Of a stretch of 64,000 nt of DNA, positions 1 through 64,000 are shown piece by piece. Numbering within the stretch: position 1 is the first letter of the stretch; each line of letters opens with the position of its first letter. The notes under the pieces are model-generated. The model was not told the DNA's origin and made no database searches. It was given only the letters and a program-made list of their open reading frames with translations. The stretch spans positions 1,594,844 through 1,658,843 of the forward strand of contig OZ220686.1 of NCBI GenBank assembly GCA_965116435.1, given 5' to 3'. This DNA is from Rhodothermales bacterium. GTDB taxonomy: Bacteria > Bacteroidota > Rhodothermia > Rhodothermales > VXPQ01. Both the position numbers and the translations under genes were made by a program.

Positions 1-109
1 GAATTCGCGTGCCTCGCGGGCGGGTGCGCCCTTTGGTACGGGGGAATATGGCGCACGGTATGCCACGAACGCAGACAATAACGAAGCAAAACGACCCGAC
101 CCCTTGATT

Positions 110-125
110 TTTAGCCTTGGCTAAA
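110..125. promoter_or_regulatory. Perfect palindrome TTTAGCC-TT-GGCTAAA upstream of the metal-uptake operon; candidate DtxR/MntR-type operator
   Basis: 7-bp arms are exact reverse complements. It lies in an AT-richer stretch about 180-250 nt upstream of the possible starts of the substrate-binding protein gene. The half-site TTAGCC/GGCTAA resembles the core of the DtxR/IdeR iron box as I recall it. Confidence 0.3.
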
Positions 126-306
126 CTTATATTTAGATACGCTATACTTTTGCGGCCTTCCTGTTGCGGCCTTACGAACCTCCGCGAACCAGGCCGGGCT
201 GAATTCGCGAGCCCGCTGATTTTTTCGGGATGATCCAGATGATCCAGATGATCGGAATAATCCAACCCTTGCGAACAGACCAACCCGATCTGGCCGCACG
301 GACAGG

Positions 307-1440
307 ATGGGCCTGACCTGTTCAACCCGCCCGCCTCGCCGCCCTCTTCACATTCTTCCTCGCCCGATGCACCCAATGCGTCCAATGCGCCCGATGCGCC
401 CCATACGATCGTATTCCCTGCTACCCGCTATCCGGTACGCCGCGGGCCCGAAGGTCCTCGCAAGCGCACTGGGCACACTGGGCGCTCTTGGTACCCAGTG
501 CACCGCACTCACCTTAGCCGCGCTGGTTGCCCTGGGCGCCATAACCGGGTGCGGACAGACGCGAGGCCACGACGCAGCCTCGCCGAACCAGCTCGGCGTC
601 GTGGTCACCACCAGTATGATCGCGGACCTGACCGCGCAGATCGGCGGCGAGCGCGTCTCCGTGACCGGCCTCATGGGGCCGGGCGTGGACCCGCACCTGT
701 ACAAGGCCAGCGCTGGCGACGTGACCCGCCTGTCCCAGGCCGACGTCATCCTGTACAACGGGTTGCATCTGGAAGGCAAGATGGGCGACGTCTTCGAGCA
801 AATGCACGGGCGCGGCGTACCCGTATTCGCCGTGGCGGAAGAAAGCACGACCCCGGAAGACCTGATCGACTCGGAGCGGTTCCAGGGCAACTACGACCCG
901 CATGTGTGGTTCGACATAGCCCTGTGGAAAAAGGCGGCCCGACGCGTACAGGAAATCCTGGCGGAAGCCGATCCCCTCCATGCGGAAACCTACCAGCAAC
1001 GCCTCGACGCGTACCTTGCGGAGATGGATCGCGTGCATGCGTACGTCCGGGAACAGGCCGACGCCCTGCCGGCGGACCGCCGCGTCCTCGTCACGTCGCA
1101 CGACGCCTTCGGCTATTTCGGCCGGGCGTACGGATTCGAAGTCCATGGGCTGCAAGGCATTAGCACGGCCTCGGAGGCGGGCGCGGCGGACGTGCAACAC
1201 CTTGCCGACCTGGTGGCCCGCCGCCGGATTCCGGCCATGTTCGTCGAAACCTCCATATCTCCCCGAGGCATCGAAGCCGTACAGGAAGCGGTCCGCGCCC
1301 GCGGATTCGACGTGGATGTCGGGGGAACGCTCTACGGCGACGCGCTCGGAGACCCCGACTCGCAGGCCGGCGCGTACCTCGGGATGATGCGCGCAAACAT
1401 CGACGCTATCGTGGCGGCCCTGTCCAGGGATCCTGCGTGA
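307..1440 (+). CDS. Metal (Mn/Zn/Fe) ABC transporter substrate-binding lipoprotein, TroA/MntA/ZnuA (cluster 9) family
   Basis: [10 protein letters not shown] and YDPHVWFD motifs are typical of the TroA/ZnuA family. Lipobox-like AITGC. First gene of a 4-gene operon. Start uncertain: in-frame ATGs at 367-394 lie inside a 9-bp PMR repeat. Confidence 0.88.
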
Positions 1441-2315
1441 AGGACGCGGCAGCCATAGAAGTGCGCGACCTGACCGTCGCCTACCGGGACCAGCCCGTGC
1501 TGTGGGACATCGACCTGACCGTGCCGCCCGGCGTGCTCATGGCCGTCGTGGGACCCAACGGCGCCGGAAAAACCACCTTCGTCAAGGCCCTGCTGGGGCT
1601 GTTGCCGATTTCTGCAGGCCGCATCCGGTTCTTCGGAGCGCCCTATGAGACCTCCCGGCAAGACATCGCCTATGTGCCGCAACGGGGTAGCGTGGATTGG
1701 GATTTCCCGACCAGCGCGCTGGACGTGGTGATGATGGGGCGCTACGGGCGCCTTGGATGGATGCGCCGCCCGGGCAAACGCGAACGCGCGCAGGCGCAGG
1801 AAGCGCTGGCCCGCGTGGGCATGGAAGCGTTCGCCGACCGGCAGATTCGGCAACTGTCCGGCGGACAACAGCAACGCGTGTTTCTGGCGCGCGCCCTGGT
1901 GCAGGATGCCCGGGTGTACCTGATGGACGAACCTTTCCAGGGGGTGGACGCCGTCACGGAACGGGCCATCATCGACCTGCTGCGGGCGTTGCGGGCGCAG
2001 GGACGCACATTGCTCGTCGTGCACCACGACCTGCAAACCGTCGAGGAATACTTCGACCATGCGATGCTGCTGAATGTCCGGCGGATTGCTTCCGGCCCGG
2101 TCGCAAAGGCCTTTACGCCGGAGAATCTGCGCCTTGCGTACGGCGGACGCATCGCCTTTTTGCGAAGCGTGGAGACGAGCGGCCCGGTCGAACCCGACGA
2201 AACCTCCGCCTCCTCTACCCCTCCCGAACCCCCTGCATCTTCAAAAGCCGCCCCTTCCACCCCTCCTGAACCCACCGAACCGTCCGAACCCGCCGCCCCT
2301 TCCAGACCCTCCTGA
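1437..2315 (+). CDS. Metal ABC transporter ATP-binding protein (TroB/MntB/ZnuC-like) with a Pro/Glu/Ser-rich C-terminal tail
   Basis: Walker [10 protein letters not shown], signature LSGGQQQR, Walker B VYLMDEP. GTG start overlaps the upstream stop (GTGA at 1437-1440). Confidence 0.92.
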
Positions 2316-2353
2316 ACCCACGGAGCCGTCCGAACCCCCCACTCCCTTCCAGA
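2261..2353. repeat. Tandem 46/47-bp direct repeat at the 3' end of the ATPase gene
   Basis: Unit ccctcctgaacccacSgaRccgtccgaaccc...ccttccaga occurs at 2261-2306 and 2307-2353, with a partial third start after 2354. The unit is not a multiple of 3. The TGA read as ..CCT GAA.. in unit 1 becomes the in-frame stop (2313-2315) in unit 2. Confidence 0.75.
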
Positions 2354-2417
2354 CCCTCTCGAACGCGCCGAACGAACCGGCCCGCCCCTGCGCATCACCC
2401 TGCACCTCCAAACCCCC

Positions 2418-3524
2418 ATGGAATACCTGTTCAGCGACTATACGCTACGCATGGTGGCGCTGGGTTCCGCCGTACTGGGCATTGTGAGCGGCGGACTGGG
2501 GACGTACGCCGTACTGCGCGGGCAAAGCCTCCTCGGCGACGCCATTTCGCACGCCGCCCTGCCCGGCGTCGCGCTGGCTTTCCTGGTGACGGGAAGCAAG
2601 GCCCCGCTGGCGCTCATGATCGGCGCCGCGCTGGCGGGATGGCTGGCCACCCTCTGGATTCTGTCCATCACAGAAACCACCCGCATCAAGTACGACAGCA
2701 TGCTGGCCCTGGCGCTGTCCGTGTTCTTTGGCGTGGGGCTGGTCCTGCTCACGTGGATTCGGCAACACGCCGGGGCCGCCCAGGCCGGGCTGGATACGTT
2801 TTTGTTCGGACAGGCATCCTCCCTGGTCCGCCGCGACGTCGTCGCCATGGCCATTCCGGGCGGGGCCGCGCTCCTCCTTGCGGGGCTTTTCTGGAAAGAA
2901 CTGAAATTGCTGGCCTTCGACCCGGAATATGGACGCACGCTGGGCTTGCCCATGCGGCGCGTGGACCTCTTCCTGACCGCGCTGCTGGTCGTGGCCATCG
3001 TCATCGGACTGCAAACCGTCGGCGTCGTGCTGATGAGCGCCATGCTCGTGGCGCCCGCCGCCGCCGCCAGGCAATGGACGGATGTCCTGTGGAAAATGGT
3101 CCTGCTGTCCGCCGGGTTCGGCGCGGCGGGGGGCGTCTCCGGGGCCGTGCTCAGCAGCCTCGAAACCGGCCTCCCGACCGGGCCGCTGATCGTGCTCTGC
3201 ATGGGGGCGATCGTGGTGGCGTCCCTCTTCCTGGCGCCGAAGCGCGGCCTGCTGGGACAGCGCCTGCGAAGACGGCGGAATGCGGGACGTTTCCAGCGCG
3301 AACGCGTGCTGCTGGACCTCTACGCGCTGGGCATGCAGCACCACGACCCGCTGCGCCCCCACCCGCAGGGCGCGGTGCAAGCGATGCGGGCGCAAGACAT
3401 TCCCGTAGACCGCCTGCTTATGCGTCTGGAAAAGGAAGGCCTCGTCCGCCGCGCAGAGGATGGATGGGCTCTGAGCGAGGCGGGCCGGCGCCGCGCGGAA
3501 ACGCTGAAAACAGAACAACGATGA
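2418..3524 (+). CDS. Metal ABC transporter permease (ABC-3, TroC/MntC-like) with a C-terminal DtxR-like winged-helix extension
   Basis: Multi-TM ABC-3-like body (DAISHAALPGVALAF). After the last TM come an Arg-rich linker (RLRRRRN) and a roughly 80-aa soluble tail ...DRLLMRLEKEGLVRRAEDGWALSEAGRRRAETL. Confidence 0.88.
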   Translation: MEYLFSDYTLRMVALGSAVLGIVSGGLGTYAVLRGQSLLGDAISHAALPGVALAFLVTGSKAPLALMIGAALAGWLATLWILSITETTRIKYDSMLALALSVFFGVGLVLLTWIRQHAGAAQAGLDTFLFGQASSLVRRDVVAMAIPGGAALLLAGLFWKELKLLAFDPEYGRTLGLPMRRVDLFLTALLVVAIVIGLQTVGVVLMSAMLVAPAAAARQWTDVLWKMVLLSAGFGAAGGVSGAVLSSLETGLPTGPLIVLCMGAIVVASLFLAPKRGLLGQRLRRRRNAGRFQRERVLLDLYALGMQHHDPLRPHPQGAVQAMRAQDIPVDRLLMRLEKEGLVRRAEDGWALSEAGRRRAETLKTEQR

Positions 3525-4636
3525 CCCAGGGAGAGCTTGAAATCCAGCTGCTCGCCGTGGTCGTCGCGGCGGCGTGCGCGCTTCCGGGCGCGTTCCTCGT
3601 GCTGCGCAAAATGGCCATGATGAGCGACGCCATAAGCCACGCCATCTTGCCGGGCATCGTTGTGGCGTTTTTCTGGACCCACGACCTGAATTCCCCCCTG
3701 CTGATTCTGGCCGCGGCGGCTACAGGCGTACTCACCGCCATGCTGGTCGAACTGCTCATCTCCACGCAGCGCGTCCGGGAAGATGCGGCGATCGGGCTGG
3801 TGTTTCCCGTGTTATTCAGCGTGGGCGTACTCCTCATCGCTCGCTACGCCGGGGACGTGCACCTCGATACCGACGCAGTGCTCCTCGGCGAACCGGCCTT
3901 CGCCCCGTTCGACCGGCTCGTGGTGGCGGGACGGGATATCGGACCGCGCGCGCTGTACGCGACGGGCGCGGCGGGGCTGGCGAACGCCGTCTTCATCGCC
4001 CTGTTCTACAAGGAACTGAAGATCGCCACATTCGATGCGGGCCTCGCGGCGACGCTGGGGTTCGCCCCAGCGCTGATCCATTACGGACTCATGACCCTCG
4101 TTTCGCTCACCGCCGTGGCGGCGTTCGACGCCGTGGGGTCCATCCTCGTCGTGGCCCTGATGGTCGCGCCGTCCGCAGCGGCCTGCCTGCTCACCGACCG
4201 GCTCCGCACCATGATCCTGTGGAGCGTGGCGCTTGGCGTGGTTTCCGCGCTGGCGGGATTCCAGGCGGCCCGCCTCTTCGACGTATCCATCGCCGGCGCC
4301 ATGGCCGCGGCGGCGGGGGCGATCTTTGCGATGGTCTGGCTGGCGGCTCCCCGGTACGGCGTGCTCGCGGGCCGGCGGCGTCGCAGGCGGCAAAAATGGG
4401 AATTCGCCGAGAAAATGCTGGCCATTCACCTGTTCAACCACGAAGGGCTGCCCGAGGCGGATATAGAACACCGGGTCGGGCACCTCGAAGAACATCTCTC
4501 CTGGGAACGGGATTTTGCGCAGCGGGTCGTCCGCCGGGCGCAATCGAACGGGCTGGTACGGCGCGCCGGCGACGACATGCTGGCCTTGACCCCGAAGGGC
4601 CGCAAAGCCGCCTCCGAGGCCATCGAGAACCTGTAG
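3521..4636 (+). CDS. Second metal ABC transporter permease (TroD/MntD-like), also with a C-terminal DtxR-like winged-helix extension
   Basis: ATG at 3521 overlaps the upstream stop (ATGA). MTQGELEIQLLAVVV... DAISHAILPGIVVAF. Tail after RRRRRRQK: ...FAQRVVRRAQSNGLVRRAGDDMLALTPKGRKAASEAIENL. The longer track ORF from 2639 overlaps the previous gene in another frame. Confidence 0.85.
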   Translation: MTQGELEIQLLAVVVAAACALPGAFLVLRKMAMMSDAISHAILPGIVVAFFWTHDLNSPLLILAAAATGVLTAMLVELLISTQRVREDAAIGLVFPVLFSVGVLLIARYAGDVHLDTDAVLLGEPAFAPFDRLVVAGRDIGPRALYATGAAGLANAVFIALFYKELKIATFDAGLAATLGFAPALIHYGLMTLVSLTAVAAFDAVGSILVVALMVAPSAAACLLTDRLRTMILWSVALGVVSALAGFQAARLFDVSIAGAMAAAAGAIFAMVWLAAPRYGVLAGRRRRRRQKWEFAEKMLAIHLFNHEGLPEADIEHRVGHLEEHLSWERDFAQRVVRRAQSNGLVRRAGDDMLALTPKGRKAASEAIENL

Positions 4637-4826
4637 TATCCCGGATTCCGCGAATTACGCGGTGGGGTCCGAGGAGGGGTCGGAAGCCGGATCGGAAACC
4701 GGATCAGAAACCGCAAAGGGCCGCAAAGCCGCCTCCGAGGCCATTGAGAACCTGTAGGGCCCCGGATTCCGCGAATTACGCGGTGGGGTCAGTGGAGGGG
4801 TCGGAAGCCGGATCAGAAGCAGGACC
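4596..4826. repeat. Tandem ~121-bp duplication spanning the tail-to-tail junction of the permease and CcmF-like genes
   Basis: Unit 1 about 4596-4716, unit 2 about 4717-4826. Each unit holds the last ~12 codons of the + gene (GRKAASEAIENL*), a small hairpin ccgcg-aatta-cgcgg (4648-4662 and 4769-4783) and the last codons of the - gene (..SDP..DPTA*). Each gene uses the copy nearest to it. Confidence 0.85.
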
Positions 4827-7331
4827 GGACACAGGATCGGAAGCAGCATCAGAGGCGGTCAGGCGTTTTTCCCGCCGCGCGCTGTAGCGGTGGTCCGCAT
4901 AGCGCCGCCAGACGGCCAGCCCGAACCCGCCGGTAAGCAGCAGGAATCCCAACCACAGGAAGTTGATGAACGGCTTTTCCCAGGCCTGCACCACAATCCA
5001 TTCATCGGGCGAAACAGCGACCCCTTCCAGAAAAAGGCGAATGGAGCCGTTATCCACGTTCATGCCCGTAAACGTGACCGTCAAGTCCCAGTCGTTCACG
5101 CGATTCTGAATGTATTGCTGCGTACGGTCCTGCATGATCAGATAGACCGGGCTCAGACGACGGGTTTCGCGGGTTTCCAGATTCGTCACGTCCAACAAGG
5201 CCGCCACGCCAATTTCCGTGGAATCGGGCAGGTCGGGGATGTTCGTCTGGTAATTGACGAACCGGATGGCGAACGCGTCGCCACCCACCACCGTGGAATC
5301 TCCCCGGGAGATGGTCAGTTCGCCCTGTTTGGCGGCAGGGTCTTCGGTTTCTTCGTCCGTCTCGTACATGGCGCTGGGCGACACCGCTACGAATATATCC
5401 TTGTCCAGGTACATTTCGTGGTCGGGATGCTGGATCCACTGCGCCTGCGTGCTTTTGTATACGACCGGGCGGACGGTGAAGGCGCGTCCGTTCGAATCGA
5501 CGAAATCCAGCACGTACACCGGACGGTTGCGGGCCGTGCGTTCGCGCCCGGACCAGGTCACGAGGTATCCCCCCACCGAGCGCGTCTGGCCTCGCTCCAG
5601 CACGAACGTATCCGAGCGATCCGTCAGCGGCGCGCCGCGCAATACGCCGATGGGCTTGCTGAACCCGCTGGACGCCACGATGGCCAGCGCCATAATGGCG
5701 AAGCCCACATGCGCCGTGGCGCCGCCCGCCATGCGCGGATTGCCGCGCCCGATCTTCCAGAGCACCATCCCGTTTCCGTAGAGCGCAAAGAACGCCATGA
5801 ACACAAGGAGCAGCAGCATAATGCCTGTCCCGTAGACCTCCCCGAAACCCCGGATCCCTTCGATCAACCCGAATCCCGCCTGCGCAGCCTCCGGGACGCC
5901 GCCCGCCGCCGATACGTCGGGCCGCTGAACGGTTGCCGCCGCAAACGGCGTAAAAATCAGCACCGCGACCGTACTGACCACCGCCCCGAGGATCGGTTTG
6001 AGCAGGACCCGGTTCGCCTGCTCGATATTCATCCGGTTCCACCAGAACAACTGCCCGAGGCCCGCAAGGAACACGATCAGGATGGAGAGCGGGAGCGACC
6101 ACTTGTTGTAGAACTCGATGGGCACCGTAGAAGGCGCCTCCCGAAACAGTTTCCCCAGAATAGGCGAACTGGTGCCTACGGTCACGACGGCGGCCAGGCA
6201 CGCCAGCAGCATGGCGCCGCAGAACGTCATGAACTCGCGCGAGAGCACGTTGGGTTCGCGGTCGGGCGCAGGCAGCTCCCGATACCGAACCGCAAAAAAG
6301 CCGAACCCGACCGCGCCCATGGCCAAGATCCAGACGAGCAGCTGGTTCATCATGCCCAGATCGACGAAGGAATGCACAGACACGTCGCCCAGTATCCCGC
6401 TCCGGGTCAGAAACGTCGAGTAAATGACCAGCATGTACGACAGGATGCAGAACAGGAAGGTGGATTTGTGGGCCCGCCCGCTTTTCTTCCGGATAATCAT
6501 GGCGTGGACCGCCGCGATGCCCGTAAGCCAGGGCACGAGGGAGGAATTTTCCACGGGATCCCACGCCCAGTAGCCGCCGAACGAAAGCGTTTCGTACGCC
6601 CAATAGCCGCCCATCGCAATGCCCACGCCCAGCACGGCGGTCGCGGCGAGCGCCCAGGGCAACGCCTGCGGAATCCACTCGACGTACCGGCGTTTCCACA
6701 GCGCCGCAATGGCGAATGCAAACGGAACCGCCATGAGCGTGAAGCCCATGAAAAGCGTCGGCGGATGAATGACCATCCAGTAATTCTGGAGCAAATCGTT
6801 CAGCCCCGACCCGTCCGCAGGCAGGAACCCCGGAATTTGCAGCATGGGCGCGTCCGGGAACTTGTCGGCGAGCGTGGCGAAGGGCGACGCGCCAACCCGC
6901 AGCGGCCCCAGCTGCAACCCCGCAATCATGGACGTCAGAAACCATTGCGACCCCGCCAGAATCGTCATCACAGGGGCTTCCCAGGCCCGCCGCAAGCGCA
7001 TCAGCGCCAGGCCGAGCGCGCTCATCAGGAGAATCCAGAGCAGAAACGACCCCTCCTGACCGGCCCAGAACGACGAAACCAGAAAGTGGGTCGGCAGCGC
7101 GCGGGAGGTTTGCTGATATACGTAGGCGTACTGGAACTGATGCGTGAGGAGCAGGACCATCAGGATCGCCGCCGCCGCCGCAAGGCTTGCGGTCATGCCA
7201 ATCCACGCAACACGGCCAATCCGCTTCCATTCGGCGTCGCCGGTGCGCGCCGCCCGAAGATATGCGTAGCCCGCAAGCGCGCAGCCCACAAAGCCGAACA
7301 GGACCAGAATGTGCCCGATGACGCCGGACAT
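4776..7331 (-). CDS. Cytochrome c biogenesis heme lyase, CcmF/NrfE family (extended, 851 aa)
   Basis: Trp-rich heme-handling motif GGYWAWDPVENSSLVPWL, many TM helices, CcmF-like N-terminus. C-terminal ASDP-type low-complexity tail. Confidence 0.8.
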   Translation of the reverse strand: MSGVIGHILVLFGFVGCALAGYAYLRAARTGDAEWKRIGRVAWIGMTASLAAAAAILMVLLLTHQFQYAYVYQQTSRALPTHFLVSSFWAGQEGSFLLWILLMSALGLALMRLRRAWEAPVMTILAGSQWFLTSMIAGLQLGPLRVGASPFATLADKFPDAPMLQIPGFLPADGSGLNDLLQNYWMVIHPPTLFMGFTLMAVPFAFAIAALWKRRYVEWIPQALPWALAATAVLGVGIAMGGYWAYETLSFGGYWAWDPVENSSLVPWLTGIAAVHAMIIRKKSGRAHKSTFLFCILSYMLVIYSTFLTRSGILGDVSVHSFVDLGMMNQLLVWILAMGAVGFGFFAVRYRELPAPDREPNVLSREFMTFCGAMLLACLAAVVTVGTSSPILGKLFREAPSTVPIEFYNKWSLPLSILIVFLAGLGQLFWWNRMNIEQANRVLLKPILGAVVSTVAVLIFTPFAAATVQRPDVSAAGGVPEAAQAGFGLIEGIRGFGEVYGTGIMLLLLVFMAFFALYGNGMVLWKIGRGNPRMAGGATAHVGFAIMALAIVASSGFSKPIGVLRGAPLTDRSDTFVLERGQTRSVGGYLVTWSGRERTARNRPVYVLDFVDSNGRAFTVRPVVYKSTQAQWIQHPDHEMYLDKDIFVAVSPSAMYETDEETEDPAAKQGELTISRGDSTVVGGDAFAIRFVNYQTNIPDLPDSTEIGVAALLDVTNLETRETRRLSPVYLIMQDRTQQYIQNRVNDWDLTVTFTGMNVDNGSIRLFLEGVAVSPDEWIVVQAWEKPFINFLWLGFLLLTGGFGLAVWRRYADHRYSARREKRLTASDAASDPVSGPASDPASDPSTDPTA

Positions 7332-7832
7332 GAGCCTTATCTGTTACTTACAGAATGTTACGTACGAGCCTGCGCCGAACGCGACCGGGGCAAGGCGGCG
7401 GGGAGACGATCCCCGGCCCGGTATGCCCGGTGTGCGCCGTGCGGCGGGCGCGTAAAAACGCGTAAAAAATGGAGCGCCCCGGCCCCTGCAGGCGCAAGAA
7501 GCACCCGAAGTCGGCGCCGGGGCGTCTCCCGAAAAGGACGCGCTCCCGAGCGGTGGATAGAAGAACCTCTACCTTGAACAATGCGGGAATCACTCGCATT
7601 CTTCCGATCGTCCCTGCCTTTCCGAAGAAAAGACCTCGCTTGCGTGCAAGGAGGGTGGGCCTGCCGTCCGAATGTGAAGACCGACTCCCTTATGAATATC
7701 CTTGTCAGGTTCTAATATGCATCCGCAACAGGTGCGCGCTATCCCATCCGTTTATGGACAGGAATAGGCTTTTTAACGGCAGAAGCGTCAAGGGTTCCCC
7801 ACCCGATCGCCCAGCCCGATCACACTGGCCGA

Positions 7833-10271
7833 TCACCATGCCAAACGAACCCGGAGATTAAACGTGCGCGGCGTCAGGCGGGTGGGAATGCGCTCCCATA
7901 TTCCGTCGCGGTTCGGCGTCCAGGCATAGGCTACCGTGTTCGTCATATTGAACGCATTGAGCAGCTCCGCGGTCAATTCCAGACGCAAACCCGCCCCGAC
8001 GTCCACGATCTTCGTAGCCCCCAGATCGACGCGCCGGTACGCAGGATACCGGGCCGAATTTCGTGCGCCGGGCGCCTGAATGACGAAGCGCCCGACTTGC
8101 CGGTCGGGCACCGGCGGCGTGTAGGGAAATCCGCTCCCGAACAGCCCGCGCACATGCACTTTCCAGGTGGAATCTCCCGGCACATAGTCCTGCACGAACA
8201 GCGACACCGTGTGCCGCTGATCCGACGGACGCGCAATGCTTCCGGTGCGATATTCCGTCCGGTATTCCGGCAAAAACGTCTCGACGGCGTGCAGATACCC
8301 GTAATTCAGGCGACTTTCGAGGCCGGGCACGAGTTCGCCGTACAGATGCACGTCCAGCCCAAGCGCCCGCCCCTCCGTATCGTTCCGGCCGGAATACAGC
8401 AGGCGAACGTTCCGCACGTCGTACGATATGAGCCGATCCATATCCCGGTAAAACGCGGCGGCGCGTACGTACAGCCGCCGGGCGGGCAAAAAATATTCGC
8501 CGCCCACAACATATTGCACGGCCCGCTGAGACCGGATATCGCGGTTCAGCGCATCGGGTATCGTTTCGCCCGGCGCAGGCGTACCCCGAAATTCGCGGTA
8601 GGTCGGCGTCTGGCGATAGTGGCCCCACGAACCGGTGGCCGTCAAGCGTTCGCTCACCGCGTACCGGGCCGAAATTCTCGGGGAAACGGTCCAGGCGCCG
8701 TTGAACGAAAAACGGTCCGCCCGCATCCCGGCGGTAAGGGTTAGCCCGCCTCGCTGCATGGTATTCTGCGCGTACGCGCCGGTTTGCCACGCCGAAAGCG
8801 AGGATTCGTCGGACAGGCGGTTCACCTCGATGCGGACGGCGTCCCCGTTCGTGTCCCTGCCAAACAGGTTGGCGTACTCGTCGATCCGGTCGGAAAAAGA
8901 CCAGGCCCGAACGCGCCAGCCCGCCTCCGCTGCGTGCCGCCCCGCCTGCCATCTGTACCGGCCCTGCCCGGTCCATGCAGCGCTTTCTATGGCGTTGTCG
9001 GCGAATTCCTCTTCGCGCACGTTCCCTATGGGCGCATGGCCCGCGCCGGTTTCAGGATCGCCGCCGGGATCGACGCGAAACACGACCGACGTCCCCTCGA
9101 TATCGAAGCGTTCCGTCTCGGACGTGCCGAACCAGGCTATATCGTGTTCTGCGTGGACCGACGGAGAAATCCGGTTCAGCAAACGGACGCCAGCGAACCG
9201 CGTCCGGTATCCGTCGTGTTCCGCGCCCTCGTACCGGGTCCAGAACGAACGCAAGTCCGACGGTACGTCGGGATGGAGGCTCAAGACGCCGAACCAGGTC
9301 TTGCGGCTCTCCGGGCTGAAGCGGAACACATGGTTGGCGTACATGCCCAGTACTTCGATTTCGTGTCCCGCCCGGAAGCGCCAGGTCGCCAGCCCCTGTA
9401 CGTCCGTGTAGTCGGGGCGATAATCCCCCTTCAGTTCCTGCGTACCAAAGAAATGCCGGGCGCGCGCCTTCCGAAACCCGGCGTTCCATCCAAACCGCCC
9501 GTCCGCCGCCGCCCCCCGGTACGCCACGCTGGCGTCCAGCAACGAGGCCGAGGCAGACCCGCCCATGGATTCGACATACGGACGGCGATAGCGCGTGTCC
9601 AACACAGAGGACAATTTGCCGCCGTACTTCGCCGGAAATCCCCCCGTGTACAGCACGATCCGATCGGCCAGGTCCGGGTTCAGCAAGCCGAGTCCTTCCT
9701 GCTCTCCTTGCCTCGGGCGCAACGGCATGTGCACCTCGAAACCGTTGATCAGGATAAGATTCTCGTGAAATCCGCCCCCATGCACCGAATACTGGTTGGA
9801 GAGTTCGTTGTTGGTCGCGACGCCCGGCAATACGCTCAACGCCTGGAACCCCTTGAACGGCGAAGGCACGTTGCGCACAGCCTCCGAGTCCAGTTCGTAC
9901 ACCCCGGGGTTCGTAAAAAACACATTCCCTTCCACCACAATATCCTGCATCTCGACCGTAGACGCCCGCAGGCGAACGTCCAGAACCACCCGTTCGCCGG
10001 AACGGATCTGCACGCGCCGCCATGTCGTCTCGTACCCCACCGCCGAGAACCGCAACACATGGGTCCCCGACGGGAGCCGAAGCACATAGGTCCCGTCCTC
10101 CTTGCTGGCGGTGCCGAAGTTGGTGTCGCGCACCAGAATGCTGACGTCGGGAACGGGCGTATCCTCCGCAGCCGTCAGGATGCGCCCGGACGCCGCCCCC
10201 CATTCCTGGGCCAGGGCGCCGAAAGGCCACAAGGCGGCGACGACAGCCAAAAAGGCGAATGCAGTGCGCAC
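7833..10271 (-). CDS. TonB-dependent outer-membrane receptor with N-terminal CarboxypepD_reg-like domain
   Basis: Signal peptide, then ...ILVRDTNFGTASKEDGTYVLRLPSGTHVLRFSAVGYE (carboxypeptidase-regulatory-like fold). Plug/barrel-like sequence with an aromatic C-terminal residue. Confidence 0.82.
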   Translation of the reverse strand: MRTAFAFLAVVAALWPFGALAQEWGAASGRILTAAEDTPVPDVSILVRDTNFGTASKEDGTYVLRLPSGTHVLRFSAVGYETTWRRVQIRSGERVVLDVRLRASTVEMQDIVVEGNVFFTNPGVYELDSEAVRNVPSPFKGFQALSVLPGVATNNELSNQYSVHGGGFHENLILINGFEVHMPLRPRQGEQEGLGLLNPDLADRIVLYTGGFPAKYGGKLSSVLDTRYRRPYVESMGGSASASLLDASVAYRGAAADGRFGWNAGFRKARARHFFGTQELKGDYRPDYTDVQGLATWRFRAGHEIEVLGMYANHVFRFSPESRKTWFGVLSLHPDVPSDLRSFWTRYEGAEHDGYRTRFAGVRLLNRISPSVHAEHDIAWFGTSETERFDIEGTSVVFRVDPGGDPETGAGHAPIGNVREEEFADNAIESAAWTGQGRYRWQAGRHAAEAGWRVRAWSFSDRIDEYANLFGRDTNGDAVRIEVNRLSDESSLSAWQTGAYAQNTMQRGGLTLTAGMRADRFSFNGAWTVSPRISARYAVSERLTATGSWGHYRQTPTYREFRGTPAPGETIPDALNRDIRSQRAVQYVVGGEYFLPARRLYVRAAAFYRDMDRLISYDVRNVRLLYSGRNDTEGRALGLDVHLYGELVPGLESRLNYGYLHAVETFLPEYRTEYRTGSIARPSDQRHTVSLFVQDYVPGDSTWKVHVRGLFGSGFPYTPPVPDRQVGRFVIQAPGARNSARYPAYRRVDLGATKIVDVGAGLRLELTAELLNAFNMTNTVAYAWTPNRDGIWERIPTRLTPRTFNLRVRLAW

Positions 10272-10386
10272 GAGGCGTTACGCTTCGATGTGAGGGCAGG
10301 GCCGGATTATCGTAGCCGTTCGGTCAATGGGCAGATAGGGTATGCTTCATTATCTGTGCATGATTTCTGTGCATGCGCGTCTGAAC

Positions 10387-11862
10387 TCAGTAGGCCCGGG
10401 CGAACACGACGCGGCGGTTCGAGGGCTTGCCGGTCAGCATATCCCGGCCTGCTTCGCCCGCTCCATCCATGGGAATACAGCGGATGGTCGCTTTCGTTTC
10501 CTGTTTGATGCGCGCCTCCGTGTTCGGATCGCCGTCCCAGTGCGCCAGCACGAACCCGCCGTGCCGGTCCAGCGTGTCTTTGAATGTTTCGTAGTCGTCC
10601 ACGCGCCGGGTCGCGGCTTCGCGCATGGCCAGCGCCCGGTCGAACAGGCGCTGCTGCATCGCTTCGAGCGTGGCCTGGACCCGATCAGGAAGGCCCTCCT
10701 GCGAAACGATGTCCTTGCCGGGCTCATCCCGCCGCGCCATTTCCACCTGGCCGTTCCGAACGTCCCGGGGACCGATCGCGAGGCGAATCGGCACGCCTTG
10801 CACTTCGTATTCGTTGAATTTCCAGCCGGGACGATGCGACGTGCGCGCATCCAGCTTGACGCGAACGCCCGCCGCGCGCAGCGCCGCACGCATGCGTTCG
10901 GCCGCTTCAAGCACCAGCGTCCGTTCGGCGTCTTTCCGGAAAATAGGCACGATGACGACCTGCACCGGGGCCAGGCGCGGCGGCAGAACCAGGCCCTGGT
11001 CGTCCGAATGCGTCATAATGAGCGCGCCGATCAGGCGAGTCGAAACGCCCCAGGACGTCGCCCACACATATTCGAGCCGGTTTTCCCGGTTCTGGAACTG
11101 GCAATCGAACGCCTTGGCGAAGTTCTGGCCCAGAAAATGACTGGTGCCGGCCTGCAAGGCCTTGCCGTCCTGCATCATGGCCTCGATGCAATACGTGTCC
11201 ACCGCGCCCGCGAACCGCTCGCTGGCCGTTTTGACGCCCCGAAGCACCGGCATGGCCATCCATTCCTCGGCGAACGTAGCGTACACGTCCAGCATGCGGC
11301 GGGCTTCCTCAACGGCTTCCTCTTTCGTTTCGTGGGCCGTGTGGCCCTCCTGCCAGAGGAATTCCATCGTGCGCAAGAACAGCCGGGTGCGCATTTCCCA
11401 GCGCACGACGTTCGCCCATTGATTGACGAGAATGGGCAGGTCGCGCCAGGATTGAATCCAGCTCCGGTAGGCGTCCCAGATGATCGTTTCGCTGGTGGGG
11501 CGCACCACAAGATTCTCTTCCAGTTTCGACGCAGGGTCGGGCACAAGCCCCTCACCGGAGGGATTTTCCGTAAGGCGCGAGTGGGTAACCACGGCGCACT
11601 CCTTGGCGAACCCTTCTACGTGTTCGGCTTCCCGCGCCAGGAAGGACTGGGGAATGAACAGGGGAAAATAGGCGTTCTCGTGCCCGGTTTCCCGAAACAT
11701 GTCGTCGAGCGCCCGGCGCATATTCTCCCAAAGCGCACAGCCGTTCGGGCGAATCACCATGCAGCCGCGCACCGCCGAATAATCGGCCAGTTTCGCATGC
11801 TGCACAATGTCGAGATACCATTGGGCGTAATCTTCCTGCCGGCTTGTAATTGCATCGGCCAT
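10387..11862 (-). CDS. proS: Proline--tRNA ligase (archaeal/eukaryote-like type)
   Basis: N-terminus ...[35 protein letters not shown] and overall length (491 aa) are typical of this ProRS type. Confidence 0.93.
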
Positions 11863-12201
11863 AATTATTGCAACGTAGGTGGATGTGTATTGCAGGTGAT
11901 GTGATACGCTGTCGCGGAGAAACTGGACGAAAAATCGCGGGCGTCCGGGGGTGTTCCGACGCCGATTCGCCCGGCGTACAGGAGAAACAGTCCCGAATGT
12001 TGCGGAATTTGCGGAAATGGCCCGATGTTTGCGTTATTCCGGATCAAGACCGCTGGAACCGAACGAACGTCGTTCTTTCTTCAGGGAAAGCAATAAGTTC
12101 CGCCGTTTGTTCGCAATCATGCGGCACCTTATGCATCCTTGCCCGTACAAATCTTAAACGGAAGCACCGCCTGCCAAGTTTTCACCAAACCGGTTGCCGC
12201 C

Positions 12202-13602
12202 ATGAAACGATCAACACTACCCAAGCGAGAGACCTCTCGCCCCGCATTACGCGCGGCGCCTTTCACCGCAGGACTGCTTGTCGTGCTGCTGGCCGGTTGT
12301 TACACGCAATTGAGCACGGTTCAATACGAACAGTACCCCGATTACGTGGAGGTGGTGCAAAGCGCCGAGGACACCGTCGTCACGGAACACTACTACAGCG
12401 ACCGGTACGTCTACAGCGGGCCCTACGGCTATCGGCGGTATTTCGACCGGTTCGATTACGGCTGGAGTCCGTACTCGTCCAGTGCGTTCTTCGGGCCGTC
12501 CTGGGCCGATCCCTTGTGGTACGACCCCTGGAGCTACGGATATGGATACAGCGGCGTTCGCGTGGGCTTGTCCTTCGGATCGCATTGGGGATGGGGCGGA
12601 AATTCCTACTACGCCCCCTGGCGTTACGATCCGTACTACCACAGCCCCTGGCATTACGATCCGTATCGCCCCTATAGTCCCTACGGCTATTACCCGGGCT
12701 ACGCGCATACCTGGAACCCCTATTACGGCGGATGGCGGTATGACTATCCGGGAACGATTCGCCCCAGAGATGGCGAATGGAGAGATGGAGAATGGGGTCG
12801 TCGCGGGGCGACCATGGGACGGGGCGGCGGAACCCACGGATACGCCGGGGACGTCGGGAACGCCCCGGTCCGCGAAGTGGGCAGGGCGGGAAGCGCTTCC
12901 GCCGGAAAGACGCGCGGCGGTTCGGCCGTGTCTGGCGGGCGCTCGACGCGAACCGGATCGGGCGTAACGCCCACCCGGTCCCGCGATACGCGGCGCACCA
13001 CTGCGACAACCAGCGGATCAAGCGGACGCACCGTGCGCTCGGCGCCCGGATCCCGGTCTTCGTCGGCGACCGGCAGCCGGAGTACCGCACGCACGTCCGG
13101 CTCCTCAAGCAGCGGCGATAGCGGGTCCAGCGGACGAACCGTACGGCGCACGCCCTCTTCAAGCAGCGGCAGCAGCGGGTCCAGCGGGCGCACCGTACGA
13201 CGCACGCCCCCCTCGAGCAGCGGCAGTAGTGGGTCCAGCGGACGAACCGTACGACGCACGCCCTCCTCGAGCAGCGGCAGCAGCGGGTCCAGCGGGCGCA
13301 CCGTACAGCGCACGCCCTCCTCGCGGTCTTCGTCGTCCAGCGGCAGTCGGGTCCGCTCGTCCGGCTCCTCGCGGAGCAGCGGCAGCAGTTCCAGCGGAAG
13401 CACCGTACGGCGTACGCCCTCTTCAAAGAGCAGCGGCTCCAGTGGACGCACCGTACGCTCGGCGCCGTCCTCGCGGAGAAGCAGCGGATCGAGCGGAGGC
13501 GCCGTACGTTCCTCCCCGCCGCCGAGGTCTTCGTCGGGCAGCAGCGGACGGTCTTCTTCGAGAGGCTCCTCCTCATCGTCAGGCCGTTCCCGCGGACGAT
13601 AA
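12202..13602 (+). CDS. Low-complexity lipoprotein: Tyr/Trp/Pro/Gly-rich N-half and Ser/Gly/Arg/Thr-rich repeat C-half
   Basis: MKRSTLPK...LLVVLLAGC lipobox. Codon-periodic tandem repeats. Long antisense ORFs here are by-products of the repeats. Start chosen at the ATG preceding the signal peptide. Confidence 0.6.
   Translation: MKRSTLPKRETSRPALRAAPFTAGLLVVLLAGCYTQLSTVQYEQYPDYVEVVQSAEDTVVTEHYYSDRYVYSGPYGYRRYFDRFDYGWSPYSSSAFFGPSWADPLWYDPWSYGYGYSGVRVGLSFGSHWGWGGNSYYAPWRYDPYYHSPWHYDPYRPYSPYGYYPGYAHTWNPYYGGWRYDYPGTIRPRDGEWRDGEWGRRGATMGRGGGTHGYAGDVGNAPVREVGRAGSASAGKTRGGSAVSGGRSTRTGSGVTPTRSRDTRRTTATTSGSSGRTVRSAPGSRSSSATGSRSTARTSGSSSSGDSGSSGRTVRRTPSSSSGSSGSSGRTVRRTPPSSSGSSGSSGRTVRRTPSSSSGSSGSSGRTVQRTPSSRSSSSSGSRVRSSGSSRSSGSSSSGSTVRRTPSSKSSGSSGRTVRSAPSSRRSSGSSGGAVRSSPPPRSSSGSSGRSSSRGSSSSSGRSRGR
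13108..13323 (+). repeat. Four near-perfect 54-bp (18-aa) in-frame tandem repeats, with degenerate copies on both sides (~13000-13500)
   Basis: Unit agcagcggcNNNagYgggtccagcggRcgMaccgtacgRcgcacgcccYcYtcR encodes SSG(D/S)SGSSGRTVRRTPSS. Confidence 0.85.
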
Positions 13603-13767
13603 ACGGTACGACGAACCGGCATAGCCGCGGCGTGGCAACCTTCCCCGGAAGTATCGTCAGGATCGTGCTTTTCAAGCGATCCCAAGCCCTTCCTGTACCC
13701 TTGCGAACCGTACCCCATGCCCACAACCGTGTCAGGATACTCTGAACAAAACCAGACAGGCACTCCC

Positions 13768-15318
13768 ATGAAAAGGCGCTTTCTTTCCATACTGACCCTT
13801 GTCCTGTTCGCGGCGTCTCCCGCCTATGCGCAGACCCTCGACAACACCTACGTCTTCACCTCGAGATCCCCGGCGACCGGCCCGCGCATGATGGGCATGG
13901 CGGGTGCCGGTATCGCAGGCATAGCGGACTACGGGGCGCTGCGTACGAATCCCGCCGGGCTGGGCTATTTCAAGAACTCGGAGGTCAGCGGCGCCCTGCA
14001 CGCGTTCTCATCCACAGACGCCTCCAAATACCGGACCGGCATTCGCACGGTTGCCGAGGGGGAAACCGATGTGCGCGCCACGCGCCTCGGCAACCTGGCC
14101 TGGATACAGAAATTCCCGACGTCGCAAGGGTCGTTCGTGCTGGGCGGGGCGTTCAACGAACTCGGCACGTTCGACCGCAACCTGACGTTCGCGGGAACGA
14201 ACGCATCCAGTTCCATCAGTACGTCGTGGCTGCCCTACGGCGACGAGTTTACGATTGACAAGGACGAAAATGGCTATTTCCCGGTGTTCTCCAACGACCT
14301 GCCCAAACTGGCCTACGAAGGCGGAGCCATCGAATTTCTGGAGGAAAACGTGCTCCTGGACAGCGACCTGTTCTATGAGGCCGTTGCGCCGGGCACGCGC
14401 ATCGAACAAATGGGGGATGTGCTCGAAAAGGGACGTATGAGCGAATTGAGCCTTGGCGGCGCCTGGGAGGCAAGCCGGAATGTGATGGTCGGTTTGTCGG
14501 CCAACTTCGCATTCGGTTCGTACCGCATCGACAACGTATACGAGGAAGCGGACGCCTACGGCGAAAACGGACCGGAGGAGTACGAGGTGATTCTGGACAG
14601 CGGTTCCCTGTTCGGGTTTCAGAGCCTGCTCTACGAGGAAGGGTTCGATTCGGACCTGAGCGGATTCAATCTGCGGGGCGGCGTCTCCACGACGTTCTCA
14701 AGCGGATTGCGCGCAGGCCTCTCGATAGAAAGCCCTACGTTCTACGAAATAAGCGAAACCCATTACCGGGAGATTGCAACCCGGTTCGACGAGGGCGGCT
14801 TGCTGAAGGCCGACATCAGTTACCAATACGAATACGAGTTGCGCACCCCCTGGCGCATGGGGGTCGGCGTATCCTGGGAACCCGGCAACCTGCTTCTGGC
14901 CGCGGATATGGAATATGTGGACTGGTCCCAGATGGAGTTCGACGGACATGAGGCGGACAGCGACTTGTACAGGAACCTGAACCGGGAAATACGGGACACC
15001 ATGGACCCGGTCTGGAATATGCGGATCGGCGCATCGTATGCATTCGAAAACGTTACCTTTCGAGGCGGCATAGCCAACTATCCCGATCCGTTCGACCTGG
15101 AGGTCTCGCAGGGCAGCGGCAAAGCCGACCGCGACCGAGGCTTCCTGTCCTTCGGCGTGTCGTACCGCTTCTCGGACACGTTTCATGTCGATGCGGGATG
15201 GACAGGCGTGGAATACCAGGACCAGTACACTCCGTACCGTCACGTGGACGATCCGCCGCTCGCCGAGGAAACCGTAACGCAGCAACGCTTCCTGCTGGGC
15301 ATACGGGTAGGATTCTAA
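13768..15318 (+). CDS. Outer-membrane beta-barrel protein, FadL/OmpP1/TodX-like transport family
   Basis: Signal peptide MKRRFLSILTLVLFAASPAYA. N-terminal MGMAGAGIAGIADYGALRTNPAGLG motif. C-terminal ...LLGIRVGF with terminal Phe. Confidence 0.65.
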   Translation: MKRRFLSILTLVLFAASPAYAQTLDNTYVFTSRSPATGPRMMGMAGAGIAGIADYGALRTNPAGLGYFKNSEVSGALHAFSSTDASKYRTGIRTVAEGETDVRATRLGNLAWIQKFPTSQGSFVLGGAFNELGTFDRNLTFAGTNASSSISTSWLPYGDEFTIDKDENGYFPVFSNDLPKLAYEGGAIEFLEENVLLDSDLFYEAVAPGTRIEQMGDVLEKGRMSELSLGGAWEASRNVMVGLSANFAFGSYRIDNVYEEADAYGENGPEEYEVILDSGSLFGFQSLLYEEGFDSDLSGFNLRGGVSTTFSSGLRAGLSIESPTFYEISETHYREIATRFDEGGLLKADISYQYEYELRTPWRMGVGVSWEPGNLLLAADMEYVDWSQMEFDGHEADSDLYRNLNREIRDTMDPVWNMRIGASYAFENVTFRGGIANYPDPFDLEVSQGSGKADRDRGFLSFGVSYRFSDTFHVDAGWTGVEYQDQYTPYRHVDDPPLAEETVTQQRFLLGIRVGF

Positions 15319-15347
15319 GGAAACCGCCCAAGCCCAAGGAAGAATTG

Positions 15348-15407
15348 CCGGGGTTTCGGAAGCCGGTTTTGGGTACATTAGGTATGCGAACTCTTCCGAA
15401 ACCCCGG
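15348..15407. other. 15-bp perfect inverted repeat (ccggggtttcggaag / cttccgaaaccccgg) with a 30-nt loop at the left edge of the lower-GC segment
   Basis: Arms at 15348-15362 and 15393-15407. Sits between the FadL-like stop (15318) and the ATPase start (15420). No T-tract follows. Confidence 0.6.
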
Positions 15408-15419
15408 CGACCCGCTCCG

Positions 15420-16688
15420 ATGATTCGTCGCATCCAGGCCCTGAATTACCGTTGCCTGCGCCATGTGGATGTGGCGCTGGATTCGTTCCATGTGCTGGTG
15501 GGCCCCAACGCCAGCGGGAAGAGCACGTTGTTCGATGTGGTCGCCTTCCTGGGCGACATGGTGCGAGAGGGCCTTGAGGCCGCCGTAGAAAAACGCACCC
15601 GGAATTTTCAGGACCTTGTCTGGGACAGGCCCCGGGAAGGCCTTGGTTTCGAGCTGGCGGTAGAGTTCGACATTTCGGACGCCATCAAAAAAAGATTGCC
15701 CTCGGATAAGAACTTTGAAGTATTTCGTTACGAGGTAGCCATCAAGGAAGGAGAAAGCGGGACGGCTATAATCAACTCGGAAAGAGGACTGCTTATGCCT
15801 CGCCATAACTGGCAAGAGAGGCAATTATCCATATTCCCTTCCCCGTTGGATCCGATTAATACCATCATGCTGGGCGGCGGGCGCCCAGGCGTACGAACCA
15901 TACTCAGTAAGTCGCCCGCGGGATCTGACAGTTTCCACAGCGAGGTCTCGTCGGCAGCGGGAAGCGGCTGGACAACCAGCATCTCCTTTGGCCCATATCG
16001 GTCGGCGCTTGGCAACTTTCCCGAGTCCACCGATGTGTTTCCCGTTGCCACCGGCGTCAAGCGGATGCTGGAAACACAGGTAAAACTTCTGGCTCTGGAC
16101 AGCGGCAAGATGCGCGCGGCCAGCCCTCCCGCGTTGCGGCGCAACGGTTTCTTCAGCGACGGCGCGAATCTCCCCTGGACGATCAAGAATTTGAAAGAGC
16201 ATGACCGGAAAAATTACGCGGAGTGGCTGGAGCACGTTCGGACTACCTTGAAAGACATCAAGGACATTGACGTCAAGGAGCGGAAAGATGACCGACATGC
16301 CTACCTTGTAGTCGAGTACGATACAGGCATTCACGTGCCGTCGTGGGGCGTTTCCGACGGAACGCTACGGTTTCTGGCGCTCACGCTCATTCCGTATCTG
16401 TCCGAAGAAGGGTATCTCTATTTGCTGGAAGAGCCCGAAAACGGCATTCACCCACTCGCAATCGAAGCCGTGTACGATTCGCTGGCGTCGGCGTACGACT
16501 CGCAGGTGCTGGCGGCGACCCATTCCTCCGCTTTCTTGCGAAAGGCTCGACTGGAGGAAGCGCTCTGTTTCGCCAAAGACAAAAACGGGGCGACGGACAT
16601 CGTGTGCGGCGCGGATCATCCGCGCTTACGGGATTGGCAAAAAGCCGTAGATATGAACCTGTTGTTCGCTGAGGGAATTATCGGATGA
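15420..16688 (+). CDS. ABC/SMC-like AAA ATPase (AAA_21/AAA_15-type, OLD/AriA/AbiL-like N-terminal ATPase architecture)
   Basis: Walker A GPNASGKST near the N-terminus. Signature-like SDGTLRFLAL. Walker B/D-loop YLYLLEEPENGIHP. The start at 15420 places Walker A about 30 aa in; 15384 and 15198 are upstream alternatives. Confidence 0.8.
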   Translation: MIRRIQALNYRCLRHVDVALDSFHVLVGPNASGKSTLFDVVAFLGDMVREGLEAAVEKRTRNFQDLVWDRPREGLGFELAVEFDISDAIKKRLPSDKNFEVFRYEVAIKEGESGTAIINSERGLLMPRHNWQERQLSIFPSPLDPINTIMLGGGRPGVRTILSKSPAGSDSFHSEVSSAAGSGWTTSISFGPYRSALGNFPESTDVFPVATGVKRMLETQVKLLALDSGKMRAASPPALRRNGFFSDGANLPWTIKNLKEHDRKNYAEWLEHVRTTLKDIKDIDVKERKDDRHAYLVVEYDTGIHVPSWGVSDGTLRFLALTLIPYLSEEGYLYLLEEPENGIHPLAIEAVYDSLASAYDSQVLAATHSSAFLRKARLEEALCFAKDKNGATDIVCGADHPRLRDWQKAVDMNLLFAEGIIG

Positions 16689-17347
16689 ATGAGTACGCGA
16701 AAGATATCTTCGCTCTGGTTGCAGACAGAGATATGGAACAGGCTTTCACGAGTTTATTGGCGCAACATGAAAAATTGCGTATTCGACGGATACGTTACGA
16801 TATTGAGGTGCATCCAAACCACGATGCAGGATGTCGAGCAGATGCCGTCGAGATGTTACGGCCCTGCATTAACCGCTACAGGTATGCCTTGGTGGTTTTT
16901 GACCACCAGGGTTGCGGCAGCAAGGATTCAAGAGAGCATGTGCAGCAAGAGGTTCAGAAAATCCTTGCGCGGAACGGTTGGGAAAACCGTTGCAAGGCCA
17001 TCGTGATTGCGCCGGAATTGGAAAACTGGGTATGGGCGCCCTCGGGAAAGATATCCGAAATCCTAGGTTGGGGAAATGACTTCGACGCCCTCAAGACGTG
17101 GCTGTGCAAACACCGTTTATGGAGCCGTGATCAGCCGAAACCTATCGACCCGAAGCGTGCAATGCAAAAAGCCTTGAAGCACAAAAGGGTAAGGCGCTCT
17201 TCCAGGCTATTCGGGCAGATTGCCCATGTTGCGCCGCTGAAAGCGGAATCTTGTGTGGATCCCGCTTTCGCCGAACTCAGGGAAACGTTGCAACGATGGT
17301 TTCCCCCGGAAAACCACACCGGTAACGGACTGCGTGGCGTATCTTAA
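16685..17347 (+). CDS. Small partner protein, DUF4276/Toprim-like (tentative)
   Basis: ATGA overlap with the ATPase gene (16685-16688). Acidic beta-strand-end motifs [16 protein letters not shown] and [10 protein letters not shown] recall what I remember of DUF4276/Toprim-like partners of AAA_21 ATPases. Not verifiable here. Confidence 0.5.
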
Positions 17348-17376
17348 ACAGAACCCGCAGGACTCATACGAAACCC

Positions 17377-18411
17377 TTGGCGCCTTCCCCGGAAACTGTG
17401 TCGAACAGTGATCTTGCATATCAGGAACGTATTCTGCAAGGCGTTTCCCGCACCTTTGCCCTCACGATCCCGCAGTTACCGACCGGGCTGCGCGACGTCG
17501 TAGGGAATGCCTACCTCCTGTGCCGCATCACGGACACGATCGAAGACGATCCGGCCCTCTCCGCCGAACAAAAACGAGCGTTCGCAGAACGTTTCGCCGA
17601 CATCGTCGCAGGACGAGAAGACGCCGAACCGTTTGCGCGCGAACTCGGCCCCCTGCTGTCGTCTTTTACCTCCCCGGACGAACGCGACCTGATCGCCCAC
17701 GCCGACCGCGTTATCCGCCTTACCAGCGGATTCAACGCCGCCCAGCGAGGCGCCCTCGAACGTTGCGTCCGCATTATGGCGCACGGCATGGCGGAATTTC
17801 AACAGAGCGCCACGCCGAACGGCCTGAACGACATCCCGCACCTGGATCGCTATTGCTACTACGTAGCGGGCGTCGTAGGCGAAATGCTCACCGAGCTGTT
17901 CTGCGACTATTCCAGCGAGATCAACGAACATCGCGAGGAATTGCTGGCGCTGGCCGTTTCCTTCGGACAAGGCTTGCAAATGACCAACATCCTCAAGGAC
18001 ATATGGGACGACCGGGAGCGCGGCGCATGCTGGCTTCCGCGGGACGTCTTTCTCGCCGCCGGTTTCGACCTGCACGCCCTGTCTCTGGACCAGACCCATC
18101 CCGGGTTCGCCGAGGGATTATCCGAACTGGTCGGCGTCGCCCGCCAACACCTCGAAAACGCGCTCCGGTACACCCTGATCATACCTGCCCGCGAAACGGG
18201 CATTCGGCGACACTGCCTGTGGGCGCTGGGCATGGCCGTACTAACCCTCCGACGCATTCACGCAACGCCTGCGTTCCGCAGCGGACAGGAGGTGAAAATT
18301 TCCCGGCGCAGCGTGTGGACGGTGGTTATCGTCACCAGCATCCTGGCGCGCTCGAACCGGGCGCTGACGTTCCTTTTCAGGGCCATGGCGAAACGGTTGC
18401 CTTCCTCGTGA
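17377..18411 (+). CDS. Squalene synthase (farnesyl-diphosphate farnesyltransferase), SQS_PSY family
   Basis: [12 protein letters not shown], Asp-rich [18 protein letters not shown], second Asp-rich NILKDIWDD. The DTxED form is SQS-like rather than CrtB-like. TTG start in the track. Confidence 0.78.
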
Positions 18412-18603
18412 ACCTTCCCGTCGAAAAAACCGGTTTCATATTCTTTGCGTCTTCAGGAAACACTCAATAAAATGATTCAGTTTAATTCGTTTTTATTGTG
18501 CGCAATCTGCTTACGTAAGACCCAAATTCTTCCGGCCTCCCGAACCAACAACATACAAAAACCCCTCTGTGCCAATAAAGAACGCGAAGGTACGTAATCC
18601 CCC

Positions 18604-19806
18604 GTGATCGCAGAACCGGAATATATCCCCTCGTGTTATCTGCCCGGCTACGCCAAGGCCCGGGCATTGAACGCTGAACGGGCAGCCAATCATGTGGCCC
18701 ACTCGCTTATCGGAGACCCCGAAGCCGATGAGGTGATTGAACACATGGAGGCGATGCAGCCTGGCGAGGCGGCGCGATTATACAAGCTGGGAATAAACGC
18801 AGCTGATCCCGCGGAACGGGATCAGCTCTTGCGCGACGCCCCGCCCGCATTGCGGGATTTCCTGAACAAGCTGGATACGCCGCCCGACTGGGTCGATCTG
18901 TCGGCCTGTGGTCCGGGCGTACGCATGTTTCACAGGAATTCGCATCTGGTGCTCGGCGCCTTTGTCGGGGGCACCCTCATAGAGGGATTCGCGACGAACA
19001 TCAGCAAGTCTTTTTTCATAACCGGGCGAGTTCGGGAATACGGCGTCAGGCGTTTACGACAGAATAACCGCCACATGTTGGAAATATTCATGCCGGGCGG
19101 CCTGGGACGAGGCGGCGACGGCTGGAAATTGTCCATGCGCATCCGACTGATCCACGCACAAATAAGACACCTCCTGAACAACGCGGAAGACTGGGATACG
19201 GAAGCATGGGGCGTACCTATTAGCGCGGCGCATATGGGCTTCTCCATCGCAGCGTTTTCCGCAAGGTTGCTTAAGCATCTGAAAAGCCTGGGCGCTGGAT
19301 ACAGCCACGAAGAACGCGAGAGTTTTATGCAAATCTGGCGCTATTCGGGATTTTTAATGGGCGTTCCCGAAACGATTTTGTACCACGACGAGGAAGAGGC
19401 GTTAGAGATATTTCGCATAGGCCGCATGTGCGAACCTTCGAGCGAACTGGAAGCCGTCGCCATGGCGAATGCATTGATCAACTCGGCCCCGCTGGTGATA
19501 GGCGTTACGGAATCGAGCGCCCGATTCGCCTTGGCCCAGTATGTATACCGGGTGTCCCGGGCGCTCATTGGAAACGACCTGGCCGATGCGCTGAAATACC
19601 CTGCGGGCCGGACCTTCGGCGTACTGCCGTTGTTCCGGCTTCAGTCTCGTTACGCCAGCATCATCGAACGCTTGTTCCCGAACCGCAAAAAAGGAGGAGG
19701 CTTCTCCCGATTCACGGCCCTGCTTGAAGCCTCTGCATTCGATATCGCGGGCATAAACTTCAGAATGCCGGAGAAATTGTATGCGGAACAAGACATCAAT
19801 TATTAG
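18604..19806 (+). CDS. MpaB/Lcp-family oxygenase (DUF2236), paralog 1
   Basis: WKLSMRIRLIHAQIRHLL motif and overall collinearity with the next two ORFs. GTG start. Confidence 0.7.
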   Translation: MIAEPEYIPSCYLPGYAKARALNAERAANHVAHSLIGDPEADEVIEHMEAMQPGEAARLYKLGINAADPAERDQLLRDAPPALRDFLNKLDTPPDWVDLSACGPGVRMFHRNSHLVLGAFVGGTLIEGFATNISKSFFITGRVREYGVRRLRQNNRHMLEIFMPGGLGRGGDGWKLSMRIRLIHAQIRHLLNNAEDWDTEAWGVPISAAHMGFSIAAFSARLLKHLKSLGAGYSHEERESFMQIWRYSGFLMGVPETILYHDEEEALEIFRIGRMCEPSSELEAVAMANALINSAPLVIGVTESSARFALAQYVYRVSRALIGNDLADALKYPAGRTFGVLPLFRLQSRYASIIERLFPNRKKGGGFSRFTALLEASAFDIAGINFRMPEKLYAEQDINY

Positions 19807-19883
19807 CATGCAATAGAGGGTCCGGGTTTGGCCATCCAGGAAAGATCCGTCCGATTTACTTGATCAACACGCAGGATAAAGCC

Positions 19884-21053
19884 ATGCGCATGCCCTCCGC
19901 ATATCAAGACGGTTACGAGAAGGCGCGTGCCCTATACCCAGAGCTGGCGGACGCCTATATTGAGAATACCCTTGTGGGCGATCCTGTGGCGGACGCCGCC
20001 ATGGAGTCGCTGGCGGAATGTAGCCAGGAAGACAGGCATCGCTTTATCAAGGCAGGCATGGAGCGCGACGAGGAAGGCCTGCGAGCCGCTCCGAACGCAC
20101 TGCAGGAGTTTTTCGCCGTCCTTGACCGGCCGCCGCCGTTCGAGTTCGACCCGGAACTGGCGGCCATTGGCTCTCGTGCTTTCTACAAATATTCGGATAT
20201 GTTCTTCGTCGGGTTGGTGCTGGATTCGCTCATCACTGGCCTCAGCGAAGGATTAGCAAAAGCGTTCTATATTACAGGGCGAACGGCGGGAAATAGCCGT
20301 AGAGTCAAGCAGAATACCAGGCATGTGGTGGAGATTACCTTGCCGGGCGGCATGGAACGAATGGGCGATGGCTGGAAACTAACCGTTCGCATTCGCCTCA
20401 TCCATGCGCAGGTGCGGCTGCTATTGCTCAATTCGGACGAATGGGACGTACCCACGGAAGGGGTGCCGCTCAATATGGCGCATATGGCATTGGCGGGCAC
20501 AGGATTTTCCGCGATCAACCTGCGGTCGGCGAGGAAGTTGGGCGTACGGTTGACAAAGGACGAAAGCGCCGGCTTCATGCACATTTGGCATTATGTCAAC
20601 TGGTTGCTGGGCGTACCGGAAAGTCTGCTGTACCGCACCGAAGACGAGGCCTTGCGCATCCGGAAAATCGCCCGCGCCTGCGAGATTCCCCCCGGCGAAA
20701 AGGCCATTGCCGTAGCGCACGGCTACATCAACACCGTCCCTGAACTGCTCGACGTCCAGGAGCCCGCCAAGCAGCAAAAACTCCTCAACGGCCTGTTTCG
20801 GGTCTCGCGGGCATTGATTGGAAACGAACTGGCCGACGCCCTCGATTTCCCCAGGCAAGCGACGTTCGGGATTCTGGCGCTGACGCGGCTGCAACGGCAG
20901 TTCCAGATCCTCCGTTCAAAAATCGTTCCGGGGGCTATGCCGCATGCCGTGGAGAATTTTTCGGGGCTGATACATCGGTCCGTGTACGACAAAAGCGGAA
21001 TCAGTTACCGCATGCCCGACGCCGTGAAAGGGGACGAGTCGAGTTGGTGGTAG
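19884..21053 (+). CDS. MpaB/Lcp-family oxygenase (DUF2236), paralog 2
   Basis: WKLTVRIRLIHAQVRLLL. N-terminus MRMPSAYQDGYEKARAL aligns with the paralog 1 and 3 N-termini, so the ATG at 19884 is preferred over the TTG at 19860. Confidence 0.7.
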   Translation: MRMPSAYQDGYEKARALYPELADAYIENTLVGDPVADAAMESLAECSQEDRHRFIKAGMERDEEGLRAAPNALQEFFAVLDRPPPFEFDPELAAIGSRAFYKYSDMFFVGLVLDSLITGLSEGLAKAFYITGRTAGNSRRVKQNTRHVVEITLPGGMERMGDGWKLTVRIRLIHAQVRLLLLNSDEWDVPTEGVPLNMAHMALAGTGFSAINLRSARKLGVRLTKDESAGFMHIWHYVNWLLGVPESLLYRTEDEALRIRKIARACEIPPGEKAIAVAHGYINTVPELLDVQEPAKQQKLLNGLFRVSRALIGNELADALDFPRQATFGILALTRLQRQFQILRSKIVPGAMPHAVENFSGLIHRSVYDKSGISYRMPDAVKGDESSWW

Positions 21054-21108
21054 TGCTTCGTGCTTCGCGGGCAAGCCCATGAAACTACGCGCGGCGCGGA
21101 TGAACGCG

Positions 21109-21143
21109 CACCGCACCGGCGGATACGTAACCAATGGGGCCTG
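21109..21143 (+). repeat. 35-bp direct repeat, copy 1 (caccgcaccggcggatacgtaaccaatggggcctg)
   Basis: 33/35 identical to 22547-22581. Contains the quasi-palindrome GGATACGTAACC. Lies 56 nt after the paralog 2 stop. Confidence 0.8.
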
Positions 21144-21263
21144 ACGAGTGCGCTACGCAGAGCAAGGAGCGTCGACAAACGACGGAACAAAGCAGGAAAC
21201 AGGCTGGTCTACAAGTCGTTCAGAGGTTTTCCAGGCACGATTGGACAGATTTTTAAATACGCC

Positions 21264-22444
21264 ATGATGCAGGTACCTTCAGCGTATGTCAAGGGATATG
21301 CGAAAGCCAAGGCTGTTGACCCGGTAACGGCCGACAAGTACATCAAGCATACCACCATAGGCGACCCTGAGTTGGATCCCGTGATGGAGGAGATTTCATC
21401 GTTGCCCCCTGGCGATCTGCATCGATTCACCAAGGCAGGCATAGAACAGGAGGAGGAAGTTCTGCGTACTGCGCCGCAAGTCTTGCGCGATTTCTTTGAC
21501 AAGACTGACCGTGATACTCCTCCGTGGCTGGACTACAACGAGTTTGAACCAGGGCAGCGCGCCTTCTACGCAAACTTGAACAACATGCTCATTGCATACG
21601 CTATCGGAAGCGCCGTAGAAGGCTTTTCGACGCTTGTCAGCAAGTCTTTCTCGATTACCGGACGCGTAACCGGTGGGGGAGCAGGCGCCGAAAGACGTCT
21701 CAGGCAGAATAACCGACACATGGTTGAAGTATATTATCCTGGTGGAATGCAACGGGATGGTGACGGATGGAAAGTATCCATGCGCATTCGTTTCATACAT
21801 GCCCGGGTAAGGAAACTGCTGGCGGACTCAAGCCTTTGGGAGTACGAGGCTTGGGGAGTACCGCTGAGCGCAGCGCATACAGGAGGCATCTCCTTGTTCA
21901 CTTTTTCCATACGCCAGTTCGAACACGCATGCGCGATGGGTTCGAAAGTAAGCACGGAACAAAAAGAAAGCATTATTAAAATTTGGCGTTATGCCGGCTA
22001 TCTGTTGGGAGTGCCTGAATCCATACTCTTTGCCAATGAAGAAGAAGCGAGAAAAATTTACAAAATCGGCCATATGTGCGAACCACCGCCGGATTCCGAT
22101 GCGAAAAACTTGGCGAATATGGTATTCAAGGTCTTACCGACCATGGCGGGTCTGACGGACGAGGCTAAAAGAAAAGTTTGGAAATGTATGCCTACCGCCT
22201 TTCGCGAGCCCTTATAGGCAACAAACTTGCGGACCAGTTTCAGTACCCGAGAACTTTCAGAATAAGACCGCTGGTGCTGGCTTATTACCGGATAAAAAAT
22301 CATTTGCCTAATCTCATGAAGAATATCGGCAGCCAGCAAGAGGATGCGTTTTCTCAGATTTTCGATGCCACGCAGTATGACAAGGGCGGGATAAGCTACA
22401 AGATGCCCGACCATGTGCGTGCGTCGAAGTCCAACCTATGGTAA
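21264..22444 (+). pseudogene. MpaB/Lcp-family oxygenase paralog 3, interrupted by a -1 frameshift in an A-rich run (~22167-22175)
   Basis: 21264-22217 (..WKVSMRIRFIHARVRKLL..) ends prematurely. The frame opening at 22178 continues ..YRLSRALIGNKLAD..GISYKMPD.., collinear with the paralog 2 C-terminus (..FRVSRALIGNELAD..GISYRMPD..). Confidence 0.7.
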
Positions 22445-22546
22445 GATGTTGAAAAAGCTGTACTTAGGCTAAGCAAGAGCACCGAGAGCATCCGCGTAAG
22501 ACGGGGTGTCCAGAAAACTGTGTACGTTTATTTTTAGCGACGTTTT

Positions 22547-22581
22547 CACCGCACCGGCGCATACGTAACCAATGGGCCCTG
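22547..22581 (+). repeat. 35-bp direct repeat, copy 2 (caccgcaccggcgcatacgtaaccaatgggccctg)
   Basis: See copy 1. Lies 103 nt after the paralog 3 stop. Confidence 0.8.
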
Positions 22582-22629
22582 TTTTCCGTACAATGGGTAC
22601 CCCCTTATTGCGCTTTTTCGCCCGCATTG

Positions 22630-24153
22630 CTATCCCCCGAAAAAGGGTTCCCAGCGGGCGCGGTCGGGAGGAGGCGTGGCGAGACTCACGCCCACGAGCG
22701 CCAGCACGGACAAAATAACGGCAGGGTAGGTTACTTCCTGCAAAAACGGGTGCATATCGGCGAACCAGGGCTGCCCGGACATCCAGAATGTCCATACAAG
22801 CGTGACGACGGTTCCGGTCAGAATGGACGCGATGGCGCCCGCCGCCGTAGCCCGCTTCCACAGAAACGCCGCAAGCAAGGCAGGCGTAATGGACGTGCCG
22901 TACACCAGATAGGCCGTATACGCCGCCGTCAGGATGGTCGGAAACTGATCCACGAGCATCCAGGCGACAATCCCCAGCAGGAGCACCCATCCCCGGCTCA
23001 TCAGCACGATGGCGCGGGAACCCATATCCGGCGCGATAAAGCGTTGCACCACATCCCGCGTCAGGTTCGTCGCGGGCACCAGCAGAAACGAGTCGGCGGT
23101 GGACACGATGATCGCCATCATGGTGGCCACCAGCATCATGCCCAGCACGAGCGGCATGGCGTCGGAAACGGCAAGGGCGGGGATAATGTACTCGGAGCGG
23201 TTGGCCGCCACATCCGCGGCGCCCCCGGCGAACAGTTCGGGAATCAGCCCCTGATTGGCCGCCGCGGCGCCGGTCAGCCCCACGAAATACACGGCGGATT
23301 CCAGCGCCACCACGCCGATCACCCAGAAAAACACCGCCTTCTGCGCGGCATGGCCATCCTTTGCGCTGAATATGCGCTGATACATGTTGGCGTCGCCCAT
23401 CAGGAGCAGCATGGTGGGAATCAGAAAGGAGATGGCCACGATCGGCCCGGACGTGGCCCCGCTGCGCTCGTTCGCCCAGTTCCCGAACAATTCCCATTTC
23501 CCCGCCGCTTCTGCGTACAAAATAATCTCGTCCATCCCGCCCACCGCATGCACCATGAAGAATACGGTGGCGAACACGCCCAGCACCATGAGCACGCCAT
23601 TCACGACATCCGTGTACACGACCGACAGCATCCCGGCCAGCGCCGTATAGGCAATGGCGAAAACCGCCGTGATCACAATACCCGCCTGCACGGAAATGGC
23701 GCCGTCCGTAATATAGGACAGTACGTTGCCGCCCCCCCGAAACTGGTACGAAACGATGGTGAGGTAGGCAATGACGGTGGCGATGGTCGCCAGTACGCTG
23801 GCGATGCGCCCGTACCGCGCCTCGAAAATGTCGGGCACGGTTACCTTCCCGAAATGCCGAATGCGCCGCGCAATAAAATAAATGAGCACGATGCCGGCCC
23901 AGGCGCCCGCGCTGGACCACAGCCCCGCCATGCCGTTGCGATACCCCAGTCCGGCGCTGCCGAACAGGGAGCCGCTGCCCATCCAGGTAGCAAGCAACGT
24001 GCCCACCAGCACCCACCAGTGCAGCGTACGGCCCGCCACCATGAAATCTTCGCCCGTCTTTACGACCCGGCTCTTGTAGTATCCGACCCCGACCAGGGCG
24101 AGCAAATAGCCGATTATGGCGAGGATGTAGGGGTTTTCAAAAAGCGCCAGCAT
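22630..24153 (-). CDS. Sodium:solute symporter (SSF/SLC5 family)
   Basis: N-terminus ...GYLLALVGVGYYKSRVVKTGEDFMVAGRTLHWWVLVGTLLATWMGSGSLFG is typical of SSF. About 13 TM segments. Confidence 0.88.
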   Translation of the reverse strand: MLALFENPYILAIIGYLLALVGVGYYKSRVVKTGEDFMVAGRTLHWWVLVGTLLATWMGSGSLFGSAGLGYRNGMAGLWSSAGAWAGIVLIYFIARRIRHFGKVTVPDIFEARYGRIASVLATIATVIAYLTIVSYQFRGGGNVLSYITDGAISVQAGIVITAVFAIAYTALAGMLSVVYTDVVNGVLMVLGVFATVFFMVHAVGGMDEIILYAEAAGKWELFGNWANERSGATSGPIVAISFLIPTMLLLMGDANMYQRIFSAKDGHAAQKAVFFWVIGVVALESAVYFVGLTGAAAANQGLIPELFAGGAADVAANRSEYIIPALAVSDAMPLVLGMMLVATMMAIIVSTADSFLLVPATNLTRDVVQRFIAPDMGSRAIVLMSRGWVLLLGIVAWMLVDQFPTILTAAYTAYLVYGTSITPALLAAFLWKRATAAGAIASILTGTVVTLVWTFWMSGQPWFADMHPFLQEVTYPAVILSVLALVGVSLATPPPDRARWEPFFGG

Positions 24154-24365
24154 AAGGGTTTTCGGAAAATGCCGTAAAAATCCGGGGAATAGCGCCCGGA
24201 CGCCAAGGCGAACCTCGTTTCTATCGTCTTCATGCGTAATTTACGTGCGATATTGCTTTCGCGCCGTGCAAGCTGCGAACGCATGCGCCGCCTGCTTCGT
24301 CAAAGGGCGTCGTCATACCGAACCGACCATCTTCCATCCATCCCGTAACCACCCGACATTTCCCC

Positions 24366-26225
24366 ATGCCGGCCACCAACAAAGACCTGCACCCTACGCG
24401 CACGCACACCTGCGGCGAACTTCGTTCCGACCATGTCGGAAAGGACGTCGTGCTCAAAGGATGGGTAGATACCCGGCGCGATCTCGGCGGCGTGATCTTC
24501 CTGGACCTGAGGGATCGGTACGGACTGACCCAGGTCGTGTGTTCCCCCCAGGACGAAAAAGAGGCGTACGAACGCGCCGATCTGGTGCGGAACGAATATG
24601 TGGTGTCCATACGGGGCGTGGTGGGCGAACGAACGCAGGAAACCGTCAACCCGAAGCTTCCTACCGGAGCGATAGAGGTGCGGGTACAGGACCTGATCGT
24701 GCTCAACAGCGCGGAACCGGTGCCCTTCGCCGTATCGGCGCACGAAGAAAAACGGAGCGCAGCGAACGAAGACCTGCGCCTGCGCTACCGGTATCTGGAC
24801 CTGCGCCGCACAGCGCTTCAGGACATGCTGACGCTCCGCCACAAAACCTGCCAGGCGGTGCGGCGATACTTCGACCGGCATGGTTTCCTGGAAGTGGAAA
24901 CGCCCGTGCTTATGAAATCGACGCCGGAGGGCGCACGGGATTATCTGGTGCCGAGCCGCGTGCATCCGGGACATTTTTATGCGCTCCCGCAATCGCCCCA
25001 GACCTACAAGCAGCTGCTGATGGTCTCGGGGCTGGATCGGTATTTCCAGATCGTCAAGTGCTTTCGGGACGAAGACCTGCGGGCGGACCGGCAGCCCGAA
25101 TTCACGCAGATCGACGTGGAAATGAGTTTCCCGGACGAGGAGCAAATCTATGCGACCTTCGAGGGACTCATGCAGGCCGTATGGAAAGACGTGAAGGGCG
25201 TCGAACTGCCCGCGCCGTTCCCCCGACTGACCTGGCGCGAGGCGATCGAGCGATTCGGATCGGACAAACCCGATCTGCGCTTCGGCATGGAAATACAGGA
25301 TGTGAGCAAGGCGTTCGAAGGATCCGGGTTCCGGGTGTTCGACCGCATCCTCGAAAATAACGGGCGCATCGTGGCGATCGTGGCCAAGGGGCAGGGGGAC
25401 TGGGCGCGCAGCCAGATGGACCGCCTCGACAAAGACATCGTGCGGCGAAAAATTGGCGTGGGCGGGCTGATCTACTTCAAGCTGCCGTCGGACGGCTCGG
25501 AGCGGTATTCTTCGGTCAAGGAACATGTGATCGCCCGGGAATACGTGGACGCCTGCATCCAGGCTGTGGGCGCCGAAGACGGAGACCTTGTGCTGGCGCT
25601 CGCGGGCCCGGACCCGGACATTTTCATGCACATGGGCAAGTTGCGCATGCATATGGCGCACGAAACCGGCCTCGTTCCGCCGCACGGCGAGGCGTGGCGG
25701 TTCGCATGGATCACGGAATTTCCGCTCCTCGAACGGGATGCGGACGCCAAACGATTCACGGCCATGCACCACCCGTTCACGGCGCCCCATCCCGACGATG
25801 CGGCGGCGCTGGACAGCAACCCGGGGGCGGTGCGGGCGCGGGCGTACGACCTGGCGCTCAACGGCGTGGAGCTGGGCGGCGGGTCGATCCGGATTCATTC
25901 GAGAGACATGCAGCGCCGGATGTTTCGCTTGCTGGGCATCGACGAGGAAGAAGCCGAGCGGCGGTTCGGTTTCCTGCTGGATGCGTTCCGCTACGGGGCG
26001 CCGCCCCATGGCGGCATCGCCTTCGGCCTGGACCGGATTGTCATGGCGCTGGCGGGCACGCAGAACATCCGGGACGTCATTGCCTTCCCGAAAACGCAGA
26101 GTGCGCAGGAATTGATGGTCCGGTCGCCGGATACGGTCGATGCGAAGCAACTGGACGCGCTGCACATCGGGATCGTCCCGGACGAAACGCCCGAACAGGC
26201 GGCGCGCGGCCCGGCGAAAACCTGA
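24366..26225 (+). CDS. aspS: Aspartate--tRNA ligase
   Basis: RTHTCGELR...GWV OB-fold start, FYALPQSPQ, class II motifs (FRDEDLRADRQPEFTQID, GGGSIRIH, PPHGGIAFGLDR). Confidence 0.95.
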   Translation: MPATNKDLHPTRTHTCGELRSDHVGKDVVLKGWVDTRRDLGGVIFLDLRDRYGLTQVVCSPQDEKEAYERADLVRNEYVVSIRGVVGERTQETVNPKLPTGAIEVRVQDLIVLNSAEPVPFAVSAHEEKRSAANEDLRLRYRYLDLRRTALQDMLTLRHKTCQAVRRYFDRHGFLEVETPVLMKSTPEGARDYLVPSRVHPGHFYALPQSPQTYKQLLMVSGLDRYFQIVKCFRDEDLRADRQPEFTQIDVEMSFPDEEQIYATFEGLMQAVWKDVKGVELPAPFPRLTWREAIERFGSDKPDLRFGMEIQDVSKAFEGSGFRVFDRILENNGRIVAIVAKGQGDWARSQMDRLDKDIVRRKIGVGGLIYFKLPSDGSERYSSVKEHVIAREYVDACIQAVGAEDGDLVLALAGPDPDIFMHMGKLRMHMAHETGLVPPHGEAWRFAWITEFPLLERDADAKRFTAMHHPFTAPHPDDAAALDSNPGAVRARAYDLALNGVELGGGSIRIHSRDMQRRMFRLLGIDEEEAERRFGFLLDAFRYGAPPHGGIAFGLDRIVMALAGTQNIRDVIAFPKTQSAQELMVRSPDTVDAKQLDALHIGIVPDETPEQAARGPAKT

Positions 26226-26300
26226 GGATGCACGGATCGCATCCTTTGATCGGCGCTTCCTGAATCCCCTTGCCCTCCGACGGCCACATAGCCCGCGCTC

Positions 26301-26726
26301 ATGGAAACAACGGATCGGCTTGCGGAACTTGCCCGCCGCAACATAGACTGGGCGCACTGGGAAACGTTGATCCGCCGCCGCGGGGTCACCATAGACCGTC
26401 CGCACGGGACGAGGCACCCGGCGCACCCCTCCATTATCTATCCGATGGACTATGGATATGTGAATGGAACCCGCGGCACGGACGGAGAGGGCCTCGACGT
26501 GTTCCGGGGCACGGCCCGCACGGGACTCGCGGGCGCGATCGTCAGCACGGACCGGCGCAAGGGAGACCGGGAATTCAACTTGCTGTACGACTGTTCGCCC
26601 GAAGAAATTTATCTGGCCCACGGATTCATTAACTTTGACCCCCGCCGGATGGAAGGCGTGCTCGTCCTGCGCAAACCGATGGCCGACCTCTGGAAAGAAA
26701 TGGATGCATCTTTTTCCGGCGAATAG
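26301..26726 (+). CDS. Small inorganic-pyrophosphatase-like protein (141 aa)
   Basis: IIYPMDYGYVNGTRGTDGEGLDVF resembles the family I PPase core Y-P-x-x-Y-G-[FY]-[IV]-P-x-T...D-G-D-P-[LI]-D-V. Much shorter than a canonical PPase. Confidence 0.4.
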   Translation: METTDRLAELARRNIDWAHWETLIRRRGVTIDRPHGTRHPAHPSIIYPMDYGYVNGTRGTDGEGLDVFRGTARTGLAGAIVSTDRRKGDREFNLLYDCSPEEIYLAHGFINFDPRRMEGVLVLRKPMADLWKEMDASFSGE

Positions 26727-26835
26727 CGTATATCGGGCGCTTGATACATGGCGGAATGGTATATTTCAATGGTATATTTCGAGATGGCCTGACCGGAGTA
26801 TGGATCGCAGTATGCCGATGGCCGCCGCACGGTAC

Positions 26836-26908
26836 GGTCCCGTAGCTCAGTTGGTAGAGCAACTGACTTTTAATCAGTGGGTCGCAGGTTCGATTCCTGC
26901 CGGGATCA
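26836..26908 (+). tRNA. tRNA-Lys (anticodon TTT)
   Basis: Manual cloverleaf: acceptor GGTCCCG/CGGGATC (one G-U), D-arm GCTC-AGTTGGTA-GAGC, anticodon arm ACTGA-CTTTTAA-TCAGT, T-arm GCAGG-TTCGATT-CCTGC. No encoded CCA. Confidence 0.9.
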
Positions 26909-26985
26909 CGCATACACAGATACACAACAGAATACGCATAACACAACGTACGCATAAGAGTACGCATAACACGCGTACGCAACGG
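26909..26985 (+). repeat. Imperfect short-motif repeat (tacgcataa x3 plus tacgcaa, and acacaPu runs) in the tRNA-tRNA spacer
   Basis: ...atacgcataacacaacgtacgcataagagtacgcataacacgcgtacgcaac... A GC-rich long-range stem follows (ggaagcgccc ... gggcgcgcttcc, ~26985-27052). Confidence 0.6.
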
Positions 26986-27064
26986 GAAGCGCCCACTGGA
27001 GAACGCGCCGAGCGATCCGCGACCGGAATCCGGCGTTCGCCGGGCGCGCTTCCATATAGTCCAT

Positions 27065-27148
27065 GCCCGGGTGGCGGAATTGGTAGACGCACTGTCTTGA
27101 GGGGGCAGCGTTCGAAAGGACGTGCTGGTTCGAATCCAGTCCCGGGCA
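27065..27148 (+). tRNA. tRNA-Leu (anticodon GAG), long variable arm
   Basis: Acceptor GCCCGGG/CCCGGGC. Anticodon arm CTGTC-TTGAGGG-GGCAG. Variable arm ~GCGTTCGAAAGGACGT. T-arm GCTGG-TTCGAAT-CCAGT. Confidence 0.9.
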
Positions 27149-27165
27149 CATTACATACTCCCTCC

Positions 27166-27585
27166 ATGCAAACGCGAGCGGACGCACTCGCCTATATTCG
27201 CCGGCACGGCGAAGAAACGTATCCAGAGGAATGCTGCGGCTTTCTGATCGGACGCCTGTGCGCAGCCGGCAACGATGTGGTCTATGCGCGCCGCGCCGTA
27301 AACCGCAACGCAACGAGGCGAGAAGACCGGTATGTCATTGCGCCCGGAGACTACCTTGCAGCGGATAGCGCCGCTCGCACGGAGAATCTGGACATTGTGG
27401 GCGTCTACCACTCGCACCCGGACCATCCGGCGATTCCTTCCCGAACGGATCTGGAACTGGCGACCTTCCCGGGATACGCCTATGTGATCGTGTCTGTGGA
27501 AAACGGAAAAGCCGCCGCGCTTTCGGCATGGTCGCTCGCCGAAGACCGCTCGCGGTTTCTGCCGGAAGAAATACGTATTCTTTAG
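27166..27585 (+). CDS. JAB/MPN (JAMM) metallopeptidase, Mec+/RadC-less stand-alone type
   Basis: EECCGFLIG (catalytic Glu) and HSHPDHPAIPSRTD (HxHx7Sx2D JAMM motif). The track ORF from 26464 runs across both tRNA genes, so only the part from ATG 27166 is credible. Confidence 0.85.
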   Translation: MQTRADALAYIRRHGEETYPEECCGFLIGRLCAAGNDVVYARRAVNRNATRREDRYVIAPGDYLAADSAARTENLDIVGVYHSHPDHPAIPSRTDLELATFPGYAYVIVSVENGKAAALSAWSLAEDRSRFLPEEIRIL

Positions 27586-27632
27586 GATGCGCTGATCATA
27601 CGCGCTGCCTCGGAAACATCCTGACGCTGGAC

Positions 27633-29084
27633 ATGCCCCGCATTCACATTCCCTCCCCGCTACAGGCGTACGCGGATGGCCAGCGCACCGTAGATATCGA
27701 AGGCGCCACCGTCGGCGAAGCGCTGGCGAACCTGGTGCGGAAGCACCCGGCACTCGAAAAGCACCTCTTTGCAGAAACCGGCAAGCTCCGGCAATTCGTC
27801 AATATCTATCGCAACGAAGAGGACATTCGCTACCTGGACCGCGAAAAAACCGGGTTGGACCCGGCGGACGAAATCTCTATCGTGCCGTCGGTGGCCGGAG
27901 GAAAAGACGGCGACGCCTGCACGGCGCCCGCCCTGAACCCGGAAGAAATCAGACGGTATGGCCGGCACCTGACCCTGCCCGAGTTCGGCATGGCGGGCCA
28001 ACGAAAACTCAAGGCGTCTTCCGTGCTCGTCGTGGGCGCCGGAGGGCTGGGTTCGCCGCTGGCCCTGTACCTTGCCGCCGCCGGGGTCGGCAAAATCGGC
28101 CTCGTAGACTACGATGCGGTAGACGAAACCAACCTGCAACGGCAGATTCTGTACGGAACGAAGGATGTAGGGCGGAAAAAACTGGCGGTGGCCCGCGAAC
28201 GGATCCGCGATGTGAATCCGTTCGTCGATGTGGAAACGTTCGACGTGGCGCTGGCGAGCGACAATGCGCTGGACATTTTTTCGGGGTTCGACCTCGTGGC
28301 GGACGGAACGGATAATTTCCCTACGCGCTACCTGGTGAACGACGCCTGCGTGATGCTGGGCATTCCGAACGCCTACGCCTCTATTTTCCGATTCGAAGGG
28401 CAAGCGTCCGTATTCGGGGCGCCGGATGGCCCGTGCTACCGGTGCCTGTACGAAGAGCCTCCGCCTCCCGGGCTTGTCCCCTCCTGCGCAGAAGGCGGCG
28501 TGCTCGGCGTCCTGCCGGGGCTGGCGGGCGTGGTGCAAGCCGCCGAAGCCATCAAAATGCTTACCGGCGTGGGCGAGCCGCTCGTCGGGCGCTTGCTCCT
28601 CATCGACGCCCTCGGCATGCGCTTCCGGGAGCTGCGCATCCGCCGCAATCCTGCGTGCCCGGTATGCAGCGACCATCCTTCCCAAACCGAACTGATCGAT
28701 TATCAAGCCTTCTGCGGCATTCCATCTTCCCCCAACGGCAACGCCATGAAACAGCAAACATCTCTCCCCGAAATCACGGTGCGCGCACTGAAAGACAGAA
28801 TGGACCGGGGGGACCGCCCCTTTATTCTGGATGTGCGCAAGCCGCACGAATACGACATTGTCAACCTGGGCGGCGCGCTCATCCCGCTGGACGAACTGCC
28901 GGAACGGCTGGACGAACTGGAAGACCGCAAACAAGAAGACATCGTGGTCCACTGCCGCTCGGGCGGACGCTCTGCGCAAGCGGTGCAACTGATGCGTGCG
29001 CACGGATTCGAACAGGCCTGCAACCTGAAAGGCGGCGTGCTGGCCTGGAGCGAAGAAATCGACCCCTCCATGCCCACGTATTAA
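27633..29084 (+). CDS. Fusion protein: MoaD/ThiS-type ubiquitin-like domain (ends ..VAGG), MoeB/ThiF/MoeZ-type E1 adenylyltransferase, and rhodanese
   Basis: aa 1-90 are beta-grasp-like and end IVPSVAGG (GG codons at 27897-27902). RYGRHLTLPEFG..VLVVGAGGLGSP (Rossmann). CYRC and CPVC zinc pairs. SCAEGGVLG catalytic loop. C-terminal rhodanese with HCRSGGRS. Confidence 0.85.
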   Translation: MPRIHIPSPLQAYADGQRTVDIEGATVGEALANLVRKHPALEKHLFAETGKLRQFVNIYRNEEDIRYLDREKTGLDPADEISIVPSVAGGKDGDACTAPALNPEEIRRYGRHLTLPEFGMAGQRKLKASSVLVVGAGGLGSPLALYLAAAGVGKIGLVDYDAVDETNLQRQILYGTKDVGRKKLAVARERIRDVNPFVDVETFDVALASDNALDIFSGFDLVADGTDNFPTRYLVNDACVMLGIPNAYASIFRFEGQASVFGAPDGPCYRCLYEEPPPPGLVPSCAEGGVLGVLPGLAGVVQAAEAIKMLTGVGEPLVGRLLLIDALGMRFRELRIRRNPACPVCSDHPSQTELIDYQAFCGIPSSPNGNAMKQQTSLPEITVRALKDRMDRGDRPFILDVRKPHEYDIVNLGGALIPLDELPERLDELEDRKQEDIVVHCRSGGRSAQAVQLMRAHGFEQACNLKGGVLAWSEEIDPSMPTY

Positions 29085-29184
29085 TCGCACCCTGTTCATC
29101 GTGTGATGGAGCAAGCGCGAAGCGCCGGGGCAGTACGCCCCCGGCAAGGCGCCTGCTTCGCTATGCGCCAGACCCCTGTACCTC

Positions 29185-29994
29185 ATGATTCACAAAACCA
29201 TTCAGGGCGTGGACGTGCCCGCGCTGGGCCTGGGCACCTATCTGCTTACGGGAAAAGCCTGCCGTCGCGGCGTGGCCGAGGCCCTCGATATCGGATACCG
29301 GCACATCGACACGGCAGTCGCTTACGGCAACGAAAAAGAAACCGGGCAAGGACTGCGCGATGCGGGCGTGGCGCGCGAGGATATTTTCCTGACCACGAAA
29401 ATATGGATGGATCATCTCGTCCCGGACCGAATCGCCCCGGCGGCCGAGGAAAGCCTGTCGAAGTTGCGCACGCCCTATGTAGATCTGTTGCTCATCCACT
29501 GGCCCACGCCCGACCTGCAACTGGAAGCATGCCTCGACGAGATGCAGGCCTTGCAGGAAAAGGAGGCGGTGCGGCACATCGGCGTCAGCAATTTTCCGCC
29601 CGCCCTGATGCGCCGGGCCGCCGGGCATGCGCCCATTTTCTGCAATCAGGTGGAGTTTCATCCCTACCTGGACCAAACGCCGCTGCGCGCCCTGGCGCAG
29701 GAATGCGACGCATTGCTGACGGCCTACAGCCCGCTTGCCCGCGGCGACGTGCTGCGAGACCATACGCTGAAAGACATCGGCGCCGCGCACAACAAAACGC
29801 CTGCGCAAGTGGCGTTGCGCTGGCTTCTTCAACTGGACCATGTGGCGGCCATCCCGAAGGCGGCCCGGGCGGAATACCGACGGCAAAACTTCGAGGTGTT
29901 CGATTTTTCGCTGGACGCCGGGGAAATGCAGCGGATCGGCGCCCTGGCCTGCGGAAAACGCATGGTAGATCCCTCCTGGGCCCCCGCCTGGTAA
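29185..29994 (+). CDS. Aldo/keto reductase (2,5-diketo-D-gluconate reductase-like)
   Basis: LGLGTY...GYRHIDTAVAYGNE..., LLIHWP, IGVSNF motifs. Confidence 0.88.
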   Translation: MIHKTIQGVDVPALGLGTYLLTGKACRRGVAEALDIGYRHIDTAVAYGNEKETGQGLRDAGVAREDIFLTTKIWMDHLVPDRIAPAAEESLSKLRTPYVDLLLIHWPTPDLQLEACLDEMQALQEKEAVRHIGVSNFPPALMRRAAGHAPIFCNQVEFHPYLDQTPLRALAQECDALLTAYSPLARGDVLRDHTLKDIGAAHNKTPAQVALRWLLQLDHVAAIPKAARAEYRRQNFEVFDFSLDAGEMQRIGALACGKRMVDPSWAPAW

Positions 29995-30090
29995 ACCCGG
30001 TCCTCCGCGAAAACAAGTGGAAATAATCCCGCCTGGTCGCTATTTTTGGAAACACGCTAAACCGAAACCACCCACCCTACCGCACGCGTC

Positions 30091-31425
30091 ATGCAAACCC
30101 ACCGCTTGAAAAAACTGCTGCTCCCGGCCATACTGCCCCTGCTCATTATCGCAGGCTGGAGCCTGTCCGAAAGGAACGATCCCCTGCCAGACGCCGCCAT
30201 CGACGCGTCCGTATGCGACGAAGACAACGGCGGCCTGGTCCTCCCCGACGGCTTCTGCGCGGGCGTCGTGGCGGACAACGTAGGACTCCTCCGACACATC
30301 GTCGTGGACGAGGACGAGGACATTTATGTTATACACCGACGCGTTCTGGAGGACGGAGGGGGCATTACGGCGCTCCGCGATACGGACCAGGACGGCAAGG
30401 CGGATTCCATGCACCATTTCGGCGGCGTCGCCGGCACGGGCCTGGCGCTCTACGACGGCTACCTGTACGCCGCGACAGATACCTCGGTCTACCGGTTCGC
30501 CTTTGAGGACGGCGCGCTCGTGCCTTCCGGCGACCCCGAACGCATCGTGGAGGGCTTCCTCGGAGGGCTGGGACAGGCGCAACACCCCTCCAAGGCGATC
30601 GCCTTCGACAACGAGGGGCATCTGTACGTCAACGTAGGCGCCCCGTCGAACGCGTGCCAGGAAACCTCGCGCTCGCCCGGATCGTCCGGCTTGGACCCCT
30701 GCCCGCAACTTGAATGGTCCAGCGGCGTGTGGCGGTTCGACGCCGCGACGCCCGGACAGACCCAGCGAGCGGACGGGCATCACTTTGCGACGGGCATTCG
30801 GAACGGCCTGGCGATGGCGTGGCACCCCGGCGCAGGCAGCATGTACCTCGTGCAGCATGGCCGCGACCAGCTGAACACGCTGTGGCCGGACTACTATACG
30901 GACGAGCAAAACGCCGAACTGCCCGCCGAGGAAATGTTCCGACTCTACGACGGAGCGGATTTCGGATGGCCGTATTGCTACTACGATCACCTGCAGGGGA
31001 TGAAACTCCTCTCGCCGGAATACGGGGGAGACGGCGCGGAAGTCGGGCAGTGCGCCGACGTGGAAGCCCCGGTCGTTGCCTTTCCGGCGCATTACGCCCC
31101 GAACGATATGGTCTTCAACACGCAGGAGCACTTCCCGGCGCAGTACGGGAACGGCGCCTTCATCGCGTTTCACGGGTCCTGGAACCGGGGACCGCTTCCG
31201 CAGGAAGGATACCAGGTGGCTTTCGCGCCCATGGACGCCTCCGGCGAACCGACCGGCGACTGGGAAACGTTCGCCGACGGATTCAAGGGGACCGATATGC
31301 TTGCATCCCCCGGAGACGCCGTATACCGCCCGATGGGCCTCGCTTTCGGGCCGCACGGCTCCCTGTACGTAGCGGATTCGATGAAAGGACGCATCTGGCG
31401 CATCGTCTATAAGGGCATGGAATAG
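30091..31425 (+). CDS. Secreted PQQ-dependent sugar (glucose/sorbosone) dehydrogenase-like beta-propeller protein
   Basis: Signal/anchor N-terminus. HPSKAIAFDNEGHLYVNVGAPSNAC.., WRFDA.., FATGIRNGLAMAWHP, GWPYCY, FGPHGSLYVADS are typical of the family. Confidence 0.7.
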   Translation: MQTHRLKKLLLPAILPLLIIAGWSLSERNDPLPDAAIDASVCDEDNGGLVLPDGFCAGVVADNVGLLRHIVVDEDEDIYVIHRRVLEDGGGITALRDTDQDGKADSMHHFGGVAGTGLALYDGYLYAATDTSVYRFAFEDGALVPSGDPERIVEGFLGGLGQAQHPSKAIAFDNEGHLYVNVGAPSNACQETSRSPGSSGLDPCPQLEWSSGVWRFDAATPGQTQRADGHHFATGIRNGLAMAWHPGAGSMYLVQHGRDQLNTLWPDYYTDEQNAELPAEEMFRLYDGADFGWPYCYYDHLQGMKLLSPEYGGDGAEVGQCADVEAPVVAFPAHYAPNDMVFNTQEHFPAQYGNGAFIAFHGSWNRGPLPQEGYQVAFAPMDASGEPTGDWETFADGFKGTDMLASPGDAVYRPMGLAFGPHGSLYVADSMKGRIWRIVYKGME

Positions 31426-31456
31426 CTCCTGCCCTCCTTTTTGCGCCTTTTCTTTT

Positions 31457-31507
31457 CCCTGTCGGCGGCGCGCCGGATCGCAGCGCGTCGCCGACAGGGT
31501 TTTTTTA
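31457..31507 (+). terminator. Rho-independent terminator after the dehydrogenase gene
   Basis: Stem ccctgtcggcg (31457-31467) / cgccgacaggg (31489-31499), followed by the run TTTTTTTA. Confidence 0.8.
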
Positions 31508-31804
31508 TGCCTGCGCCCGCCGGTCGGCAAGCAATCCGCGGGGCGCTCCTTGCTGCCTATTGTTTTCGCCTACCCCTCTGTGTGGACGCAGTCAGGGCGT
31601 TCCGGCCTTGTGCTTCCGCGATGCGGCCCATCGAACCGCCCGGACCCGGGCAAAACCCGCCCGGAATTGGATGAAGATTTGACAAAAAAGACATCGAAAA
31701 TCCAAAAAAGCCTAAAAAGAGTAGATAAATAGTACAAAATGCATTATTTTTTTTCGTGTTAGTGCCAAACAACCTAATTTTTTAACAAAAACACGGCTTC
31801 CGCC

Positions 31805-33145
31805 ATGCGTTTTCTCCTTTGCCTCCTTGCGCTACCCGCTCTTGCCCTCGCCGAACCCGCGTTCGCCCAGGACGCCGCGCCAGAATCCGCGCTGTCCGGC
31901 GCCGATACAGCGTGGATGCTGATTTCCACCGCCCTGGTTCTGTTGATGACGCCGGCGCTCGCCTTTTTCTACGGCGGGCTGGTTCGCGCCAAAAACACGC
32001 TCAACACCATGATGATGAGCTTCATTTCCCTGGGCGTCGCCGGCGTGCTCTGGGCCCTGTTTGGATACTCGCTGGCCTTCGGGGACGGCAACCTGTGGAT
32101 CGGGGACTTCTCGATGGCGTTCCTGAACGGGGTAGGCCTGGAGCCCGACGGCAGCATTCCCTCGTTGCTCTTCATGGCCTTTCAGGGGACGTTCTTCATC
32201 ATTACCGTTGCGCTGATCTCCGGCGCCGTGGTCGAGCGGATGCGCTTCAAGGCCTACCTGCTTTTCCTCCCGCTGTGGGCGCTGCTCGTCTATGCTCCGG
32301 TGTGCCACTGGGTATGGAGCGGGAACGCCTGGCTGGGAGACCTGGGCGCGCTCGACTTCGCAGGAGGCGCCGTCGTGCACATCAATGCCGGGGTAGCCGC
32401 CGTAGTAGCGGCGGTCGTCCTTGGCGTCCGCAAGGATTACGGCAGACAAGCCATCATTCCGCATAATGTGCCTTTCGTGCTTCTGGGGGCAGGATTGCTC
32501 TGGTTCGGCTGGTTCGGCTTCAATGGGGGAAGCGCCCTCGCCGCGGACGGCGTCGCAGCGCTTGCGCTGGTAAACACCATGCTGGCGCCCGCCGCCACGC
32601 TCACCGTCTGGAGCGTAATAGATATGGGCCGCACGGGCAAAGTCACCGCCGTGGGCGCCGCCACCGCCATTGTGGTCGGCCTCGTAGCGATCACGCCCGC
32701 CGCCGGATTCGTTTCGCCAATCTCCTCCTTGTTGATCGGCGGCATTACGGCCTTTCCGTGCTATTTCGCCATTCAGTGGCGCGCGCGTACGCGTCTGGAC
32801 GATTCCCTCGACGTATTCGCCGCGCACGGCCTTGGCGGCATCATGGGGGCCCTTCTGACCGGCGTATTTGCAGAAAGCGCCTGGGGCGGCGCGGACGGAC
32901 TGCTTTTCGGCAATCCGATGCAGTTAGGCGTACAGGCGCTCTCCGTGGTCGCCGTCATGCTCTATAGCGGCATCGTTACGTTTCTCATCCTCAAGATCGT
33001 CGGCCTCGTCACGGCCTTGCGCCCGGGCATTCCGCACGAAGGCATGGGACTGGATATCGCCAGCCACGGCGAAGAAGCCTACTCCGACGGCGAAGGCATC
33101 GTGCTGCTGCTCGACGAGGAAATGCGAACGCCTTCCGCCGCATAG
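31805..33145 (+). CDS. amtB: Ammonium transporter (Amt family)
   Basis: DTAWMLISTALVLLMTPALAFFYGGLVR, AGGAVVHINAG, FAAHGLGGIMGALLTG. Preceded by an AT-rich ~120-bp promoter region. Confidence 0.93.
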   Translation: MRFLLCLLALPALALAEPAFAQDAAPESALSGADTAWMLISTALVLLMTPALAFFYGGLVRAKNTLNTMMMSFISLGVAGVLWALFGYSLAFGDGNLWIGDFSMAFLNGVGLEPDGSIPSLLFMAFQGTFFIITVALISGAVVERMRFKAYLLFLPLWALLVYAPVCHWVWSGNAWLGDLGALDFAGGAVVHINAGVAAVVAAVVLGVRKDYGRQAIIPHNVPFVLLGAGLLWFGWFGFNGGSALAADGVAALALVNTMLAPAATLTVWSVIDMGRTGKVTAVGAATAIVVGLVAITPAAGFVSPISSLLIGGITAFPCYFAIQWRARTRLDDSLDVFAAHGLGGIMGALLTGVFAESAWGGADGLLFGNPMQLGVQALSVVAVMLYSGIVTFLILKIVGLVTALRPGIPHEGMGLDIASHGEEAYSDGEGIVLLLDEEMRTPSAA

Positions 33146-33198
33146 CCCAACCGCCATTTTATCCTTTCATCCACCTTCCACCCTTTGGGGTTCTTGCC

Positions 33199-33564
33199 AT
33201 GAAATTAGTCAGAGCGATCATTCGGCCCGAAAAACTCACCGATGTGCTCACCGAATTGTTCAAAGCGGAAATCACCGGCCTTACGGTGACGCGCGTTCGC
33301 GGCCACGGCGGCGAAACGGAAATCGTGGAAACCTATCGGGGCACCACGGCGAAAAAAGAACTCACCGAGAAAATCATGCTGGACATCGGCGTCTCGGATC
33401 CGGTGCTCGACACAGCCATCAACACCTTGCTTGCAGCAGCCCGCACGGGCGAAGTGGGCGACGGGAAAGTTTTCGTGATTCCGGTAGAAAAAATCTACCG
33501 GATTCGAACCGGCGAAGAAGACATCTCTGCCGTTACGCCCGTCTCTACCGAGGCGCACGCATAG
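33199..33564 (+). CDS. glnK: Nitrogen regulatory protein P-II (GlnK-type, amtB-linked)
   Basis: MKLVRAIIRPEKL...VTRVRGHGGE...TGEVGDGKVFV. Position immediately after amtB. Confidence 0.9.
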   Translation: MKLVRAIIRPEKLTDVLTELFKAEITGLTVTRVRGHGGETEIVETYRGTTAKKELTEKIMLDIGVSDPVLDTAINTLLAAARTGEVGDGKVFVIPVEKIYRIRTGEEDISAVTPVSTEAHA

Positions 33565-33600
33565 CCCAGCGCGCGCCTCGACGAACGCACAGCAAGTCCG

Positions 33601-33650
33601 TATGCCTTTGCGCCGGGAAGCCTCTCCAGATAAACCCGGCGCAGAGGCAT
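33601..33650 (+). terminator. 17-bp stem hairpin downstream of glnK (possible terminator, weak U-tract)
   Basis: tatgcctttgcgccggg (33601-33617) pairs with cccggcgcagaggcata (33634-33650) with one mismatch. Confidence 0.45.
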
Positions 33651-33764
33651 ACTTATGTGAAAAACTGCGGCCATGCCTGAAAAAGCCATTCCATTCGAGC
33701 GCCCGGCGTATGCAGGCAGCCGACAGGGACTGGTCCAGCAGATCGCGAAGCCCGGACAGGATGC

Positions 33765-33945
33765 GCTTTTTCTTTTAGTTACGTAAATACATTATTTACA
33801 ATAATTTACGAATAAATACAACGGCGGCGCGGGCCGCAAGGCGAACGCCCGTCAGGCGGGCTCCTTGCAAATCCTTGGCCAATCCGAACGAAAACAAGTG
33901 TTTACAGGCGCCTTGCCCATAGAATGTGGATAACTTGTGGGCAAG
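33765..33945. promoter_or_regulatory. Candidate oriC/dnaA control region: AT-rich unwinding-like element plus DnaA boxes
   Basis: 33765-33822 is nearly pure AT with the repeated motifs acgtaaataca / acgaataaataca. Perfect DnaA box TGTGGATAA (33925-33933, complement of TTATCCACA) sits inside the inverted repeat ccttgccca...tgggcaagg (33911-33945). Two 2-mismatch boxes at 33792-33800 and 33936-33944. Confidence 0.4.
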
Positions 33946-34104
33946 GGCTTCGGGTCGTGTATTCTTTGTTAGAAAATTGTAACGAATTGTACTTGCAATC
34001 CGTCGCGGGCAAGCATAAAATGGAAGGTAACGAATGGGCTACCATCCTATGCCTCACCCCCACTCGGTTCGTTGCCTCGAACCGCCACCCGCTTGATACA
34101 GTAC

Positions 34105-35565
34105 ATGCCTTCCGCCACTGCCGAAAAAACGTGGGAAACCTGTCTCACCCAAATTTCCAACCAAATAACCAAGCAGTCTTTTCACACCTGGTTCGCGCCG
34201 ATCCGGCTAATCAACCTGGAAGAGAACCACGAGACTGCGCGGCTCCGTTTGGCTGTCCCCAACGCCTTTCATACCGAATGGCTGGAGTCTCATTATGCGC
34301 ACGTCGTCCGGAAAACCGCCTCCCAAGTCCTTGGTAGACAGACCAGCGTCGCCTACGAGATCGAACCGGAGATAACGCCAGCCAACGACAAGGCCGAACC
34401 CGCGGTCTTGCCGCCCAAACCTGCGCGACAGAACAGGGAATACCTGCCTCGCGCCTGGCCCGCCGCACCGGCCCCGCCAGAACGCCCCGCCCCGCGCACC
34501 GCACCCATCCGGAATACTTCGCTCAGGCCGGAGTACACCTTCGATTCATTCATCGAGGGCGATTCCAACCAGTTTGCCCGCGGGGGCGCCGTCGCGATTG
34601 CCGAAGACCCGAAAGGCACCGGGTACAATCCCTTTATGATCTACGGAGACACCGGACTGGGCAAAACCCACCTGGTACAGGCGATCGGAAACTACGCCCT
34701 GCAGAAAAACGCGAACCTGCGCGTCCATTACGTATCGGGCGAGCAGTTCACGTCCCAGTTCATCCACTCGATTCAGGAGAACCGGATCCACCGTTTCTCC
34801 AACTTCTACCGGCAAATCGACTTGCTGATCGTGGATGACGTGCAGTTTCTGAGCGGCAAGGAGAAAACGCAGGAGGAATTCTTCCACATCTTCAACGAAC
34901 TCCATCAACGGGGCAAGAAGATCATCCTCTGCGCCGACCGCCCCCCCTCCGCGATCACCGGAATACAGGAACGCCTGCTGTCGCGCTTTCAATGGGGGCT
35001 TTCCGCAGACATTCAGCCGCCCGAACTGGAAACGCGCATCGCCATTTTGCAACACAAGGCGTTCAAGATGGGCGTATCCCTGCGCACGGATGTGCTGGAA
35101 TTCGTGGCGGAACGGATCCGCGCCAACATCCGGCAACTGGAAGGCGCGTTACACAAGTTGTCTGCGTACGTTACGCATCACCACCAGGATATCGACGTCA
35201 ACACGGCGAAAGGCATCCTCCAGGATCTGATGGAGGATTGCCAGGTGCGCCTCGAAATCGAGGACATCCAGCGTTGCGTAGCCCAGTTTCACGGGATCAA
35301 ACCCGAGTTGCTTGCGGCCAAGACGAAGAAACAGGAGGTGGTCACCGCACGCCACCTTGCCATGTACTTTTGCAGGAAACTAACCTCGCATTCCCTGAAA
35401 AGCATCGGGCAGCGCTTCGGCGGGCGCGATCACTCGACAGTGATACATGCGTGCAAAGCAGTCGAAAACCGCATCGAACTGGAAGATGCGTTCCGGAACG
35501 AAATGACGGTCGCCCGGGAACGGCTCGAACGCTACACGCCCGGCCGCTCGGGCAGGCATGGATAA
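34105..35565 (+). CDS. dnaA: Chromosomal replication initiator protein DnaA
   Basis: W..CL..I...I..QSFHTWF N-domain, AAA+ GDTGLGKTHL, DDVQFL, C-terminal DNA-binding RHLAMYF..LT..SL..IG..FGGRDHSTVIHA. ATG 34105 preferred over the TTG at 34072. Confidence 0.95.
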   Translation: MPSATAEKTWETCLTQISNQITKQSFHTWFAPIRLINLEENHETARLRLAVPNAFHTEWLESHYAHVVRKTASQVLGRQTSVAYEIEPEITPANDKAEPAVLPPKPARQNREYLPRAWPAAPAPPERPAPRTAPIRNTSLRPEYTFDSFIEGDSNQFARGGAVAIAEDPKGTGYNPFMIYGDTGLGKTHLVQAIGNYALQKNANLRVHYVSGEQFTSQFIHSIQENRIHRFSNFYRQIDLLIVDDVQFLSGKEKTQEEFFHIFNELHQRGKKIILCADRPPSAITGIQERLLSRFQWGLSADIQPPELETRIAILQHKAFKMGVSLRTDVLEFVAERIRANIRQLEGALHKLSAYVTHHHQDIDVNTAKGILQDLMEDCQVRLEIEDIQRCVAQFHGIKPELLAAKTKKQEVVTARHLAMYFCRKLTSHSLKSIGQRFGGRDHSTVIHACKAVENRIELEDAFRNEMTVARERLERYTPGRSGRHG

Positions 35566-35580
35566 ACGATAAAACCGAAA

Positions 35581-35607
35581 CAGGGAGCACGATCGCCGTG
35601 CTCCCTG
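35581..35607. other. 11-bp perfect stem hairpin between the convergent dnaA and small minus-strand gene
   Basis: cagggagcacg (35581-35591), loop atcgc, cgtgctccctg (35597-35607). No U-tract on either side. Confidence 0.5.
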
Positions 35608-35647
35608 CCGGGTATGGACGGGCGCGAACACATGTTCGCAACGATCC

Positions 35648-35845
35648 TTACTTCTTTTTCTTCAGGACGGGCAAGCCGTTGGATGTCTCGGCGACCTCGC
35701 GGTCTGCCGGAACGGCGTCAAGCGCCCCCTCCTTTACCTGCTTGCCGAAGTAATAAATGGTCTGTTCGCGACCGTTCTTCAGCGTGGTGTGCTTGCTGTG
35801 GAGATAATAGGTCGTTCCCTTGGAATTGGTGTGTGCGTAGGCCAT
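35648..35845 (-). CDS. Small hypothetical protein (65 aa, Lys-rich C-terminus)
   Basis: Clean ORF in an otherwise non-coding gap. Composition is unlike shadow ORFs (MAYAHTNSKGTTYYLHSKHTTLKNGREQTIYYFGK...LPVLKKKK). No family recognised. Confidence 0.45.
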   Translation of the reverse strand: MAYAHTNSKGTTYYLHSKHTTLKNGREQTIYYFGKQVKEGALDAVPADREVAETSNGLPVLKKKK

Positions 35846-36044
35846 GTGCGTAGAGGTATGACTTTGGTCAAATACGTGTTCGGGTGTTCTGAAAAAGGCG
35901 AGGGCTTCCTGCGCAAGGCCTGAAATGCGCCCGGCTGTTCAAGAGTGGCTCTGCCCCACATTGAACGAAACATACCACCAAAAAGGCAATTACGCAAGAG
36001 CCAAATGCGAATAGAAGCCCTATGGCGGTAAAAAACCCCTTTTT

Positions 36045-39000
36045 TTATTCGTCGGGAGGCGCTATTTGCTCGCTGGCGTGCAGATACGACACGATATTCA
36101 GCACGTCTTCGTCGCTCAGGGCGCGGAAAAGGCCTTCCGGCATGAGCGACCTTTCGGACACTTCTCGCGACTGAATTTCGGACTTCTCAAGCGCCACGTC
36201 GCCCCGTCCGACAATGCGCAACGTCAATTGCCGATCCGTTTCGTTGGAAACGTTTCCGATCCAGGTCCGACCGTCGCGCATGGTCACGATCACCATGCGA
36301 TAATCGTCCTGGATGTCGTCGCTGGGGGTCAGCACATTCGAAAGAATGTACTCGATGTCGGTCCGGTTCGACCCGGTAAGGTCTGGACCAATCGCCCCGC
36401 CTGCATCGAACATGACGTGGCAAGCGGCGCAGACCCGGTCATACATCAAACGCCCTCGGGACGGGTCCGCGGCGGCGATCGCTTCCGGGGTAAGCAACGT
36501 ACGGTAGGCCGTGAAGGCCTCGTCGTCGTCCGAAGGGCCGTCGTCGATGGGGCCCCACACTTCCACAAACCCGCTCCCCACCACGCGCCGCAATTGCCGC
36601 GCCACATACGCCGGCACTTCCTCCCGCGCAAGGTCGCCGGATTTAATAGCCTCTGTGAGCATCCAGCCATACGTGGGGCGCGACGCCATCGTCTCGAGCA
36701 CGGTGCGCTTCTCCGTCGAGTTGAATGTGGGATACGATTCCATCAGGAAGGCGCCGAGGCTTTCCTCGTCAAACGCTGTCACCGCCTGAATCGCATCCAT
36801 CCGAAACTCCGGATCGCCAACAAGCGCCGGAATCTCGGCGACAAGCCCGGCGTGCTGCGTCTCCACAAGACTGTTCAGGGCGCCGCGGCGGGCGTCCATG
36901 TCCATGGTTTCATCCCCGAGCACAGCAAGAAGCGCTTCGCCAGCGCCCGAATCTCCGAAAATCTGCGCAATCTCCAGGGCCAGCGACGCCAGTTCCTCGT
37001 CTTCCTGAAGCATGCCGTACAGCGTATCCCATCCGGGCGGCGGCGAGGCGTCGCCATACCCTTCCAGACCATCTCGCATCCCCTGCAACAACTCCTGGCG
37101 GACGTCGCCGTAGCGGGAAAGCGCTTCCGTGAGCGGGCCGAGGACGTCTGCATCCACGGCGCGGCGGGCAACGAGTGTGGTCACCAGGGGAATCTTGCTC
37201 TCTGCCGCAAGGGCCAGCGCCCGATCCGGGTCCTCCGGCACAAGCGGCTCCACGGCGAACCAGATCATGTTGGGAATGTTGTGATCGCCGGCGTCCTCCG
37301 CCCGCCCAACGAGGCCCTCGGCAATGGCCCACCGGGCCGCATGGGGCATGCGTTGCAAGGCGGCGGCAAGGTACTTGCGCACCACGGGCGACGAGTCCAT
37401 CTCCGCCATATGGCTAAACTGCTCGAGGGCGGCTTCGCCGGGATCCATGTCCTCTACAAGCAGCTGGATAGCCCATGCGCGGACATATTCGTCCGGGTCC
37501 TCAAGCGCTTCCAGCAGCCGTTCTTCGGCGAGCAACCCGGCGACATGCAGGGACCACATGCCGCGCAAGCGATAATCGGGGTTTTCGTGCGCATCGAACT
37601 GGGCGCGAAGCGCTTCCTGCGCCTCCGCATCGATCGGGCGCTGCGTGGCGCGGTGTTGCAGAATGACCCGCGCGCGGCGCGCATGCCAGTCGCTGGCGCT
37701 CGTTTGCAGCGCGGCCAACTGCCTATCGGACAGGGTGCGGAGATCGTCGTAGCGTCCCTCCCAGTCCTCCGCGAGCGAATTTTCGGGCGTGATGCGAAAG
37801 ATTCGCCCGGTATCCTTGTCCATCACGTCGTTGCCGCAGATGTCGCCGTCATGCCAATCCAGCACGTACAGCGCCCCTTCGGGACCCACTTCCATGCTGA
37901 AACCAATCCATTGCGCATTGTTGGCCAGCATAAAGTCTTCGCCGTGGCTGGCCACATAGCCCGATCCCTCGGCGGTCAGGATATCCGACAGGACCGCATG
38001 CTCGTGAATGTTCGCCATGAACAACCGTCCCTGGTGTTCTTCGGGAAACGCATCCGACTGGTATACCCGGGCGCCTCCGTGCGCCGAGCGATGCCGGTGG
38101 TCGACAATGGCCTGGATGTCGCTGTAGACGTACGGATTGAAATGCTGCCCGCCCTGGCGATGATATATGCCGCCCTGGATGATATGGAATACATGGGGAA
38201 TCACGCAGGCCGTGATGAAGAACTCGCCCTTGGCGTCGTAATCGATGCCCCAGGGATTGCTGAAACCGTGCGCAACCACCTCGAAACGATCTTGAATGGG
38301 GTGGTAGCGCCATACGCCCCCGTCTATGTCCACGCCCTCTCCCTCAAGAATATCTTCGGGAAAGGGGTCGCCCTGTTTGTAGACCTGTTCGCCGGGCTCC
38401 GGTTTGTGGATTTTGGACGGCGTAGCAAATCCCTCCAGGCCATAGAGCCAGCCGTCCGGCCCCCAATGAAAGCTGTTGAGGGTCTCGTGGCGATCCCGGA
38501 TGCCCCAGCCCGTAAGAAGAATTTCGATGTCGTCCAGGTCGGCCACATCGTCGCCGTCGCTATCCGGGATGAACATAAGGTGGGGCGGCGCGCCCAGATA
38601 CACCCCGCCGAATCCGACTGCGATCGCCGACGGAAACGGGACGCCTTCCATAAACACCTTGCGAAGATCCGCCACGCCGTCCCGATCCGTATCCTCCAGA
38701 ATCAGGATACGGCTGTCCCCGAAGTTCGAGAACCCGGTCCGGCGGGTTTCGTAGTCGCGATTTTCGGCAACCCATAGCCGCCCGCGATCATCCCAGGCAA
38801 AGGCCATCGGTTGCGTGATCATCGGTTCGTTTGCCCAGGCGTTCGCCTCGAAGCCGTCCGGAAGCGTCATACTTTCTACCGCCCGAGCCGGCGTCAGAAA
38901 TTCCGCTTGCCGGCCTTCCCGCTGCGCAAGCGCCCAGAGCGCAACGACCGAGTACTGTTCCCCTTCCTGCCCGATGTACCGCTCCCACTCGTTCCGAATC

Positions 39001-40037
39001 TCAATGTCGCTCATTTGGCCCGTATAAAACAGGAGCCGGTGTTGTATAACTTCGGTTTCGCCTTCCGAAATCATCCAGCCCCCGAGGCGGGAGCGCGCCG
39101 GGCCTACGCCCAGCTGCCCGTCCACGCGCCAGGGGTGCGGAAAGCCTTCGTTGTCGGGATGGTCGAACATCGCCACACGCGCCATGTCGTCGCGCCCTTC
39201 AACCTGCATCCCCACGTCCAGCCACATGGCGCGCTGTCCTTCGGCGGCGCGGTTGCGCTGCCGCGCCGCATTCACCGCCGAACCTTCTATGCCCCGGGTC
39301 CACGGCATGCGCAGAAACAGGCCGCCGTACTCGAATTCCCCGATCATCACATCCGTCTTGGCTTCTCCGTTCCATTCGAGGTCCAGAAAATACCGGCCGT
39401 CTTCCTCGCTCATGGACCAGACCTGCGTTTCGACAAGCACGGTCTCGCCGTCCTCGTCGAGCAGGTCGTAGACGGTTCTCCAGCGGACTTCCAGCCCCCG
39501 ATCCGTCAACACGTCCACGGAAACCCGCCGCCAGTAGTCCCCCTCGGGATGATGAAAATAATCGCGCCCGTTGACTTGCGTAAATCCCCAGTACAGGCCT
39601 GTCTGGTGCGGGTGATGTCCCGGACTGTACTGCGTAAACAGGCCGCGTCCGTCCGGCGTGCGGACGGGGTGAATAAACGGCCGGAAATCCGGGCGGGCCT
39701 GCACGGTCAACAAGGTATCCTCGGTTCCCGCCCGGAGCACAAAAAGACGCTCGCCCGCCGCATCCTGACTGACGACGAGTTCCGTCTCGGCCCGCCCCGG
39801 CCGAGCCGCGGACGACAGGGCGGCGGAGCGCACGGTCGGAACCGGGTTCTGCAACGCCTCCTCGGCGGCGGGACGTGTAGCATCTTTCCCGTCGCCCGAT
39901 TCCGACGGACCCTGCAACACTACAAAACCCGCCAAAAAGGCGAAACCTGCGCAAAGCGAAACGATCCAGGAAATGGACTGCGGGGAACGACGGGGATAGC
40001 GTAAACGAGGGAACATGGGTTCAGGAATGTATTGCAT
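36045..40037 (-). CDS. 1330-aa fusion: PmoA-like (DUF6807) domain, membrane-bound-dehydrogenase beta-propeller domain, HEAT-like repeats, and a C-terminal c-type heme-binding domain
   Basis: FIHPVRTPDG..YSPGHHPHQTGLYWGF (PmoA-like/DUF6807 as I recall it). LPDGFEANAWANEPMITQPMAFAWDDRGRLWVAEN (PVC-type dehydrogenase domain). Helical repeat region. CAACHVMFDAGGAIGPDLTG (CxxCH). Confidence 0.75.
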   Translation of the reverse strand: MQYIPEPMFPRLRYPRRSPQSISWIVSLCAGFAFLAGFVVLQGPSESGDGKDATRPAAEEALQNPVPTVRSAALSSAARPGRAETELVVSQDAAGERLFVLRAGTEDTLLTVQARPDFRPFIHPVRTPDGRGLFTQYSPGHHPHQTGLYWGFTQVNGRDYFHHPEGDYWRRVSVDVLTDRGLEVRWRTVYDLLDEDGETVLVETQVWSMSEEDGRYFLDLEWNGEAKTDVMIGEFEYGGLFLRMPWTRGIEGSAVNAARQRNRAAEGQRAMWLDVGMQVEGRDDMARVAMFDHPDNEGFPHPWRVDGQLGVGPARSRLGGWMISEGETEVIQHRLLFYTGQMSDIEIRNEWERYIGQEGEQYSVVALWALAQREGRQAEFLTPARAVESMTLPDGFEANAWANEPMITQPMAFAWDDRGRLWVAENRDYETRRTGFSNFGDSRILILEDTDRDGVADLRKVFMEGVPFPSAIAVGFGGVYLGAPPHLMFIPDSDGDDVADLDDIEILLTGWGIRDRHETLNSFHWGPDGWLYGLEGFATPSKIHKPEPGEQVYKQGDPFPEDILEGEGVDIDGGVWRYHPIQDRFEVVAHGFSNPWGIDYDAKGEFFITACVIPHVFHIIQGGIYHRQGGQHFNPYVYSDIQAIVDHRHRSAHGGARVYQSDAFPEEHQGRLFMANIHEHAVLSDILTAEGSGYVASHGEDFMLANNAQWIGFSMEVGPEGALYVLDWHDGDICGNDVMDKDTGRIFRITPENSLAEDWEGRYDDLRTLSDRQLAALQTSASDWHARRARVILQHRATQRPIDAEAQEALRAQFDAHENPDYRLRGMWSLHVAGLLAEERLLEALEDPDEYVRAWAIQLLVEDMDPGEAALEQFSHMAEMDSSPVVRKYLAAALQRMPHAARWAIAEGLVGRAEDAGDHNIPNMIWFAVEPLVPEDPDRALALAAESKIPLVTTLVARRAVDADVLGPLTEALSRYGDVRQELLQGMRDGLEGYGDASPPPGWDTLYGMLQEDEELASLALEIAQIFGDSGAGEALLAVLGDETMDMDARRGALNSLVETQHAGLVAEIPALVGDPEFRMDAIQAVTAFDEESLGAFLMESYPTFNSTEKRTVLETMASRPTYGWMLTEAIKSGDLAREEVPAYVARQLRRVVGSGFVEVWGPIDDGPSDDDEAFTAYRTLLTPEAIAAADPSRGRLMYDRVCAACHVMFDAGGAIGPDLTGSNRTDIEYILSNVLTPSDDIQDDYRMVIVTMRDGRTWIGNVSNETDRQLTLRIVGRGDVALEKSEIQSREVSERSLMPEGLFRALSDEDVLNIVSYLHASEQIAPPDE

Positions 40038-40085
40038 GAGTGAGGTATGGCGTGCTCGGCGGAAAACGTCTGCGGGCGTTCCCGT

Positions 40086-41387
40086 TCAAGCATGTAGCAA
40101 GCGTTCGGCTTTTGTGATGATGGCCTCGGCCAATGTGTGTATATCTTCTTTTTCCGCCTCCGTAGCATCTTCTATTTCTCGCAGAACCAGCGCTTCGCAA
40201 CGCGCGCGAAGCGCCGGGATGTCCGGGATGCGATCCGGGTGCTTTTGCGCAAGGGCTTGAAGCCACACCTTGCCGTAATGCGCGTGCATCGTTTCGTCGG
40301 CCCAGTCAAAATCCATATCGCGCTGGCTTGCGCGATCCTGGTATGTCCCGAACGCATCCCGGCGCTGCACCTTCTTGCCAATATTCTTGGTCTCGAAATG
40401 ATGCAACATGCCCAGGCGCATGGCGGGATCCTGCCCGCCGGCGCTTTCATAAAGATAACTCCCCAGCGGGATATCGGACGCCTCGAATCCCCAGGCGCGC
40501 AATCGCTGGAGTCCCATACGGGTATGCCTGGCTTCGTCATACGTCCATCGGGCGGTATCCCGGATGTATTCCCAACCCAGTTCGTCGGCGAAGGCATGCA
40601 GAATGGCCCCGGCGGTCTCAACAGCCCACACCTCGTTCACATGGCTTATGGCGCTTCGCAGCTGCATGCGCACCCCTTCGCCATAGCCAAACGTGGAGTC
40701 GATGATATCGGGCCAGTAATACCTTGTGCAATGGAAACGGGGGTCGCGGGCAGGCCGGTCCGTCTGTCTGAAAGGCCGCCTGCCGATCAATGCGGGAGGG
40801 CTTGCCGGGGTGGGCGCATCGAACGAAAGGCCCCCTGCGGCCTGGAGCCAGGCCGAGAGCGCCTCCACCCAGGTTTCCGCTTCTTCCCTGCGTTGCGGGG
40901 CCTCGGAGAACATCGCTTCGGCGGCCTCCGTCAGCCATTCCACCTGGGCCGCTTTCTCCGCGGCCGCGATACGGATATGCCTTCGTATGGGGCCCTGGGA
41001 CAGTTCGTCCGCCTCCTCGCCAAAAGCAAGGTAGACGTCGCGTAGCGCAGGCTTGAATACGCGCGCCAGAGACCATACGAACGCCTCCGGCCCCGGCGCA
41101 TCGATCGCCGCCTCGCACACATCGATAAGCGGGGCGTCGTCCCCGATTTCCAGCATGCGGCTCGGAAATTTCAACTCGAATATCCGCTCGCGCAGCTGGT
41201 CTGCAATCAGACTGTCTTCCCATACGCAGCGCGGCAGGGTGGTCTTGACCTCAAACGACGCAATGGACGGGAGCCAACCTGCTTGCGCGATAATGAGCGC
41301 GCGCTCGCAAAAGAACAAGCGTTTCAGGATACGAGCCGAGTCGACCCGAAGCCATTGGCCGCGTTTATGATTGCCTGGCAGATACAC
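40086..41387 (-). CDS. Hypothetical protein, possibly ferritin-like/di-iron (DUF455-like)
   Basis: Helical protein with paired ExxH-type motifs (YDEARHTRMG, ADETMHAHYG). GTG start. Family call is tentative. Confidence 0.4.
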   Translation of the reverse strand: MYLPGNHKRGQWLRVDSARILKRLFFCERALIIAQAGWLPSIASFEVKTTLPRCVWEDSLIADQLRERIFELKFPSRMLEIGDDAPLIDVCEAAIDAPGPEAFVWSLARVFKPALRDVYLAFGEEADELSQGPIRRHIRIAAAEKAAQVEWLTEAAEAMFSEAPQRREEAETWVEALSAWLQAAGGLSFDAPTPASPPALIGRRPFRQTDRPARDPRFHCTRYYWPDIIDSTFGYGEGVRMQLRSAISHVNEVWAVETAGAILHAFADELGWEYIRDTARWTYDEARHTRMGLQRLRAWGFEASDIPLGSYLYESAGGQDPAMRLGMLHHFETKNIGKKVQRRDAFGTYQDRASQRDMDFDWADETMHAHYGKVWLQALAQKHPDRIPDIPALRARCEALVLREIEDATEAEKEDIHTLAEAIITKAERLLHA

Positions 41388-41429
41388 GCTTTCGTACGCC
41401 TTTTCCGAGGATAGATGGTCTGTGGCCCC

Positions 41430-43709
41430 TCAATAGGAATCGACGTCGAACTGCTTCCAGCCCACGTCTACGACGACGATGTCCTTCGCTACGCCATCCT
41501 GCATCAGCTTGACAAGCGCTTTGTACGGAAAATCCAGATTCAAGTCGCTTAGCCGGATGGAACCGCCGGAACCGGACAGTTCAACGCGATGCTCTTCCAT
41601 CATCGTCAGGTTGTCCACCGTGTTGATATGCACGACGCTCTCGGCCAACGCATGACGAACCTCCACGTGCAGGGAATCGTCCTGCACGGAAACATGCAGG
41701 TTGGCAGGCATGCCAACAATGACCGCCATGTCGTCCGCAAGCTCTTCCGGCATAATCAACTGCGTCTTGTCCGCCACGCGGCGGGAAAGAATGGGCTGAT
41801 GATTCCACACGTCCACGTACCGCCAATCTTCCGGGTGGTCCACTTCCATGAAGGGTCCAAGGACCCGGCGAGGATCCATGCGGTCAGCGAGGTCGACGCC
41901 GGAACGCTTGAGTGCGTAGGCGGGATACACCGCCTTGTCCTGAGACACGAACGCATTCACAAAAAGGTCGGGGTGTAACGCGGGTACGAGCGGTTCCGGG
42001 ACGTCCGTCAGGTACCCATCCCTGTGCTCGCGGATGATCCGGCTATAGCGGTGGATCATGATCCGCTCATCCCATGGATACCGATTCATCTCCCCGAAAA
42101 TATCCTCCCATACGATGAATCCCGTGCCATTGAACAAGGCATTGAGAATCAGCTCGCGGCGGTCCCGGGCGCTGCGGTTTATGTTATGTACGTTGTGCTC
42201 GGGTAGAACGAAGCGAAACAGGTCCACATTGGGCATCTTGTTCGTGGCGGCGCCCTGCTGATTCCAGCTGCCCGTCACGAGTTCGGCGGCCGCCAGAACC
42301 GGGCGCCCTTCGCTCACGAAAACATTCTCCGGGTTTACGGCGTCGAGCGCTTCCCGAAAAGCCGTGTCGGATTCCCGCATCGTGTCAAGAAACACCCCGT
42401 CCGCGCCAATGGCCTCGGCAATGCGCGCCTCCTCCGTAAAATGATTCTGGCCCTTGCGCATGATATCCCACGGCTTGTAGGGAATGAACACCTGTACGTC
42501 CCGCAGGTGTGCGCGCTCCACCATTTCGCGCAACCCCTCCAGACCCCCCGGAAGGTCTTCGTACATCGCAAACTGATCCCGGTCGTCGATGCCCATCCGG
42601 GGATAATCGTGCCAGAGAAGCATGTAATCGTAGCCTCCGAAATTCGCCTCCCCCTCGTCCAGAAATTCGTCGATTCGGAAGCGGTTCTCTTCGAAATCAT
42701 AGATGTCCCTTCCGTATAGAAACGTGAAGTGAGACACGAAACGCTGCCGGTATCGCTCCTGCACAGGCCGCTGGTAATAGGTAAAATCAAAATTATCGCG
42801 AATGTGTTTTCTGAACACCCGAAAGGCTTCATGCCAATCGCCTTCGTGCGGCGCAATGCGCGCATCCATCACCCGCGCCTCATGCTGAGGGTCCTGATCC
42901 AGCAAAAACGTATGGTGGACGTATTCGTCCTTGTTCTCGAAATCCCATTCGAGCGCCGAGTTGAGCATGTGAAAATACACCCCGGAATTCGTCTCGTCGC
43001 TGTACACGTCGATGGGCATTTTCGGATCGGTCCCGCGGGTAAAGTAGAACACGAAATCGTCCGGGCTATCGATGCAGAAGAATCGGTCCTGCGTCGGGAT
43101 CAGATAATGCCTTCCCGCCTCCGGACCTATCGCAATATCCTGCATCAACGGGAAACGAATCTGGCCCTGGACGGACTGCGCCTCCCGGTAATCCACGCCG
43201 GCCGTGGAATTATTCTTGACGTCCGCCGTCCAGTGCAGTTCGACCCCATCGCCCAACGTGAACCGCTGCGTCACGATAAACATATTCTCCACATAACTCG
43301 AGCGATGGCGGGATACGACGCCGACGCGCCCTTCCATCTGCACTTCCTCGAGGGTCAATATATCATACCCCACGTCATTTAAGGGCCAGGGCTGGCGCAC
43401 CGATACGAACGGCAGCGGGTCATTGCCCGCAAGCAGGTCTGCACCGCTCCTTTTATCGACCAGCTCGGCCAGGCGCACGCCGCGATCCAGCGAAAGCACA
43501 TACCGCACATGGTCGTTCTCCAGGACCACATGCCGCGGATTTTCGCGGTCGGGAATATAGCGTATTTCGGCGTCCGCAAGCGTTGCCAGAGGAACGCTCA
43601 TGGATAGAAACAGCAGGGCGGCTGCCAGAACGAAGAAGCGCTGTGGACGTATTCCGGTATGCATGAGAGGCGGGCGCAAGACAGGATGGACAGGAGAAGA
43701 TGAGCGCAT
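41430..43709 (-). CDS. Secreted hypothetical protein (759 aa), possible glycoside-hydrolase-like TIM-barrel core
   Basis: Signal peptide after an alternative Met (MHTGIRPQRFFVLAAALLFLSMSVPLATLADA). Central GGYDYMLLWHDYP...VFIPYKPWD...GADGVFLDTM looks like beta-strand-end acid/aromatic motifs of (beta/alpha)8 enzymes. Weak. Confidence 0.35.
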   Translation of the reverse strand: MRSSSPVHPVLRPPLMHTGIRPQRFFVLAAALLFLSMSVPLATLADAEIRYIPDRENPRHVVLENDHVRYVLSLDRGVRLAELVDKRSGADLLAGNDPLPFVSVRQPWPLNDVGYDILTLEEVQMEGRVGVVSRHRSSYVENMFIVTQRFTLGDGVELHWTADVKNNSTAGVDYREAQSVQGQIRFPLMQDIAIGPEAGRHYLIPTQDRFFCIDSPDDFVFYFTRGTDPKMPIDVYSDETNSGVYFHMLNSALEWDFENKDEYVHHTFLLDQDPQHEARVMDARIAPHEGDWHEAFRVFRKHIRDNFDFTYYQRPVQERYRQRFVSHFTFLYGRDIYDFEENRFRIDEFLDEGEANFGGYDYMLLWHDYPRMGIDDRDQFAMYEDLPGGLEGLREMVERAHLRDVQVFIPYKPWDIMRKGQNHFTEEARIAEAIGADGVFLDTMRESDTAFREALDAVNPENVFVSEGRPVLAAAELVTGSWNQQGAATNKMPNVDLFRFVLPEHNVHNINRSARDRRELILNALFNGTGFIVWEDIFGEMNRYPWDERIMIHRYSRIIREHRDGYLTDVPEPLVPALHPDLFVNAFVSQDKAVYPAYALKRSGVDLADRMDPRRVLGPFMEVDHPEDWRYVDVWNHQPILSRRVADKTQLIMPEELADDMAVIVGMPANLHVSVQDDSLHVEVRHALAESVVHINTVDNLTMMEEHRVELSGSGGSIRLSDLNLDFPYKALVKLMQDGVAKDIVVVDVGWKQFDVDSY

Positions 43710-43718
43710 GGCGGCGGG

Positions 43719-44561
43719 TCAGGAGACATCCATGGCGCACCGAAAACCGATGGTGGGCGTCCGGTTGAGTGCGGGCGTCATGTGCCAGAATTTCGTGCGC
43801 TGGTACACCGCTACGGGGCCTCCCTGCATGTACCAGAGGCTACCCTTCGCATGGAAGTAACTCCCCCCGCGCAGCCACGAATATTCGTGGTACCCGTCCG
43901 TCTGCCAGGAATCGGTCCATTCCCATACGTTTCCGGCCATATCCAGCACGCCGTAGGGGCTTGCGCCCTCTGGAAAACTGCCGACCGGAAGCGTTCCCTC
44001 CGAATCGGTATTGGCCTTTTGCGCATCGAACAATCCCCCCCAGGGCCATGTCCGTCCGTCCGTTCCCTGGGCCGCTTTCTGCCACTCCGCCTCCGTCGGC
44101 AATCGTTTGCCCGCCCATTCGGCATAGGCCCGCGCATCCTCCAGAGACACCCACACAACCGGATGGTCGGCCAGACCGGAAGGATAGGACCCATCCGTCC
44201 AGTGCTTCAGAAAATTTTCGGGCCAGACAGGTTCATAGCCCGTGGCGTCCATAAAGGCCTTGTAGTCGCGGTTCGTGACTTCCGTCCGGTCGATATAGTA
44301 TGCCGGTACATGCAGGGCGCTCGTCGCGCGATACCGGCGTCCATGCGCATCCACGACGAGCGTATCGTTGGTCAATCCCTCGCGCCACCGGTATTCGACC
44401 TGCATGCGGAAAACGCCCTCGGGAATCTCCACCATGCCTTTGGGGGGCAGGGAAATGCCTTGTTCGGCGACAGTATCCTGGTGCGCCGCCGTGAACACAC
44501 CCGCCGCCAGACAACAGAACGCGGCCGCGGGCAGGAAAAACCTTGCTGTATGACGCATCAT
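43719..44561 (-). CDS. Formylglycine-generating-enzyme (SUMF1/FGE-sulfatase) domain protein
   Basis: IDRTEVTNRDYKAFMDATGY, RLPTEAEWQKAAQG, GNVWEWT, RGGSY. Signal peptide present. Confidence 0.8.
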   Translation of the reverse strand: MMRHTARFFLPAAAFCCLAAGVFTAAHQDTVAEQGISLPPKGMVEIPEGVFRMQVEYRWREGLTNDTLVVDAHGRRYRATSALHVPAYYIDRTEVTNRDYKAFMDATGYEPVWPENFLKHWTDGSYPSGLADHPVVWVSLEDARAYAEWAGKRLPTEAEWQKAAQGTDGRTWPWGGLFDAQKANTDSEGTLPVGSFPEGASPYGVLDMAGNVWEWTDSWQTDGYHEYSWLRGGSYFHAKGSLWYMQGGPVAVYQRTKFWHMTPALNRTPTIGFRCAMDVS

Positions 44562-44579
44562 GAGTTCGGGAAAATGGGG

Positions 44580-45599
44580 TCAGAGGCTATAAAACTTGCT
44601 GATGGCTATGACCACCACCGCAATGGTCATCACCAGCAGGCTACGGTTGAGCAGGGCGCGGGGGCGGGCCGAGGCTTCTTTCCATTCCCCTCGCCAGAGC
44701 CCCCACAGGTTGCCCACGACGATGGACAGGGCAATGAAAATGGGCCAGCCGAGAATCGCGCCCCATGCCCCAAGGTGCGCAGCTCCCATGCCGTAGGTGT
44801 AAAAACTGCCGATCCACATGGCGCCCATGGCGGCGCCGAGCAACATATTCCGCCCGGCTTCGGGGCCCGCAAACGCACCGAGGGAACCCTTGCGGACCAT
44901 CAGAAACAGACACCAGGCCGCGTTCACCAGAAATCCGAGGGCGAAAAAAAGGCCCCAGACCGCATTGCCTGCAAACACAGGCGATACGCCAGCGGCAACG
45001 GCCGCGGCCTCCATGCGCGCGCCGAAAGAAATGCCCACATTCGGCAAGCAGGACAAAAGACCGGCTGCTATGGCGATCATGATCGCTCCCCGGAAAGCAC
45101 GGCGATCCGGCAATGCTCCCGTTGCGTTTTCGGAGGTCCTCTGCGACCCGGCCTTCGCGGACAGCACGATGCCAACCATCACCAACGCGGTCCCCGACAC
45201 AAGAATCAGGCCCTGCAGTTGCAACACGTCCCCCGGATAAAAAACAAGCAACGGAACAAGCGCCCCCATGCTGGCGATAAGCCCCATGATGATCGGGTAG
45301 CCAAGCGCCATGCCCAACCGATCCATGCCCACGCCGAAGAGTACCGCCCCAACGCCCCACCCCGCGCCGAATACGCCCAGCGTCATCAGGTCGCGCGCCG
45401 GAACGGCGGCGTATATCGCGGGAAGGTCGCCCAACGTGACCAGCGCCAGCGCACCGTTGAACAACAACATCCCGAAGAACGAGAAGGCGGCCCAGGTATG
45501 CTCCCATGCCCAGCCTCGCGTCAGGGTCATGGGAAGCACGAACGTACCTTGCAGTACGCCAGCGACCAGAACAAGCAGAAATCCTGAGGCGAGATCCAT
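44580..45599 (-). CDS. RhaT-family sugar:H+ symporter (L-rhamnose transporter-like)
   Basis: Collinear with E. coli RhaT as I remember it: ..RGWAWEHTWAAFSFFG.. vs KKWSWETMWSVGG, and FGAGWGVGAVLFGVGMDRLGMALG vs [24 protein letters not shown]. Ten TM segments. Confidence 0.7.
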   Translation of the reverse strand: MDLASGFLLVLVAGVLQGTFVLPMTLTRGWAWEHTWAAFSFFGMLLFNGALALVTLGDLPAIYAAVPARDLMTLGVFGAGWGVGAVLFGVGMDRLGMALGYPIIMGLIASMGALVPLLVFYPGDVLQLQGLILVSGTALVMVGIVLSAKAGSQRTSENATGALPDRRAFRGAIMIAIAAGLLSCLPNVGISFGARMEAAAVAAGVSPVFAGNAVWGLFFALGFLVNAAWCLFLMVRKGSLGAFAGPEAGRNMLLGAAMGAMWIGSFYTYGMGAAHLGAWGAILGWPIFIALSIVVGNLWGLWRGEWKEASARPRALLNRSLLVMTIAVVVIAISKFYSL

Positions 45600-45626
45600 G
45601 CCAGAAGCGAATGTGAGGCGGCGTGT

Positions 45627-46559
45627 TCAGGCAATGGAGGAGAACACGTCCGCACATCGACGGGACACCTTGTCGCGGTGCGGATAGGACAGAATCGTTT
45701 CGCGGAGCTCGGTCGAAAGCGACGCGGTCGTTACGCCCAGCGCGATCGCCTCGGTCATCGTGCGCTTCTCGCTCAGCCCGACCGCAAGCCCCGCATTGAA
45801 GGCGTCTCCGGCGCCCACGGTGTCCAGCACGTTGACGCGCAAGGCCGGAACCGTGCGCACGCCTTCGGACGAAACCCACAACACGCCCTTTTCGCCGCGC
45901 GTAAGGAGCACATGTTCCACGCCGAGTTCATACAGGCGAACCGCAATGTCCTCGTCCGGGGTCGGGTCGTCGGGCGGCAAGCCCAGACAAACACGCGCTT
46001 CTCCTTCGTTGGGAGTAAGCGCAAAAACGCATTGCACGTCGTGGCTGCGCAAATCTTCGGCGGGGGCGGGGTTCAGAATGGCGGATACGCCGTGGGCATG
46101 CGCCACGCGCGCAGCAGCCAACGCCGTATCCAACCGTATTTCAAGGGGAGAAACAATCACGTCGGCTTGCGTGATCGCGTCGCTGTGCAGGGCTATGTCC
46201 TCGGGGGAAAAATCCCCGTTGGCGCCCCGATCCGTGACGATGATATTGCGCCCGTCGGTACAGGATATGATGAATCCCGTGGCCGTAGGCGTTGTCTCGG
46301 CGTACAACACATGGTCTTCGCGAACGCCCTCTTCCCGCAACAATTCCAGAAAAGCCTCTCCGTACCGATCCCGCCCTATTTTCCCGAGGAAACGCGCATC
46401 CGCGCCCAGCCGGGCCGCTGCGACCGCCATATTGGACCCTTTCCCGCCATGCGTCTCATGGTAGTTCCAACCAATGACCGTCTCTTCAGGGACCGGAAGC
46501 CGGTCCGTATCTACCACAAGGGCGACCACATAACTCCCTACGATTGTTACGGCTCCCAT
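45627..46559 (-). CDS. PfkB-family carbohydrate kinase (ribokinase-like)
   Basis: GGKGSNMAVAAARLGA near the N-terminus and DTVGAGDAFNAG near the C-terminus. Confidence 0.85.
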   Translation of the reverse strand: MGAVTIVGSYVVALVVDTDRLPVPEETVIGWNYHETHGGKGSNMAVAAARLGADARFLGKIGRDRYGEAFLELLREEGVREDHVLYAETTPTATGFIISCTDGRNIIVTDRGANGDFSPEDIALHSDAITQADVIVSPLEIRLDTALAAARVAHAHGVSAILNPAPAEDLRSHDVQCVFALTPNEGEARVCLGLPPDDPTPDEDIAVRLYELGVEHVLLTRGEKGVLWVSSEGVRTVPALRVNVLDTVGAGDAFNAGLAVGLSEKRTMTEAIALGVTTASLSTELRETILSYPHRDKVSRRCADVFSSIA

Positions 46560-46651
46560 GTGCTTTCGTGCAGTCGCTCAAGCGCCGCATCGCCCGGAAA
46601 TACCGACGCCGCCAATGGCGGGGCACAAAACCCCATAGCGCCGGAACAGGG

Positions 46652-47689
46652 TCAGATGCCAATGCCCAGCGTCAGAATATGCGTGAACGAGAGCCTGCCG
46701 TAGTCCACGTACGCATAATCGACGCGGCCATTGAAGCCGATCGTCGAGAAATTGAGGCCCGCGCCCGCAGTAAGCCCCTGCTCATCGTAATTCATACGGT
46801 ATCCGCCGCGCGCAGCAAACATGCCAAGCACTTCGTATTCAAGCGCCGCGTGCACCCGCTCGGGTCCGTCGTTCGGATGGACTCCTTCGAGATATCCGCT
46901 GAGCCTGGATTGCCCCGGCGTCGCCTCGCTGCCCAGAAAATCGTACGCGACCCCGAAACGGAAGTCGATCGGCATGCGCACGCTCTGAGGAATCCCGAAA
47001 ACCTCGGTAAAACCTACGTACTCGGCGTCGGGGCCGATATTCTTCGCCACCAGCGCAAGGCGCAGACTGCGGAACCCCGTTTCGAAATACACCCCAAAGT
47101 CAATGCTGAGGTTGTTCACCTCGGTATCCGCCAGGCGCTCCTGGATGTAACTGACGTTCCCCCCCACGGAAAGCCGGTCCGTGATGGCGCGGGCGTAGGT
47201 AACGCCCACCAGCAGGTTGCCCGCAGTAAACGTGCCCAGATCGGCGCTCCGGCTGGTCGTATTCGCCACTTCGTCCAGCACGTTTTCTGTACGCACCATC
47301 TCCCCGGCGTCCAGAGAAGCCACGCGCACGCCCAACACGCCCCACGCGCCAAAATTCTTCGCAAGGGCCCCTGTGTTGTACTGAATATCCGCGACGTAAC
47401 TGATATGGGTGACCGCAAAATCAAGGTTGTCGATAGCCGTCAGGTTCGCAGGGTTATTGAATGCCGCCGTAACGTCGCCGCTCGCTACATGTATGCCAGC
47501 CATGGCGGCGTTCCGAGCCGTCGTGGGAAGATGCAAAAACTGGAAGCCCGTCTGCGCCGTCCGCTGAAATTCAGGCGGATCAATGCCTGCCGCCGTACGC
47601 ACGTTCTGGGCTTGCGCCGGCGACACGCCAAACATGAGCAGCGCCATGAGCAACAAGGGAAAGGCTTTCCATACAGGAATCGATTTCAT
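46652..47689 (-). CDS. PorV/PorQ-family outer-membrane beta-barrel protein (T9SS-associated)
   Basis: Signal peptide. TGFQFLHLPTTARNAAMAGIHVA..AAFNNPANL N-terminal motif. Adjacent to a protein with a T9SS-type C-terminal domain. Confidence 0.65.
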   Translation of the reverse strand: MKSIPVWKAFPLLLMALLMFGVSPAQAQNVRTAAGIDPPEFQRTAQTGFQFLHLPTTARNAAMAGIHVASGDVTAAFNNPANLTAIDNLDFAVTHISYVADIQYNTGALAKNFGAWGVLGVRVASLDAGEMVRTENVLDEVANTTSRSADLGTFTAGNLLVGVTYARAITDRLSVGGNVSYIQERLADTEVNNLSIDFGVYFETGFRSLRLALVAKNIGPDAEYVGFTEVFGIPQSVRMPIDFRFGVAYDFLGSEATPGQSRLSGYLEGVHPNDGPERVHAALEYEVLGMFAARGGYRMNYDEQGLTAGAGLNFSTIGFNGRVDYAYVDYGRLSFTHILTLGIGI

Positions 47690-47734
47690 GATATCATCCT
47701 CTGGTAAAAGGGGTGTTGCAGAAACGCGCTGCGG

Positions 47735-49771
47735 TTACTTGACAATGACGAACTTGCCGACCTTGCTTTCGCCCTCGTGCCCTGGAACATGCGACTCCAC
47801 ATGGAACAGGTATATGCCCGGCGCCACGCGCTGCAAATACTCGTTGACCTGATAATCTGCGGTTGCCCGCGACCCCCAAGCCTCGTCGCCGCTGCCGTCC
47901 GTGTGGTCGATGACGCGAACCAGTTCCCCGGCAAGCGTATAGATGCGAATGGTGCATTGCGCCGGAATGTTCACGAACTCGATGCGGTAGCGCTCTCCCT
48001 CCCCGAGAAGCTGGCTGTGCTGGAAGAAAGGATTCGGATATACCCGAATATCGTCGAGATTATCGCTGGGCTTGGCCTGGGGATACACGGGATCCACATT
48101 GACATTGACCTGCCCGCTCTCCAGCGAAGGCAAGCTGGTTATGCTCGGATCGCCCGGCCAGGGGGTATTGTGTCCCGTGTCGTAGCTGGTCACGGTGTAA
48201 TACACGCCCACGCCCAACTCCAGCCCGGAATCGTTGTAGGTGACCATCCCGCCCTCCATTTCCGCCGCATTGACGGGGATATCCGCGATCATCGTCCAGG
48301 GACCGATGTTGCGGTGCGTCGAGCGGTACACCCGGTAGCCCGCCACATCGTTGACGTTGTAGTCCGGGTCCCGGTACGAGTCGGGAATGGCGGGCCACTG
48401 CACCTTGATGCCCAGCGGAATAGCCGTCAGCGTCAGCGAATTGTTGCCGTTCGTCGGCGTGGGGGGAGGATCCGGCGCTTCGTACCCGCGGTCGTACAAC
48501 TCCTGCGCCGCGTCCACATGCTTCCACAGCCTGACGCCCCCCTCGGGCAAACGCGCTTCGTTTTCGAGCCCGCCCTCTGCAACGTATTTCATATCCATCA
48601 TGCCCGCCGCCACGACCAGCACGAATTTCAGCGACTGGCCCGGCGCCATTTCGTACGGACCCGTCTCATAGATATAGTCTATATGGTATTCGTACCGTCC
48701 CCGGGGACGCGTCGTAAGCCCAAGGCGGGCCGCCTCGGCGGCGAGGGACTGGCCGTCCTCCGTTTCGGGCGGCAACGGCTGATCGTACGTCAGCGACTGA
48801 TAGATGTAATTATCCGTGTCGAAGTCCACCTCCGGGTTGTCGTTCAGCGGATCGTCCTGAATGCGGTTCGAATGCTGGTTCAGGTTGGACTTGTCCACGA
48901 TATTCATGTGATCGCGCTCGGACGGGTCGGACTTGACCGGCTTGTCCAGCCAGTAGTACGTGAAGTACTGCGGCGCCAGGAACTCGTGGTTTATGGCGCT
49001 GGGCGCGTCGAGGTCGGCCGGCTCGCCGAGGTCGCTCCTCGTGAGCCCGAATGGCCGGGGCGGCGCCGGATTGGCCGTGTCGCCGTCCCGCTCCACGCCA
49101 TCCCGGAAATAGAACGCCTCGTGTGCGATATCCCATTCGTACACGTCATCGTCGGACCTGCCGCGAATAGGCAGCGCGATATTCATGGCGCCCGTCGGAG
49201 CGAACCGGAAGTTCGTAATGGCGCTACTGCCCTCGTTCGTAAACGTGTACTCCTGGATGATGAAGTCGTCGTAGTCTGGATAACTCCAGGCGAGGGCGCG
49301 AAAATCAACCCGGACGTCGTACTCGTTGATGCGATGCGCGCCGGTAACCATTTCTTCCGCCTTCAGCGACGGGTCCGCCATGTTGTAATTCGCAATGAGT
49401 TTGGTGCCTTCGACCGGAGAGATGAACGTCGGGTTGTGGTCGTACGCCAGAAGGACGCGGAACGGATAGCCAATGCCGTCGATGTCCGCCCACGTCATAT
49501 ACCCGGACCACAGGAGCCAGCCGCCATGATCGTTCACGTTGCTGCCCAGCGCATGGCCCGGATAATCGTACTTGTAGTACTCCTGGCCGCCCAGCGTCGG
49601 CTGCCCCACGCCGCCTGAATTCCACAGGCGAGCCCAGAGCCTGGCGCGCGTCAGGTCCTTGAAATCGAAGACGGCCTGCGCGGAGGCCGGAGCAGCTAAT
49701 ATTCCAGGCAACAGGCTGCAAACCATTGCGGCGGCGACCAAAAGGCGCAGTACGGTGTGTAATGCATTCAT
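47735..49771 (-). CDS. Secreted protein with T9SS-type (FlgD-Ig-like) C-terminal sorting domain
   Basis: Start at MNALHTVLRLLVAAAMVCSLLPGILAAPASA. C-terminus VYPNPF...CTIRIYTLAGELVRVI...GIYLFHV...KFVIVK is a Por_Secre_tail-like pattern. Confidence 0.7.
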   Translation of the reverse strand: MNALHTVLRLLVAAAMVCSLLPGILAAPASAQAVFDFKDLTRARLWARLWNSGGVGQPTLGGQEYYKYDYPGHALGSNVNDHGGWLLWSGYMTWADIDGIGYPFRVLLAYDHNPTFISPVEGTKLIANYNMADPSLKAEEMVTGAHRINEYDVRVDFRALAWSYPDYDDFIIQEYTFTNEGSSAITNFRFAPTGAMNIALPIRGRSDDDVYEWDIAHEAFYFRDGVERDGDTANPAPPRPFGLTRSDLGEPADLDAPSAINHEFLAPQYFTYYWLDKPVKSDPSERDHMNIVDKSNLNQHSNRIQDDPLNDNPEVDFDTDNYIYQSLTYDQPLPPETEDGQSLAAEAARLGLTTRPRGRYEYHIDYIYETGPYEMAPGQSLKFVLVVAAGMMDMKYVAEGGLENEARLPEGGVRLWKHVDAAQELYDRGYEAPDPPPTPTNGNNSLTLTAIPLGIKVQWPAIPDSYRDPDYNVNDVAGYRVYRSTHRNIGPWTMIADIPVNAAEMEGGMVTYNDSGLELGVGVYYTVTSYDTGHNTPWPGDPSITSLPSLESGQVNVNVDPVYPQAKPSDNLDDIRVYPNPFFQHSQLLGEGERYRIEFVNIPAQCTIRIYTLAGELVRVIDHTDGSGDEAWGSRATADYQVNEYLQRVAPGIYLFHVESHVPGHEGESKVGKFVIVK

Positions 49772-49858
49772 AGCGGGGGATAACTTGGTTTGCAGGTTCC
49801 AGACTGGTATGCGAGCAAGCGCATGGCGCGGCGCTGCCGCCCCGCCATGCGCCACGGA

Positions 49859-52800
49859 TTAAAACTTCAGGCCGACCGTGAAATAGATCATGCGGCGCGG
49901 ATTGCTGACGGCGTTGTAGAAGAACCAGAGATTGTCCTCGCCCGACTTCGTGATTTTGGGCAGTTCTCCGCTCTCTTCCCAGCGCTCCAGATTGTCGCCA
50001 TTCAGCAGGATCTTGTCCTTGTAGTTGAAGAGGTTGAACACCTCCACGCCAATCAACGGACGGAAATTCCCCACGGAAACCTGCTTGTTGAAGGTCAGGT
50101 CCGTGCGGTGATGCGGAGACCAGCGTTTGTTGTTCGGCGTCTGAACGCCCTGGTAGTCCGTCGGATAATACGTGTACTGGGGTCCCGCAAAGTATTCGTG
50201 GTACATGCCCACAGTAATGTCCCCCAGCGCGCCCCGCGCCAGGCTCTGCGGCGTCACGTAGCTCACGTTGCCCTTCACGGTATAACTGGACAGCCACGTA
50301 CCCTTGGTCTCCTCGTAGGAATGCGGTTGATTCACCGTCGAGCCGTCTTCGCGATACTGCGAATAGCCAGCAGATCCCCCGGTCGTCGTGGAGAAATCGA
50401 ACGCGCCGCGCGCCGACCAGCGGCCCGTGAACAGCTTCTCCGCCACGATTTCAATGCCCCGAATGTCCTTGAAGCCATTGTTCGTATAGAAGATATTGTC
50501 GTGCCCGTCGTTGGCGATATTGCGGGTTTTCGACCAAGTGCTTCCGGCGCTGTTGCCTGCCCCCCAGCCTGTGGATGCAAACCCGCCGCCGTTGCGGTTG
50601 TACGTGCCGTTGTACGCAAAGCGCGTCAGGCGGCTGGCGTCCTTGTAATACGCGGCCAGATCAAGGCGGGCGAAATCGAAGAAGTTTTGCGTAAAGCCGA
50701 TTTCGTACTGAATCGTGCGGTCGTAGCTCAGGCCTGGATGGCCATACCATCCCTGCCACTGGTCCATGCGCACCGTGGCGTACGGCGCGGCGTCGTACCA
50801 ACTGGTAGGAAAGCCCATGAGCGAAACCCAGGAAGGACGCTGGTTAAAGTGCCCGTAACTGAAGCGCAATTTGGAGTTTTCCGTAATGGGGAACGACAGT
50901 CCAAGCCGGGGCGAAATCGCCGCCTTCCATTCGCTGGACACCGTTTGCATATCCTGCCAGTTGTCTGGAAAAGCGTCGCGGAAATCCTGCCTGAAGGCAA
51001 ACCAGTCCTTGCCGGGCCGGTGGGCCTGCCAGATCGGCGCGATGTTGTTCGGATGCGTGCCGTCTCCGCCGTTATGCGTCTGGAAGAGCAGCGGGTCGTA
51101 AATATTCGGCGAATACATGGTCCGCGCATTAAAGGCGTCGAAACGAATGCCCACGTTCAGCACAATGCCCTCGTATTCCATCTTGTCCTGCACGTAGAGG
51201 GCGGCTTCCGCAGGGTTGCCGTCGAACACGTTGTCGAGATGCCAGACGTCCCCCGCTGGAAACTCCATGTAGTAATGCTGATAATCGACGTCGTAGAGCT
51301 TCACTTCGACGCCCGCCTTGACCTGGTGCGACTTGTGCAACTGGCTCGTAATGTCCGCCTTGCCCGTCCAGGCTCGACTGTCGCTGTAGTTGTTTACCTG
51401 GATCTGGCGCGCCTCCAGACGGAAATTACCCGCCAGATCGAACCAGCTATCCCCCCAGCGCACGGTTTCCGTGTTCGTATTCAGTTTGTCGTATTCCTGC
51501 AGCGACGTGGTGTAGTCTCGCAGGTAGGAAAGCGCAACCGTGTAGAAGGTGCGGGAATTCAGGGTATGATCCCATTTCAGCGTCCCGACACTGAAGTTTT
51601 TTTCCTCGGGTCCTTTAAGCCAATATCCGCCCCACGGGGCATACGCCGATCCGACGTAGGGATCTCGTACGTCCGCATTGGGCTGCCAACGAGCTTCCTG
51701 CGACGTCGTGGTGTTGTTCCAGTTGCTTTCGGTAAGCGTGCTGCTGTGATACCACCCGTTCGTCACATTGAGCGTCAGCTTCTTCCCTGGGCTGAAATGA
51801 TAGCCCAGCTTCGCCTGGATGTTGTACTCCGGGTTATATTCGTTGGCCTGCGGGAATATGTTCACGCCCCGCTTGTACCGGCCCGAAACGAGGAACGTCA
51901 AGTGATCCATGGGCGACCCCCATACGGAACCCTCCGCTTCGTGCTGCATGCGTTCCGCGTAGTTCGCAAGCACGTCCGACGGCGTGATCTGCTCCTGATA
52001 GGTGTCCAGCAATTCGTTCGCCGTGGGCACGCGCGCACCGTCCCATCCGTAAAATCGGCGGAAATATTCGGCGTACGAATTCCGGTTGGCCTCTGTCTCC
52101 AGCTGCGTCTGCCAGTACCCAAGATCGAAATTGGTGTATTTCCAGAGGTCCTCGCTATACATATTGCTTCCCCAGTGGTACTTGCCCGCCGGGCGCATTC
52201 GATAATTGAGCGCGCCGCCGTAGTGCCGGGAAAATGCGCTCGGCTCGTGGGTCACCACATTTACGACGCCCGACATGGCGTTCCCGTATTCCGCGTTATA
52301 CCCGCCCGTCAACACGGACACTTCCTGAATCGAGGTCGTATTAAGCCGCTGCCAGTTGTCCGAAATCAAACCACTGTTCAGCGAGGTGCCGTCCACCTGG
52401 TAATTGACCTCGCTTTGGACGCCCCCTCGAAGGTACGCCGTGTATCCGGTGTTGTAGATTCCCGCCTGCTGGGCAAGAATATCGTCTATGTTCTGGATGG
52501 GCGTACGGGCCAGGGCCTCGGCGTTCAGACGATGCACGCTGCCCGTGACGTCCCGCTCGACAAGCGGGCGCTCGGCAAAGACGAGCACTTCCTCGCCCTC
52601 CAGCACCTCCTCGCCCAGATCGAAATCAATGGTAGTGGTCTGGTCCACAAACACTTCCACGTGTTGCACCGTGGTCGTTACGAACCCGATGCTGCTCGCC
52701 TGAACGTCATAGGCGCCAGGGGACACATTGATGATGAAGTAGTCGCCGTCCGCATCGGTTACGGCGCCCGTGGTGGTGCCAACAATGACAACGTTTACGC

Positions 52801-52954
52801 CGGGAAGCCCCTGGCCGTTGGAAGCGTCGGTCACGGTTCCGGCTATTTTGCCGGTCGTTTGGGCTGTTGCAGCAGGAACAGCGATCAATGCGAGGACGGC
52901 CAGAAGGGCCAGCGTTACGCGGATAACGGAAAGAGGGCTTGACATTGCGTTCAT
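49859..52954 (-). CDS. SusC-like TonB-dependent receptor with CarboxypepD_reg domain (no SusD partner)
   Basis: Start at MNAMSSPLSVIRVTLALLAVLALIAVPAATA. GKIAGTVTDASNGQGLPGVNVVIVGTTTGAVTDADGDYFI. Plug and a large barrel. C-terminal ...FTVGLKF. Confidence 0.82.
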   Translation of the reverse strand: MNAMSSPLSVIRVTLALLAVLALIAVPAATAQTTGKIAGTVTDASNGQGLPGVNVVIVGTTTGAVTDADGDYFIINVSPGAYDVQASSIGFVTTTVQHVEVFVDQTTTIDFDLGEEVLEGEEVLVFAERPLVERDVTGSVHRLNAEALARTPIQNIDDILAQQAGIYNTGYTAYLRGGVQSEVNYQVDGTSLNSGLISDNWQRLNTTSIQEVSVLTGGYNAEYGNAMSGVVNVVTHEPSAFSRHYGGALNYRMRPAGKYHWGSNMYSEDLWKYTNFDLGYWQTQLETEANRNSYAEYFRRFYGWDGARVPTANELLDTYQEQITPSDVLANYAERMQHEAEGSVWGSPMDHLTFLVSGRYKRGVNIFPQANEYNPEYNIQAKLGYHFSPGKKLTLNVTNGWYHSSTLTESNWNNTTTSQEARWQPNADVRDPYVGSAYAPWGGYWLKGPEEKNFSVGTLKWDHTLNSRTFYTVALSYLRDYTTSLQEYDKLNTNTETVRWGDSWFDLAGNFRLEARQIQVNNYSDSRAWTGKADITSQLHKSHQVKAGVEVKLYDVDYQHYYMEFPAGDVWHLDNVFDGNPAEAALYVQDKMEYEGIVLNVGIRFDAFNARTMYSPNIYDPLLFQTHNGGDGTHPNNIAPIWQAHRPGKDWFAFRQDFRDAFPDNWQDMQTVSSEWKAAISPRLGLSFPITENSKLRFSYGHFNQRPSWVSLMGFPTSWYDAAPYATVRMDQWQGWYGHPGLSYDRTIQYEIGFTQNFFDFARLDLAAYYKDASRLTRFAYNGTYNRNGGGFASTGWGAGNSAGSTWSKTRNIANDGHDNIFYTNNGFKDIRGIEIVAEKLFTGRWSARGAFDFSTTTGGSAGYSQYREDGSTVNQPHSYEETKGTWLSSYTVKGNVSYVTPQSLARGALGDITVGMYHEYFAGPQYTYYPTDYQGVQTPNNKRWSPHHRTDLTFNKQVSVGNFRPLIGVEVFNLFNYKDKILLNGDNLERWEESGELPKITKSGEDNLWFFYNAVSNPRRMIYFTVGLKF

Positions 52955-53200
52955 GCGTTGAACCGGGAAACCGGGCAGATTTTGCAAAAATGGCGGGGAA
53001 GTTTCTCTTTTGGAGCGTTGCGCAAGCATCCCGGGCATGCTTCTGGTCCCGGGACACATGGCCTTCCATAACAGTACATACCCCTCCATTTCAAGAGGGG
53101 CCTATGCCGCCTTGGCAAGGATTATTTAACAAAAATTAAATGGTTCATGCAAAATTCAACGGGAACTTCATTAAAAATTCATCTTTATTGCTTGATTATT

Positions 53201-53211
53201 CCCCCCCCCCC
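53201..53211. repeat. Homopolymer C11 (G11 on the minus strand) about 250 nt upstream of the TonB-receptor operon start
   Basis: cttgattatt-ccccccccccc-tgctttagg, in the AT-rich gap between the radical SAM stop (53235) and the receptor start (52954). Confidence 0.9.
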
Positions 53212-53234
53212 TGCTTTAGGGGCTTATCGAACGC

Positions 53235-54404
53235 TTACTCCCCATCGAACAGGCTCTGCTGTCCACGCGCCAGACGCCGGAAATGCCGGGTGGAGAGGGC
53301 GCGACGTGGCGCATTCAGGCCCCACCGTTTGCGCTCCATGCGGAACAGACGGGCGATCAGGTCCGCCCAGTCCCCCTCGCCATGCATTCGCTTCCCGAAG
53401 CGATTATCCGTAAGATCGCCGCCCCGCAGCGAGGCCAGCCGCCGGATGATCTTGTTTGCTCGATCTGGAAATTCGCGCCGCGCCCAGTCGATAAAAATGT
53501 CCTGCACGGCGCCGGGCAGCCGAAGAATCGTGTAGCCGGCCCCCGACGCGCCCCGGCTCGCCGCCTCCTTCAGAATGGCCGGCATTTCCTCGTCCGTCAA
53601 GCCGGGTACGATGGGCGCCACGTTCACGGAAACCGGGATGCCCCGCGCCGCAAGCAGTTCGATCGCTTTGAACCGGCGGGCAGGGCGGGAGGTGCGCGGC
53701 TCCATGGTGGTCACGAGGTCGTCGCGCAAGGTCGTGATGGACAGCACGACATGGACCAGATTGTAGCGCGCCATCTGTTCCAGCAGGTCGATGTCCCGGG
53801 TCACCAGGTAATTCTTGGTGATGATTCCCACCGGGTTGCGGTGCCGTAGAAACACTTCGAGGCAGCCGCGGGTCAGGGCGAGGCGGCGTTCGAGCGGCTG
53901 GTACGGGTCCGTATTGCCGGACAAGGCCACGACTTGCGGCGTCCAGGATTTCTTCTGGAAGGTCTCCGCCAGCAATTCGGGCGCCCGTTCCTTCACAAGG
54001 ATGCGGGTTTCGAAATCAAGGCCCGCCGAAAAGCCGAGGTATTCGTGGGACGGGCGGGCGTAACAATACACGCACCCGTGCTCGCAACCCCGGTACGGAT
54101 TCAGGCTGTAGGCAAAGCCGATGTCCGGGCTGTCGTTGCGGGCCAGCAGGGTTTTCGTGGCGTCCACATAATAGGTTGTGGGCGTTTGGCGCAAGTCCTC
54201 TTCGTCCAGCGCGGCGGGGTCCTCTTCGATACGCAGGGGCTCGAAGCGATTTGGGGGGTTGATGCGGGCGCCCCGCCCCTGCCGAACGGGCAGTTCGATA
54301 AACGCCGGATAGCCCTCGGCGGGGCGGTCGGGAAGCGGGTTTGGGGGCGACTTCGGGGACAGGCTTGTGGACGAAGCGCGGCGCGGGCGTTTGGGGGTGG
54401 GCAT
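53235..54404 (-). CDS. Radical SAM protein, PA0069/Rv2578c-like family
   Basis: INPPNRFEP...YSLNPYRGCEHGCVYCYARPSHEYLG (CxxxCxxC cluster site). Start taken at MPTPKRPRR (54404). The upstream extension in the track ORF is low-complexity. Confidence 0.8.
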   Translation of the reverse strand: MPTPKRPRRASSTSLSPKSPPNPLPDRPAEGYPAFIELPVRQGRGARINPPNRFEPLRIEEDPAALDEEDLRQTPTTYYVDATKTLLARNDSPDIGFAYSLNPYRGCEHGCVYCYARPSHEYLGFSAGLDFETRILVKERAPELLAETFQKKSWTPQVVALSGNTDPYQPLERRLALTRGCLEVFLRHRNPVGIITKNYLVTRDIDLLEQMARYNLVHVVLSITTLRDDLVTTMEPRTSRPARRFKAIELLAARGIPVSVNVAPIVPGLTDEEMPAILKEAASRGASGAGYTILRLPGAVQDIFIDWARREFPDRANKIIRRLASLRGGDLTDNRFGKRMHGEGDWADLIARLFRMERKRWGLNAPRRALSTRHFRRLARGQQSLFDGE

Positions 54405-54994
54405 GGGGGGGTGGGAGGCAGCAAGCGAGGCGGGTGGTGGGATAGCGGCGGATGGCGTATGAATCGAGCAAAAGGGGTGTGGAGGCGGACGGCGGCGCGG
54501 ACAGAAACAGGGAATATATGTGCAATATATGTAATTTACAGATGGAAAGCAAGAAGAGAGTTCGTTTGGCGTGGACTCTGGATTCGTCAGGACATGGCGG
54601 CTATGCATCGGGAGCGTCAGCGATCCGGTGGCGATCAAGCCGCCCTTCGCAAAGAGTGCATTCGAAGGGAACATCCTGAATACTCACACTGTCCAGCAAG
54701 AAGAACCAGTTGCTTGGTAAAGCACGGCGCAAGCGACGCCGGTGCGCTTGGTTTCCAGCCTGTCAGGCATTACAATGCAGAGCGTGGATGATGATTCTTC
54801 CGACTCAACGAGAAGTGCAAACAAGCCCTGAAAAGAAAACGAGAGGAACAGGTCCACGGAGATCGACGGAAACGGTTCGCGCTCCCGGGAAGAATTTCCG
54901 CGCTAAAAAGAATGGAGTAAGCGCACCATCGAGCGCCCGCACATCCCGACCGACATCGCAAACCTTCCAAACCGTGCAGCGCCGCGGAGTGGGG

Positions 54995-56098
54995 ATGTTC
55001 CTCGGAGATGTGCTGGAGATGTACGACCAATGGCCCGCCCCGGTCGTCATCGTGTCCGATGGAGCATACGGAGTGTCCGGCTTTCCTGGCGATACTCCCA
55101 CGGCTGACGGACTGATCGATTGGTATCGTCCCCATGTACAGGCGTGGTCGAAATCTGCGACAGGCGAAACTACACTCTGGTTCTGGAACACCGAGATCGG
55201 GTGGGCAACGGTCCACCCGCTGCTCGTCGAATTTGGCTGGGAATATGTTGGCTGCAACGTCTGGGACAAGGGCATAGCACACGTATCGGGCAACACGAAT
55301 TCAAAGACGCTGCGGCGATTTCCGGTGACCACGGAGGTATGTATCCAGTACGTGCGACCACCCAGGTTTCTGATTTCCGGCCGCGAGGTCGAGATGAAAA
55401 AGTGGTTACGTTGGGAATGGATGCGGGCCGGCCTTCCGCTCAACCGGGCCAACGAGGCCTGCGATGTCCGAAACGCCGCAACTCGAAAATATCTCACGCA
55501 GGACCATTTGTGGTACTTTCCTCCGCCGGAAGCCTTTCAGCGTCTCGCGGACTATGCCAACGCGCACGGCCACTTGGAAGGGCGTCCCTATTTTTCCCTG
55601 GATGGCAAGACCCCGCTCACCGCGCGCGAGTGGGCGCACATGCGGTCCAAGTTTCACCTCGAACTCGGCGTCACAAACGTATGGAACGAAGGAGCCGTGC
55701 GTGGCAAGGAGAGGGTTCGCCACGCCAATGGGTCAGGAGGCTTCATCCATGCCAACCAAAAACCCGTACGTCTGATTCGTCGGATCATTGAAGCATCTTC
55801 CGGCCCGGGAGACATCGTGTGGGAACCTTTCGGCGGACTGTGCACAGCCGCTGTTGCCTCAGCCGATCTGGGCCGACGCTGTTTCGCCGCCGAACTGCTG
55901 CCAGAGTACTTTTCCGCCGCTACCCTTCGGCTCAGGAACGCCGAACAAAGACGGACGAAATTTCCGACAAGGCCGAGGAAGACGCAGGGCGGAACTTCGG
56001 GCGAATCGCCCGGACAGGGATCATGGACGACTTCACAAATCGGGCAGGAAACCGGCTCCTGTCCGGTATTGAAGCCCGCCATTGGCGGAGTTTCCTGA
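54995..56098 (+). CDS. Beta-class N4/N6 DNA methyltransferase (N6_N4_Mtase-like) with non-canonical motif IV (S-D-G-A-Y instead of [DS]PP[YF])
   Basis: MFLGDVLEMYDQWPAPVVIVSDGAYG (motif IV region first), later HANQKPVRLIRRII and IVWEPFGGLCTAAVAS (motif I-like FxGxG). This motif order marks the beta class. The C-terminal ~55 aa are low-complexity. Confidence 0.7.
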   Translation: MFLGDVLEMYDQWPAPVVIVSDGAYGVSGFPGDTPTADGLIDWYRPHVQAWSKSATGETTLWFWNTEIGWATVHPLLVEFGWEYVGCNVWDKGIAHVSGNTNSKTLRRFPVTTEVCIQYVRPPRFLISGREVEMKKWLRWEWMRAGLPLNRANEACDVRNAATRKYLTQDHLWYFPPPEAFQRLADYANAHGHLEGRPYFSLDGKTPLTAREWAHMRSKFHLELGVTNVWNEGAVRGKERVRHANGSGGFIHANQKPVRLIRRIIEASSGPGDIVWEPFGGLCTAAVASADLGRRCFAAELLPEYFSAATLRLRNAEQRRTKFPTRPRKTQGGTSGESPGQGSWTTSQIGQETGSCPVLKPAIGGVS

Positions 56099-56265
56099 AG
56101 ATATTCACCGAAACCGCAAACGAGGCGCACATTGAGGTAGCCTTGGCCCGATTGGAGGAACACGTAGAGAAGGCATCCATCCAGCAACAAGAGATGGAAA
56201 ACGTGCGCACAGTCGTTGACACGTTGGCGAACATGCTGTGGCCAAGACCAGACACGCCGCGATGA
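56023..56265 (+). CDS. Possible small ORF (80 aa) overlapping the methyltransferase 3' end in another frame
   Basis: MDDFTNRAGNRLLSGIEARHWRSFLKIFTETANEAHIEVALARLEEHV... has protein-like helical composition. No recognisable family. Confidence 0.25.
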   Translation: MDDFTNRAGNRLLSGIEARHWRSFLKIFTETANEAHIEVALARLEEHVEKASIQQQEMENVRTVVDTLANMLWPRPDTPR

Positions 56266-56333
56266 CGATCCGTACCGCTGTACGCCCACGCTATATCGCG
56301 CCCCAGCCCAGCCCCTAAGGGCAAATCTTTCTT

Positions 56334-56458
56334 TCCATTCACCAGCCTAAATAATTTAGGCGCGAAATTTTGAAGGTTAAATAATTAAGGCGACTCTGGT
56401 TGGCTCGGGGAATGGGGTTGGGGATGGAATGGTCTGGAGGCATTAGGCATTGCCCGGC
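56334..56458 (+). repeat. ~110-125-bp direct repeat, copy A, with AT-rich palindromes
   Basis: tccattcaccagcctaaataatttaggcgcgaaattttgaaggttaaataattaaggc...ggtctgg..attgcccggc aligns with 58637-58743. Contains the perfect 17-nt palindrome GCCTAAAT-A-ATTTAGGC (56345-56361). Confidence 0.8.
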
Positions 56459-56471
56459 GGTGGGCTTTAGG

Positions 56472-56585
56472 GGTGGTTCGGCTTCGTCGGGCAGCGTTTC
56501 CGGGTTTTAAGATGTAGAATTGCGATCTTGTCCCAATCCAACCAACCCAGAGAAAACTTCCCATGCCCACATTCAAAATCAAGAA
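56472..56585 (+). mobile_element. Solo copy of a nested IS junction: ~42 nt of an IS5-like 3' end plus an IS3-family left end. It extends through the transposase RBS/ATG and now forms the 5' region of the restriction gene
   Basis: About 90% identical over ~91 nt to the reverse complement of 60372-60462. Both copies run into an ATG at the same offset (56563 vs 60371). Confidence 0.75.
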
Positions 56586-57144
56586 CGCGGAACTCGCCGA
56601 GGCTGTGTCGCAGAAACAGCCTGATTTCCCCAAGTATACATCTCAGATTATCAACCTCGCCAACCAGAATGCTCAAGGTACGCGCCCCCGGGTTGTCGGC
56701 CAGATGACCGAGTTGTTTCAGGAGTTCGGGGGCAAAAGATATGAGGAATGGGATGCTTGGTACAGAAGCCAAAAACCCGAAGCCCTGGACGATGCAACAG
56801 ATCGAATCTATCCGATGGTGGAAAAATTGCGCACCGCTATACAGCAAATCGACAAAAGCATGGTGCGTGAGTGGGTTGAAGACCTTGTGCTCGTAAAGAC
56901 CTTTGTCGGCCTGTGCTTTCAGGAAGCAATCCTGGCAAGGGTTGCCCAACACAAGGAAACCAATTACCGGCTGGCAACGCCCTCAGAGGAATCGCAGGGA
57001 ATCGATGGCTTCATCGGCGAGACAGCGGTTTCCATCAAACCGTCAACATATGCGGTCAAGGACATGCTGCCCGAAGAGATACAGGGCGAAGTGATATTTT
57101 ATGAAAAGAAAAAGAGTGGACTTGCTGTGTCTTTCGATTTTTAG
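56563..57144 (+). CDS. Putative type II restriction endonuclease, PD-(D/E)xK-like (possibly MjaI-like family)
   Basis: Flanked by two methyltransferase genes, convergent with the second one with only a 4-nt gap. Candidate catalytic pattern E-x3-GIDGF-x3-E-x3-VSIKP. The MjaI-family idea is from memory only. Confidence 0.5.
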   Translation: MPTFKIKNAELAEAVSQKQPDFPKYTSQIINLANQNAQGTRPRVVGQMTELFQEFGGKRYEEWDAWYRSQKPEALDDATDRIYPMVEKLRTAIQQIDKSMVREWVEDLVLVKTFVGLCFQEAILARVAQHKETNYRLATPSEESQGIDGFIGETAVSIKPSTYAVKDMLPEEIQGEVIFYEKKKSGLAVSFDF

Positions 57145-57148
57145 CCAT

Positions 57149-58300
57149 CTACAGCGGTAACCGCACCTGCGCACTCTGCTTTACCGGCAGCGTACGCACC
57201 GCCCGAGGCGGGTCGAACCGAATGTCGGCGGGCGGCGTAGCGGACCGGACCTCGGCGGCGTACTGCGCCTGGACGGTCAGGCCGTCGGTTGCAGACACAA
57301 TGTCTACGTCCGATATGTCATCGAATAACAGGTCCTGCTCCTGCGCGGTCATGACTGGAAATCCGTAATGGCGATGCACGTATTTTGGCGGGCCGTGCTC
57401 TGCCGTGCGCAGGCGAACCCAGTCTTCGTGCTGCGCCAACCGACGCCGATTGTATTCGGCGGCGATACGCGGCGCGGACTCCAGAAAAGCCTGCCCGACA
57501 GGTATTAATGTGTCGTCGATCTCGACGCCAATGGAATTGCGCCTCGACGCCAGCGCCGCCGCCAATGTCGTTGCGGTCCCTGCAAACGGGTCCAGCACCA
57601 CATCTCCCTTGATGGAAAACATGCAAATGAGTCGATAGGCCAGCTCGAACGGGAATGCCCCGCTACGCTGCCGGGTCGCCTTGTCGGTCAGGCGTTGGGC
57701 GGTTCCCTTGACGTCGAACCATACATCGGAGAACCAGACGTTGCGCTCCTCCCAAAAGAAAGCGCTTGCCCGGCGGCGGGCTTTCTCGGCAGCCGTATCG
57801 AATCTTCTCCGCTTGCCTTTTCGCAGGACCAGGATGTATTCGTGTTCGTAGGTCACGTACGCCCCTACAGGCAACATCCCGGACCCCATGAACTTGTTGG
57901 GTGCGTTGGTCTGCTTGCGCCAGAGTATATCGGGCAATGCGGCGAATCCGCGCTCCAGGAAGCAACTCAGGATTCGGGAATGATTGGAATACAGTTGAAA
58001 ATCGCCGTTCAAGGTCCGGGTCGCATCGCCGATATTGATGCAGGCCAGGCCGCCCGGCTTCAAGACCCGACTGCATTCCCCCCAGACCGTGTCGAGCAAT
58101 TGGTGCATGAGGTCGAAGGCGGCGCGCCCCTCCTCTTGCGCCAGCCGGTCGCCGATACGCCCGTCCTGCGCAATGAATATATCGTCCCACATGGCCACCA
58201 TCGGATACGGCGGCGAGGTAACGATCAAGTCAACCGACGCATCCGTGACCTGCCCCATCGACCGCGCCGAACCGCATATCAGTCTGGAAGTTGTTTCCAT
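57149..58300 (-). CDS. Beta-class DNA methyltransferase with canonical SPPY motif (m4C- or m6A-forming)
   Basis: VDLIVTSPPYPMV (motif IV) precedes VVLDPFAGTATTLAAA (motif I). Start at METTSRLICG (58300). Confidence 0.85.
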   Translation of the reverse strand: METTSRLICGSARSMGQVTDASVDLIVTSPPYPMVAMWDDIFIAQDGRIGDRLAQEEGRAAFDLMHQLLDTVWGECSRVLKPGGLACINIGDATRTLNGDFQLYSNHSRILSCFLERGFAALPDILWRKQTNAPNKFMGSGMLPVGAYVTYEHEYILVLRKGKRRRFDTAAEKARRRASAFFWEERNVWFSDVWFDVKGTAQRLTDKATRQRSGAFPFELAYRLICMFSIKGDVVLDPFAGTATTLAAALASRRNSIGVEIDDTLIPVGQAFLESAPRIAAEYNRRRLAQHEDWVRLRTAEHGPPKYVHRHYGFPVMTAQEQDLLFDDISDVDIVSATDGLTVQAQYAAEVRSATPPADIRFDPPRAVRTLPVKQSAQVRLPL

Positions 58301-58636
58301 GCCATTCCTCTCTTGAAAGTACACCGAACACAGCCTGCCCGCACACCGCCCCACGGCAAGGAATGTACTGAATACAGCGGTTCATTGGCCCAGATATTTT
58401 CGCCGATCCTCCATGAAAATGCACCCTGTTGCCCAGGACGTGACTCGTTTGGCGCGGGCGCAGGGCATTTATTCGTGCGGTCGCAGGACCTTATTCGTAC
58501 GGGCCGCTGTTTTTCGGCCGACTTGCTTTCAGAGATTTGGTTGATTTATGGGACAGGGGGGCGTCTATCCCGTATTTTTGGTCATTTTAGCGTATAATTT
58601 CCCCACCAAAGGCCTTTTATAACGAGTTTTTTCACA

Positions 58637-58743
58637 TCCATTCACCACCTTAAATAACTTAGGTGCGAGAATTTGAAGGTTAAAAAATTAAGGCTGCGGC
58701 TGCTGGGCTTAGGGAAGAGGCGGTCTGGGGATATTGCCCGGCA
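58637..58743 (+). repeat. ~110-125-bp direct repeat, copy B
   Basis: tccattcaccaccttaaataacttaggtgcgagaatttgaaggttaaaaaattaaggc...ggtctgg..attgcccggc. Same orientation as copy A, about 2.3 kb away. Confidence 0.8.
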
Positions 58744-58767
58744 ACGAGATTATCCCAACCTGAAAAG

Positions 58768-59430
58768 TCATGGAGTAACCCAATGTTCCATCAGGAAGTC
58801 GGCGAACAGTTCGCACCCCTTTTTTCCTCCGTATGCTTTTGCGGTCCTGTTCCACCACGTAGTATTCGGATGCGGCGCATCCTCGTACGGAACACCGAAT
58901 TCGTCAACCACGCCCTGGCCGCCATTCCAAAAGGCAAGCTTGGATATAAAGAGGACAAGTTCGGGTGCATGCTCGCTGATAACCCAGCGAAGCACCTCCT
59001 CGGATATTACGCGATCCTGTTGCGTAACATAGTTTGTCATGCCGCCACCTGTCTTTGGCGCGGGAATCATAAAATAGTTGCAGAACGCAACGTGATCGAA
59101 AACGCATTGCCCTCCCAAAGTCAAGCCCTTTTTCTCGCTCACGTACGTTATTTGTTCGGCCATTTTACCCCATAGAAACCGAGGATCGCACTCTTCGCAA
59201 CCGTTCTCCCTTACACATTCCTGTGTGTTTATCCAACTACGTTCTTTGCACGTAAGGTCGTTCTCACTCTTATTGTACCATGCTTCACGGTCAAGTTGGA
59301 TAGTCGATTCCTTTGGCATATAGTGGCTTTCGCCGACTATCAGAAGCCGTTTGTGGCGATTGTCCGCATAGGCATCGCCTACCCACGGCATCAGGCAAGG
59401 GAAACGTTCAAGATGATTTGGCTTTTTCAT
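58768..59430 (-). CDS. Hypothetical protein, possibly uracil-DNA-glycosylase-superfamily fold
   Basis: KRLLIVGESHY (like UDG motif A G-[EQ]-x-P-[GY]) and, about 146 aa later, DAPHPNT (like motif B HP[SN]). Low GC. No firm family recognition. Confidence 0.35.
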   Translation of the reverse strand: MKKPNHLERFPCLMPWVGDAYADNRHKRLLIVGESHYMPKESTIQLDREAWYNKSENDLTCKERSWINTQECVRENGCEECDPRFLWGKMAEQITYVSEKKGLTLGGQCVFDHVAFCNYFMIPAPKTGGGMTNYVTQQDRVISEEVLRWVISEHAPELVLFISKLAFWNGGQGVVDEFGVPYEDAPHPNTTWWNRTAKAYGGKKGCELFADFLMEHWVTP

Positions 59431-59558
59431 GGGTTCAGGGGTTTGAAATTCAAGGGAAGGAAGAAATGATCTGGAAAATTCGGACAGGTCGTTTATCTGT
59501 AGGGTTGCGCTGGGTCATGCCGTCTCCGGCAGCCATCTTTGTGATATAAATTGCTTAT

Positions 59559-59849
59559 CTATTCATGAGGATTTATGGCATTACTTATACTATGTGTAAA
59601 TTTCGCAATCACAGTTAACAAGGTTCCAAGGCCAGCCATCCATAGTTCCAGCACAGTAGGATCGGGAATTGCAAGAAATATAGCTGCTGTCACGAAGGCG
59701 AGTATCGCGAATCCACCCGAGATATAAGTTAAAAGACCCAGAACACCTCTGAGCAAGCCCCATATAAATTCGCCTCTTGTGACGATTATTGCCGTGATAA
59801 GGACAGCGCCTATAACAACGTATAGCACCATGTCATTCGAAATTTCCAT
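59559..59849 (-). CDS. Small membrane protein (96 aa, ~3 TM helices)
   Basis: Three hydrophobic stretches (LYVVIGAVLITAIIV, GLLTYISGGFAILAFVTAAIFLAI, LWMAGLGTLLTVIA). Very low GC (~35-40%) compared with the flanks. Confidence 0.5.
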   Translation of the reverse strand: MEISNDMVLYVVIGAVLITAIIVTRGEFIWGLLRGVLGLLTYISGGFAILAFVTAAIFLAIPDPTVLELWMAGLGTLLTVIAKFTHSISNAINPHE

Positions 59850-59865
59850 AGCTGTTCAGAAAAGT

Positions 59866-60462
59866 ATAGGGTTAGGAACGGTCCGATAAATTCGGACAAT
59901 TATCGCGGGTCGTTTCACCGGGTCACAACAGTGGCTTACACCGCATTCATACGTAATATACGCCGCCCGACATCAATTGTCAAGACCCTGATGCAATTTT
60001 TTCGTTGCAGTAGCGGATATAGGCGTCGATGCGCACTCGCACCTCGGCGACCACTTCGTACGCATACCAGTGGATATCCCCCTATTTTCAGGCTACACCA
60101 GAAGCGTTCCACATACATGCTGTCCAGCCAGCGCCCCTTGCCGTTCAGGAGATGCGAACGCCATGCGCCTCCTCATCTCCATCGGATTGGCCGGTGCGAT
60201 TTTGCCTGAACAATCACTTCAGGTTATCGACGGCTCCCTTTTGACTTTACTGGTTCGGATGCACTTGAAGCGGGCCGCGAGGGCTGCCAGCGTGCTGTCG
60301 CCCCGTAAGGCAACGAGGGCTACCTTCGCCTTGAAGGTGGGACTGTGGGTTCTACGGGTGCGTTTGGACATGGAATGTCGCTCTAGGTTGGTTGGATTGA
60401 AACAAGATCGCAATCCTACACCTTAAAATCCCGGAAACGCTGTCCGACGAATCCGAACCACC
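59866..60462 (-). mobile_element. Internally deleted IS3-family element remnant (orfA N-terminus plus orfB C-terminus, both disrupted) with its left-end junction
   Basis: orfA fragment MSKRTRRTHSPTFKAKVALVALRGDSTLAALAARF then VHPNQ out of frame (60371 downwards). orfB tail ..GRWLDSMYVERFWCSLK.. and, in shifted frames, ..AYEVVAEVRVRIDAYIRYCNEKKLHQGL... Only ~600 bp versus the ~1.2-1.5 kb typical of IS3 elements. Confidence 0.75.
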
Positions 60463-60604
60463 TCTCAACGGCGGCAGTGTGGGATCGCGTGGAGGAGACA
60501 TAGACAAGTCGGATGCTCTCGACTGACGGGAACCCATCGGTGCGGCGGGTTTTGGCAACAGTAGGCATGGGGTCAGCGCCGAACAACTTCGCCGCAGGGA
60601 TCAA
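60463..60604 (-). mobile_element. Fragment of an IS5-family-like transposase C-terminus into which the IS3-like element is inserted
   Basis: ..IRLVYVSSTRSHTAAVERWFGFVGQRFR.. resembles the YxxRxxVERxFxxLKxxRR tail of IS5-family transposases. No intact ORF. Confidence 0.35.
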
Positions 60605-60662
60605 GGCACCTGTGGAGCAGGGGTGAAAAAATTTTGCTTCATATATTTTTCATAGAAACTGA

Positions 60663-60673
60663 GGGGGGGGGGG
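60663..60673. repeat. Homopolymer G11 about 190 nt upstream of rmuC, inside the IS debris
   Basis: gaaactga-ggggggggggg-ctacatt. Confidence 0.9.
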
Positions 60674-60718
60674 CTACATTATCCAGCAAGGGGTTGTTTA
60701 TGGGAGCTGGCAATGCTC

Positions 60719-60790
60719 CATCGCAATCCTGCACTTGAACGACCTTTTCGAATTTATCGGACCGTTGTCGCTATACTACAGGCAAAAGCT
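60719..60790 (+). mobile_element. Additional solo IS-end fragments: an IRL-tip-like catcgcaatcctgca followed by an inverted copy of the IS right-end region
   Basis: cgaatttatcggaccgtt is the exact reverse complement of aacggtccgataaattcg at 59879-59896. The flanking gaacgacc and ctatact also match. A further short fragment sits at 59476-59512 (aaattcggacaggtcgttt...tgtagggttgcg). Confidence 0.6.
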
Positions 60791-60858
60791 GTTGCCGGAA
60801 ACAGCATCACCCACCCCACCTTTCGATAATAATCCCCATAAACCTTACCGATCAGAGC

Positions 60859-62145
60859 ATGGAACTCGTAGCAGGAATTATTGCCGGTCTCATCGTGGGC
60901 GGCGTTGCGCTCTATGCCCTTCTGCGGGGCCGCGTCGTTCGGCTGGAAACACAGTTGGGCGAGCGAGCAGAAGAACTCACGAAGGCCAAAGTCGAGATCG
61001 CCAAATACGAAAGCACCCAAGAGCAGCGCGAGAAGGATTTCGTAGCGCGTCGCGAGGAACTCGACACGCATTTCAAGGGGCTTGCCTCGGAGGTGCTCAA
61101 GTCGAGTACGGAGGAGTTTCGCAAGCAGGCCGCCGAACAGTTCAAGCAGCATCAGGCGCTGGCCGACAAGGACCTTAAGGCGCGCGAGACGGCGGTCGAA
61201 AATCTTGTCAAGCCGGTCCGCGAGAGCCTGAACGAGCTTCGGAAACACGTTGACAAATCCAACGAGGCTCGTAGCGCCGACACGGCCAAGGTCAGTGATG
61301 GCGTCGAGAAATTGATCGCCGAAACCAGTGGGCTGCGGAAAATCCTGCACAATCCCCAGTTGCGCGGGGAATGGGGTGAGCAACATCTTCGCAATGTGCT
61401 GGACGCGGCTGGCATGTCCAAGCATGTGGATTATTTGGAGCAGGCCCATCTGACCGGGGGCGGCGCAGGCCTGCGCCCGGATGTGGTGGTGCAAATTCCC
61501 GGCGGGGCTAAGGTGGTGATCGACGCCAAGACACCGTTCGACCGGTACAATGCGGCAATGCGCAGCGACGACGAGCAGGAGCAGAATAAATTATTCAAGG
61601 AGCACGCCGCGGCTCTTGTAGGGCACGCCAAGGCGCTTGCTGATCGGGATTATGCGCAGTGGATTGAGGGATCGCCCGATTTTGTGATGATGTACGTTCC
61701 CACGGACCCGATGCTTGATGCAGCCATCAACACCGACCCCACTATCTGGCAGGATACGTGGGAGCGCTACCGTGTACTGATTGCTACCCCGGGACTCCTT
61801 ATAGCATTTCTGAGAACCGTTGCGCTTGCCTGGCGGCAGCAAGATATCCAGAAGAATGCCCAAGAAATAGCGAAAGCTGCGGGAACACTGTACAGCCGCC
61901 TGCGCACCTATGCCTCCCATGTGGATAAAATGGGCCGTGGCTTGCGGCAGGCCGTTGGCGCATACAATGACGGCGTAGGTTCCTTCCAGTCACGGGTGCT
62001 GGTGCAGGCGCGTCTCTTTGAGGATCTCAGTGGTGCGGATGAATCCGGGCAGATTGGCGAAGTTGTTCCGGTTGACGAGGCTGTGCGGCAGGTGGAAGCA
62101 CCGGAGGTGCCGCTCGTCTCTGATGGCGAGGATGAAAGCGTATAA
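60859..62145 (+). CDS. rmuC: DNA recombination protein RmuC
   Basis: N-terminal TM helix, long coiled-coil, then the conserved RmuC nuclease-like core (..RPDVVVQIPGGAKVVIDAKTP...FVMMYVPTD...). 428 aa. Confidence 0.85.
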   Translation: MELVAGIIAGLIVGGVALYALLRGRVVRLETQLGERAEELTKAKVEIAKYESTQEQREKDFVARREELDTHFKGLASEVLKSSTEEFRKQAAEQFKQHQALADKDLKARETAVENLVKPVRESLNELRKHVDKSNEARSADTAKVSDGVEKLIAETSGLRKILHNPQLRGEWGEQHLRNVLDAAGMSKHVDYLEQAHLTGGGAGLRPDVVVQIPGGAKVVIDAKTPFDRYNAAMRSDDEQEQNKLFKEHAAALVGHAKALADRDYAQWIEGSPDFVMMYVPTDPMLDAAINTDPTIWQDTWERYRVLIATPGLLIAFLRTVALAWRQQDIQKNAQEIAKAAGTLYSRLRTYASHVDKMGRGLRQAVGAYNDGVGSFQSRVLVQARLFEDLSGADESGQIGEVVPVDEAVRQVEAPEVPLVSDGEDESV

Positions 62146-62367
62146 TGTGGGTTTTGGGCGTATTCATTAAAATTAGGCGGGCATTTTGTCTCCGTAGAGG
62201 ATGACAAACTGGTTGAGTGCGCGCTCCCACTTTTTGCCGCTTCGCGCAACACAAGCAATGGACCGGAAAACAAGCATTCATCCGAGTCCTGTGTGACAGG
62301 CGATGGTGCGTTTACGAACGGGGCCCGTCAAATGCTAAAGTCTTGATCGCACGTTGTCCAGCACTAT

Positions 62368-64000
62368 CTAATCTTTGCCGTCGTGATCGGCGGTATCAGC
62401 GACCTGTATCACCGGTTTACCCATCGCCTTCTCGACCAATCGACTCAGACGCTGACGACGATCCTCAAGAAAATCATCGAACGCGTCTTGACGCAGGAAA
62501 CTCGGCGAGAGGGCATGACTTCTCAACAGTTGATCCATTTGTCCGTCATCCAGGGCAACCTGCTCTTCCGCTTGGATACGGGGCAGGTATTGAGACGGGG
62601 CTTGTCCTCCCAGCTTGCGATTCGCTTTGTAAGAGATCGGTGTCTTGTTGAGGATGCTCTGATATCGCTCCCAAGGAATGCGGTGCTTCTTGCACCACGC
62701 CAACGGAAAAATGTGATGGATATCCAACGGAAGCCCGTCATCATCCAACTCCCGAACAGATGCCTTCCAGAACCAATCCCTCGCGCCTTCCCGCAACACG
62801 AGCACGTTGATTCCCTTGTACGCTGCGCTTAGCCGCGTTCGCAATGTGTCGAAACGCTCCGGTTGGAAGTTGGCATCGCGGGCTGTCCGCGGAAGAGCGT
62901 CGTCGTCCTCAAACCACGCGAGCAATTCCTCGTAGTCGTTGGCCATGCGCGTCTCGACCGCGCCGCCGTAAAGTTCTCCCAGTACTCCAGACCAGAACCA
63001 CCGCGCTATTTTGTCGTAGATTCGCGGCTCAAGCCATCTTTCCCCCAAGTGTGTCAACACCGCTGCCAGTGGGACAAGCTGCGTCGTGTAGGGCAACTCT
63101 CTGCGATGGTAGAAACACTCTTTTCGCAGGAATCGCGCAGCCTTCAGAAACCCCGTCTCCAGCCCGTCCGCCCAGAGTTCCCAAGCCTCCCTGCGCAGCC
63201 TCAAGATGTCCGCTCTCTTCGCACTGACAGGGCGTATTTTCTTTCCAACCTTGCCGTCTTCAATGTCCGACAGCCTCAGTTTATGAGTGTGCAGAAGGCT
63301 GATGCCTTGGAGAAACTCCGTCGCTTCCACGCCCTTGAGGAGTGGGTCTACCTCCAGTCGTTCCTTGCGCGAATCAACATTGCGTACCTTTGAACCGAAC
63401 CAATCGTCCCTCAGGTTGTAGCCCTCTGCGGCGTAGCTCGCAGTCACAAGTTCGAAAACCGTAAGCTGTACCCCGCCAGTGTTGACTTTTTCGAATACCA
63501 GGCAGACGGCTTCCTTGGCAATCTCCTTCTTGAGTTGTATAACGGGAATATGGTACTCGCGGAAAGGTACGAGCACCTGGTCCTGGAACTCCAAATAGAT
63601 TCCGATTTGGTCTGGCGCTACACGAAACAAGGATTTCAGCCACGCGTCCGAATTCATGATACTACTGCACGGAAAGTAAAGCTGGCGACATTCCAAATCC
63701 GTCGTGGACAAATCTATATTTACATCTCTGCCGAAATTGGTACGCTGCTGGCGGTTCTCATCGACTGCAATCACGGCATCGTGCAGTGCGTCGGGATTCT
63801 CCACGGCTTTCTTGATATTGAAATAGTAGTGCCGTCTGATCTCCTTGCCCTTGGAATTCCGGGTGCGTACCGGCTCTTTGAGTGAAATAGCTTGAGTGAG
63901 TGTGGTGAGACGTTGCTGACCGTCAAGAATCAAATTTTCCAGCGATTGATCCGTCGGCACCTTGTTTTCCAGGCCTTCCACGGGTCTGGTCTGGAAGTTG
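62368..64000 (-). CDS. GmrSD-type type IV (modification-dependent) restriction enzyme, DUF262 + DUF1524; 5' end lies beyond the window
   Basis: LILDGQQRLTTL (DUF262/ParB-like DGQQR motif) near the window edge. C-terminal His-Me/HNH-like LDIHHIFPLAWC...ILNKTPISYKANRKLG (DUF1524). Confidence 0.82.
   Translation of the reverse strand, partial: NFQTRPVEGLENKVPTDQSLENLILDGQQRLTTLTQAISLKEPVRTRNSKGKEIRRHYYFNIKKAVENPDALHDAVIAVDENRQQRTNFGRDVNIDLSTTDLECRQLYFPCSSIMNSDAWLKSLFRVAPDQIGIYLEFQDQVLVPFREYHIPVIQLKKEIAKEAVCLVFEKVNTGGVQLTVFELVTASYAAEGYNLRDDWFGSKVRNVDSRKERLEVDPLLKGVEATEFLQGISLLHTHKLRLSDIEDGKVGKKIRPVSAKRADILRLRREAWELWADGLETGFLKAARFLRKECFYHRRELPYTTQLVPLAAVLTHLGERWLEPRIYDKIARWFWSGVLGELYGGAVETRMANDYEELLAWFEDDDALPRTARDANFQPERFDTLRTRLSAAYKGINVLVLREGARDWFWKASVRELDDDGLPLDIHHIFPLAWCKKHRIPWERYQSILNKTPISYKANRKLGGQAPSQYLPRIQAEEQVALDDGQMDQLLRSHALSPSFLRQDAFDDFLEDRRQRLSRLVEKAMGKPVIQVADTADHDGKD

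Follow-up and report, generated by a model that had tools for sequence, protein, structure and literature searches.

Introduction

In the TroABCD–TroR system of Treponema pallidum and T. denticola and in the MntABCD–MntR system, a binding protein, an ATPase and two different ABC-3 permeases are encoded, and the promoter contains a dyad on which a DtxR-family repressor acts. YtgCR (CT069) of Chlamydia trachomatis, which autoregulates after cleavage, combines an ABC-3 permease and the DtxR-like repressor YtgR in one protein. YtgR is a complete repressor (a winged helix-turn-helix, wHTH, plus a dimerisation domain, with the DtxR metal ligands), and the cleavage product is about 28–30 kDa. The Mn repressor DR2539 of D. 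radiodurans was crystallised with its operator (PDB 8pw0). The Zn-sensing domain of ZnuC is a built-in cytoplasmic metal sensor, and it locks the ABC-3-family transporter ZnuBC. The MetN C2 domain and the ModC regulatory domain are likewise built-in cytoplasmic sensors of ABC importers.

Here we analysed a 64-kb stretch of Rhodothermales DNA (the window, within which all positions are counted). A TroABCD/MntABCD-type importer is encoded at 307–4636, and both of its permeases carry a C-terminal wHTH tail.

Organization of the operon

The operon encodes a Tro/Mnt-type importer of Mn/Zn/Fe (ABC-3, cluster A-I), with the gene order and protein families of the TroABCD and MntABCD systems. Its features are as follows.

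104–133, + strand: operon promoter, −35 TTGATT (104–109), 18-nt spacer, −10 TATATT (128–133)
110–125, no strand: operator, palindrome TTTAGCC-TT-GGCTAAA, a TTTAG-N6-CTAAA box of the DR2539/MntR type (DtxR family)
307–1440, + strand: solute-binding lipoprotein, ZnuA/TroA family (Pfam PF01297, E = 2.4e-81)
1437–2315, + strand: ABC ATPase (Pfam PF00005, E = 3e-30)
2418–3524, + strand: permease 1 ORF, 368 aa
2418–3242, + strand: permease 1 membrane core, ABC-3, TroC-like (PF00950, E = 1.9e-64, residues 8–272)
3243–3521, + strand: tail 1, Arg-rich linker helix and predicted wHTH, residues 276–368
3521–4636, + strand: permease 2 ORF, 371 aa
3521–4348, + strand: permease 2 membrane core, ABC-3, TroD-like (PF00950, E = 1.9e-44, residues 10–271)
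4349–4633, + strand: tail 2, Arg-rich linker helix and predicted wHTH, residues 277–371

The real start of the solute-binding protein is probably one of the ATG codons at 367–394, and the lipobox cysteine is Cys82 (nt 550). The ATPase has a C-terminal extension rich in Pro, Glu and Ser. The two permease genes are joined by an ATGA overlap. The metal coordination pair D41/H45 of permease 1 falls on D46/H50 of PsaC (residues 12–280 aligned to 17–274), and the alignment with PsaC gives D36/H40 as the pair of permease 2. Compared with the Treponema Tro operon, troR is missing and both permeases are long.

C-terminal tails of the permeases

In alignments with the solved homologue PsaC (282 aa), residues 12–280 of permease 1 and 10–283 of permease 2 are covered, and ZnuB is 260 aa long. 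Therefore, each permease has a surplus of about 90 aa, in agreement with the first-pass annotation, which had described extra tails on permeases of 368 and 371 aa. The Arg-rich linkers RLRRRRN and RRRRRRQK and the C-terminal ends that it quoted match the translations exactly. Chance read-through of the ORFs is ruled out by the top homologues of the two permeases, which have equal length in 120/120 and 119/120 cases with 98–100% coverage and conserved tail sequence. In some lineages, tail 2 occurs alone and permease 1 is short. The published sizes of Treponema TroC (298/304 aa) and TroD (367/366 aa), compared by length alone, fit such loci.

No hydrophobic segment is present after residue ~275 in either permease, as expected from the earlier proposal of soluble tails. 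By homology to the 9-TM PsaC and ZnuB, the C-termini are predicted to be cytoplasmic. In the natural fusion P0314, an extra TM is required between tail 1 and permease 2. TM9 of PsaC/ZnuB-type permeases sits in the dimer interface, and in the AF2 models a helix of ~30 residues runs on from the last TM into the tails.

Both tails were modelled with confidence as a wHTH (AF2 pLDDT 85.7 for tail 1 and 90.5 for tail 2). The Foldseek matches of tail 1 are wHTH proteins including IdeR, DR2539 and MntR, and the best matches of tail 2 are E. coli MntR, B. subtilis MntR, DtxR and IdeR (rmsd 1.5–2.8 Å). In profile searches, tail 1 matched DR2539 and ScaR (E about 0.02–0.04; among PDB sequences, too, DR2539 was the best match), and tail 2 matched MntR and IdeR (E about 0.04–0.08). 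Comparison by hhalign with DtxR N-terminal domains gave 88.7% for tail 1 and 92.6% for tail 2. According to the models and profiles, both tails are small winged-helix domains distantly related to the DtxR/MntR repressors, with the N-terminal domains of DtxR, MntR and IdeR as nearest relatives. Thus, the recognition-helix/wing resemblance to DtxR noted previously holds at the level of the fold; the sequence similarity is weak, and none of 60 tails matched PF01325 at E ≤ 0.1. The DtxR dimerisation/metal-binding domain is absent from both tails.

Promoter and operator

The promoter at 104–133 is the sole sigma-70-like match within positions 1–5000, and the block CCCTTGA...TTATATTTAG is conserved among Rhodothermales relatives. 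The palindrome TTTAGCCTTGGCTAAA at 110–125 occupies the spacer between −35 and −10. It occurs once in 64 kb, with 0.16 occurrences expected when up to 3 mismatches are allowed. Its arms are invariant in the relatives, and one pair shows a compensatory change in locus L004.

The TTTAG-N6-CTAAA box was found upstream of 49/65 orthologous operons from more than 10 phyla; all loci examined were chosen for tail 2, from which the box is statistically inseparable. There are 49 sites in 26 kb of upstream sequence versus 10 in 810 kb elsewhere, roughly a 150-fold enrichment. The box is two-fold symmetric, with perfect palindromes of up to 22 bp. It is present at 17 of the 18 loci with a DtxR-family gene, and where this gene comes first, the box is located directly upstream of it. 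The DR2539 operator at dr1709, ATTTTAGTCGCGCCTAAAAT, contains the same box. Since the box fills the promoter spacer, is conserved and enriched, and is of the DR2539 type, the palindrome, which the first-pass annotation had likened to a DtxR box, is identified as a genuine operator of the DtxR family, most likely that of a separate repressor.

Stand-alone repressors

As noticed earlier, the operon contains no stand-alone troR or mntR; no DtxR-family ORF was found in the operon or elsewhere in the 64-kb window, nor in the 7 kb upstream in near-identical contigs. This absence from the window was counted against the explanation that we prefer below. At 21 of 80 related loci, tailed permeases and the same box are accompanied by a full-length DtxR-family repressor gene, located at the operon or next to it; one Bacteroidota locus likewise combines a complete stand-alone repressor, tailed permeases and the box. 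The coexisting regulators carry PF01325, PF02742 and PF04023, and share with DR2539 the alpha-3 head PAS(V/A)TxM.

Function of the tails

In tail 1, D300, H308 and H315 are invariant. In tail 2, the invariant or near-invariant residues are H303, H307, E308, E316, H321 and H325, conserved across phyla. When the two tails are aligned, D300 and H308 of tail 1 pair with H303 and H307 of tail 2, respectively. Because these His/Asp/Glu residues are invariant across phyla at matched positions in both tails, and because the C-termini are cytoplasmic by homology and P0314 needs its extra TM, we infer that the tails are cytoplasmic metal-binding modules. The Zn-sensing domain of ZnuC, which locks a transporter of the same family, provides the precedent.

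The best explanation, with a modest balance of probability in its favour, is that a separate repressor binds the box while the tails feed back on the transporter. Transcription would start at the promoter containing the box, and the box would be bound by a canonical Mn sensor of the DtxR family, homodimeric and of the DR2539/MntR/TroR type. The sensor gene lies in or beside the operon in many other phyla, and here presumably lies elsewhere in the genome. The metal-loaded sensor would block RNA polymerase. The tails would descend from a DtxR-type DNA-binding domain; they have lost its DNA-reading head, and the dimerisation domain is found on none of them. In the cytoplasm, beside the pore exit and the ATPase dimer, their conserved His/Asp/Glu residues would capture metal that has been imported, and at high cytoplasmic metal the tails would trans-inhibit the transporter. 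As in ZnuC, MetN and ModC, a small cytoplasmic ligand-binding domain on a transporter subunit would thus add post-translational feedback to transcriptional control. Those domains have other folds and are attached to the ATPase (the ZnuC motif is CxxxHxCC), whereas a winged helix on the permease is the putative sensor here. The location of the known trans-inhibition domains on the ATPase was also counted against this explanation.

A role in structure or docking that involves no metal sensing is rather unlikely. The tails would then give the C/D heterodimer and its ATPase contact stability or specificity, or form a landing pad for a cytoplasmic partner, e.g. a metallochaperone or the repressor, with the conserved His/Asp/Glu residues as an interface. 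The strongest conservation lies on helix 1 and the following loop, not on the DNA-facing helix, and the ~30-residue helix is expected of a rigid arm beside the ATPases. Winged-helix domains are common protein–protein modules, the weak Pfam matches of the tails spread over many non-DNA wHTH families (e.g. HemN_C, Mrr_N, RNase R wHTH), and tail 2 alone suffices in some lineages. However, a 25-residue stretch of tail 2 holds six invariant or near-invariant His/Glu residues, among them two HxxxH pairs on neighbouring helices, as is seen more often at metal sites than at protein interfaces, and no conserved extra gene that could encode a partner accompanies the operon in the neighbourhoods compared.

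The first-pass annotation had proposed that the tails are a split-off repressor module that binds the palindrome and replaces troR/mntR. In the form known from YtgCR, the tails, membrane-tethered or freed by proteolysis or internal translation, would bind TTTAG-N6-CTAAA and repress the operon at abundant metal, as the main regulator where the operon has no repressor gene. We consider this improbable. After cleavage, YtgCR acts as a repressor on its own promoter, and fusions of this kind have been reported in 11 phyla; this permease-fused DtxR domain acting as a real repressor was counted against our preferred explanation. The transporter family, an ABC-3 permease with a DtxR-related domain at its cytoplasmic C-terminus and the DtxR-type operator are common to both systems. 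The fold and weak profile similarity of the tails, the regulator-free window and upstream 7 kb, and the box at 32 of 47 loci without a nearby regulator gene would also fit. The invariant M299 of permease 2 is the first residue of many 71-aa database entries, and could mark a free tail.

Several results argue that the tails are not the repressor. YtgR is located on one permease only and replaces the stand-alone regulator, whereas here a wHTH of ~75 aa is located on both permeases and full-length regulators often coexist, as the 21 loci show. Tails that are 50–60% identical accompany in-operon regulators in Poribacteria, Zixibacteria, Thermodesulfobacteriota, Chloroflexota, Actinomycetota and Bacteroidota. 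Loci without tail 1 retain a perfect box. Unlike YtgR, the tails have neither a dimerisation domain nor canonical DtxR metal ligands. DR2539 is soluble and homodimeric, has eight Mn sites and contains DNA-binding, dimerisation and ancillary domains; the residues with which it contacts DNA (Tyr12, Ala39, Gly43, Arg46, Lys47 and Tyr59) have no conserved counterparts in the tails. The box is symmetric, as for homodimeric DR2539, whereas the recognition helices (H3) of the two tails are variable and unlike each other; a tail heterodimer, once suggested to mimic a DtxR dimer, would present two different helices. The entropy of the H3 region exceeds the domain mean (2.31 versus 1.85 in tail 1, 1.73 versus 1.38 in tail 2), and most H3 columns of the stand-alone regulators are at about 1 bit or less. 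The cross-phylum invariant box arms fit the invariant PAS(V/A)T reading head of those regulators, which the tails lack. The tail cores have net charges of −2.0 and −3.3, unlike DNA-binding domains; the regulators are mostly positive.

This evidence favours the fallback of the earlier proposal, co-option of the tails for a non-DNA function. That the tails are metal-sensing or regulatory modules attached to the transporter is more likely than that they form the repressor. A permease–repressor fusion is already known in Chlamydia YtgCR, and the present tails represent a widespread, apparently undescribed variant.

The importer operon and its tailed permeases

The genes of the importer operon, and the convergent gene that follows them, are arranged as below.

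307..1440, forward strand: ZnuA/TroA-family solute-binding protein (PF01297, E = 2.4e-81)
1437..2315, forward strand: ABC ATPase
2418..3524, forward strand: permease 1, ABC-3, 368 aa (PF00950, E = 1.9e-64; match to PsaC 7kyo/7kyp, E = 1e-34)
3521..4636, forward strand: permease 2, ABC-3, 371 aa (PF00950, E = 1.9e-44; match to PsaC 7kyo/7kyp, E = 1e-25)
4776..7331, reverse strand: ccmF-like ORF, convergent with permease 2

The genes of permease 1 (TroC-like) and permease 2 (TroD-like) overlap at ATGA. The binding protein, the permease fold and the metal coordination pair assign the importer of this organism, which is placed in Rhodothermales, to ABC-3 / cluster A-I (Tro/Mnt/Psa/Znu type). In PsaC, the Asp/His pair in TM2 (D46/H50) is the metal coordination site. 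Both permeases contain the motif DAISH, and according to the alignment offsets, D41/H45 of permease 1 and D36/H40 of permease 2 correspond to PsaC D46/H50.

The Pfam ABC-3 match stops at about residue 272 in both permeases, and no hydrophobic segment is present beyond residue 275 in either. The solved homologues are short (PsaC 282 aa, ZnuB 260 aa) and finish about 8 residues past the aligned core. These features indicate that about 90 additional soluble residues are present at the C-terminus of each permease, as tail 1 (residues 276–368 of permease 1) and tail 2 (residues 277–371 of permease 2). The tail sequences, the permease lengths and the coordinates of an upstream palindrome had been reported in the first-pass annotation, and all are exact.

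For each permease, nearly all of the top 120 homologues have a length of 367–397 aa and a query coverage of 98–100%, and the tails align well among them. One genome per species was scanned for a single peptide pattern of tail 2, and the 262 loci obtained are spread over Rhodothermales, Bacteroidota, Gemmatimonadota (Longimicrobium), Poribacteria, Zixibacteria, Chloroflexota, Actinomycetota, Planctomycetota, Sumerlaeota, Thermodesulfobacteriota and Dadabacteria; cluster members added Myxococcota, Caldilineaceae and a MAG of Rickettsiales. When 1.84 billion cluster representatives were searched exhaustively by HMM, tail 2 was detected in 420 clusters, 239 of them at E ≤ 1e-10. The full-length matches and those of the shorter ones that were inspected represent ABC-3 permeases or their C-terminal fragments. 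Every named source calls the tailed proteins plainly 'metal ABC transporter permease', and our literature search found no paper that describes the tails. More than 20 cluster representatives (P0271, P0284, P0299 and others), nearly all of 71–72 aa, begin at a Met of tail 2. This shared start is the invariant Met299 of permease 2 (window 4415; MLAIHL...). Such entries could be fragments produced by gene calling, or could hint that a free tail arises from an internal start.

An exact-sequence look-up with permease 1 matched zero contigs; with permease 2 it matched two near-identical contigs, too similar to inform on conservation. Some variation at the operon was observed against the near-identical contigs L001 and L002. 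A 121-nt tandem duplication (4589–4709 and 4710–4830; 88% identity, 12-nt periodicity inside) extends over the final codons and the stop codon of permease 2 as well as the 3' end of the ccmF-like ORF; both contigs are without it, and their ccmF ends 19 nt past permease 2. The ATPase has a Pro/Glu/Ser-rich low-complexity C-terminal extension (residues ~245–292, window 2140–2315), and its orthologues in L001 and L002 are 266 aa long without the extension. At the start of the binding-protein ORF (307–560), a repeat of 10 protein letters varies in copy number among the window, L001 and L002. The true start of this protein is probably one of the ATGs at 367–394, not 307. Its lipobox ITGC (Cys82, nt 550) indicates a lipoprotein.

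Location, fold and ancestry of the tails

PsaC and ZnuB have nine TM helices, and the coupling helix after TM5 is cytoplasmic. PsaC was purified with a C-terminal GFP fusion. According to the nine-TM homologues, the C-terminal GFP on PsaC and the Arg-rich segment past the last TM helix, the tails are cytoplasmic. A periplasmic or transmembrane location, which the first-pass annotation had named as evidence against its own reading, is ruled out by the Arg-rich linker, the homology to nine-TM PsaC/ZnuB and the lack of a hydrophobic segment after residue 275. As TM9 contributes to the permease dimer interface, both tails should exit the membrane near the pseudo-two-fold axis, above the ATPases. 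A natural single chain of both tailed permeases was found in the representative search (P0314, 646 aa): permease 1 and tail 1 come first and are joined, through a Pro/Ala/Thr-rich linker and then one extra TM helix, to permease 2 and its tail 2. The extra TM helix is needed if tail 1 lies inside and the N-terminus of permease 2 lies outside, and thus it supports the inside location of tail 1.

AlphaFold2 was run on the tails with family alignments, and its models are confident for both (pLDDT: tail 1, 85.7; tail 2, 90.5). In the models, a helix of about 30 residues runs from the Arg-rich linker into helix 1 of a winged helix, which consists of three helices and two strands and is followed by one further helix. 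In Foldseek searches of the PDB, winged-helix proteins are the only matches, and the r.m.s. differences from DtxR-family domains range from 1.5 to 3 Å. The list for tail 2 is mostly N-terminal domains of the DtxR family (E. coli MntR 2h09, B. subtilis MntR, DtxR and IdeR; 1.5–2.8 Å over about 70 residues, 18–30% identity). In the list for tail 1, IdeR, DR2539, MntR and ScaR are interspersed with Rio2, MepR and CAP. The profile search of PDB sequences gave a DtxR-family protein as the top match for both tails, with E of only ~0.02–0.08. By profile–profile comparison (hhalign), the alignment of DtxR-family N-terminal domains matched tail 1 with 88.7% and tail 2 with 92.6% probability over the whole domain, and the two tails are mutually homologous (93.9%).

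The first-pass annotation had described the tails as DtxR-like winged helices, to be checked with the PF01325 (Fe_dep_repress) HMM. When 60 tails (30 + 30) were scanned one by one, none matched PF01325 at E ≤ 0.1, and the likeness is sub-threshold only. Single-sequence scans of Pfam and NCBIfam gave assorted wHTH families, all below threshold. The regulators of the related loci, which are stand-alone DtxR-family repressors, were recognized at once by PF01325, PF02742 and PF04023. PF02742, the dimerization/metal-binding domain with the canonical ligands, has no match in the tails, and the tails end one helix past the wing; thus the DtxR dimerization/metal-binding domain is absent. The hallmarks of a DtxR/MntR repressor, namely PF01325, PF02742 and the DNA-reading head that opens helix 3 (P/A-x-S/T-V-T/S) with basic phosphate contacts, are all lacking in the tails. 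The DtxR-like description is therefore borne out for the fold and for a weak profile similarity, but not for family membership. The tails are winged-helix domains that most probably derive from a DtxR-type DNA-binding domain, and they fall outside the DtxR family as that family is defined. The segment HLEEHLSW of tail 2 resembles the metal-site motif IEHHLSW of MntR; this is treated as a coincidence, because the segment aligns to wHTH helix 2 and not to the dimerization domain.

Conserved residues of the tails

Two groups of tail residues are invariant or near-invariant across phyla. The first is the hydrophobic core and the GLV...L-T..G motif. The second consists of potential ligands: H303, H307, E308, E316, H321 and H325 in tail 2 (IHLxxHEG...E...HLxEHLxW), and D300, H308 and H315 in tail 1 (LLDLYAL..QH......H). 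Two HxxxH pairs on adjacent helices are a typical signature of a metal site, and the HxxxH pairs of tail 2, on the adjacent helices 1 and 2, form a putative metal site. In the profile alignment of the two tails, D300 falls on H303, and H308 falls on H307. This points to an equivalent, probably ancestral, putative site at the end of helix 1 in both tails. A purely structural or docking role of the tails is regarded as unlikely.

Operator box and the protein that binds it

The upstream region contains the following elements.

104–109, forward strand: –35 element TTGATT
110–125: palindrome TTTAGCCTTGGCTAAA, unique in the window
128–133, forward strand: –10 element TATATT

The two elements form the only sigma-70-like promoter in 1..5000, and the palindrome fills the 18-nt spacer between them. 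The promoter block and the arms TTTAG/CTAAA do not vary among Rhodothermales relatives, whereas the bases between the arms drift; a compensatory pair (TTTAGTC..GACTAAA) occurs in one relative. Among the fetched loci, all selected for tail 2, the box TTTAG-N6-CTAAA (≤1 mismatch) is located upstream of 49 of the 65 operons with usable upstream sequence. These 49 sites lie in 26 kb of upstream sequence, as compared with 10 sites in the remaining 810 kb. The box is frequently part of a perfect palindrome of 18–22 bp, such as AAATTTAGGCATGCCTAAATTT. A chance match or a terminator is ruled out by the position in the promoter spacer and by the conservation.

DR2539 of D. radiodurans is a Mn-dependent DtxR-family repressor with the operator ATTTTAGTCGCGCCTAAAAT in the mntH (dr1709) promoter, and the repressor–operator complex has been solved (8pw0). 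This site has the same TTTAG-N6-CTAAA box as the palindrome at 110–125. The palindrome, previously called DtxR-box-like, is thus correctly named and can be specified further as a DR2539-type box within a promoter spacer. In the literature, our search for the operator sequences yielded the classical IdeR/DmdR iron box alone. In the loci L003–L082 and L086, the box is seen as a cross-phylum Mn/Tro operator. A third conserved TTTAG (132–136) follows the palindrome and overlaps the –10 element (TTTAGCCTTGGCTAAACTTATATTTAG); it may serve as an additional half-site or just belong to the promoter.

A complete DtxR-family gene accompanies the importer genes in 21 of 80 genome loci, usually as the first gene of the operon. 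The proteins are mostly 214–251 aa, with one MntR-like protein of 146 aa; a few of these ORF-derived lengths are longer or are cut at the locus end. The box was found in 17 of the 18 regulator loci with usable upstream sequence, and it precedes the regulator gene when that gene is first. In a Bacteroidota MAG, the gene order is regulator, binding protein, ATPase, permease (372 aa) and permease (367 aa), both permeases being tailed, and the box AATTTAGGCATGCCTAAACT ends a few nt 5' of the regulator start codon. The regulators share with DR2539 the helix-3 head (A/S/T)PAS(A/V)TxM(L/I/V)KKL. The tails that coexist with regulators are 50–60% identical to those of the window. The first-pass annotation had proposed that the tails stand in for a missing troR/mntR; the regulator genes alongside tailed permeases in these loci and in the Bacteroidota MAG indicate that the tails do not replace the repressor in those lineages. 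No DtxR-family regulator gene is present in the 64-kb window or, according to the near-identical contigs, in the 7 kb further upstream. P0510, a database protein matching the regulator of a Zixibacteria operon, lies in an unrelated context and was set aside. Taken as a whole, the annotation's observation of the tails and the palindrome is confirmed, and its interpretation is supported in part.

YtgCR of Chlamydia is described as carrying a complete DtxR-like repressor on its ABC-3 permease; after release by cleavage, the repressor acts with Fe to repress the ytg promoter, and according to a review, similar fusions are reported from 11 phyla. YtgCR is the closest described system: the fusion point at the permease C-terminus and the DtxR-related domain ancestry are common to both. 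However, the domain fused in YtgCR is a complete repressor with the DtxR metal-coordinating residues, whereas the tails are a winged helix alone without the repressor hallmarks, occur on both permeases and coexist with stand-alone repressors. That the tails bind DNA in a YtgCR-like manner is improbable on several grounds. The symmetric box fits a homodimer, whereas the helices presented by tail 1 and tail 2 would differ from each other. In five loci of Poribacteria (L017, L023, L026, L039 and L050), permease 1 is short (~305 aa) and lacks tail 1 while permease 2 is tailed, and each of the five except L039 also contains a gene for a DtxR-family regulator. Three loci without tail 1 have usable upstream sequence, and the two Poribacteria loci among these, L017 and L023, keep the box, perfect and near-perfect respectively. 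The helix-3 columns of both tails vary above the domain average, and the DNA-contact positions of DR2539 are not conserved. The tail cores are acidic (mean net charges –2.0 and –3.3), whereas the DNA-binding domains of the regulators are mostly basic. Full regulators, moreover, coexist with tails in some lineages. It is likely that the box is served by a separate regulator.

Proposed mechanism and its meaning

The operon has a DR2539-type operator in its promoter spacer, and its permeases have cytoplasmic tails of DtxR ancestry with conserved His/Asp/Glu residues and a degenerate DNA-reading surface. On balance we favour a combined reading, in which a separate DtxR-family homodimer would repress transcription at the box, and the tails would bind cytoplasmic metal and then feed back on the transporter (trans-inhibition). 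Metal-sensing trans-inhibition by the tails, taken specifically, is put forward tentatively. A cytoplasmic Zn-sensing domain recently described in ZnuC locks the related ZnuBC transporter; thus post-translational feedback exists in the ABC-3 transporter family. Both tails have invariant His/Asp/Glu residues at equivalent positions, which may or may not form a ligand site of this kind.

Trans-inhibited ABC importers (ZnuC Zn-sensing, MetNI and ModBC type) have their regulatory domain within the ATPase subunit. In contrast, the tails are located on the permeases, and the ATPase extension of the window is low-complexity Pro/Glu/Ser sequence.

In Treponema, TroC is published as 298/304 aa and TroD as 367/366 aa; together with TroR, this is the same pattern as the short permease 1, tailed permease 2 and regulator of the Poribacteria loci. 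As a lead, these lengths suggest that the archetypal Treponema TroD has tail 2; a cluster-member look-up for Treponema TroD returned other phyla only. It is possible, though somewhat doubtful, that the tails are an undescribed class of permease-borne metal sensors, which have lost DNA binding, have kept or evolved a His/Asp/Glu site, and gate Tro-type importers from the cytoplasm, adding post-translational feedback to DR2539-type repression. Such a class would extend over more than 10 phyla and would probably include Treponema TroD.

Tro/Mnt/Psa-type importers are the main high-affinity uptake systems for Mn/Zn/Fe in many bacteria, including pathogens. To our knowledge, little is known about how their activity, as against their expression, is shut off. 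The TTTAG-N6-CTAAA Mn box should be usable for predicting DtxR-family regulons in many uncultured phyla. Should the tails prove to sense metal, these importers would include a large subset, broad in phylogeny, with a built-in off-switch on the permease, and the tails would clearly exemplify the reuse of a transcription-factor DNA-binding domain in transporter regulation. Chlamydia YtgCR would be one end of a spectrum of fusions between permeases and DtxR domains.

Follow-up and report, generated by a model that had tools for sequence, protein, structure and literature searches.

A MAD3-MAD4 ATPase-nuclease gene pair kept without the rest of MADS in a Rhodothermales genus

Introduction

Protein families that combine an ABC-type ATPase with a small Toprim-like partner are tied to anti-phage defence. 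MADS and HEC-01 are among the described systems closest to the gene pair analysed here. The methylation-associated defence system (MADS) is an eight-gene system of Pseudomonas aeruginosa SMC4386; the MacSyFinder model of its authors makes MAD6, MAD7, and MAD8 mandatory together, and the characterised MAD3 and MAD4 homologues are needed for phage defence and not for growth (bioRxiv 10.1101/2023.03.30.534895). Structures of P. aeruginosa MAD3-MAD4, published in Nucleic Acids Res in 2026, show that the two proteins assemble as a 2:2 heterotetramer. The complex requires Mg to cleave DNA; its ATPase dimer binds DNA and stabilises the nuclease, which is insoluble by itself, and co-expression of the two proteins is toxic (PMC13662399). 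The other system, HEC-01 (Hma-embedded candidate 01), was described by Payne et al. and gave no protection against the phages tried in Escherichia coli (bioRxiv 10.1101/2024.01.29.577857). In this work, we compare a gene pair of a Rhodothermales bacterium with these systems and follow its history within the genus and its relatives across phyla.

Results

Gene pair and motifs

The window, that is, the whole stretch of 64,000 nucleotides that was analysed, carries two genes on the forward strand: one for a MAD3-family ABC-type ATPase of 422 aa (15420..16688) and one for a predicted MAD4-family small Toprim-like nuclease partner of 220 aa (16685..17347). The ATPase contains the Walker A motif GPNASGKST at residues 28-36, with the lysine K34, the sequence SDGTLRFLAL at residues 312-321, the Walker B motif LYLLEEPENGIHP at residues 333-345, with E337 and E338, and ATHS at residues 366-369, with the H-loop H368. 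The small protein is characterised by the motifs LVADRD (11-16), VVFDHQG (70-76), and APELENW (109-115), and residues D14, D47, D73, E111, E113, K152, and K157 are conserved among 42 homologues. Both reading frames lie where the original prediction had placed them and carry the motifs that it named, and its claim of translational coupling agrees with the ATGA overlap of the two genes at 16685-16688. Orthologous pairs in seven other genomes of the genus, together with the 564 loci that encode relatives of the small protein, indicate that these are real genes. The same prediction saw the pair as opening a lower-GC segment. This holds for the pair, whose GC content of 55.0% lies below the 60.3% mean of the genome and at the 9.8th percentile of stretches of its size, with GC3 of 0.68 for the ATPase gene and 0.57 for the small one against 0.74-0.78 for the neighbours, but not for what follows, as the next gene downstream, for squalene synthase, is back at 61.9%.

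Family assignment

Both proteins score above the cut-offs of NCBIfam equivalogs. The ATPase reaches 453.3 bits over its full length against NF047739 (antiphage_MADS3; cut-off 420, model positions 1-427), and the small protein reaches 207.2 bits against NF047734 (antiphage_MADS4; cut-off 160, model positions 1-206); bona fide MADS proteins gave 547.5 and 233.2 bits, respectively. Each is 32% identical to its counterpart from a complete MADS operon, the small protein over its full length with an E value of 2e-26. Judged by sequence, the pair is thus a member of MAD3-MAD4, a family that has a name already and whose P. aeruginosa complex has been solved (PMC13662399), and the idea of an uncharacterised subtype had to be abandoned. 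Shared with MADS MAD3-MAD4 are both protein families, gene order, the overlapping stop and start, and Walker A K34. In the MAD4 pocket, D47, D73, E111, E113, and K157 correspond to the published D55, D81, E119, E121, and K164 at an offset of 7-8 residues, and D14 to D12 at a different offset. By the same offset, P. aeruginosa E83 is replaced by Q75, a position held by D or E in 25 of 42 relatives.

PADLOC models gave lower scores. For the ATPase, HEC-01A matched best (141 bits), ahead of mad3 (120), while the small protein scored 34 bits with mad4 and 20 with HEC-01B (E 1e-4); a bona fide HEC-01 pair elsewhere in the same genome reaches 530/282 bits (HEC-01A/HEC-01B), and a bona fide MADS pair 247/74 bits under mad3/mad4. 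Part of the ATPase is matched by the AriA (1e-27) and AbiLi (2e-20) models, and its Pfam matches are AAA_21/AAA_15. The phylogenetic tree included one MADS-embedded pair, which was placed outside the clade of the window pair, at the end of a very long branch. One fused relative, a single polypeptide of 656 aa, is known.

The small protein had originally been called DUF4276/Toprim-like, with the reservation that no secure assignment to DUF4276, DUF4435, or RloB was possible. Direct searches bear out the reservation: Pfam gave no match at E <= 1, DUF4276 was touched by only 3 of 42 family members (best E 0.062), and neither AriB and DUF4435 in PADLOC/Pfam nor the AbiLii/RloB models were matched. 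The label itself survives as remote homology, as hhalign linked the MAD4 family to DUF4276 over the full length (78%) and DUF4276 to the OLD Toprim domain (90%); a direct MAD4-to-OLD alignment found nothing (0.2%), so the OLD link is only transitive via DUF4276. The AlphaFold2 model (pLDDT 91.9) predicts a four-strand alpha/beta core with a helical domain, which fits the published description of MAD4. The fold comparison proposed with the prediction did not refute a Toprim-like protein, but Foldseek against the PDB returned no significant match to any solved Toprim structure. Sequence searches of the PDB with both proteins and the MAD4 profile did not retrieve the MAD3-MAD4 structures, and nothing else was found there for the small protein.

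The reading as a split OLD-like architecture, in which the genes for an ABC-type ATPase and for a small, acidic protein of Toprim-like type are translationally coupled, was upheld. Class 2 OLD proteins (Thermus scotoductus 6P74 and Xanthomonas campestris 6NJW) differ in being one polypeptide instead of two, and Foldseek recovered no OLD structure. The split arrangement is shared with PARIS (AriA/AriB) and AbiL (AbiLi/AbiLii), but the small protein matches the models of neither AriB (DUF4435) nor AbiLii/RloB; the assembly and tRNA-cleaving activity of PARIS are known of that system and not of the window pair. HEC-01 is likewise a two-gene combination of an ABC ATPase and a small Toprim-like partner, but HEC-01B is of the DUF4276 type, whereas the partner described here is of the MAD4 type. 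HEC-01 sits between HmaB and HmaC, as do close relatives of the window pair, while the window pair itself lies outside Hma.

Orphan state and locus

The pair lies between an outer-membrane barrel gene and the squalene synthase gene, with housekeeping flanks and no defence island; MADS, in contrast, occupies a defence hotspot. MAD1, MAD2 (the N6-adenine methyltransferase), MAD5 (its specificity subunit in self/non-self marking), MAD6 (kinase), MAD7, and MAD8 are absent from the window locus, and NCBIfam found no MADS family among the ten flanking proteins (window 7833-26621). The PADLOC mad2, mad5, mad6, and mad8 models were rejected as markers because they are non-specific, matching 8 to 14 of 14 control genomes; NCBIfam equivalogs, verified on a complete MADS operon of a Piscinibacter plasmid, were used in their place. 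Among the 12 genomes of the genus, MAD7 (NF047733) had no match in any (positive control, 657 bits), MAD2 (NF047738) gave nothing above cut-off, and MAD6 (NF047741) gave only partial kinase-domain matches, none above cut-off. The PADLOC model of MAD5 produced generic matches distant from the locus, and MAD8 was assessed with its non-specific PADLOC model only. The pair thus appears to be an orphan MAD3-MAD4, without the rest of MADS. At the window locus, the cassette is accompanied by neither a mobility gene nor a third gene resembling an antitoxin. Whether such pairs occur in housekeeping or in variable, defence-related contexts had been put forward as decisive for the defence reading, and the answer is mixed: neighbours are housekeeping genes here and at both distant loci sampled, yet the pair is polymorphic in presence and absence, and 15 of 80 relatives are found within Hma systems or next to them.

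History within the genus

Both genes are intact in eight species. Their dN/dS values (0.14 for the ATPase gene and 0.21 for the small gene) are as low as those of neighbouring housekeeping genes, while dS is elevated relative to the flanks; the reading frame 10342-11904 (+) was dropped as a control for this comparison because it is an antisense shadow of prolyl-tRNA synthetase. Every ATPase motif and the acidic and lysine residues of the nuclease pocket are retained, Q75 being the exception by offset. Within the genus, the pair is ancestral at this locus, evolves under purifying selection, and is always inherited vertically as a unit. It was also deleted at least twice, leaving scars that keep the final ~30 nt of MAD4, and in one species the pair is reduced to a remnant with an internal deletion. 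As G008 and G009 retain this 3' end, the view that the empty sites were never occupied is ruled out; the deletions are clean, with nothing put in place of the pair. Two single-contig genomes of 96-98% completeness (G002 and G010) have neither Hma nor MADS, and the pair they retain is equally constrained, while in G003 Hma is present and the pair has decayed. Outside the genus, the pair was found in 0 of 29 Rhodothermales genomes of other genera and in 0 of 14 control genomes.

Leader hairpin

An inverted repeat on the forward strand (15349..15408) precedes the ATPase gene, with 15-nt arms CCGGGGTTTCGGAAG and CTTCCGAAACCCCGG around a 30-nt loop, and ends 12 nt before the start codon. Within the loop, a block rich in T and A is conserved throughout the genus, and the leader RNA folds at -46.4 kcal/mol (z = -3.9). 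The outer stem is kept in nine of nine genus sequences, mostly through one-sided changes; covariation, with a term of only -0.52, was set aside as weak support for the hairpin. The left deletion junction in G008 and G009 falls just past the 5' arm, inside the loop. Scans for sigma-70 promoters and intrinsic terminators gave nothing above chance. The hairpin might act as a brake on expression or serve as terminator for the gene upstream.

Relatives across phyla and Hma systems

Relatives of the small protein occupy 564 loci in the species-genome collection. Among the best 80 of these, the ATPase gene adjoins the small gene in 78, 65 are orphans, and 15 have Hma genes no more than 10 kb away; approximately 11 of these 15 are located between HmaB and HmaC. 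The cassette transfers across phyla. The genome studied here has its own Hma system (full-length HmaB, 1737 bits, and HmaC, 1586 bits, and an SNF2/NOV_C helicase; C1:1579.3-1588.8 kb), with nothing embedded in it. It lies ~21.5 kb upstream of the pair, and the interval holds housekeeping genes, including a metal importer, a TonB receptor, and prolyl-tRNA synthetase, which rules out a single defence island joining the two. Within the genus, the chromosomal position of Hma varies widely, while the locus of the pair is fixed.

HmaB-type methylases occur in 30 of 50 pair-bearing genomes outside the genus and are absent from the other 20, and they were found in 0 of 29 Rhodothermales genomes outside the genus, all of which also lack the pair, a co-occurrence confounded by the general richness of pair-bearing MAGs in defence genes. 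Taken with the genus genomes, it rules out an obligatory dependence on Hma. In four genomes, an orphan pair coexists with a MADS operon, and no MAD3/MAD4 lies within ~10 kb of MAD7 (operon composition was checked in one).

Discussion

We favour the reading, at a probability of roughly 0.6, that the pair is an intact stand-alone MAD3-MAD4 module, a split OLD-type ATPase-Toprim nuclease acting alone in defence. By analogy with P. aeruginosa, the products would assemble 2:2, with an ATPase dimer that binds DNA and keeps the nuclease stable, and the assembly would perform Mg2+-dependent DNA nicking and cleavage; genomic context suggests that the cassette may work alone as an anti-phage or anti-mobile-DNA nuclease. 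Because co-expressed P. aeruginosa MAD3-MAD4 is toxic, an orphan copy would need a control mechanism. Restraint might come from low expression, to which the conserved leader hairpin may contribute, or from an ATPase that awaits an infection cue, as is the case for OLD, PARIS, and Gabija, but probably not from a dedicated methyltransferase. Several observations speak against stand-alone defence: the P. aeruginosa module works within an eight-gene methylation-based system, HEC-01 was unprotective, the neighbours are housekeeping genes, Foldseek matched no Toprim structure, and Q75 stands in place of E83.

The only proven role of the family, inside a methylation-based system, lends some plausibility to a different reading, namely that the pair works in trans as the effector of an unlinked methylation system, reading Hma or other host methylation and cutting incoming DNA that lacks it, the role attributed to MAD3-MAD4 within MADS. 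The complete Hma set in the same genome, the relatives in or near Hma, the frequency of HmaB-type methylases in pair-bearing genomes against their absence from pairless Rhodothermales, and the four MADS operons without nearby MAD3/MAD4 are all consistent with it. The genus argues otherwise, since two genomes keep the pair without Hma or MADS, a third has Hma and a decayed pair, and a variable Hma is separated from a fixed pair by 21.5 kb of housekeeping genes; 20 of the 50 other pair genomes also lack HmaB, and the co-occurrence is confounded as described above. We consider this reading unlikely, though it is the leading competitor. Somewhat less probable still is its general form, in which MAD3-MAD4 is a portable restriction effector for any host methylation system (MADS or Hma), unlinked ones included, and orphans are working parts of split systems (for the window pair, together with the Hma operon ~21.5 kb upstream) and not autonomous; if so, the MADS operons that lack MAD3/MAD4 in genomes with an orphan pair would show this arrangement from the other side.

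Repeated deletion, the internal-deletion remnant, toxicity in P. aeruginosa, low GC3, raised dS, and the failure of HEC-01 to defend would suit a selfish or decaying leftover, either what remains of a larger system or a toxic module that resembles an addiction system and persists with no benefit to the host. We find this improbable, as the genes are intact in eight species with housekeeping-like dN/dS and every catalytic motif, orphans make up 65 of the best 80 relatives over many phyla, unlike a transient relic, and no antitoxin-like or mobility gene is alongside. A housekeeping role in DNA repair or chromosome maintenance, with an SMC/Rad50-like ATPase and a Toprim nuclease, would explain the fixed site, the vertical descent under purifying selection, and the housekeeping neighbours in two distant genomes; it is very doubtful given the patchy distribution, the clean deletions, the cross-phylum transfer, the recurrent nesting in Hma operons, and characterised homologues that serve phage defence and not growth. 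Equally slim is the chance that the pair is, as originally predicted, an abortive-infection module outside the named families: the low PADLOC-DB v2 scores and the long branch of the MADS-embedded pair would allow it, but the NCBIfam cut-offs are passed and the proteins align end to end with those of MADS.

In kind, the stand-alone MAD3-MAD4 pair adds little that is new; it shows a unit that is kept, and repeatedly lost, independently. Automatic annotation would call such genes "methylation-associated" where the associated methylation system is absent, and the strong, non-obligatory co-occurrence with Hma-type methylases raises the question of a nuclease that reads methylation in trans. The value of the locus is that of a natural experiment, in which one genus has kept the pair at a fixed site in eight species, all of them without MADS and some also without Hma, but lost it at least twice. 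A function of its own was demonstrated neither by the MADS work, with its eight-gene setting, nor by the HEC-01 trial; maintenance under purifying selection without a MADS partner, together with deletions that leave scars, argues that the MAD3-MAD4 unit has one.

MAD3 and MAD4 Homologues at the Locus

MADS is an eight-gene methylation-associated defence system described in Pseudomonas aeruginosa SMC4386, in which mad2 encodes the methyltransferase and phage resistance requires each of mad2-4 and mad6-8 (bioRxiv 10.1101/2023.03.30.534895). The window carries a split OLD-like ATPase/Toprim-like nuclease pair that belongs to the MAD3-MAD4 family; it is intact and stands as an orphan without the remaining MADS genes. 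The MAD3-family ABC-type ATPase gene (15420-16688, plus strand) encodes 422 aa with a Walker A motif GPNASGKST (residues 28-36, lysine K34), SDGTLRFLAL (312-321), a Walker B motif LYLLEEPENGIHP (333-345), and an H-loop ATHS (366-369). Its stop codon TGA overlaps the ATG of the small gene (16685-17347, plus strand) as ATGA, and the 220-aa MAD4-family product contains LVADRD (11-16), VVFDHQG (70-76), and APELENW (109-115). The original prediction had placed both reading frames at exactly these coordinates. It had also described the pair as opening a lower-GC segment; the GC content of the pair is indeed low (55.0%, at the 9.8th percentile; the genome averages 60.3%), with third-position GC clearly below that of the neighbours, but the next downstream gene is already at 61.9%, so the description holds in part. 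In another genome of the genus (G011, locus L033 ~5024-5030), the ATPase ATG is replaced by ATA, and the start codon is probably a TTG located three bases upstream.

Family membership was established with curated NCBIfam models, against which both proteins aligned over the full model length: the ATPase scored 453 bits with antiphage_MADS3 (equivalog cut-off 420), and the small protein 207 bits with antiphage_MADS4 (cut-off 160). Pfam assigned AAA_21/AAA_15 to the ATPase and returned no match for the small protein. MAD3 and MAD4 of a Piscinibacter gummiphilus plasmid each share 32% identity with their counterparts in the window. PADLOC models, which had been proposed as a check, matched the pair weakly, giving 141 bits for HEC-01A and 120 bits for mad3 with the ATPase, and 34 bits for mad4 and 20 bits for HEC-01B with its partner. 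HEC-01 is a two-gene candidate in PADLOC (an ATPase, HEC-01A, and a DUF4276-type partner, HEC-01B), which by itself conferred no protection in tests (bioRxiv 10.1101/2024.01.29.577857). The Piscinibacter MADS pair scored 247 bits for mad3 and 74 bits for mad4, while a relative embedded in the separate methylation-based system Hma (L059) scored 152 bits for HEC-01A and 90 bits for mad3, with 33 bits for mad4 in its small partner. A second ATPase and small-partner pair lies outside the window in the same genome (contig positions ~829.5-831.4 kb; L175 1483-3344, minus strand), with 530 bits for HEC-01A, 282 bits for HEC-01B, and 118 bits for Pfam DUF4276. Since this second pair is a genuine HEC-01, two paralogous split OLD-like modules coexist in the genome. 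The PADLOC scores set apart three lineages.

The Small Protein and Its Relation to Toprim Nucleases

The published MAD4 structure comprises a Toprim-like domain and a helical domain, with an acidic pocket formed by D12, D55, D81, E83, E119, and E121, plus K164 (PMC13662399). The catalytic equipment is conserved in the window's family: D47, D73, E111, K152, and K157 are invariant in 42 homologues of the small protein, and D14 and E113 are conserved in 41 of them. The offset from the published residues is a constant 8 for D47, D73, E111, and E113, and 7 for K157, which, together with the alignment to a verified MADS MAD4, suggests that the pockets are equivalent. The position of E83 differs, being occupied by Q75 in the window's protein and by D or E in 25 of the 42 homologues.

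The original prediction had labelled the small protein DUF4276/Toprim-like. A confident AlphaFold2 model (pLDDT 91.9, pTM 0.86) predicts four beta strands alternating with helices, followed by a helical C-terminal half. Direct tests of the Toprim assignment gave a mixed picture: Foldseek found no match to this model in the PDB at E ≤ 0.001, sequence and profile searches of the PDB found nothing, and Pfam DUF4276 was touched by only 3 of the 42 family members (E ≥ 0.06); against viral predicted structures, weak matches were enriched in Toprim proteins (RloB-like proteins, primase/helicases, 'Toprim-like' proteins, and topoisomerases). Alignments of DUF4276 and OLD-like Toprim proteins were then built from genomes of the phylum and compared by hhalign. 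MAD4 matched DUF4276 over its full length (78% probability, E 1.8e-5, 193 columns), with LVAD, VVFD, PELE-W, and the C-terminal C-DPAF aligned to their counterparts, and DUF4276 in turn matched the OLD Toprim (90%, E 1.4e-6). Because of these two links the label is supported as a remote, transitive relation; it does not extend to a direct one, as MAD4 against the OLD Toprim reached 0.2%, the level of reversed-sequence controls (0.2%).

Genomic Neighbourhood

None of ten flanking proteins (7833-26621) matched a MADS protein in NCBIfam. Upstream of the pair lie genes for an outer-membrane barrel (13717-15318), a low-complexity lipoprotein, a TonB-dependent receptor, a metal ABC importer, and prolyl-tRNA synthetase (10387-11862, minus strand; Pfam tRNA-synt_2b, HGTP_anticodon, and ProRS-C_1), while squalene synthase (17377-18411) and MpaB-like oxygenase genes lie downstream. 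A long plus-strand reading frame at 10342-11904 was rejected as an antisense shadow of the synthetase gene. As the PADLOC models for mad2, mad5, mad6, and mad8 are non-specific, NCBIfam models were used to search for MADS, with the complete Piscinibacter operon, whose MAD1-8 all exceed the cut-offs, as reference. MAD7 matched in none of the 12 genus genomes (the plasmid gene was recovered at 657 bits as a positive control), and neither MAD6 nor MAD2 exceeded its cut-off in them.

The leader contains a 15-nt perfect inverted repeat (15349-15408) that ends 12 nt ahead of the ATPase start and folds as RNA at -46.4 kcal/mol (z = -3.9). Its outer stem is preserved in all nine genus sequences, with slight true covariation; consensus promoter and terminator scans were uninformative.

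Inheritance and Loss Within the Genus

MAD4 exceeds the cut-off in 8 of 12 genus genomes vs. none of 29 from other genera of the order. The same outer-membrane gene immediately precedes the pair in each of the eight, and synteny extends over the four upstream genes in all of them, while on the downstream side it is broken in several species. Inserts of 1.4-1.7 kb occur directly 3' of MAD4 in G004 (L039 10634-12383) and G002 (L034 ~10650-12000), and in other species it is here that downstream synteny breaks; the position just 3' of the pair acts as a hotspot for rearrangement or insertion.

The genus genomes lacking the pair have deleted an ancestral cassette, as indicated by the scars in G008 and G009, where the first ~50 nt of the leader run directly into the final ~30 nt of the MAD4 frame, stop codon included, and by a larger deletion in G005. 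The junction in G008 and G009 falls within the leader repeat. In G003, a remnant between the same flanks joins ATPase residues 1-82 to a fragment of the small gene. The tree of the flanking gene requires no fewer than two separate losses.

Where retained, the pair is under purifying selection, with a median dN/dS of 0.14 for the ATPase and 0.21 for the small gene vs. 0.16-0.26 for three flanking genes. Across the same pairs of genomes (orthologues in L033-L039), dS is higher in the pair than in its flanks by a factor of 1.6-2.5. The allele in the window diverges furthest within the genus, although its flanks group with G001, G003, G004, and G007. Low codon bias or allele exchange could account for this.

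The Wider Family and Its Association with Hma

Relatives of the small protein were found at 564 loci of a species-genome collection, and among the best 80 the small gene directly adjoins the ATPase gene in 78, the two being inherited as a unit. With clustering at 50% identity, an exhaustive profile search yielded 1,719 representatives, of which 1,333 reached E ≤ 1e-10; these MAD4-type representatives are nearly all free-standing, of 200-230 aa, with one 656-aa fusion (P0204) of MAD3 (residues 1-419, sharing 41% identity with the ATPase in the window) and MAD4 (427-629). The fusion represents either a one-chain OLD architecture that has arisen anew in nature or an error of 1 nt in the reading frame where the genes overlap at ATGA. 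Geoalkalibacter subterraneus plasmid pGSUB1 (L135, 181386-186427) may show another context for the ATPase family: it encodes a MAD3-like ATPase (33% identical), for which no MAD4 is annotated, and after it an Eco57I-type methylase, a NERD nuclease, and a further methyltransferase.

Beyond the pair itself, no gene family is shared by more than 12 of the best 80 neighbourhoods; the neighbours that recur are HmaB (a DUF1156 methylase) and HmaC (a DUF499 ATPase). Hma genes lie within 10 kb of the pair in 15 of the 80, and in about 11 the pair sits between HmaB and HmaC, the arrangement that defined HEC-01; metabolic genes surround it at two distant orphan loci. The family is horizontally mobile: when the pairs are concatenated for a tree, those from different phyla intermix, those adjacent to Hma are dispersed among orphans, and the MADS-embedded pair has a very long branch; the genus forms a single clade (support 100) with a gammaproteobacterial sister.

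The window's genome itself holds a complete, uninterrupted Hma operon upstream (contig positions 1579292-1588780; L133 9292-18781, minus strand), separated from the window start by ~6 kb and from the pair by ~21.5 kb, encoding HmaC (945 aa, 1586 bits), HmaB (969 aa, 1737 bits), and a 1219-aa SNF2/ResIII helicase with a NOV_C domain. The pair and Hma do not track each other within the genus: the pair is present and Hma absent in G002 and G010, G003 has Hma with the pair only as a remnant, and Hma occupies differing chromosomal positions. HmaB-type methylases occur in 30 of 50 pair-bearing genomes across phyla vs. none of 29 Rhodothermales outside the genus. The association is real without being obligatory, and the overall abundance of defence genes in these MAGs is a confounder. 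A true MAD7 is found in just 4 of the 50 genomes, megabases away from the pair in every case; at these four MADS-type loci (L145-L148), no MAD3 or MAD4 lies within ~10 kb of MAD7. The one such locus detailed (L145, G069:C1:4743000-4762900) has MAD5, 6, 7, and 8 over the cut-off and an N6-methylase, and a 324-aa ClpP-like SDH-type protease in the slot between the methylase and MAD5.

MAD3-MAD4 was characterized in 2026 as a 2:2 heterotetramer with ATPase activity, which nicks and linearizes plasmid DNA with Mg2+ or Mn2+; MAD4 by itself is insoluble, and co-expression of both proteins is toxic in E. coli (PMC13662399). By homology, the window's pair would likewise form a 2:2 assembly with Mg-dependent DNA cleavage. 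It may read methylation imposed by an unlinked system; judged from its context, an autonomous role in defence is more probable.

Follow-up and report, generated by a model that had tools for sequence, protein, structure and literature searches.

The locus examined here raises the question of why a squalene synthase-type (SQS) gene is followed by three genes for DUF2236 proteins, and whether the two kinds of enzyme act in one pathway. The pairing of SQS and DUF2236 beside isoprenoid-precursor genes and lipid exporters points to an undescribed oxidation of a squalene-like lipid. We put at about even the probability that the region is part of a conserved isoprenoid-lipid module, hitherto undescribed, in which a C30 isoprenoid made by the cell itself is the substrate of a haem oxygenase; our literature search found no paper that describes SQS-DUF2236 isoprenoid oxidation. 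The features below lie in a 64-kb window, by which is meant the whole stretch of DNA that was analysed.

13768-15318, plus strand: FadL/TodX-type outer-membrane protein (PF03349 Toluene_X, 40.7 bits, cut-off 29.7)
15420-16688, plus strand: AAA ATPase of MADS3/HEC-01A type (NCBIfam NF047739 antiphage_MADS3, 453 bits, cut-off 420)
16685-17347, plus strand: MADS4/HEC-01B-type ATPase partner (NCBIfam NF047734 antiphage_MADS4, 207 bits, cut-off 160)
17377-18411, plus strand: SQS-type gene (SQS_PSY), 344 aa, TTG start (PF00494 end to end, 193 bits, cut-off 26)
18211-18213, plus strand: codon of SQS His279, aligned to human SQS Phe288 (1EZF)
18604-19806, plus strand: DUF2236 paralog A, 400 aa (PF09995 MPAB_Lcp_cat, 61 bits, cut-off 23)
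19860-21053, plus strand: DUF2236 paralog B, 397 aa (PF09995, 55 bits, cut-off 23)
21264-22444, plus strand: DUF2236 paralog C, frameshifted (PF09995, 46 bits on the N-terminal piece, cut-off 23)
22172-22175, plus strand: A4 run, frameshift site of paralog C, one base short relative to orthologs

Organisation of the locus

An earlier note on this DNA had described SQS followed on the same strand by three paralogs of about 390-400 aa. The coordinates, the gene order, SQS and paralogs A and B stand as described, and the family assignments to PF00494 and PF09995 are borne out by scores above the cut-offs for all four genes, but paralog C has no intact open reading frame. Its frame stops at 22217 and the conserved C-terminus (..GISYKMPD..) is read in a different one, giving two pieces at 21264-22217 and 22178-22444. 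With one A added to the A4 run the gene encodes 393 aa, and no gaps are needed to align the product with intact orthologs; these read ..KSLQRYAYRLSRALIGN.. at the break point, and the restored paralog C reads ..EAKRKSLEMYAYRLSRALIGN.., colinear with them. The public protein collection holds an identical truncated 317-aa product (P0241), so the frameshift is present in the deposited assembly. This defect in paralog C counts against the proposed pathway, as do the intergenic gaps that separate the genes (193 bp from SQS to paralog A and 211 bp from paralog B to paralog C).

The GC content falls to 0.56-0.58 between 14 and 24 kb in the window, and GC3 is low in paralog C (0.56) and in both MADS-type genes (0.57 in the MADS4-type gene, whose flanking genes have about 0.75-0.8). 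These values, and identities of 60-75% across phyla that suggest transfer, would suit the view that there is no shared pathway, the DUF2236 proteins being haem-based sensors or unrelated enzymes that came to lie beside SQS by horizontal transfer of a mixed island, which we regard as very improbable.

The DUF2236 paralogs as predicted haem oxygenases

The three paralogs are 40-47% identical in pairwise comparison, far beyond chance, and all contain the motif WK[LV][ST][MV]RIR[LF]IHA[QR][IV]R that had been read in them. The termini quoted in the earlier note (PSAY.. and GISY[RK]MPD) fit less well, since paralog A has PSCY.. and ..GINFRMPE, although the C-type GISYKMPD was found. Paralog A represents a widespread type (2495 homologs, with identities of about 60% between phyla), with its proximal His184 encoded at 19153-19155 and an RRLRQNNRH motif at 19048-19074. 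Paralog B is a divergent, lineage-specific copy (His182 at 20403-20405) which has a 98% identical ortholog in loci L001 and L002 and elsewhere no representative above 48% identity; by comparison with the 389-aa ortholog, its translation may begin at the ATG at 19884. Paralog C belongs to a second widespread type (His179 at 21798-21800), with intact orthologs of up to 75% identity and none in L001/L002.

The DUF2236 family profile matches LcpK30 with E = 2e-17. In the profile alignment His184 corresponds to the proximal ligand His198 and Arg150 to Arg164, and Arg181, Arg188 and Trp197 correspond to Arg195, Arg202 and Trp211, all five invariant; the roles of these haem-site residues in LcpK30 have been described (PMC6311187, PMC5522427). 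The AF2 model of paralog A (pTM 0.77) matched the LcpK30 structures 5O1L/5O1M with probability 1.0 and TM 0.62-0.68, and the next match was t-anethole oxygenase (8S1J). The modelling thus suggests that the paralogs adopt the Lcp fold, and they are predicted to be haem-b oxygenases that keep the Lcp haem residues. The Lcp globin fold resembles globin-coupled sensors (PMC5522427), in line with a sensory role, but the DUF2236 proteins carry no output or signalling domain, and the invariant equivalent of the catalytic-type Arg164 also speaks against it.

Two distal positions deviate: Lcp Thr168 is replaced by Asn and the distal Lys167 by Gln, both invariant in the DUF2236 family here, and the chemistry may therefore differ from that of Lcp. 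Thr168 is nearly essential in Lcp, and its loss weighs against the pathway as we propose it. A distal pocket unlike that of the cleaving enzyme is compatible with a related possibility, that the DUF2236 proteins hydroxylate, epoxidise or desaturate a C30 lipid and that an MMPL protein moves the resulting polar triterpenoid to the envelope as a stand-in for hopanoids. We consider this doubtful, since C=C cleavage is the reaction of all four characterised relatives, namely Lcp (PMC5522427), MpaB (PMC6900556; 10.1101/524025), Nro1 (PMC12724181) and t-anethole oxygenase (8S1J), and the literature searched holds no precedent for a non-cleaving family member.

The squalene synthase-type enzyme

The SQS protein contains NILKDIWDD and the Asp-rich motifs DTIED (residues 53-57) and DIWDD (208-212). 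Among NCBIfam models it fits squal_synth TIGR01559 best, with a score of 117 bits that stays below the 287 cut-off, and in the PDB it is closest to the SQS of T. cruzi and human, with CrtM behind them. We infer from these features a squalene synthase-type head-to-head prenyl synthase.

In human SQS F288 is required for the second half-reaction (PMC10378455). The residue at this position is Phe in 56 of 56 hopanoid-linked SQS and in 20 of 21 unlabelled homologs, and His in all 15 core-clade SQS, a count made up of 14 DUF2236-linked loci and L090, whose examined flank shows no DUF2236; His is also present in 105 of the 120 closest SQS relatives. Outside the core clade Tyr and Ser occur in L003 and Phe in L086, so that the association of His with DUF2236 is not absolute. 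Because His279 takes the place of Phe288, the product of the DUF2236-linked clade may differ from plain squalene.

Linkage in other genomes

The SQS-DUF2236 linkage is shared with other genomes of at least four phyla, in differing gene orders: some ten genomes of Rhodothermales, and loci from Acidobacteriota, Spirochaetia and Gemmatimonadota. In Rhodothermales SQS lies immediately 5' of DUF2236 in every locus with sufficient flank. The Acidobacteriota loci L003 and L018 show IspH-SQS-SQS-DUF2236 opposite OMP-DUF1329-MMPL, the Spirochaetia locus L086 has HMG-CoA synthase, an IDI-2/SQS fusion ORF, DUF2236 and MMPL, and in the Gemmatimonadota locus L088, as in L091, SQS-IspH stands opposite OMP-DUF1329-MMPL-DUF2236. 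In L092 a C-type ortholog comes first in a DUF2236-MMPL-DUF1329-OMP operon, and L173 has DUF1329-OMP-polyprenyl synthase-SQS-IspH in a single row. Depending on the phylum, DUF2236 is found in the operon of SQS or in that of MMPL, as is expected of one pathway. Partner-switching regulators (STAS, SpoIIE) and a histidine kinase adjoin the module in L092 and L173, which would fit sensors, but survival of the linkage through at least four gene orders in different phyla argues against chance adjacency.

Hopanoid clusters contain more distant SQS of the subfamily, beside squalene-hopene cyclase (SHC): among 80 such loci SHC was found in 29, HpnG-like genes in 29, HpnA-like in 24 and HpnH-like in 11, and DUF2236 in none. 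Conversely, no DUF2236 locus contains SHC or HpnG-, HpnA- or HpnH-like genes. The subfamily thus appears normally to supply hopanoid synthesis, with DUF2236 replacing the cyclase beside SQS in the loci studied here; such mutual exclusion is not expected of a random island. The position of DUF2236 in the place of the cyclase would also suit a hopanoid substitute made by hydroxylation or a similar reaction, as would the linked HpnN-like/HAE3 MMPL genes, found also in hopanoid clusters, and an HpnE-like amine-oxidase flavoprotein 3' of the paralogs in six Rhodothermales loci. In agreement with the earlier note, the window itself has no SHC, hpn or crt gene, as judged by Pfam on 37 other main ORFs (39 of the 41 called, including the locus ORFs scanned first) and by direct phmmer with SHC and HpnG-, HpnA- and HpnH-like queries taken from the hopanoid-type loci.

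Envelope genes and the source of the substrate

The commonest partner of these oxygenases is an MMPL-type lipid exporter, which directly adjoins DUF2236 on the same strand in 46 of 87 DUF2236-centred loci and ends 5-60 bp 5' of the DUF2236 start in 45 loci. The earlier note did not see it because the MMPL/DUF1329 module is absent from the window. About 60 loci, from Chloroflexota and others, pair MMPL with DUF2236 but lack an SQS gene within 10 kb; the oxygenase can accordingly do without an adjacent SQS, and in such loci it may act on another lipid.

The FadL/TodX-type protein upstream of SQS has a signal peptide (MKRRFLSILTLVLFAASPAYAQ) and an N-terminal hydropathy peak, and homologs occupy a similar place in the closest Rhodothermales relatives (L001, L002 and L009-L011). 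It is no homolog of the outer-membrane protein (416-455 aa) found in the MMPL/DUF1329 module and is possibly an outer-membrane route for a hydrophobic molecule. Such a porin would also be expected if the DUF2236 enzymes were catabolic or detoxifying and attacked exogenous isoprenoids that enter through it or are pumped by MMPL/RND proteins, with SQS as an unrelated neighbour. Examples of such substrates are terpenoids, squalene and polyprenyl compounds of host or environmental origin. Most of the related loci come from MAGs with isolate labels that resemble those of what we take to be marine-sponge microbiome studies, and RND efflux genes adjoin the cluster in other Rhodothermales. Lcp and Nro1 are moreover catabolic enzymes (PMC5522427, PMC12724181), and DUF1329/DUF1302/RND genes are reported from hydrocarbon and monoterpene contexts (10.1101/072470; PMC6394551). 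We nevertheless judge a catabolic role to be unlikely. In the sequence scan paralogs A, B and C showed neither a signal peptide nor a transmembrane segment, which points to an intracellular substrate; aldehyde dehydrogenase, acyl-CoA synthetase and beta-oxidation genes are not recurrent beside DUF2236 in the 87 loci; the genes that do recur there are biosynthetic (SQS, IspH, IDI-2, HMG-CoA synthase and polyprenyl synthase); and DUF2236 belongs to the SQS or the MMPL operon depending on the phylum.

The two ATPase genes between the FadL-type gene and SQS were considered as a part of the pathway and rejected, given their anti-phage-type MADS3/MADS4 matches and their lack in the closest relative. 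In PADLOC the 15420-16688 ATPase scored 141 bits with HEC-01A and 120 bits with mad3, and the 16685-17347 gene 34 bits with mad4. The MADS3-type ATPase has the same position in L009 and is absent from the 97%-identical relatives L001/L002. The pair is a candidate defence-type (HEC-01) insertion between the outer-membrane protein gene and SQS.

A putative pathway

For oxidation of an endogenous C30 lipid, family membership and gene context suggest three steps. The SQS-type enzyme would fuse two farnesyl diphosphates head to head to a C30 hydrocarbon, either squalene or, given His279, perhaps hydroxysqualene, dehydrosqualene or a similar variant. In the next step O2 would bind to the His-ligated haem of the DUF2236 proteins, predicted to be cytoplasmic haem-b enzymes, which would oxidise the lipid at a C=C bond, most likely, by analogy with the four characterised relatives, with cleavage to an aldehyde and a ketone; the paralogs may differ in position of attack or in substrate. 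Finally, the C30-derived product is probably exported, through an MMPL-type inner-membrane transporter, a LolA-like DUF1329 protein and an outer-membrane barrel. This last step is borrowed from other genomes; in the source genome no MMPL-type transporter is nearby, and the FadL-type protein is the sole envelope gene beside the cluster. The earlier proposal that a C30 product made in situ is the oxygenase substrate gains support from the recurrent linkage beside isoprenoid-precursor genes in at least four phyla, but plain squalene as that product is put in question by His279.

Comparison with known systems

LcpK30, the haem-b rubber oxygenase of Streptomyces sp. K30, shares PF09995 with the paralogs, which are also expected to act on an isoprenoid C=C bond. 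The identity is however only about 18%, and Lcp is extracellular and linked to rubber catabolism, whereas the paralogs lack a secretion signal and are linked to a biosynthetic SQS and exporters. Their cytoplasmic location makes a polymer substrate implausible.

The DUF1302/DUF1329/RND (COG1033) module of Shewanella and Pseudomonas, a proposed exporter of a cell-wall component (10.1101/072470; 10.1101/2020.07.04.188060), resembles L003, L088, L091 and L092, which have a COG1033-type MMPL, a DUF1329/TP_0789-like protein and the 416-455-aa outer-membrane protein with a faint DUF1302 match. It differs in its BNR protein, not present here, and the whole module is missing from the window. Bacterial hopanoid clusters (SQS or HpnCDE, SHC, HpnG/HpnA/HpnH, IspH and HpnN) have the same SQS subfamily, often with IspH adjoining, and an MMPL-type lipid exporter. 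The DUF2236 loci, in contrast, carry a haem oxygenase and no cyclase, their MMPL is HAE3 or MmpL3-like and accompanied by DUF1329 and an outer-membrane barrel, and the DUF2236-linked SQS has His at the F288 position.

Carotenoid cleavage oxygenases offer a functional analogy, as they cut an endogenous isoprenoid at C=C bonds to aldehydes and ketones (apocarotenoids), but their substrates are C40 polyenes and they are non-haem iron beta-propeller enzymes, unrelated to DUF2236 in fold and cofactor. The closest analogy in logic is fungal MpaB/MpaB' of mycophenolic acid synthesis, compared here by family and published description. It belongs to the same Pfam family and performs a biosynthetic alkene cleavage of a C15 isoprenoid chain, which a co-encoded prenyl-transfer enzyme supplies (PMC6900556; 10.1101/524025), although the fungal enzyme is bound to the ER membrane and its substrate is a meroterpenoid.

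Results

Gene organisation of the region

The gene of the squalene-synthase type (SQS), the three DUF2236 paralogs downstream of it (A, B and C) and their neighbours are arranged as follows, and the synthase and paralog motifs quoted in the earlier note were found in the window.

13768-15318, + strand, FadL/TodX-type outer-membrane protein (OMP; PF03349)
15420-16688, + strand, AAA ATPase of the MADS3 / HEC-01A type (NCBIfam, PADLOC)
16685-17347, + strand, small partner of the ATPase, MADS4 / HEC-01B-like (NCBIfam)
17377-18411, + strand, SQS_PSY gene (PF00494)
18604-19806, + strand, DUF2236 paralog A (PF09995)
19860-21053, + strand, DUF2236 paralog B (PF09995)
21264-22444, + strand, DUF2236 paralog C, in two frames (PF09995)
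22630-24153, - strand, sodium:solute symporter, opposite to the SQS and DUF2236 genes

The GC content over 14-24 kb (14001-24000), which covers the OMP, MADS, SQS and DUF2236 genes, is 0.56-0.58 versus 0.61-0.67 on both sides, with low GC3 values for paralog C (0.56) and for the MADS genes (0.57-0.65). This dip, together with the 60-75% identity of the SQS and DUF2236 proteins across phyla, suggests that the stretch from the OMP gene to the DUF2236 genes was acquired horizontally. The remainder of the window holds housekeeping genes (proS, aspS, ccmF, dnaA, amtB-glnK and TonB receptors), and Pfam scans found no further isoprenoid genes in it. A promoter and terminator scan of 13400-22700 gave counts no higher than those of shuffled sequence and does not inform on operon structure. 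The only Rfam matches in the entire window were two tRNA genes, located after aspS (26836-26908 and 27065-27148, + strand), with no riboswitch near the cluster. Since dnaA (34072-35565, + strand) lies inside the window, the chromosomal origin is probably close by.

Some further features of the window were recorded. A 54-bp unit is repeated 4.1 times with 87% matches at 13101-13323, within an ORF on the minus strand (12744-13790) that encodes 348 residues rich in Pro, Leu, Glu and Arg, has no Pfam match and has an unusually high first-position GC content (0.84); at the corresponding position of L001, a locus of one of the closest relatives, a 318-aa gene is called. The minus-strand gene at 36045-40037 encodes a 1330-aa protein with DUF6807, DUF7133 and HEAT repeats, unrelated to the SQS-DUF2236 finding; next come DUF455, a 759-aa protein without annotation and a gene of the FGE-sulfatase family. 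A second patch of low GC content (0.50-0.57), at 56563-63999, contains a type II restriction enzyme (56563-57144, +) with its methyltransferase (57149-58354, -), RmuC (60859-62145, +) and a GmrSD-like protein that reaches the window edge (62368-63999, -), and looks like a small defence island.

The ATPase pair upstream of the synthase

The ATPase scores 453 bits against the NCBIfam antiphage model MADS3 (cut-off 420) and its partner 207 bits against MADS4 (cut-off 160). In PADLOC, HEC-01A is the best match of the ATPase, with mad3 also matched, and the partner matches HEC-01B weakly (20 bits). No other MADS component, a methyltransferase included, adjoins the pair, whose neighbours are the OMP and SQS genes, and the sole methylase is the type II enzyme 40 kb off, which has a weak mad2 match. 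From these profile matches the pair is a candidate stand-alone two-gene defence system. It has the identical placement between OMP gene and SQS in the related locus L009 and is absent from the closest relatives L001/L002 (97% identical), where the OMP gene is directly followed by SQS. The defence-family matches and this absence led us to reject the ATPases as members of the pathway.

Family and active site of the synthase

The synthase matches PF00494 with 193.4 bits (cut-off 26) over profile positions 2-262 of 263. Both Asp-rich motifs are present (DTIED at residues 53-57 and DIWDD at 208-212), and in a set of 95 homologs each of D53, E56, D57, D208 and D212 is shared by at least 97%. Among NCBIfam models the best score is that of squal_synth (TIGR01559), 116.9 bits, which does not reach the equivalog cut-off of 286.75, followed by HpnD (83), HpnC (53) and CrtB (49); in the PDB, the T. 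cruzi and human squalene synthases match with E = 5e-20 to 3e-16 and CrtM with 1e-11 to 4e-7. By these scores the enzyme is closer to proven squalene synthases than to CrtM, CrtB, HpnC or HpnD. Its bacterial subfamily is highly conserved, with 70-75% identity across phyla, and the SQS genes of related, presumably Rhodothermales, contigs are 81-87% identical to it.

Residue 279 of the window enzyme is a His, aligned with Phe288 of human squalene synthase. That Phe forms part of the wall in the central section of the substrate pocket, and enzymes mutated there fail to carry out the second half-reaction (PMC4106277, PMC10378455). A His-type enzyme may for this reason make a product other than plain squalene. 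The His is present in 15/15 members of the tight clade of the window enzyme, consisting of 14 DUF2236-linked loci (Rhodothermales, Gemmatimonadota L089, and L091) and the Halieaceae locus L090, which has no DUF2236 gene within its examined flank, and, among the 120 database sequences closest to the window enzyme, in 105. Position 279 is Phe in all 56 hopanoid-linked enzymes and in 20 of 21 unlabelled ones. The segment VKISR (306-310) aligns with human VKIRK (314-318), whose role as NADPH motif is itself a proposal (PMC10378455); in our alignment A2, S309 and R310 never vary and V306 and K307 hardly do.

Two other synthase arrangements were seen elsewhere. In Ca. Versatilivorator (L003, 7876-9908, +) SQS is present as a tandem pair of paralogs, in which Tyr and Ser take the place of F288, and in a Spirochaetia locus (L086, 7744-10002, +) a type-2 IPP isomerase and SQS form a single 752-aa ORF, either through fusion or because a stop was missed.

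The DUF2236 paralogs

The earlier note described three paralogs of about 390-400 residues, all in the DUF2236 family. HMM search bears out the family assignment, with PF09995 scores of 60.8, 55.5 and 45.7 bits for A, B and C (gathering cut-off 23) and pairwise identities of 40-47%; as to length, A and B are intact and C is split by a frameshift.

Paralog A falls in a group of strongly conserved proteins, about 391-400 residues long, and has 2495 homologs, among which the identity between Rhodothermales, Acidobacteriota, Chloroflexota and others is about 60%. It is 72-81% identical to the proteins of named Rhodothermales MAG loci, which points to Rhodothermales as the source of the window. Paralog B is divergent; an ortholog with 98% identity occurs only in the nearest relative, and no closer subfamily was found for it, the best representative elsewhere having 48% identity. 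Paralog C represents a second widespread group with intact orthologs of up to 75% identity, including one from a Rhodobacteraceae MAG, and has no ortholog in L001/L002.

The profile of the paralog A group matches the latex-clearing protein LcpK30 (5O1L/5O1M) with E = 2e-17. The profile alignment pairs the invariant His184 (RIRLIHAQIR) with the proximal haem ligand of Lcp, His198, and the invariant Arg150 (RRLRQNNRH) with Lcp Arg164; His198 is 100% conserved in Lcps and Arg164 essential (PMC6311187, PMC5522427). Arg181 and Arg188 are aligned with Lcp Arg195 and Arg202, and Trp197 with the Lcp-specific Trp211. On the distal side, the invariant Gln153 and Asn154 (RRLRQNNRH) are found where Lcp has Lys167, which is conserved in just 59% of Lcps (PMC5522427), and Thr168, which is 99.6% conserved and leaves 2% activity when replaced in T168A (PMC6311187). 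These aligned haem-site residues, Gln153 and Asn154 included, are kept in all three window paralogs, the His at the Lcp His198 position being His184 in A, His182 in B and His179 in C, each within RIR[LF]IHA.

The AlphaFold (AF2) model of paralog A is all-helical (pLDDT 74.6, pTM 0.77) and matches 5O1L/5O1M with probability 1.0 and TM 0.62-0.68 over 361-370 aligned columns, the runner-up being the haem-dependent t-anethole oxygenase 8S1J. The model thus points to an Lcp-like, globin-derived fold. None of the three proteins has an N-terminal hydrophobic segment (maximum hydropathy at most 0.18 over the first 43 residues) or a twin-arginine (RR) motif, and their highest hydropathy in a 19-residue window is not above 1.56; all three are predicted to be cytoplasmic.

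In paralog C the first frame is open as far as 22217, and another frame (22178-22444) encodes the 88 residues of the conserved C-terminus. A one-base deficit in the A4 run at 22172-22175 produces the resulting 317-aa and 88-aa pieces; one additional A in this run gives a 393-aa protein that aligns without gaps to the intact orthologs. At the site the intact orthologs read ..KSLQRYAYRLSRALIGN.. and the repaired window sequence ..KSLEMYAYRLSRALIGN... The public protein-collection entry for paralog C, P0241, is the same 317-aa truncated product, so the frameshift is present in the deposited assembly. It may be a homopolymer error, a recent mutation or pseudogene, or a -1 slip site (recoding), and a -1 slip on G AAA AGT would likewise restore the frame.

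Linkage of synthase and oxygenase across genomes

DUF2236-centred loci with 10-kb flanks were drawn from genomes and assemblies. Within the Rhodothermales, SQS is directly upstream of DUF2236 in every locus with sufficient flank, from about ten genomes (L001/2, L007/8/17, L009-L013, L015, L016). The earlier note had counted a linkage unique to this genome, together with a lack of co-expression, as a refutation of its proposal; the linkage is not confined to this genome and recurs in other phyla with varied gene orders. In Acidobacteriota (Ca. Versatilivorator, L003/L018), IspH-SQS-SQS-DUF2236 faces OMP-DUF1329-MMPL; in Spirochaetia (L086) the order is HMG-CoA synthase, the type-2 IPP isomerase/SQS ORF, DUF2236 and MMPL; and in Gemmatimonadota (L088/L089) and a 5.9-Mb genome (L091), SQS-IspH faces OMP-DUF1329-MMPL-DUF2236. 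An ortholog of paralog C comes first in DUF2236-MMPL-DUF1329-OMP (L092), and a contig from the same sample as L001 (L173) has a His-type SQS in the row DUF1329-OMP-polyprenyl synthase-SQS-IspH. The FadL-type protein of the window was considered as the OMP of this MMPL/DUF1329 module and rejected, no similarity being found.

A MmpL3-like MMPL gene lies directly beside DUF2236 on the same strand in 46 of 87 DUF2236-centred loci, mostly of Chloroflexota; it ends 5-60 bp upstream of DUF2236 in 45 of the 46, with SQS absent within 10 kb. Recurrent neighbours of DUF2236 are also ABC ATPase, SDR, sulfatase, gamma-glutamyltranspeptidase, CoA-transferase and similar genes, and no catabolic neighbour (aldehyde dehydrogenase, beta-oxidation) is recurrent. 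This bears on a rival explanation, in which the oxygenases would serve the catabolism or detoxification of foreign isoprenoids: a FadL-type porin and efflux neighbours are in line with it, whereas the predicted cytoplasmic location, the lack of catabolic neighbours and the presence of biosynthetic ones weigh against it.

Two further groups of neighbours were observed. In a second Rhodothermales group (L007/L008/L012/L013/L016/L017, at about 11.2-13.6 kb, +) the DUF2236 genes are followed by an amine-oxidase-family flavoprotein, with an AcrB-type RND efflux operon alongside. Among NCBIfam models the flavoprotein is matched best over its full length by HpnE (73 bits), and it was given no name, since its scores are far under every NCBIfam cut-off, that of HpnE included. 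In two unrelated loci (L092, 16339-21203; L173, 370-6817) a partner-switching set (STAS, SpoIIE-type response regulator and HATPase_c_2 kinase), together with a HAMP histidine kinase and a periplasmic binding protein, adjoins the MMPL/DUF1329/OMP genes and could possibly regulate that module.

Comparison with hopanoid-type loci

Metagenome contigs were scanned with a profile of the SQS subfamily, which gave 80 loci at 55-68% identity. A squalene-hopene cyclase (SHC) is present in 29 of them, 20 of which have a cyclase-sized gene on the SQS strand (directly 3' of SQS in L160, the example checked), and the same 80 loci contain an HpnG-like phosphorylase (29), an HpnA-like epimerase (24) and an HpnH-like radical-SAM/DUF3463 protein (11). 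As a rule the subfamily is thus the squalene synthase of hopanoid clusters. This linkage is the best available evidence on the product, and by it the window enzyme would make squalene or something very close.

Searches at E < 1e-8 found no SHC, HpnG-, HpnA- or HpnH-like gene in 92 DUF2236-linked or related loci, nor in the window, where Pfam scans were also negative; the absence of SHC and hpn genes reported from inspection of the window is thereby upheld. Conversely, a DUF2236 protein occurs in 0/80 of the hopanoid-type loci, and the clade of the window SQS was never seen beside SHC in the loci examined. Two conclusions are drawn from the MMPL adjacency, the cross-phylum linkage and this mutual absence of SHC/Hpn and DUF2236 genes. 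The partner that these oxygenases have most generally is a lipid transporter, and in several diderm lineages transporter, oxygenase, SQS and isoprenoid-precursor genes form one neighbourhood, where the oxygenase occupies the position of the cyclase in hopanoid clusters.

Discussion

The basis in hand for a common pathway is family membership, conserved haem residues, an Lcp-like fold, predicted cytoplasmic location and the recurrent linkage to SQS, precursor and exporter genes. In the mechanism that we propose, SQS would produce a C30 hydrocarbon, within or at the membrane; one double bond of this lipid would be oxidised by the DUF2236 proteins by means of haem-bound O2, and the product would be exported by MMPL-type systems where these are encoded next door; the three paralogs could represent different cleavage positions or successive steps. 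The most likely outcome of the oxidation would be cleavage of the C30 lipid, giving one aldehyde and one ketone. Cleavage of C=C bonds is the reaction of every characterised family member, on polyisoprene (Lcp; PMC5522427), on a farnesyl chain (MpaB; PMC6900556, 10.1101/524025) and on nitrile rubber (Nro1; PMC12724181). A rival explanation keeps the same pathway and has the lipid oxygenated without being cleaved. That the oxygenase acts on the product of SQS at all is, in our judgement, an evenly balanced matter, and cleavage of that product as such must be rated below this. Mere co-transfer of the genes, or a sensor role for the DUF2236 proteins, is a further rival to the oxygenase reading, to be set beside the suggested horizontal acquisition on the one side and the recurrence of the linkage on the other.

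The oxidation of an SQS product can be extended to a more specific scheme, in which a large clade of His-type SQS enzymes has given up making plain squalene for hopanoids and makes a modified C30 compound (hydroxysqualene or dehydrosqualene, for instance), the cytoplasmic Lcp/MpaB-type haem oxygenases convert it to an oxidised or cleaved triterpenoid of a new class, and an MMPL/DUF1329/OMP-barrel system exports this, the window containing part of a horizontally shared envelope-lipid or signalling pathway that replaces hopanoids in uncultured lineages. Taken as a whole, this scheme is tentative and rather unlikely to hold in all its parts.

Hopanoids, sterols and some C30 carotenoids are the main products for which squalene is known to be the precursor in bacteria. 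A conserved module that couples an SQS-type enzyme, Lcp/MpaB-type oxygenases and lipid exporters would, if true, be another fate for squalene, carried by uncultured lineages beyond the reach of genetics. Most of the related loci are MAGs, with isolate labels that seem to resemble those of marine-sponge microbiome surveys, and judged from these labels many of the uncultured lineages with the pathway are presumably sponge-associated. Such a module would also, for the first time, assign bacterial DUF2236 proteins a physiological substrate that is not a polymer; they form a family for which we know of no function beyond rubber degradation. The family is large and expanded in mycobacteria (PMC3388012). 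The oxygenases would then be regioselective biocatalysts that cleave or oxidise squalene, and the change from Phe to His at the residue that SQS needs for its second step offers a directly testable way into how head-to-head prenyl synthases control their product.

No paper linking DUF2236, MpaB, Lcp or PF09995 proteins to a bacterial squalene synthase was found in a full-text search, the scope of which left most subscription journals outside. The enzyme families are known, and their conserved combination is, within that search, undescribed. The window paralogs share PF09995 with Lcp in the strict sense, but Lcp is an extracellular enzyme (PMC5522427) and the paralogs have no secretion signal, nor are Lcp Lys167 and Thr168 conserved in them. 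The neighbourhood resembles a hopanoid cluster in which the cyclase is replaced. A second resemblance is to the DUF1302/DUF1329/RND module, for which no substrate is known (10.1101/072470). In its logic the closest precedent is fungal MpaB, which cuts a prenyl chain in the course of biosynthesis, the chain being the product of an enzyme encoded with it.
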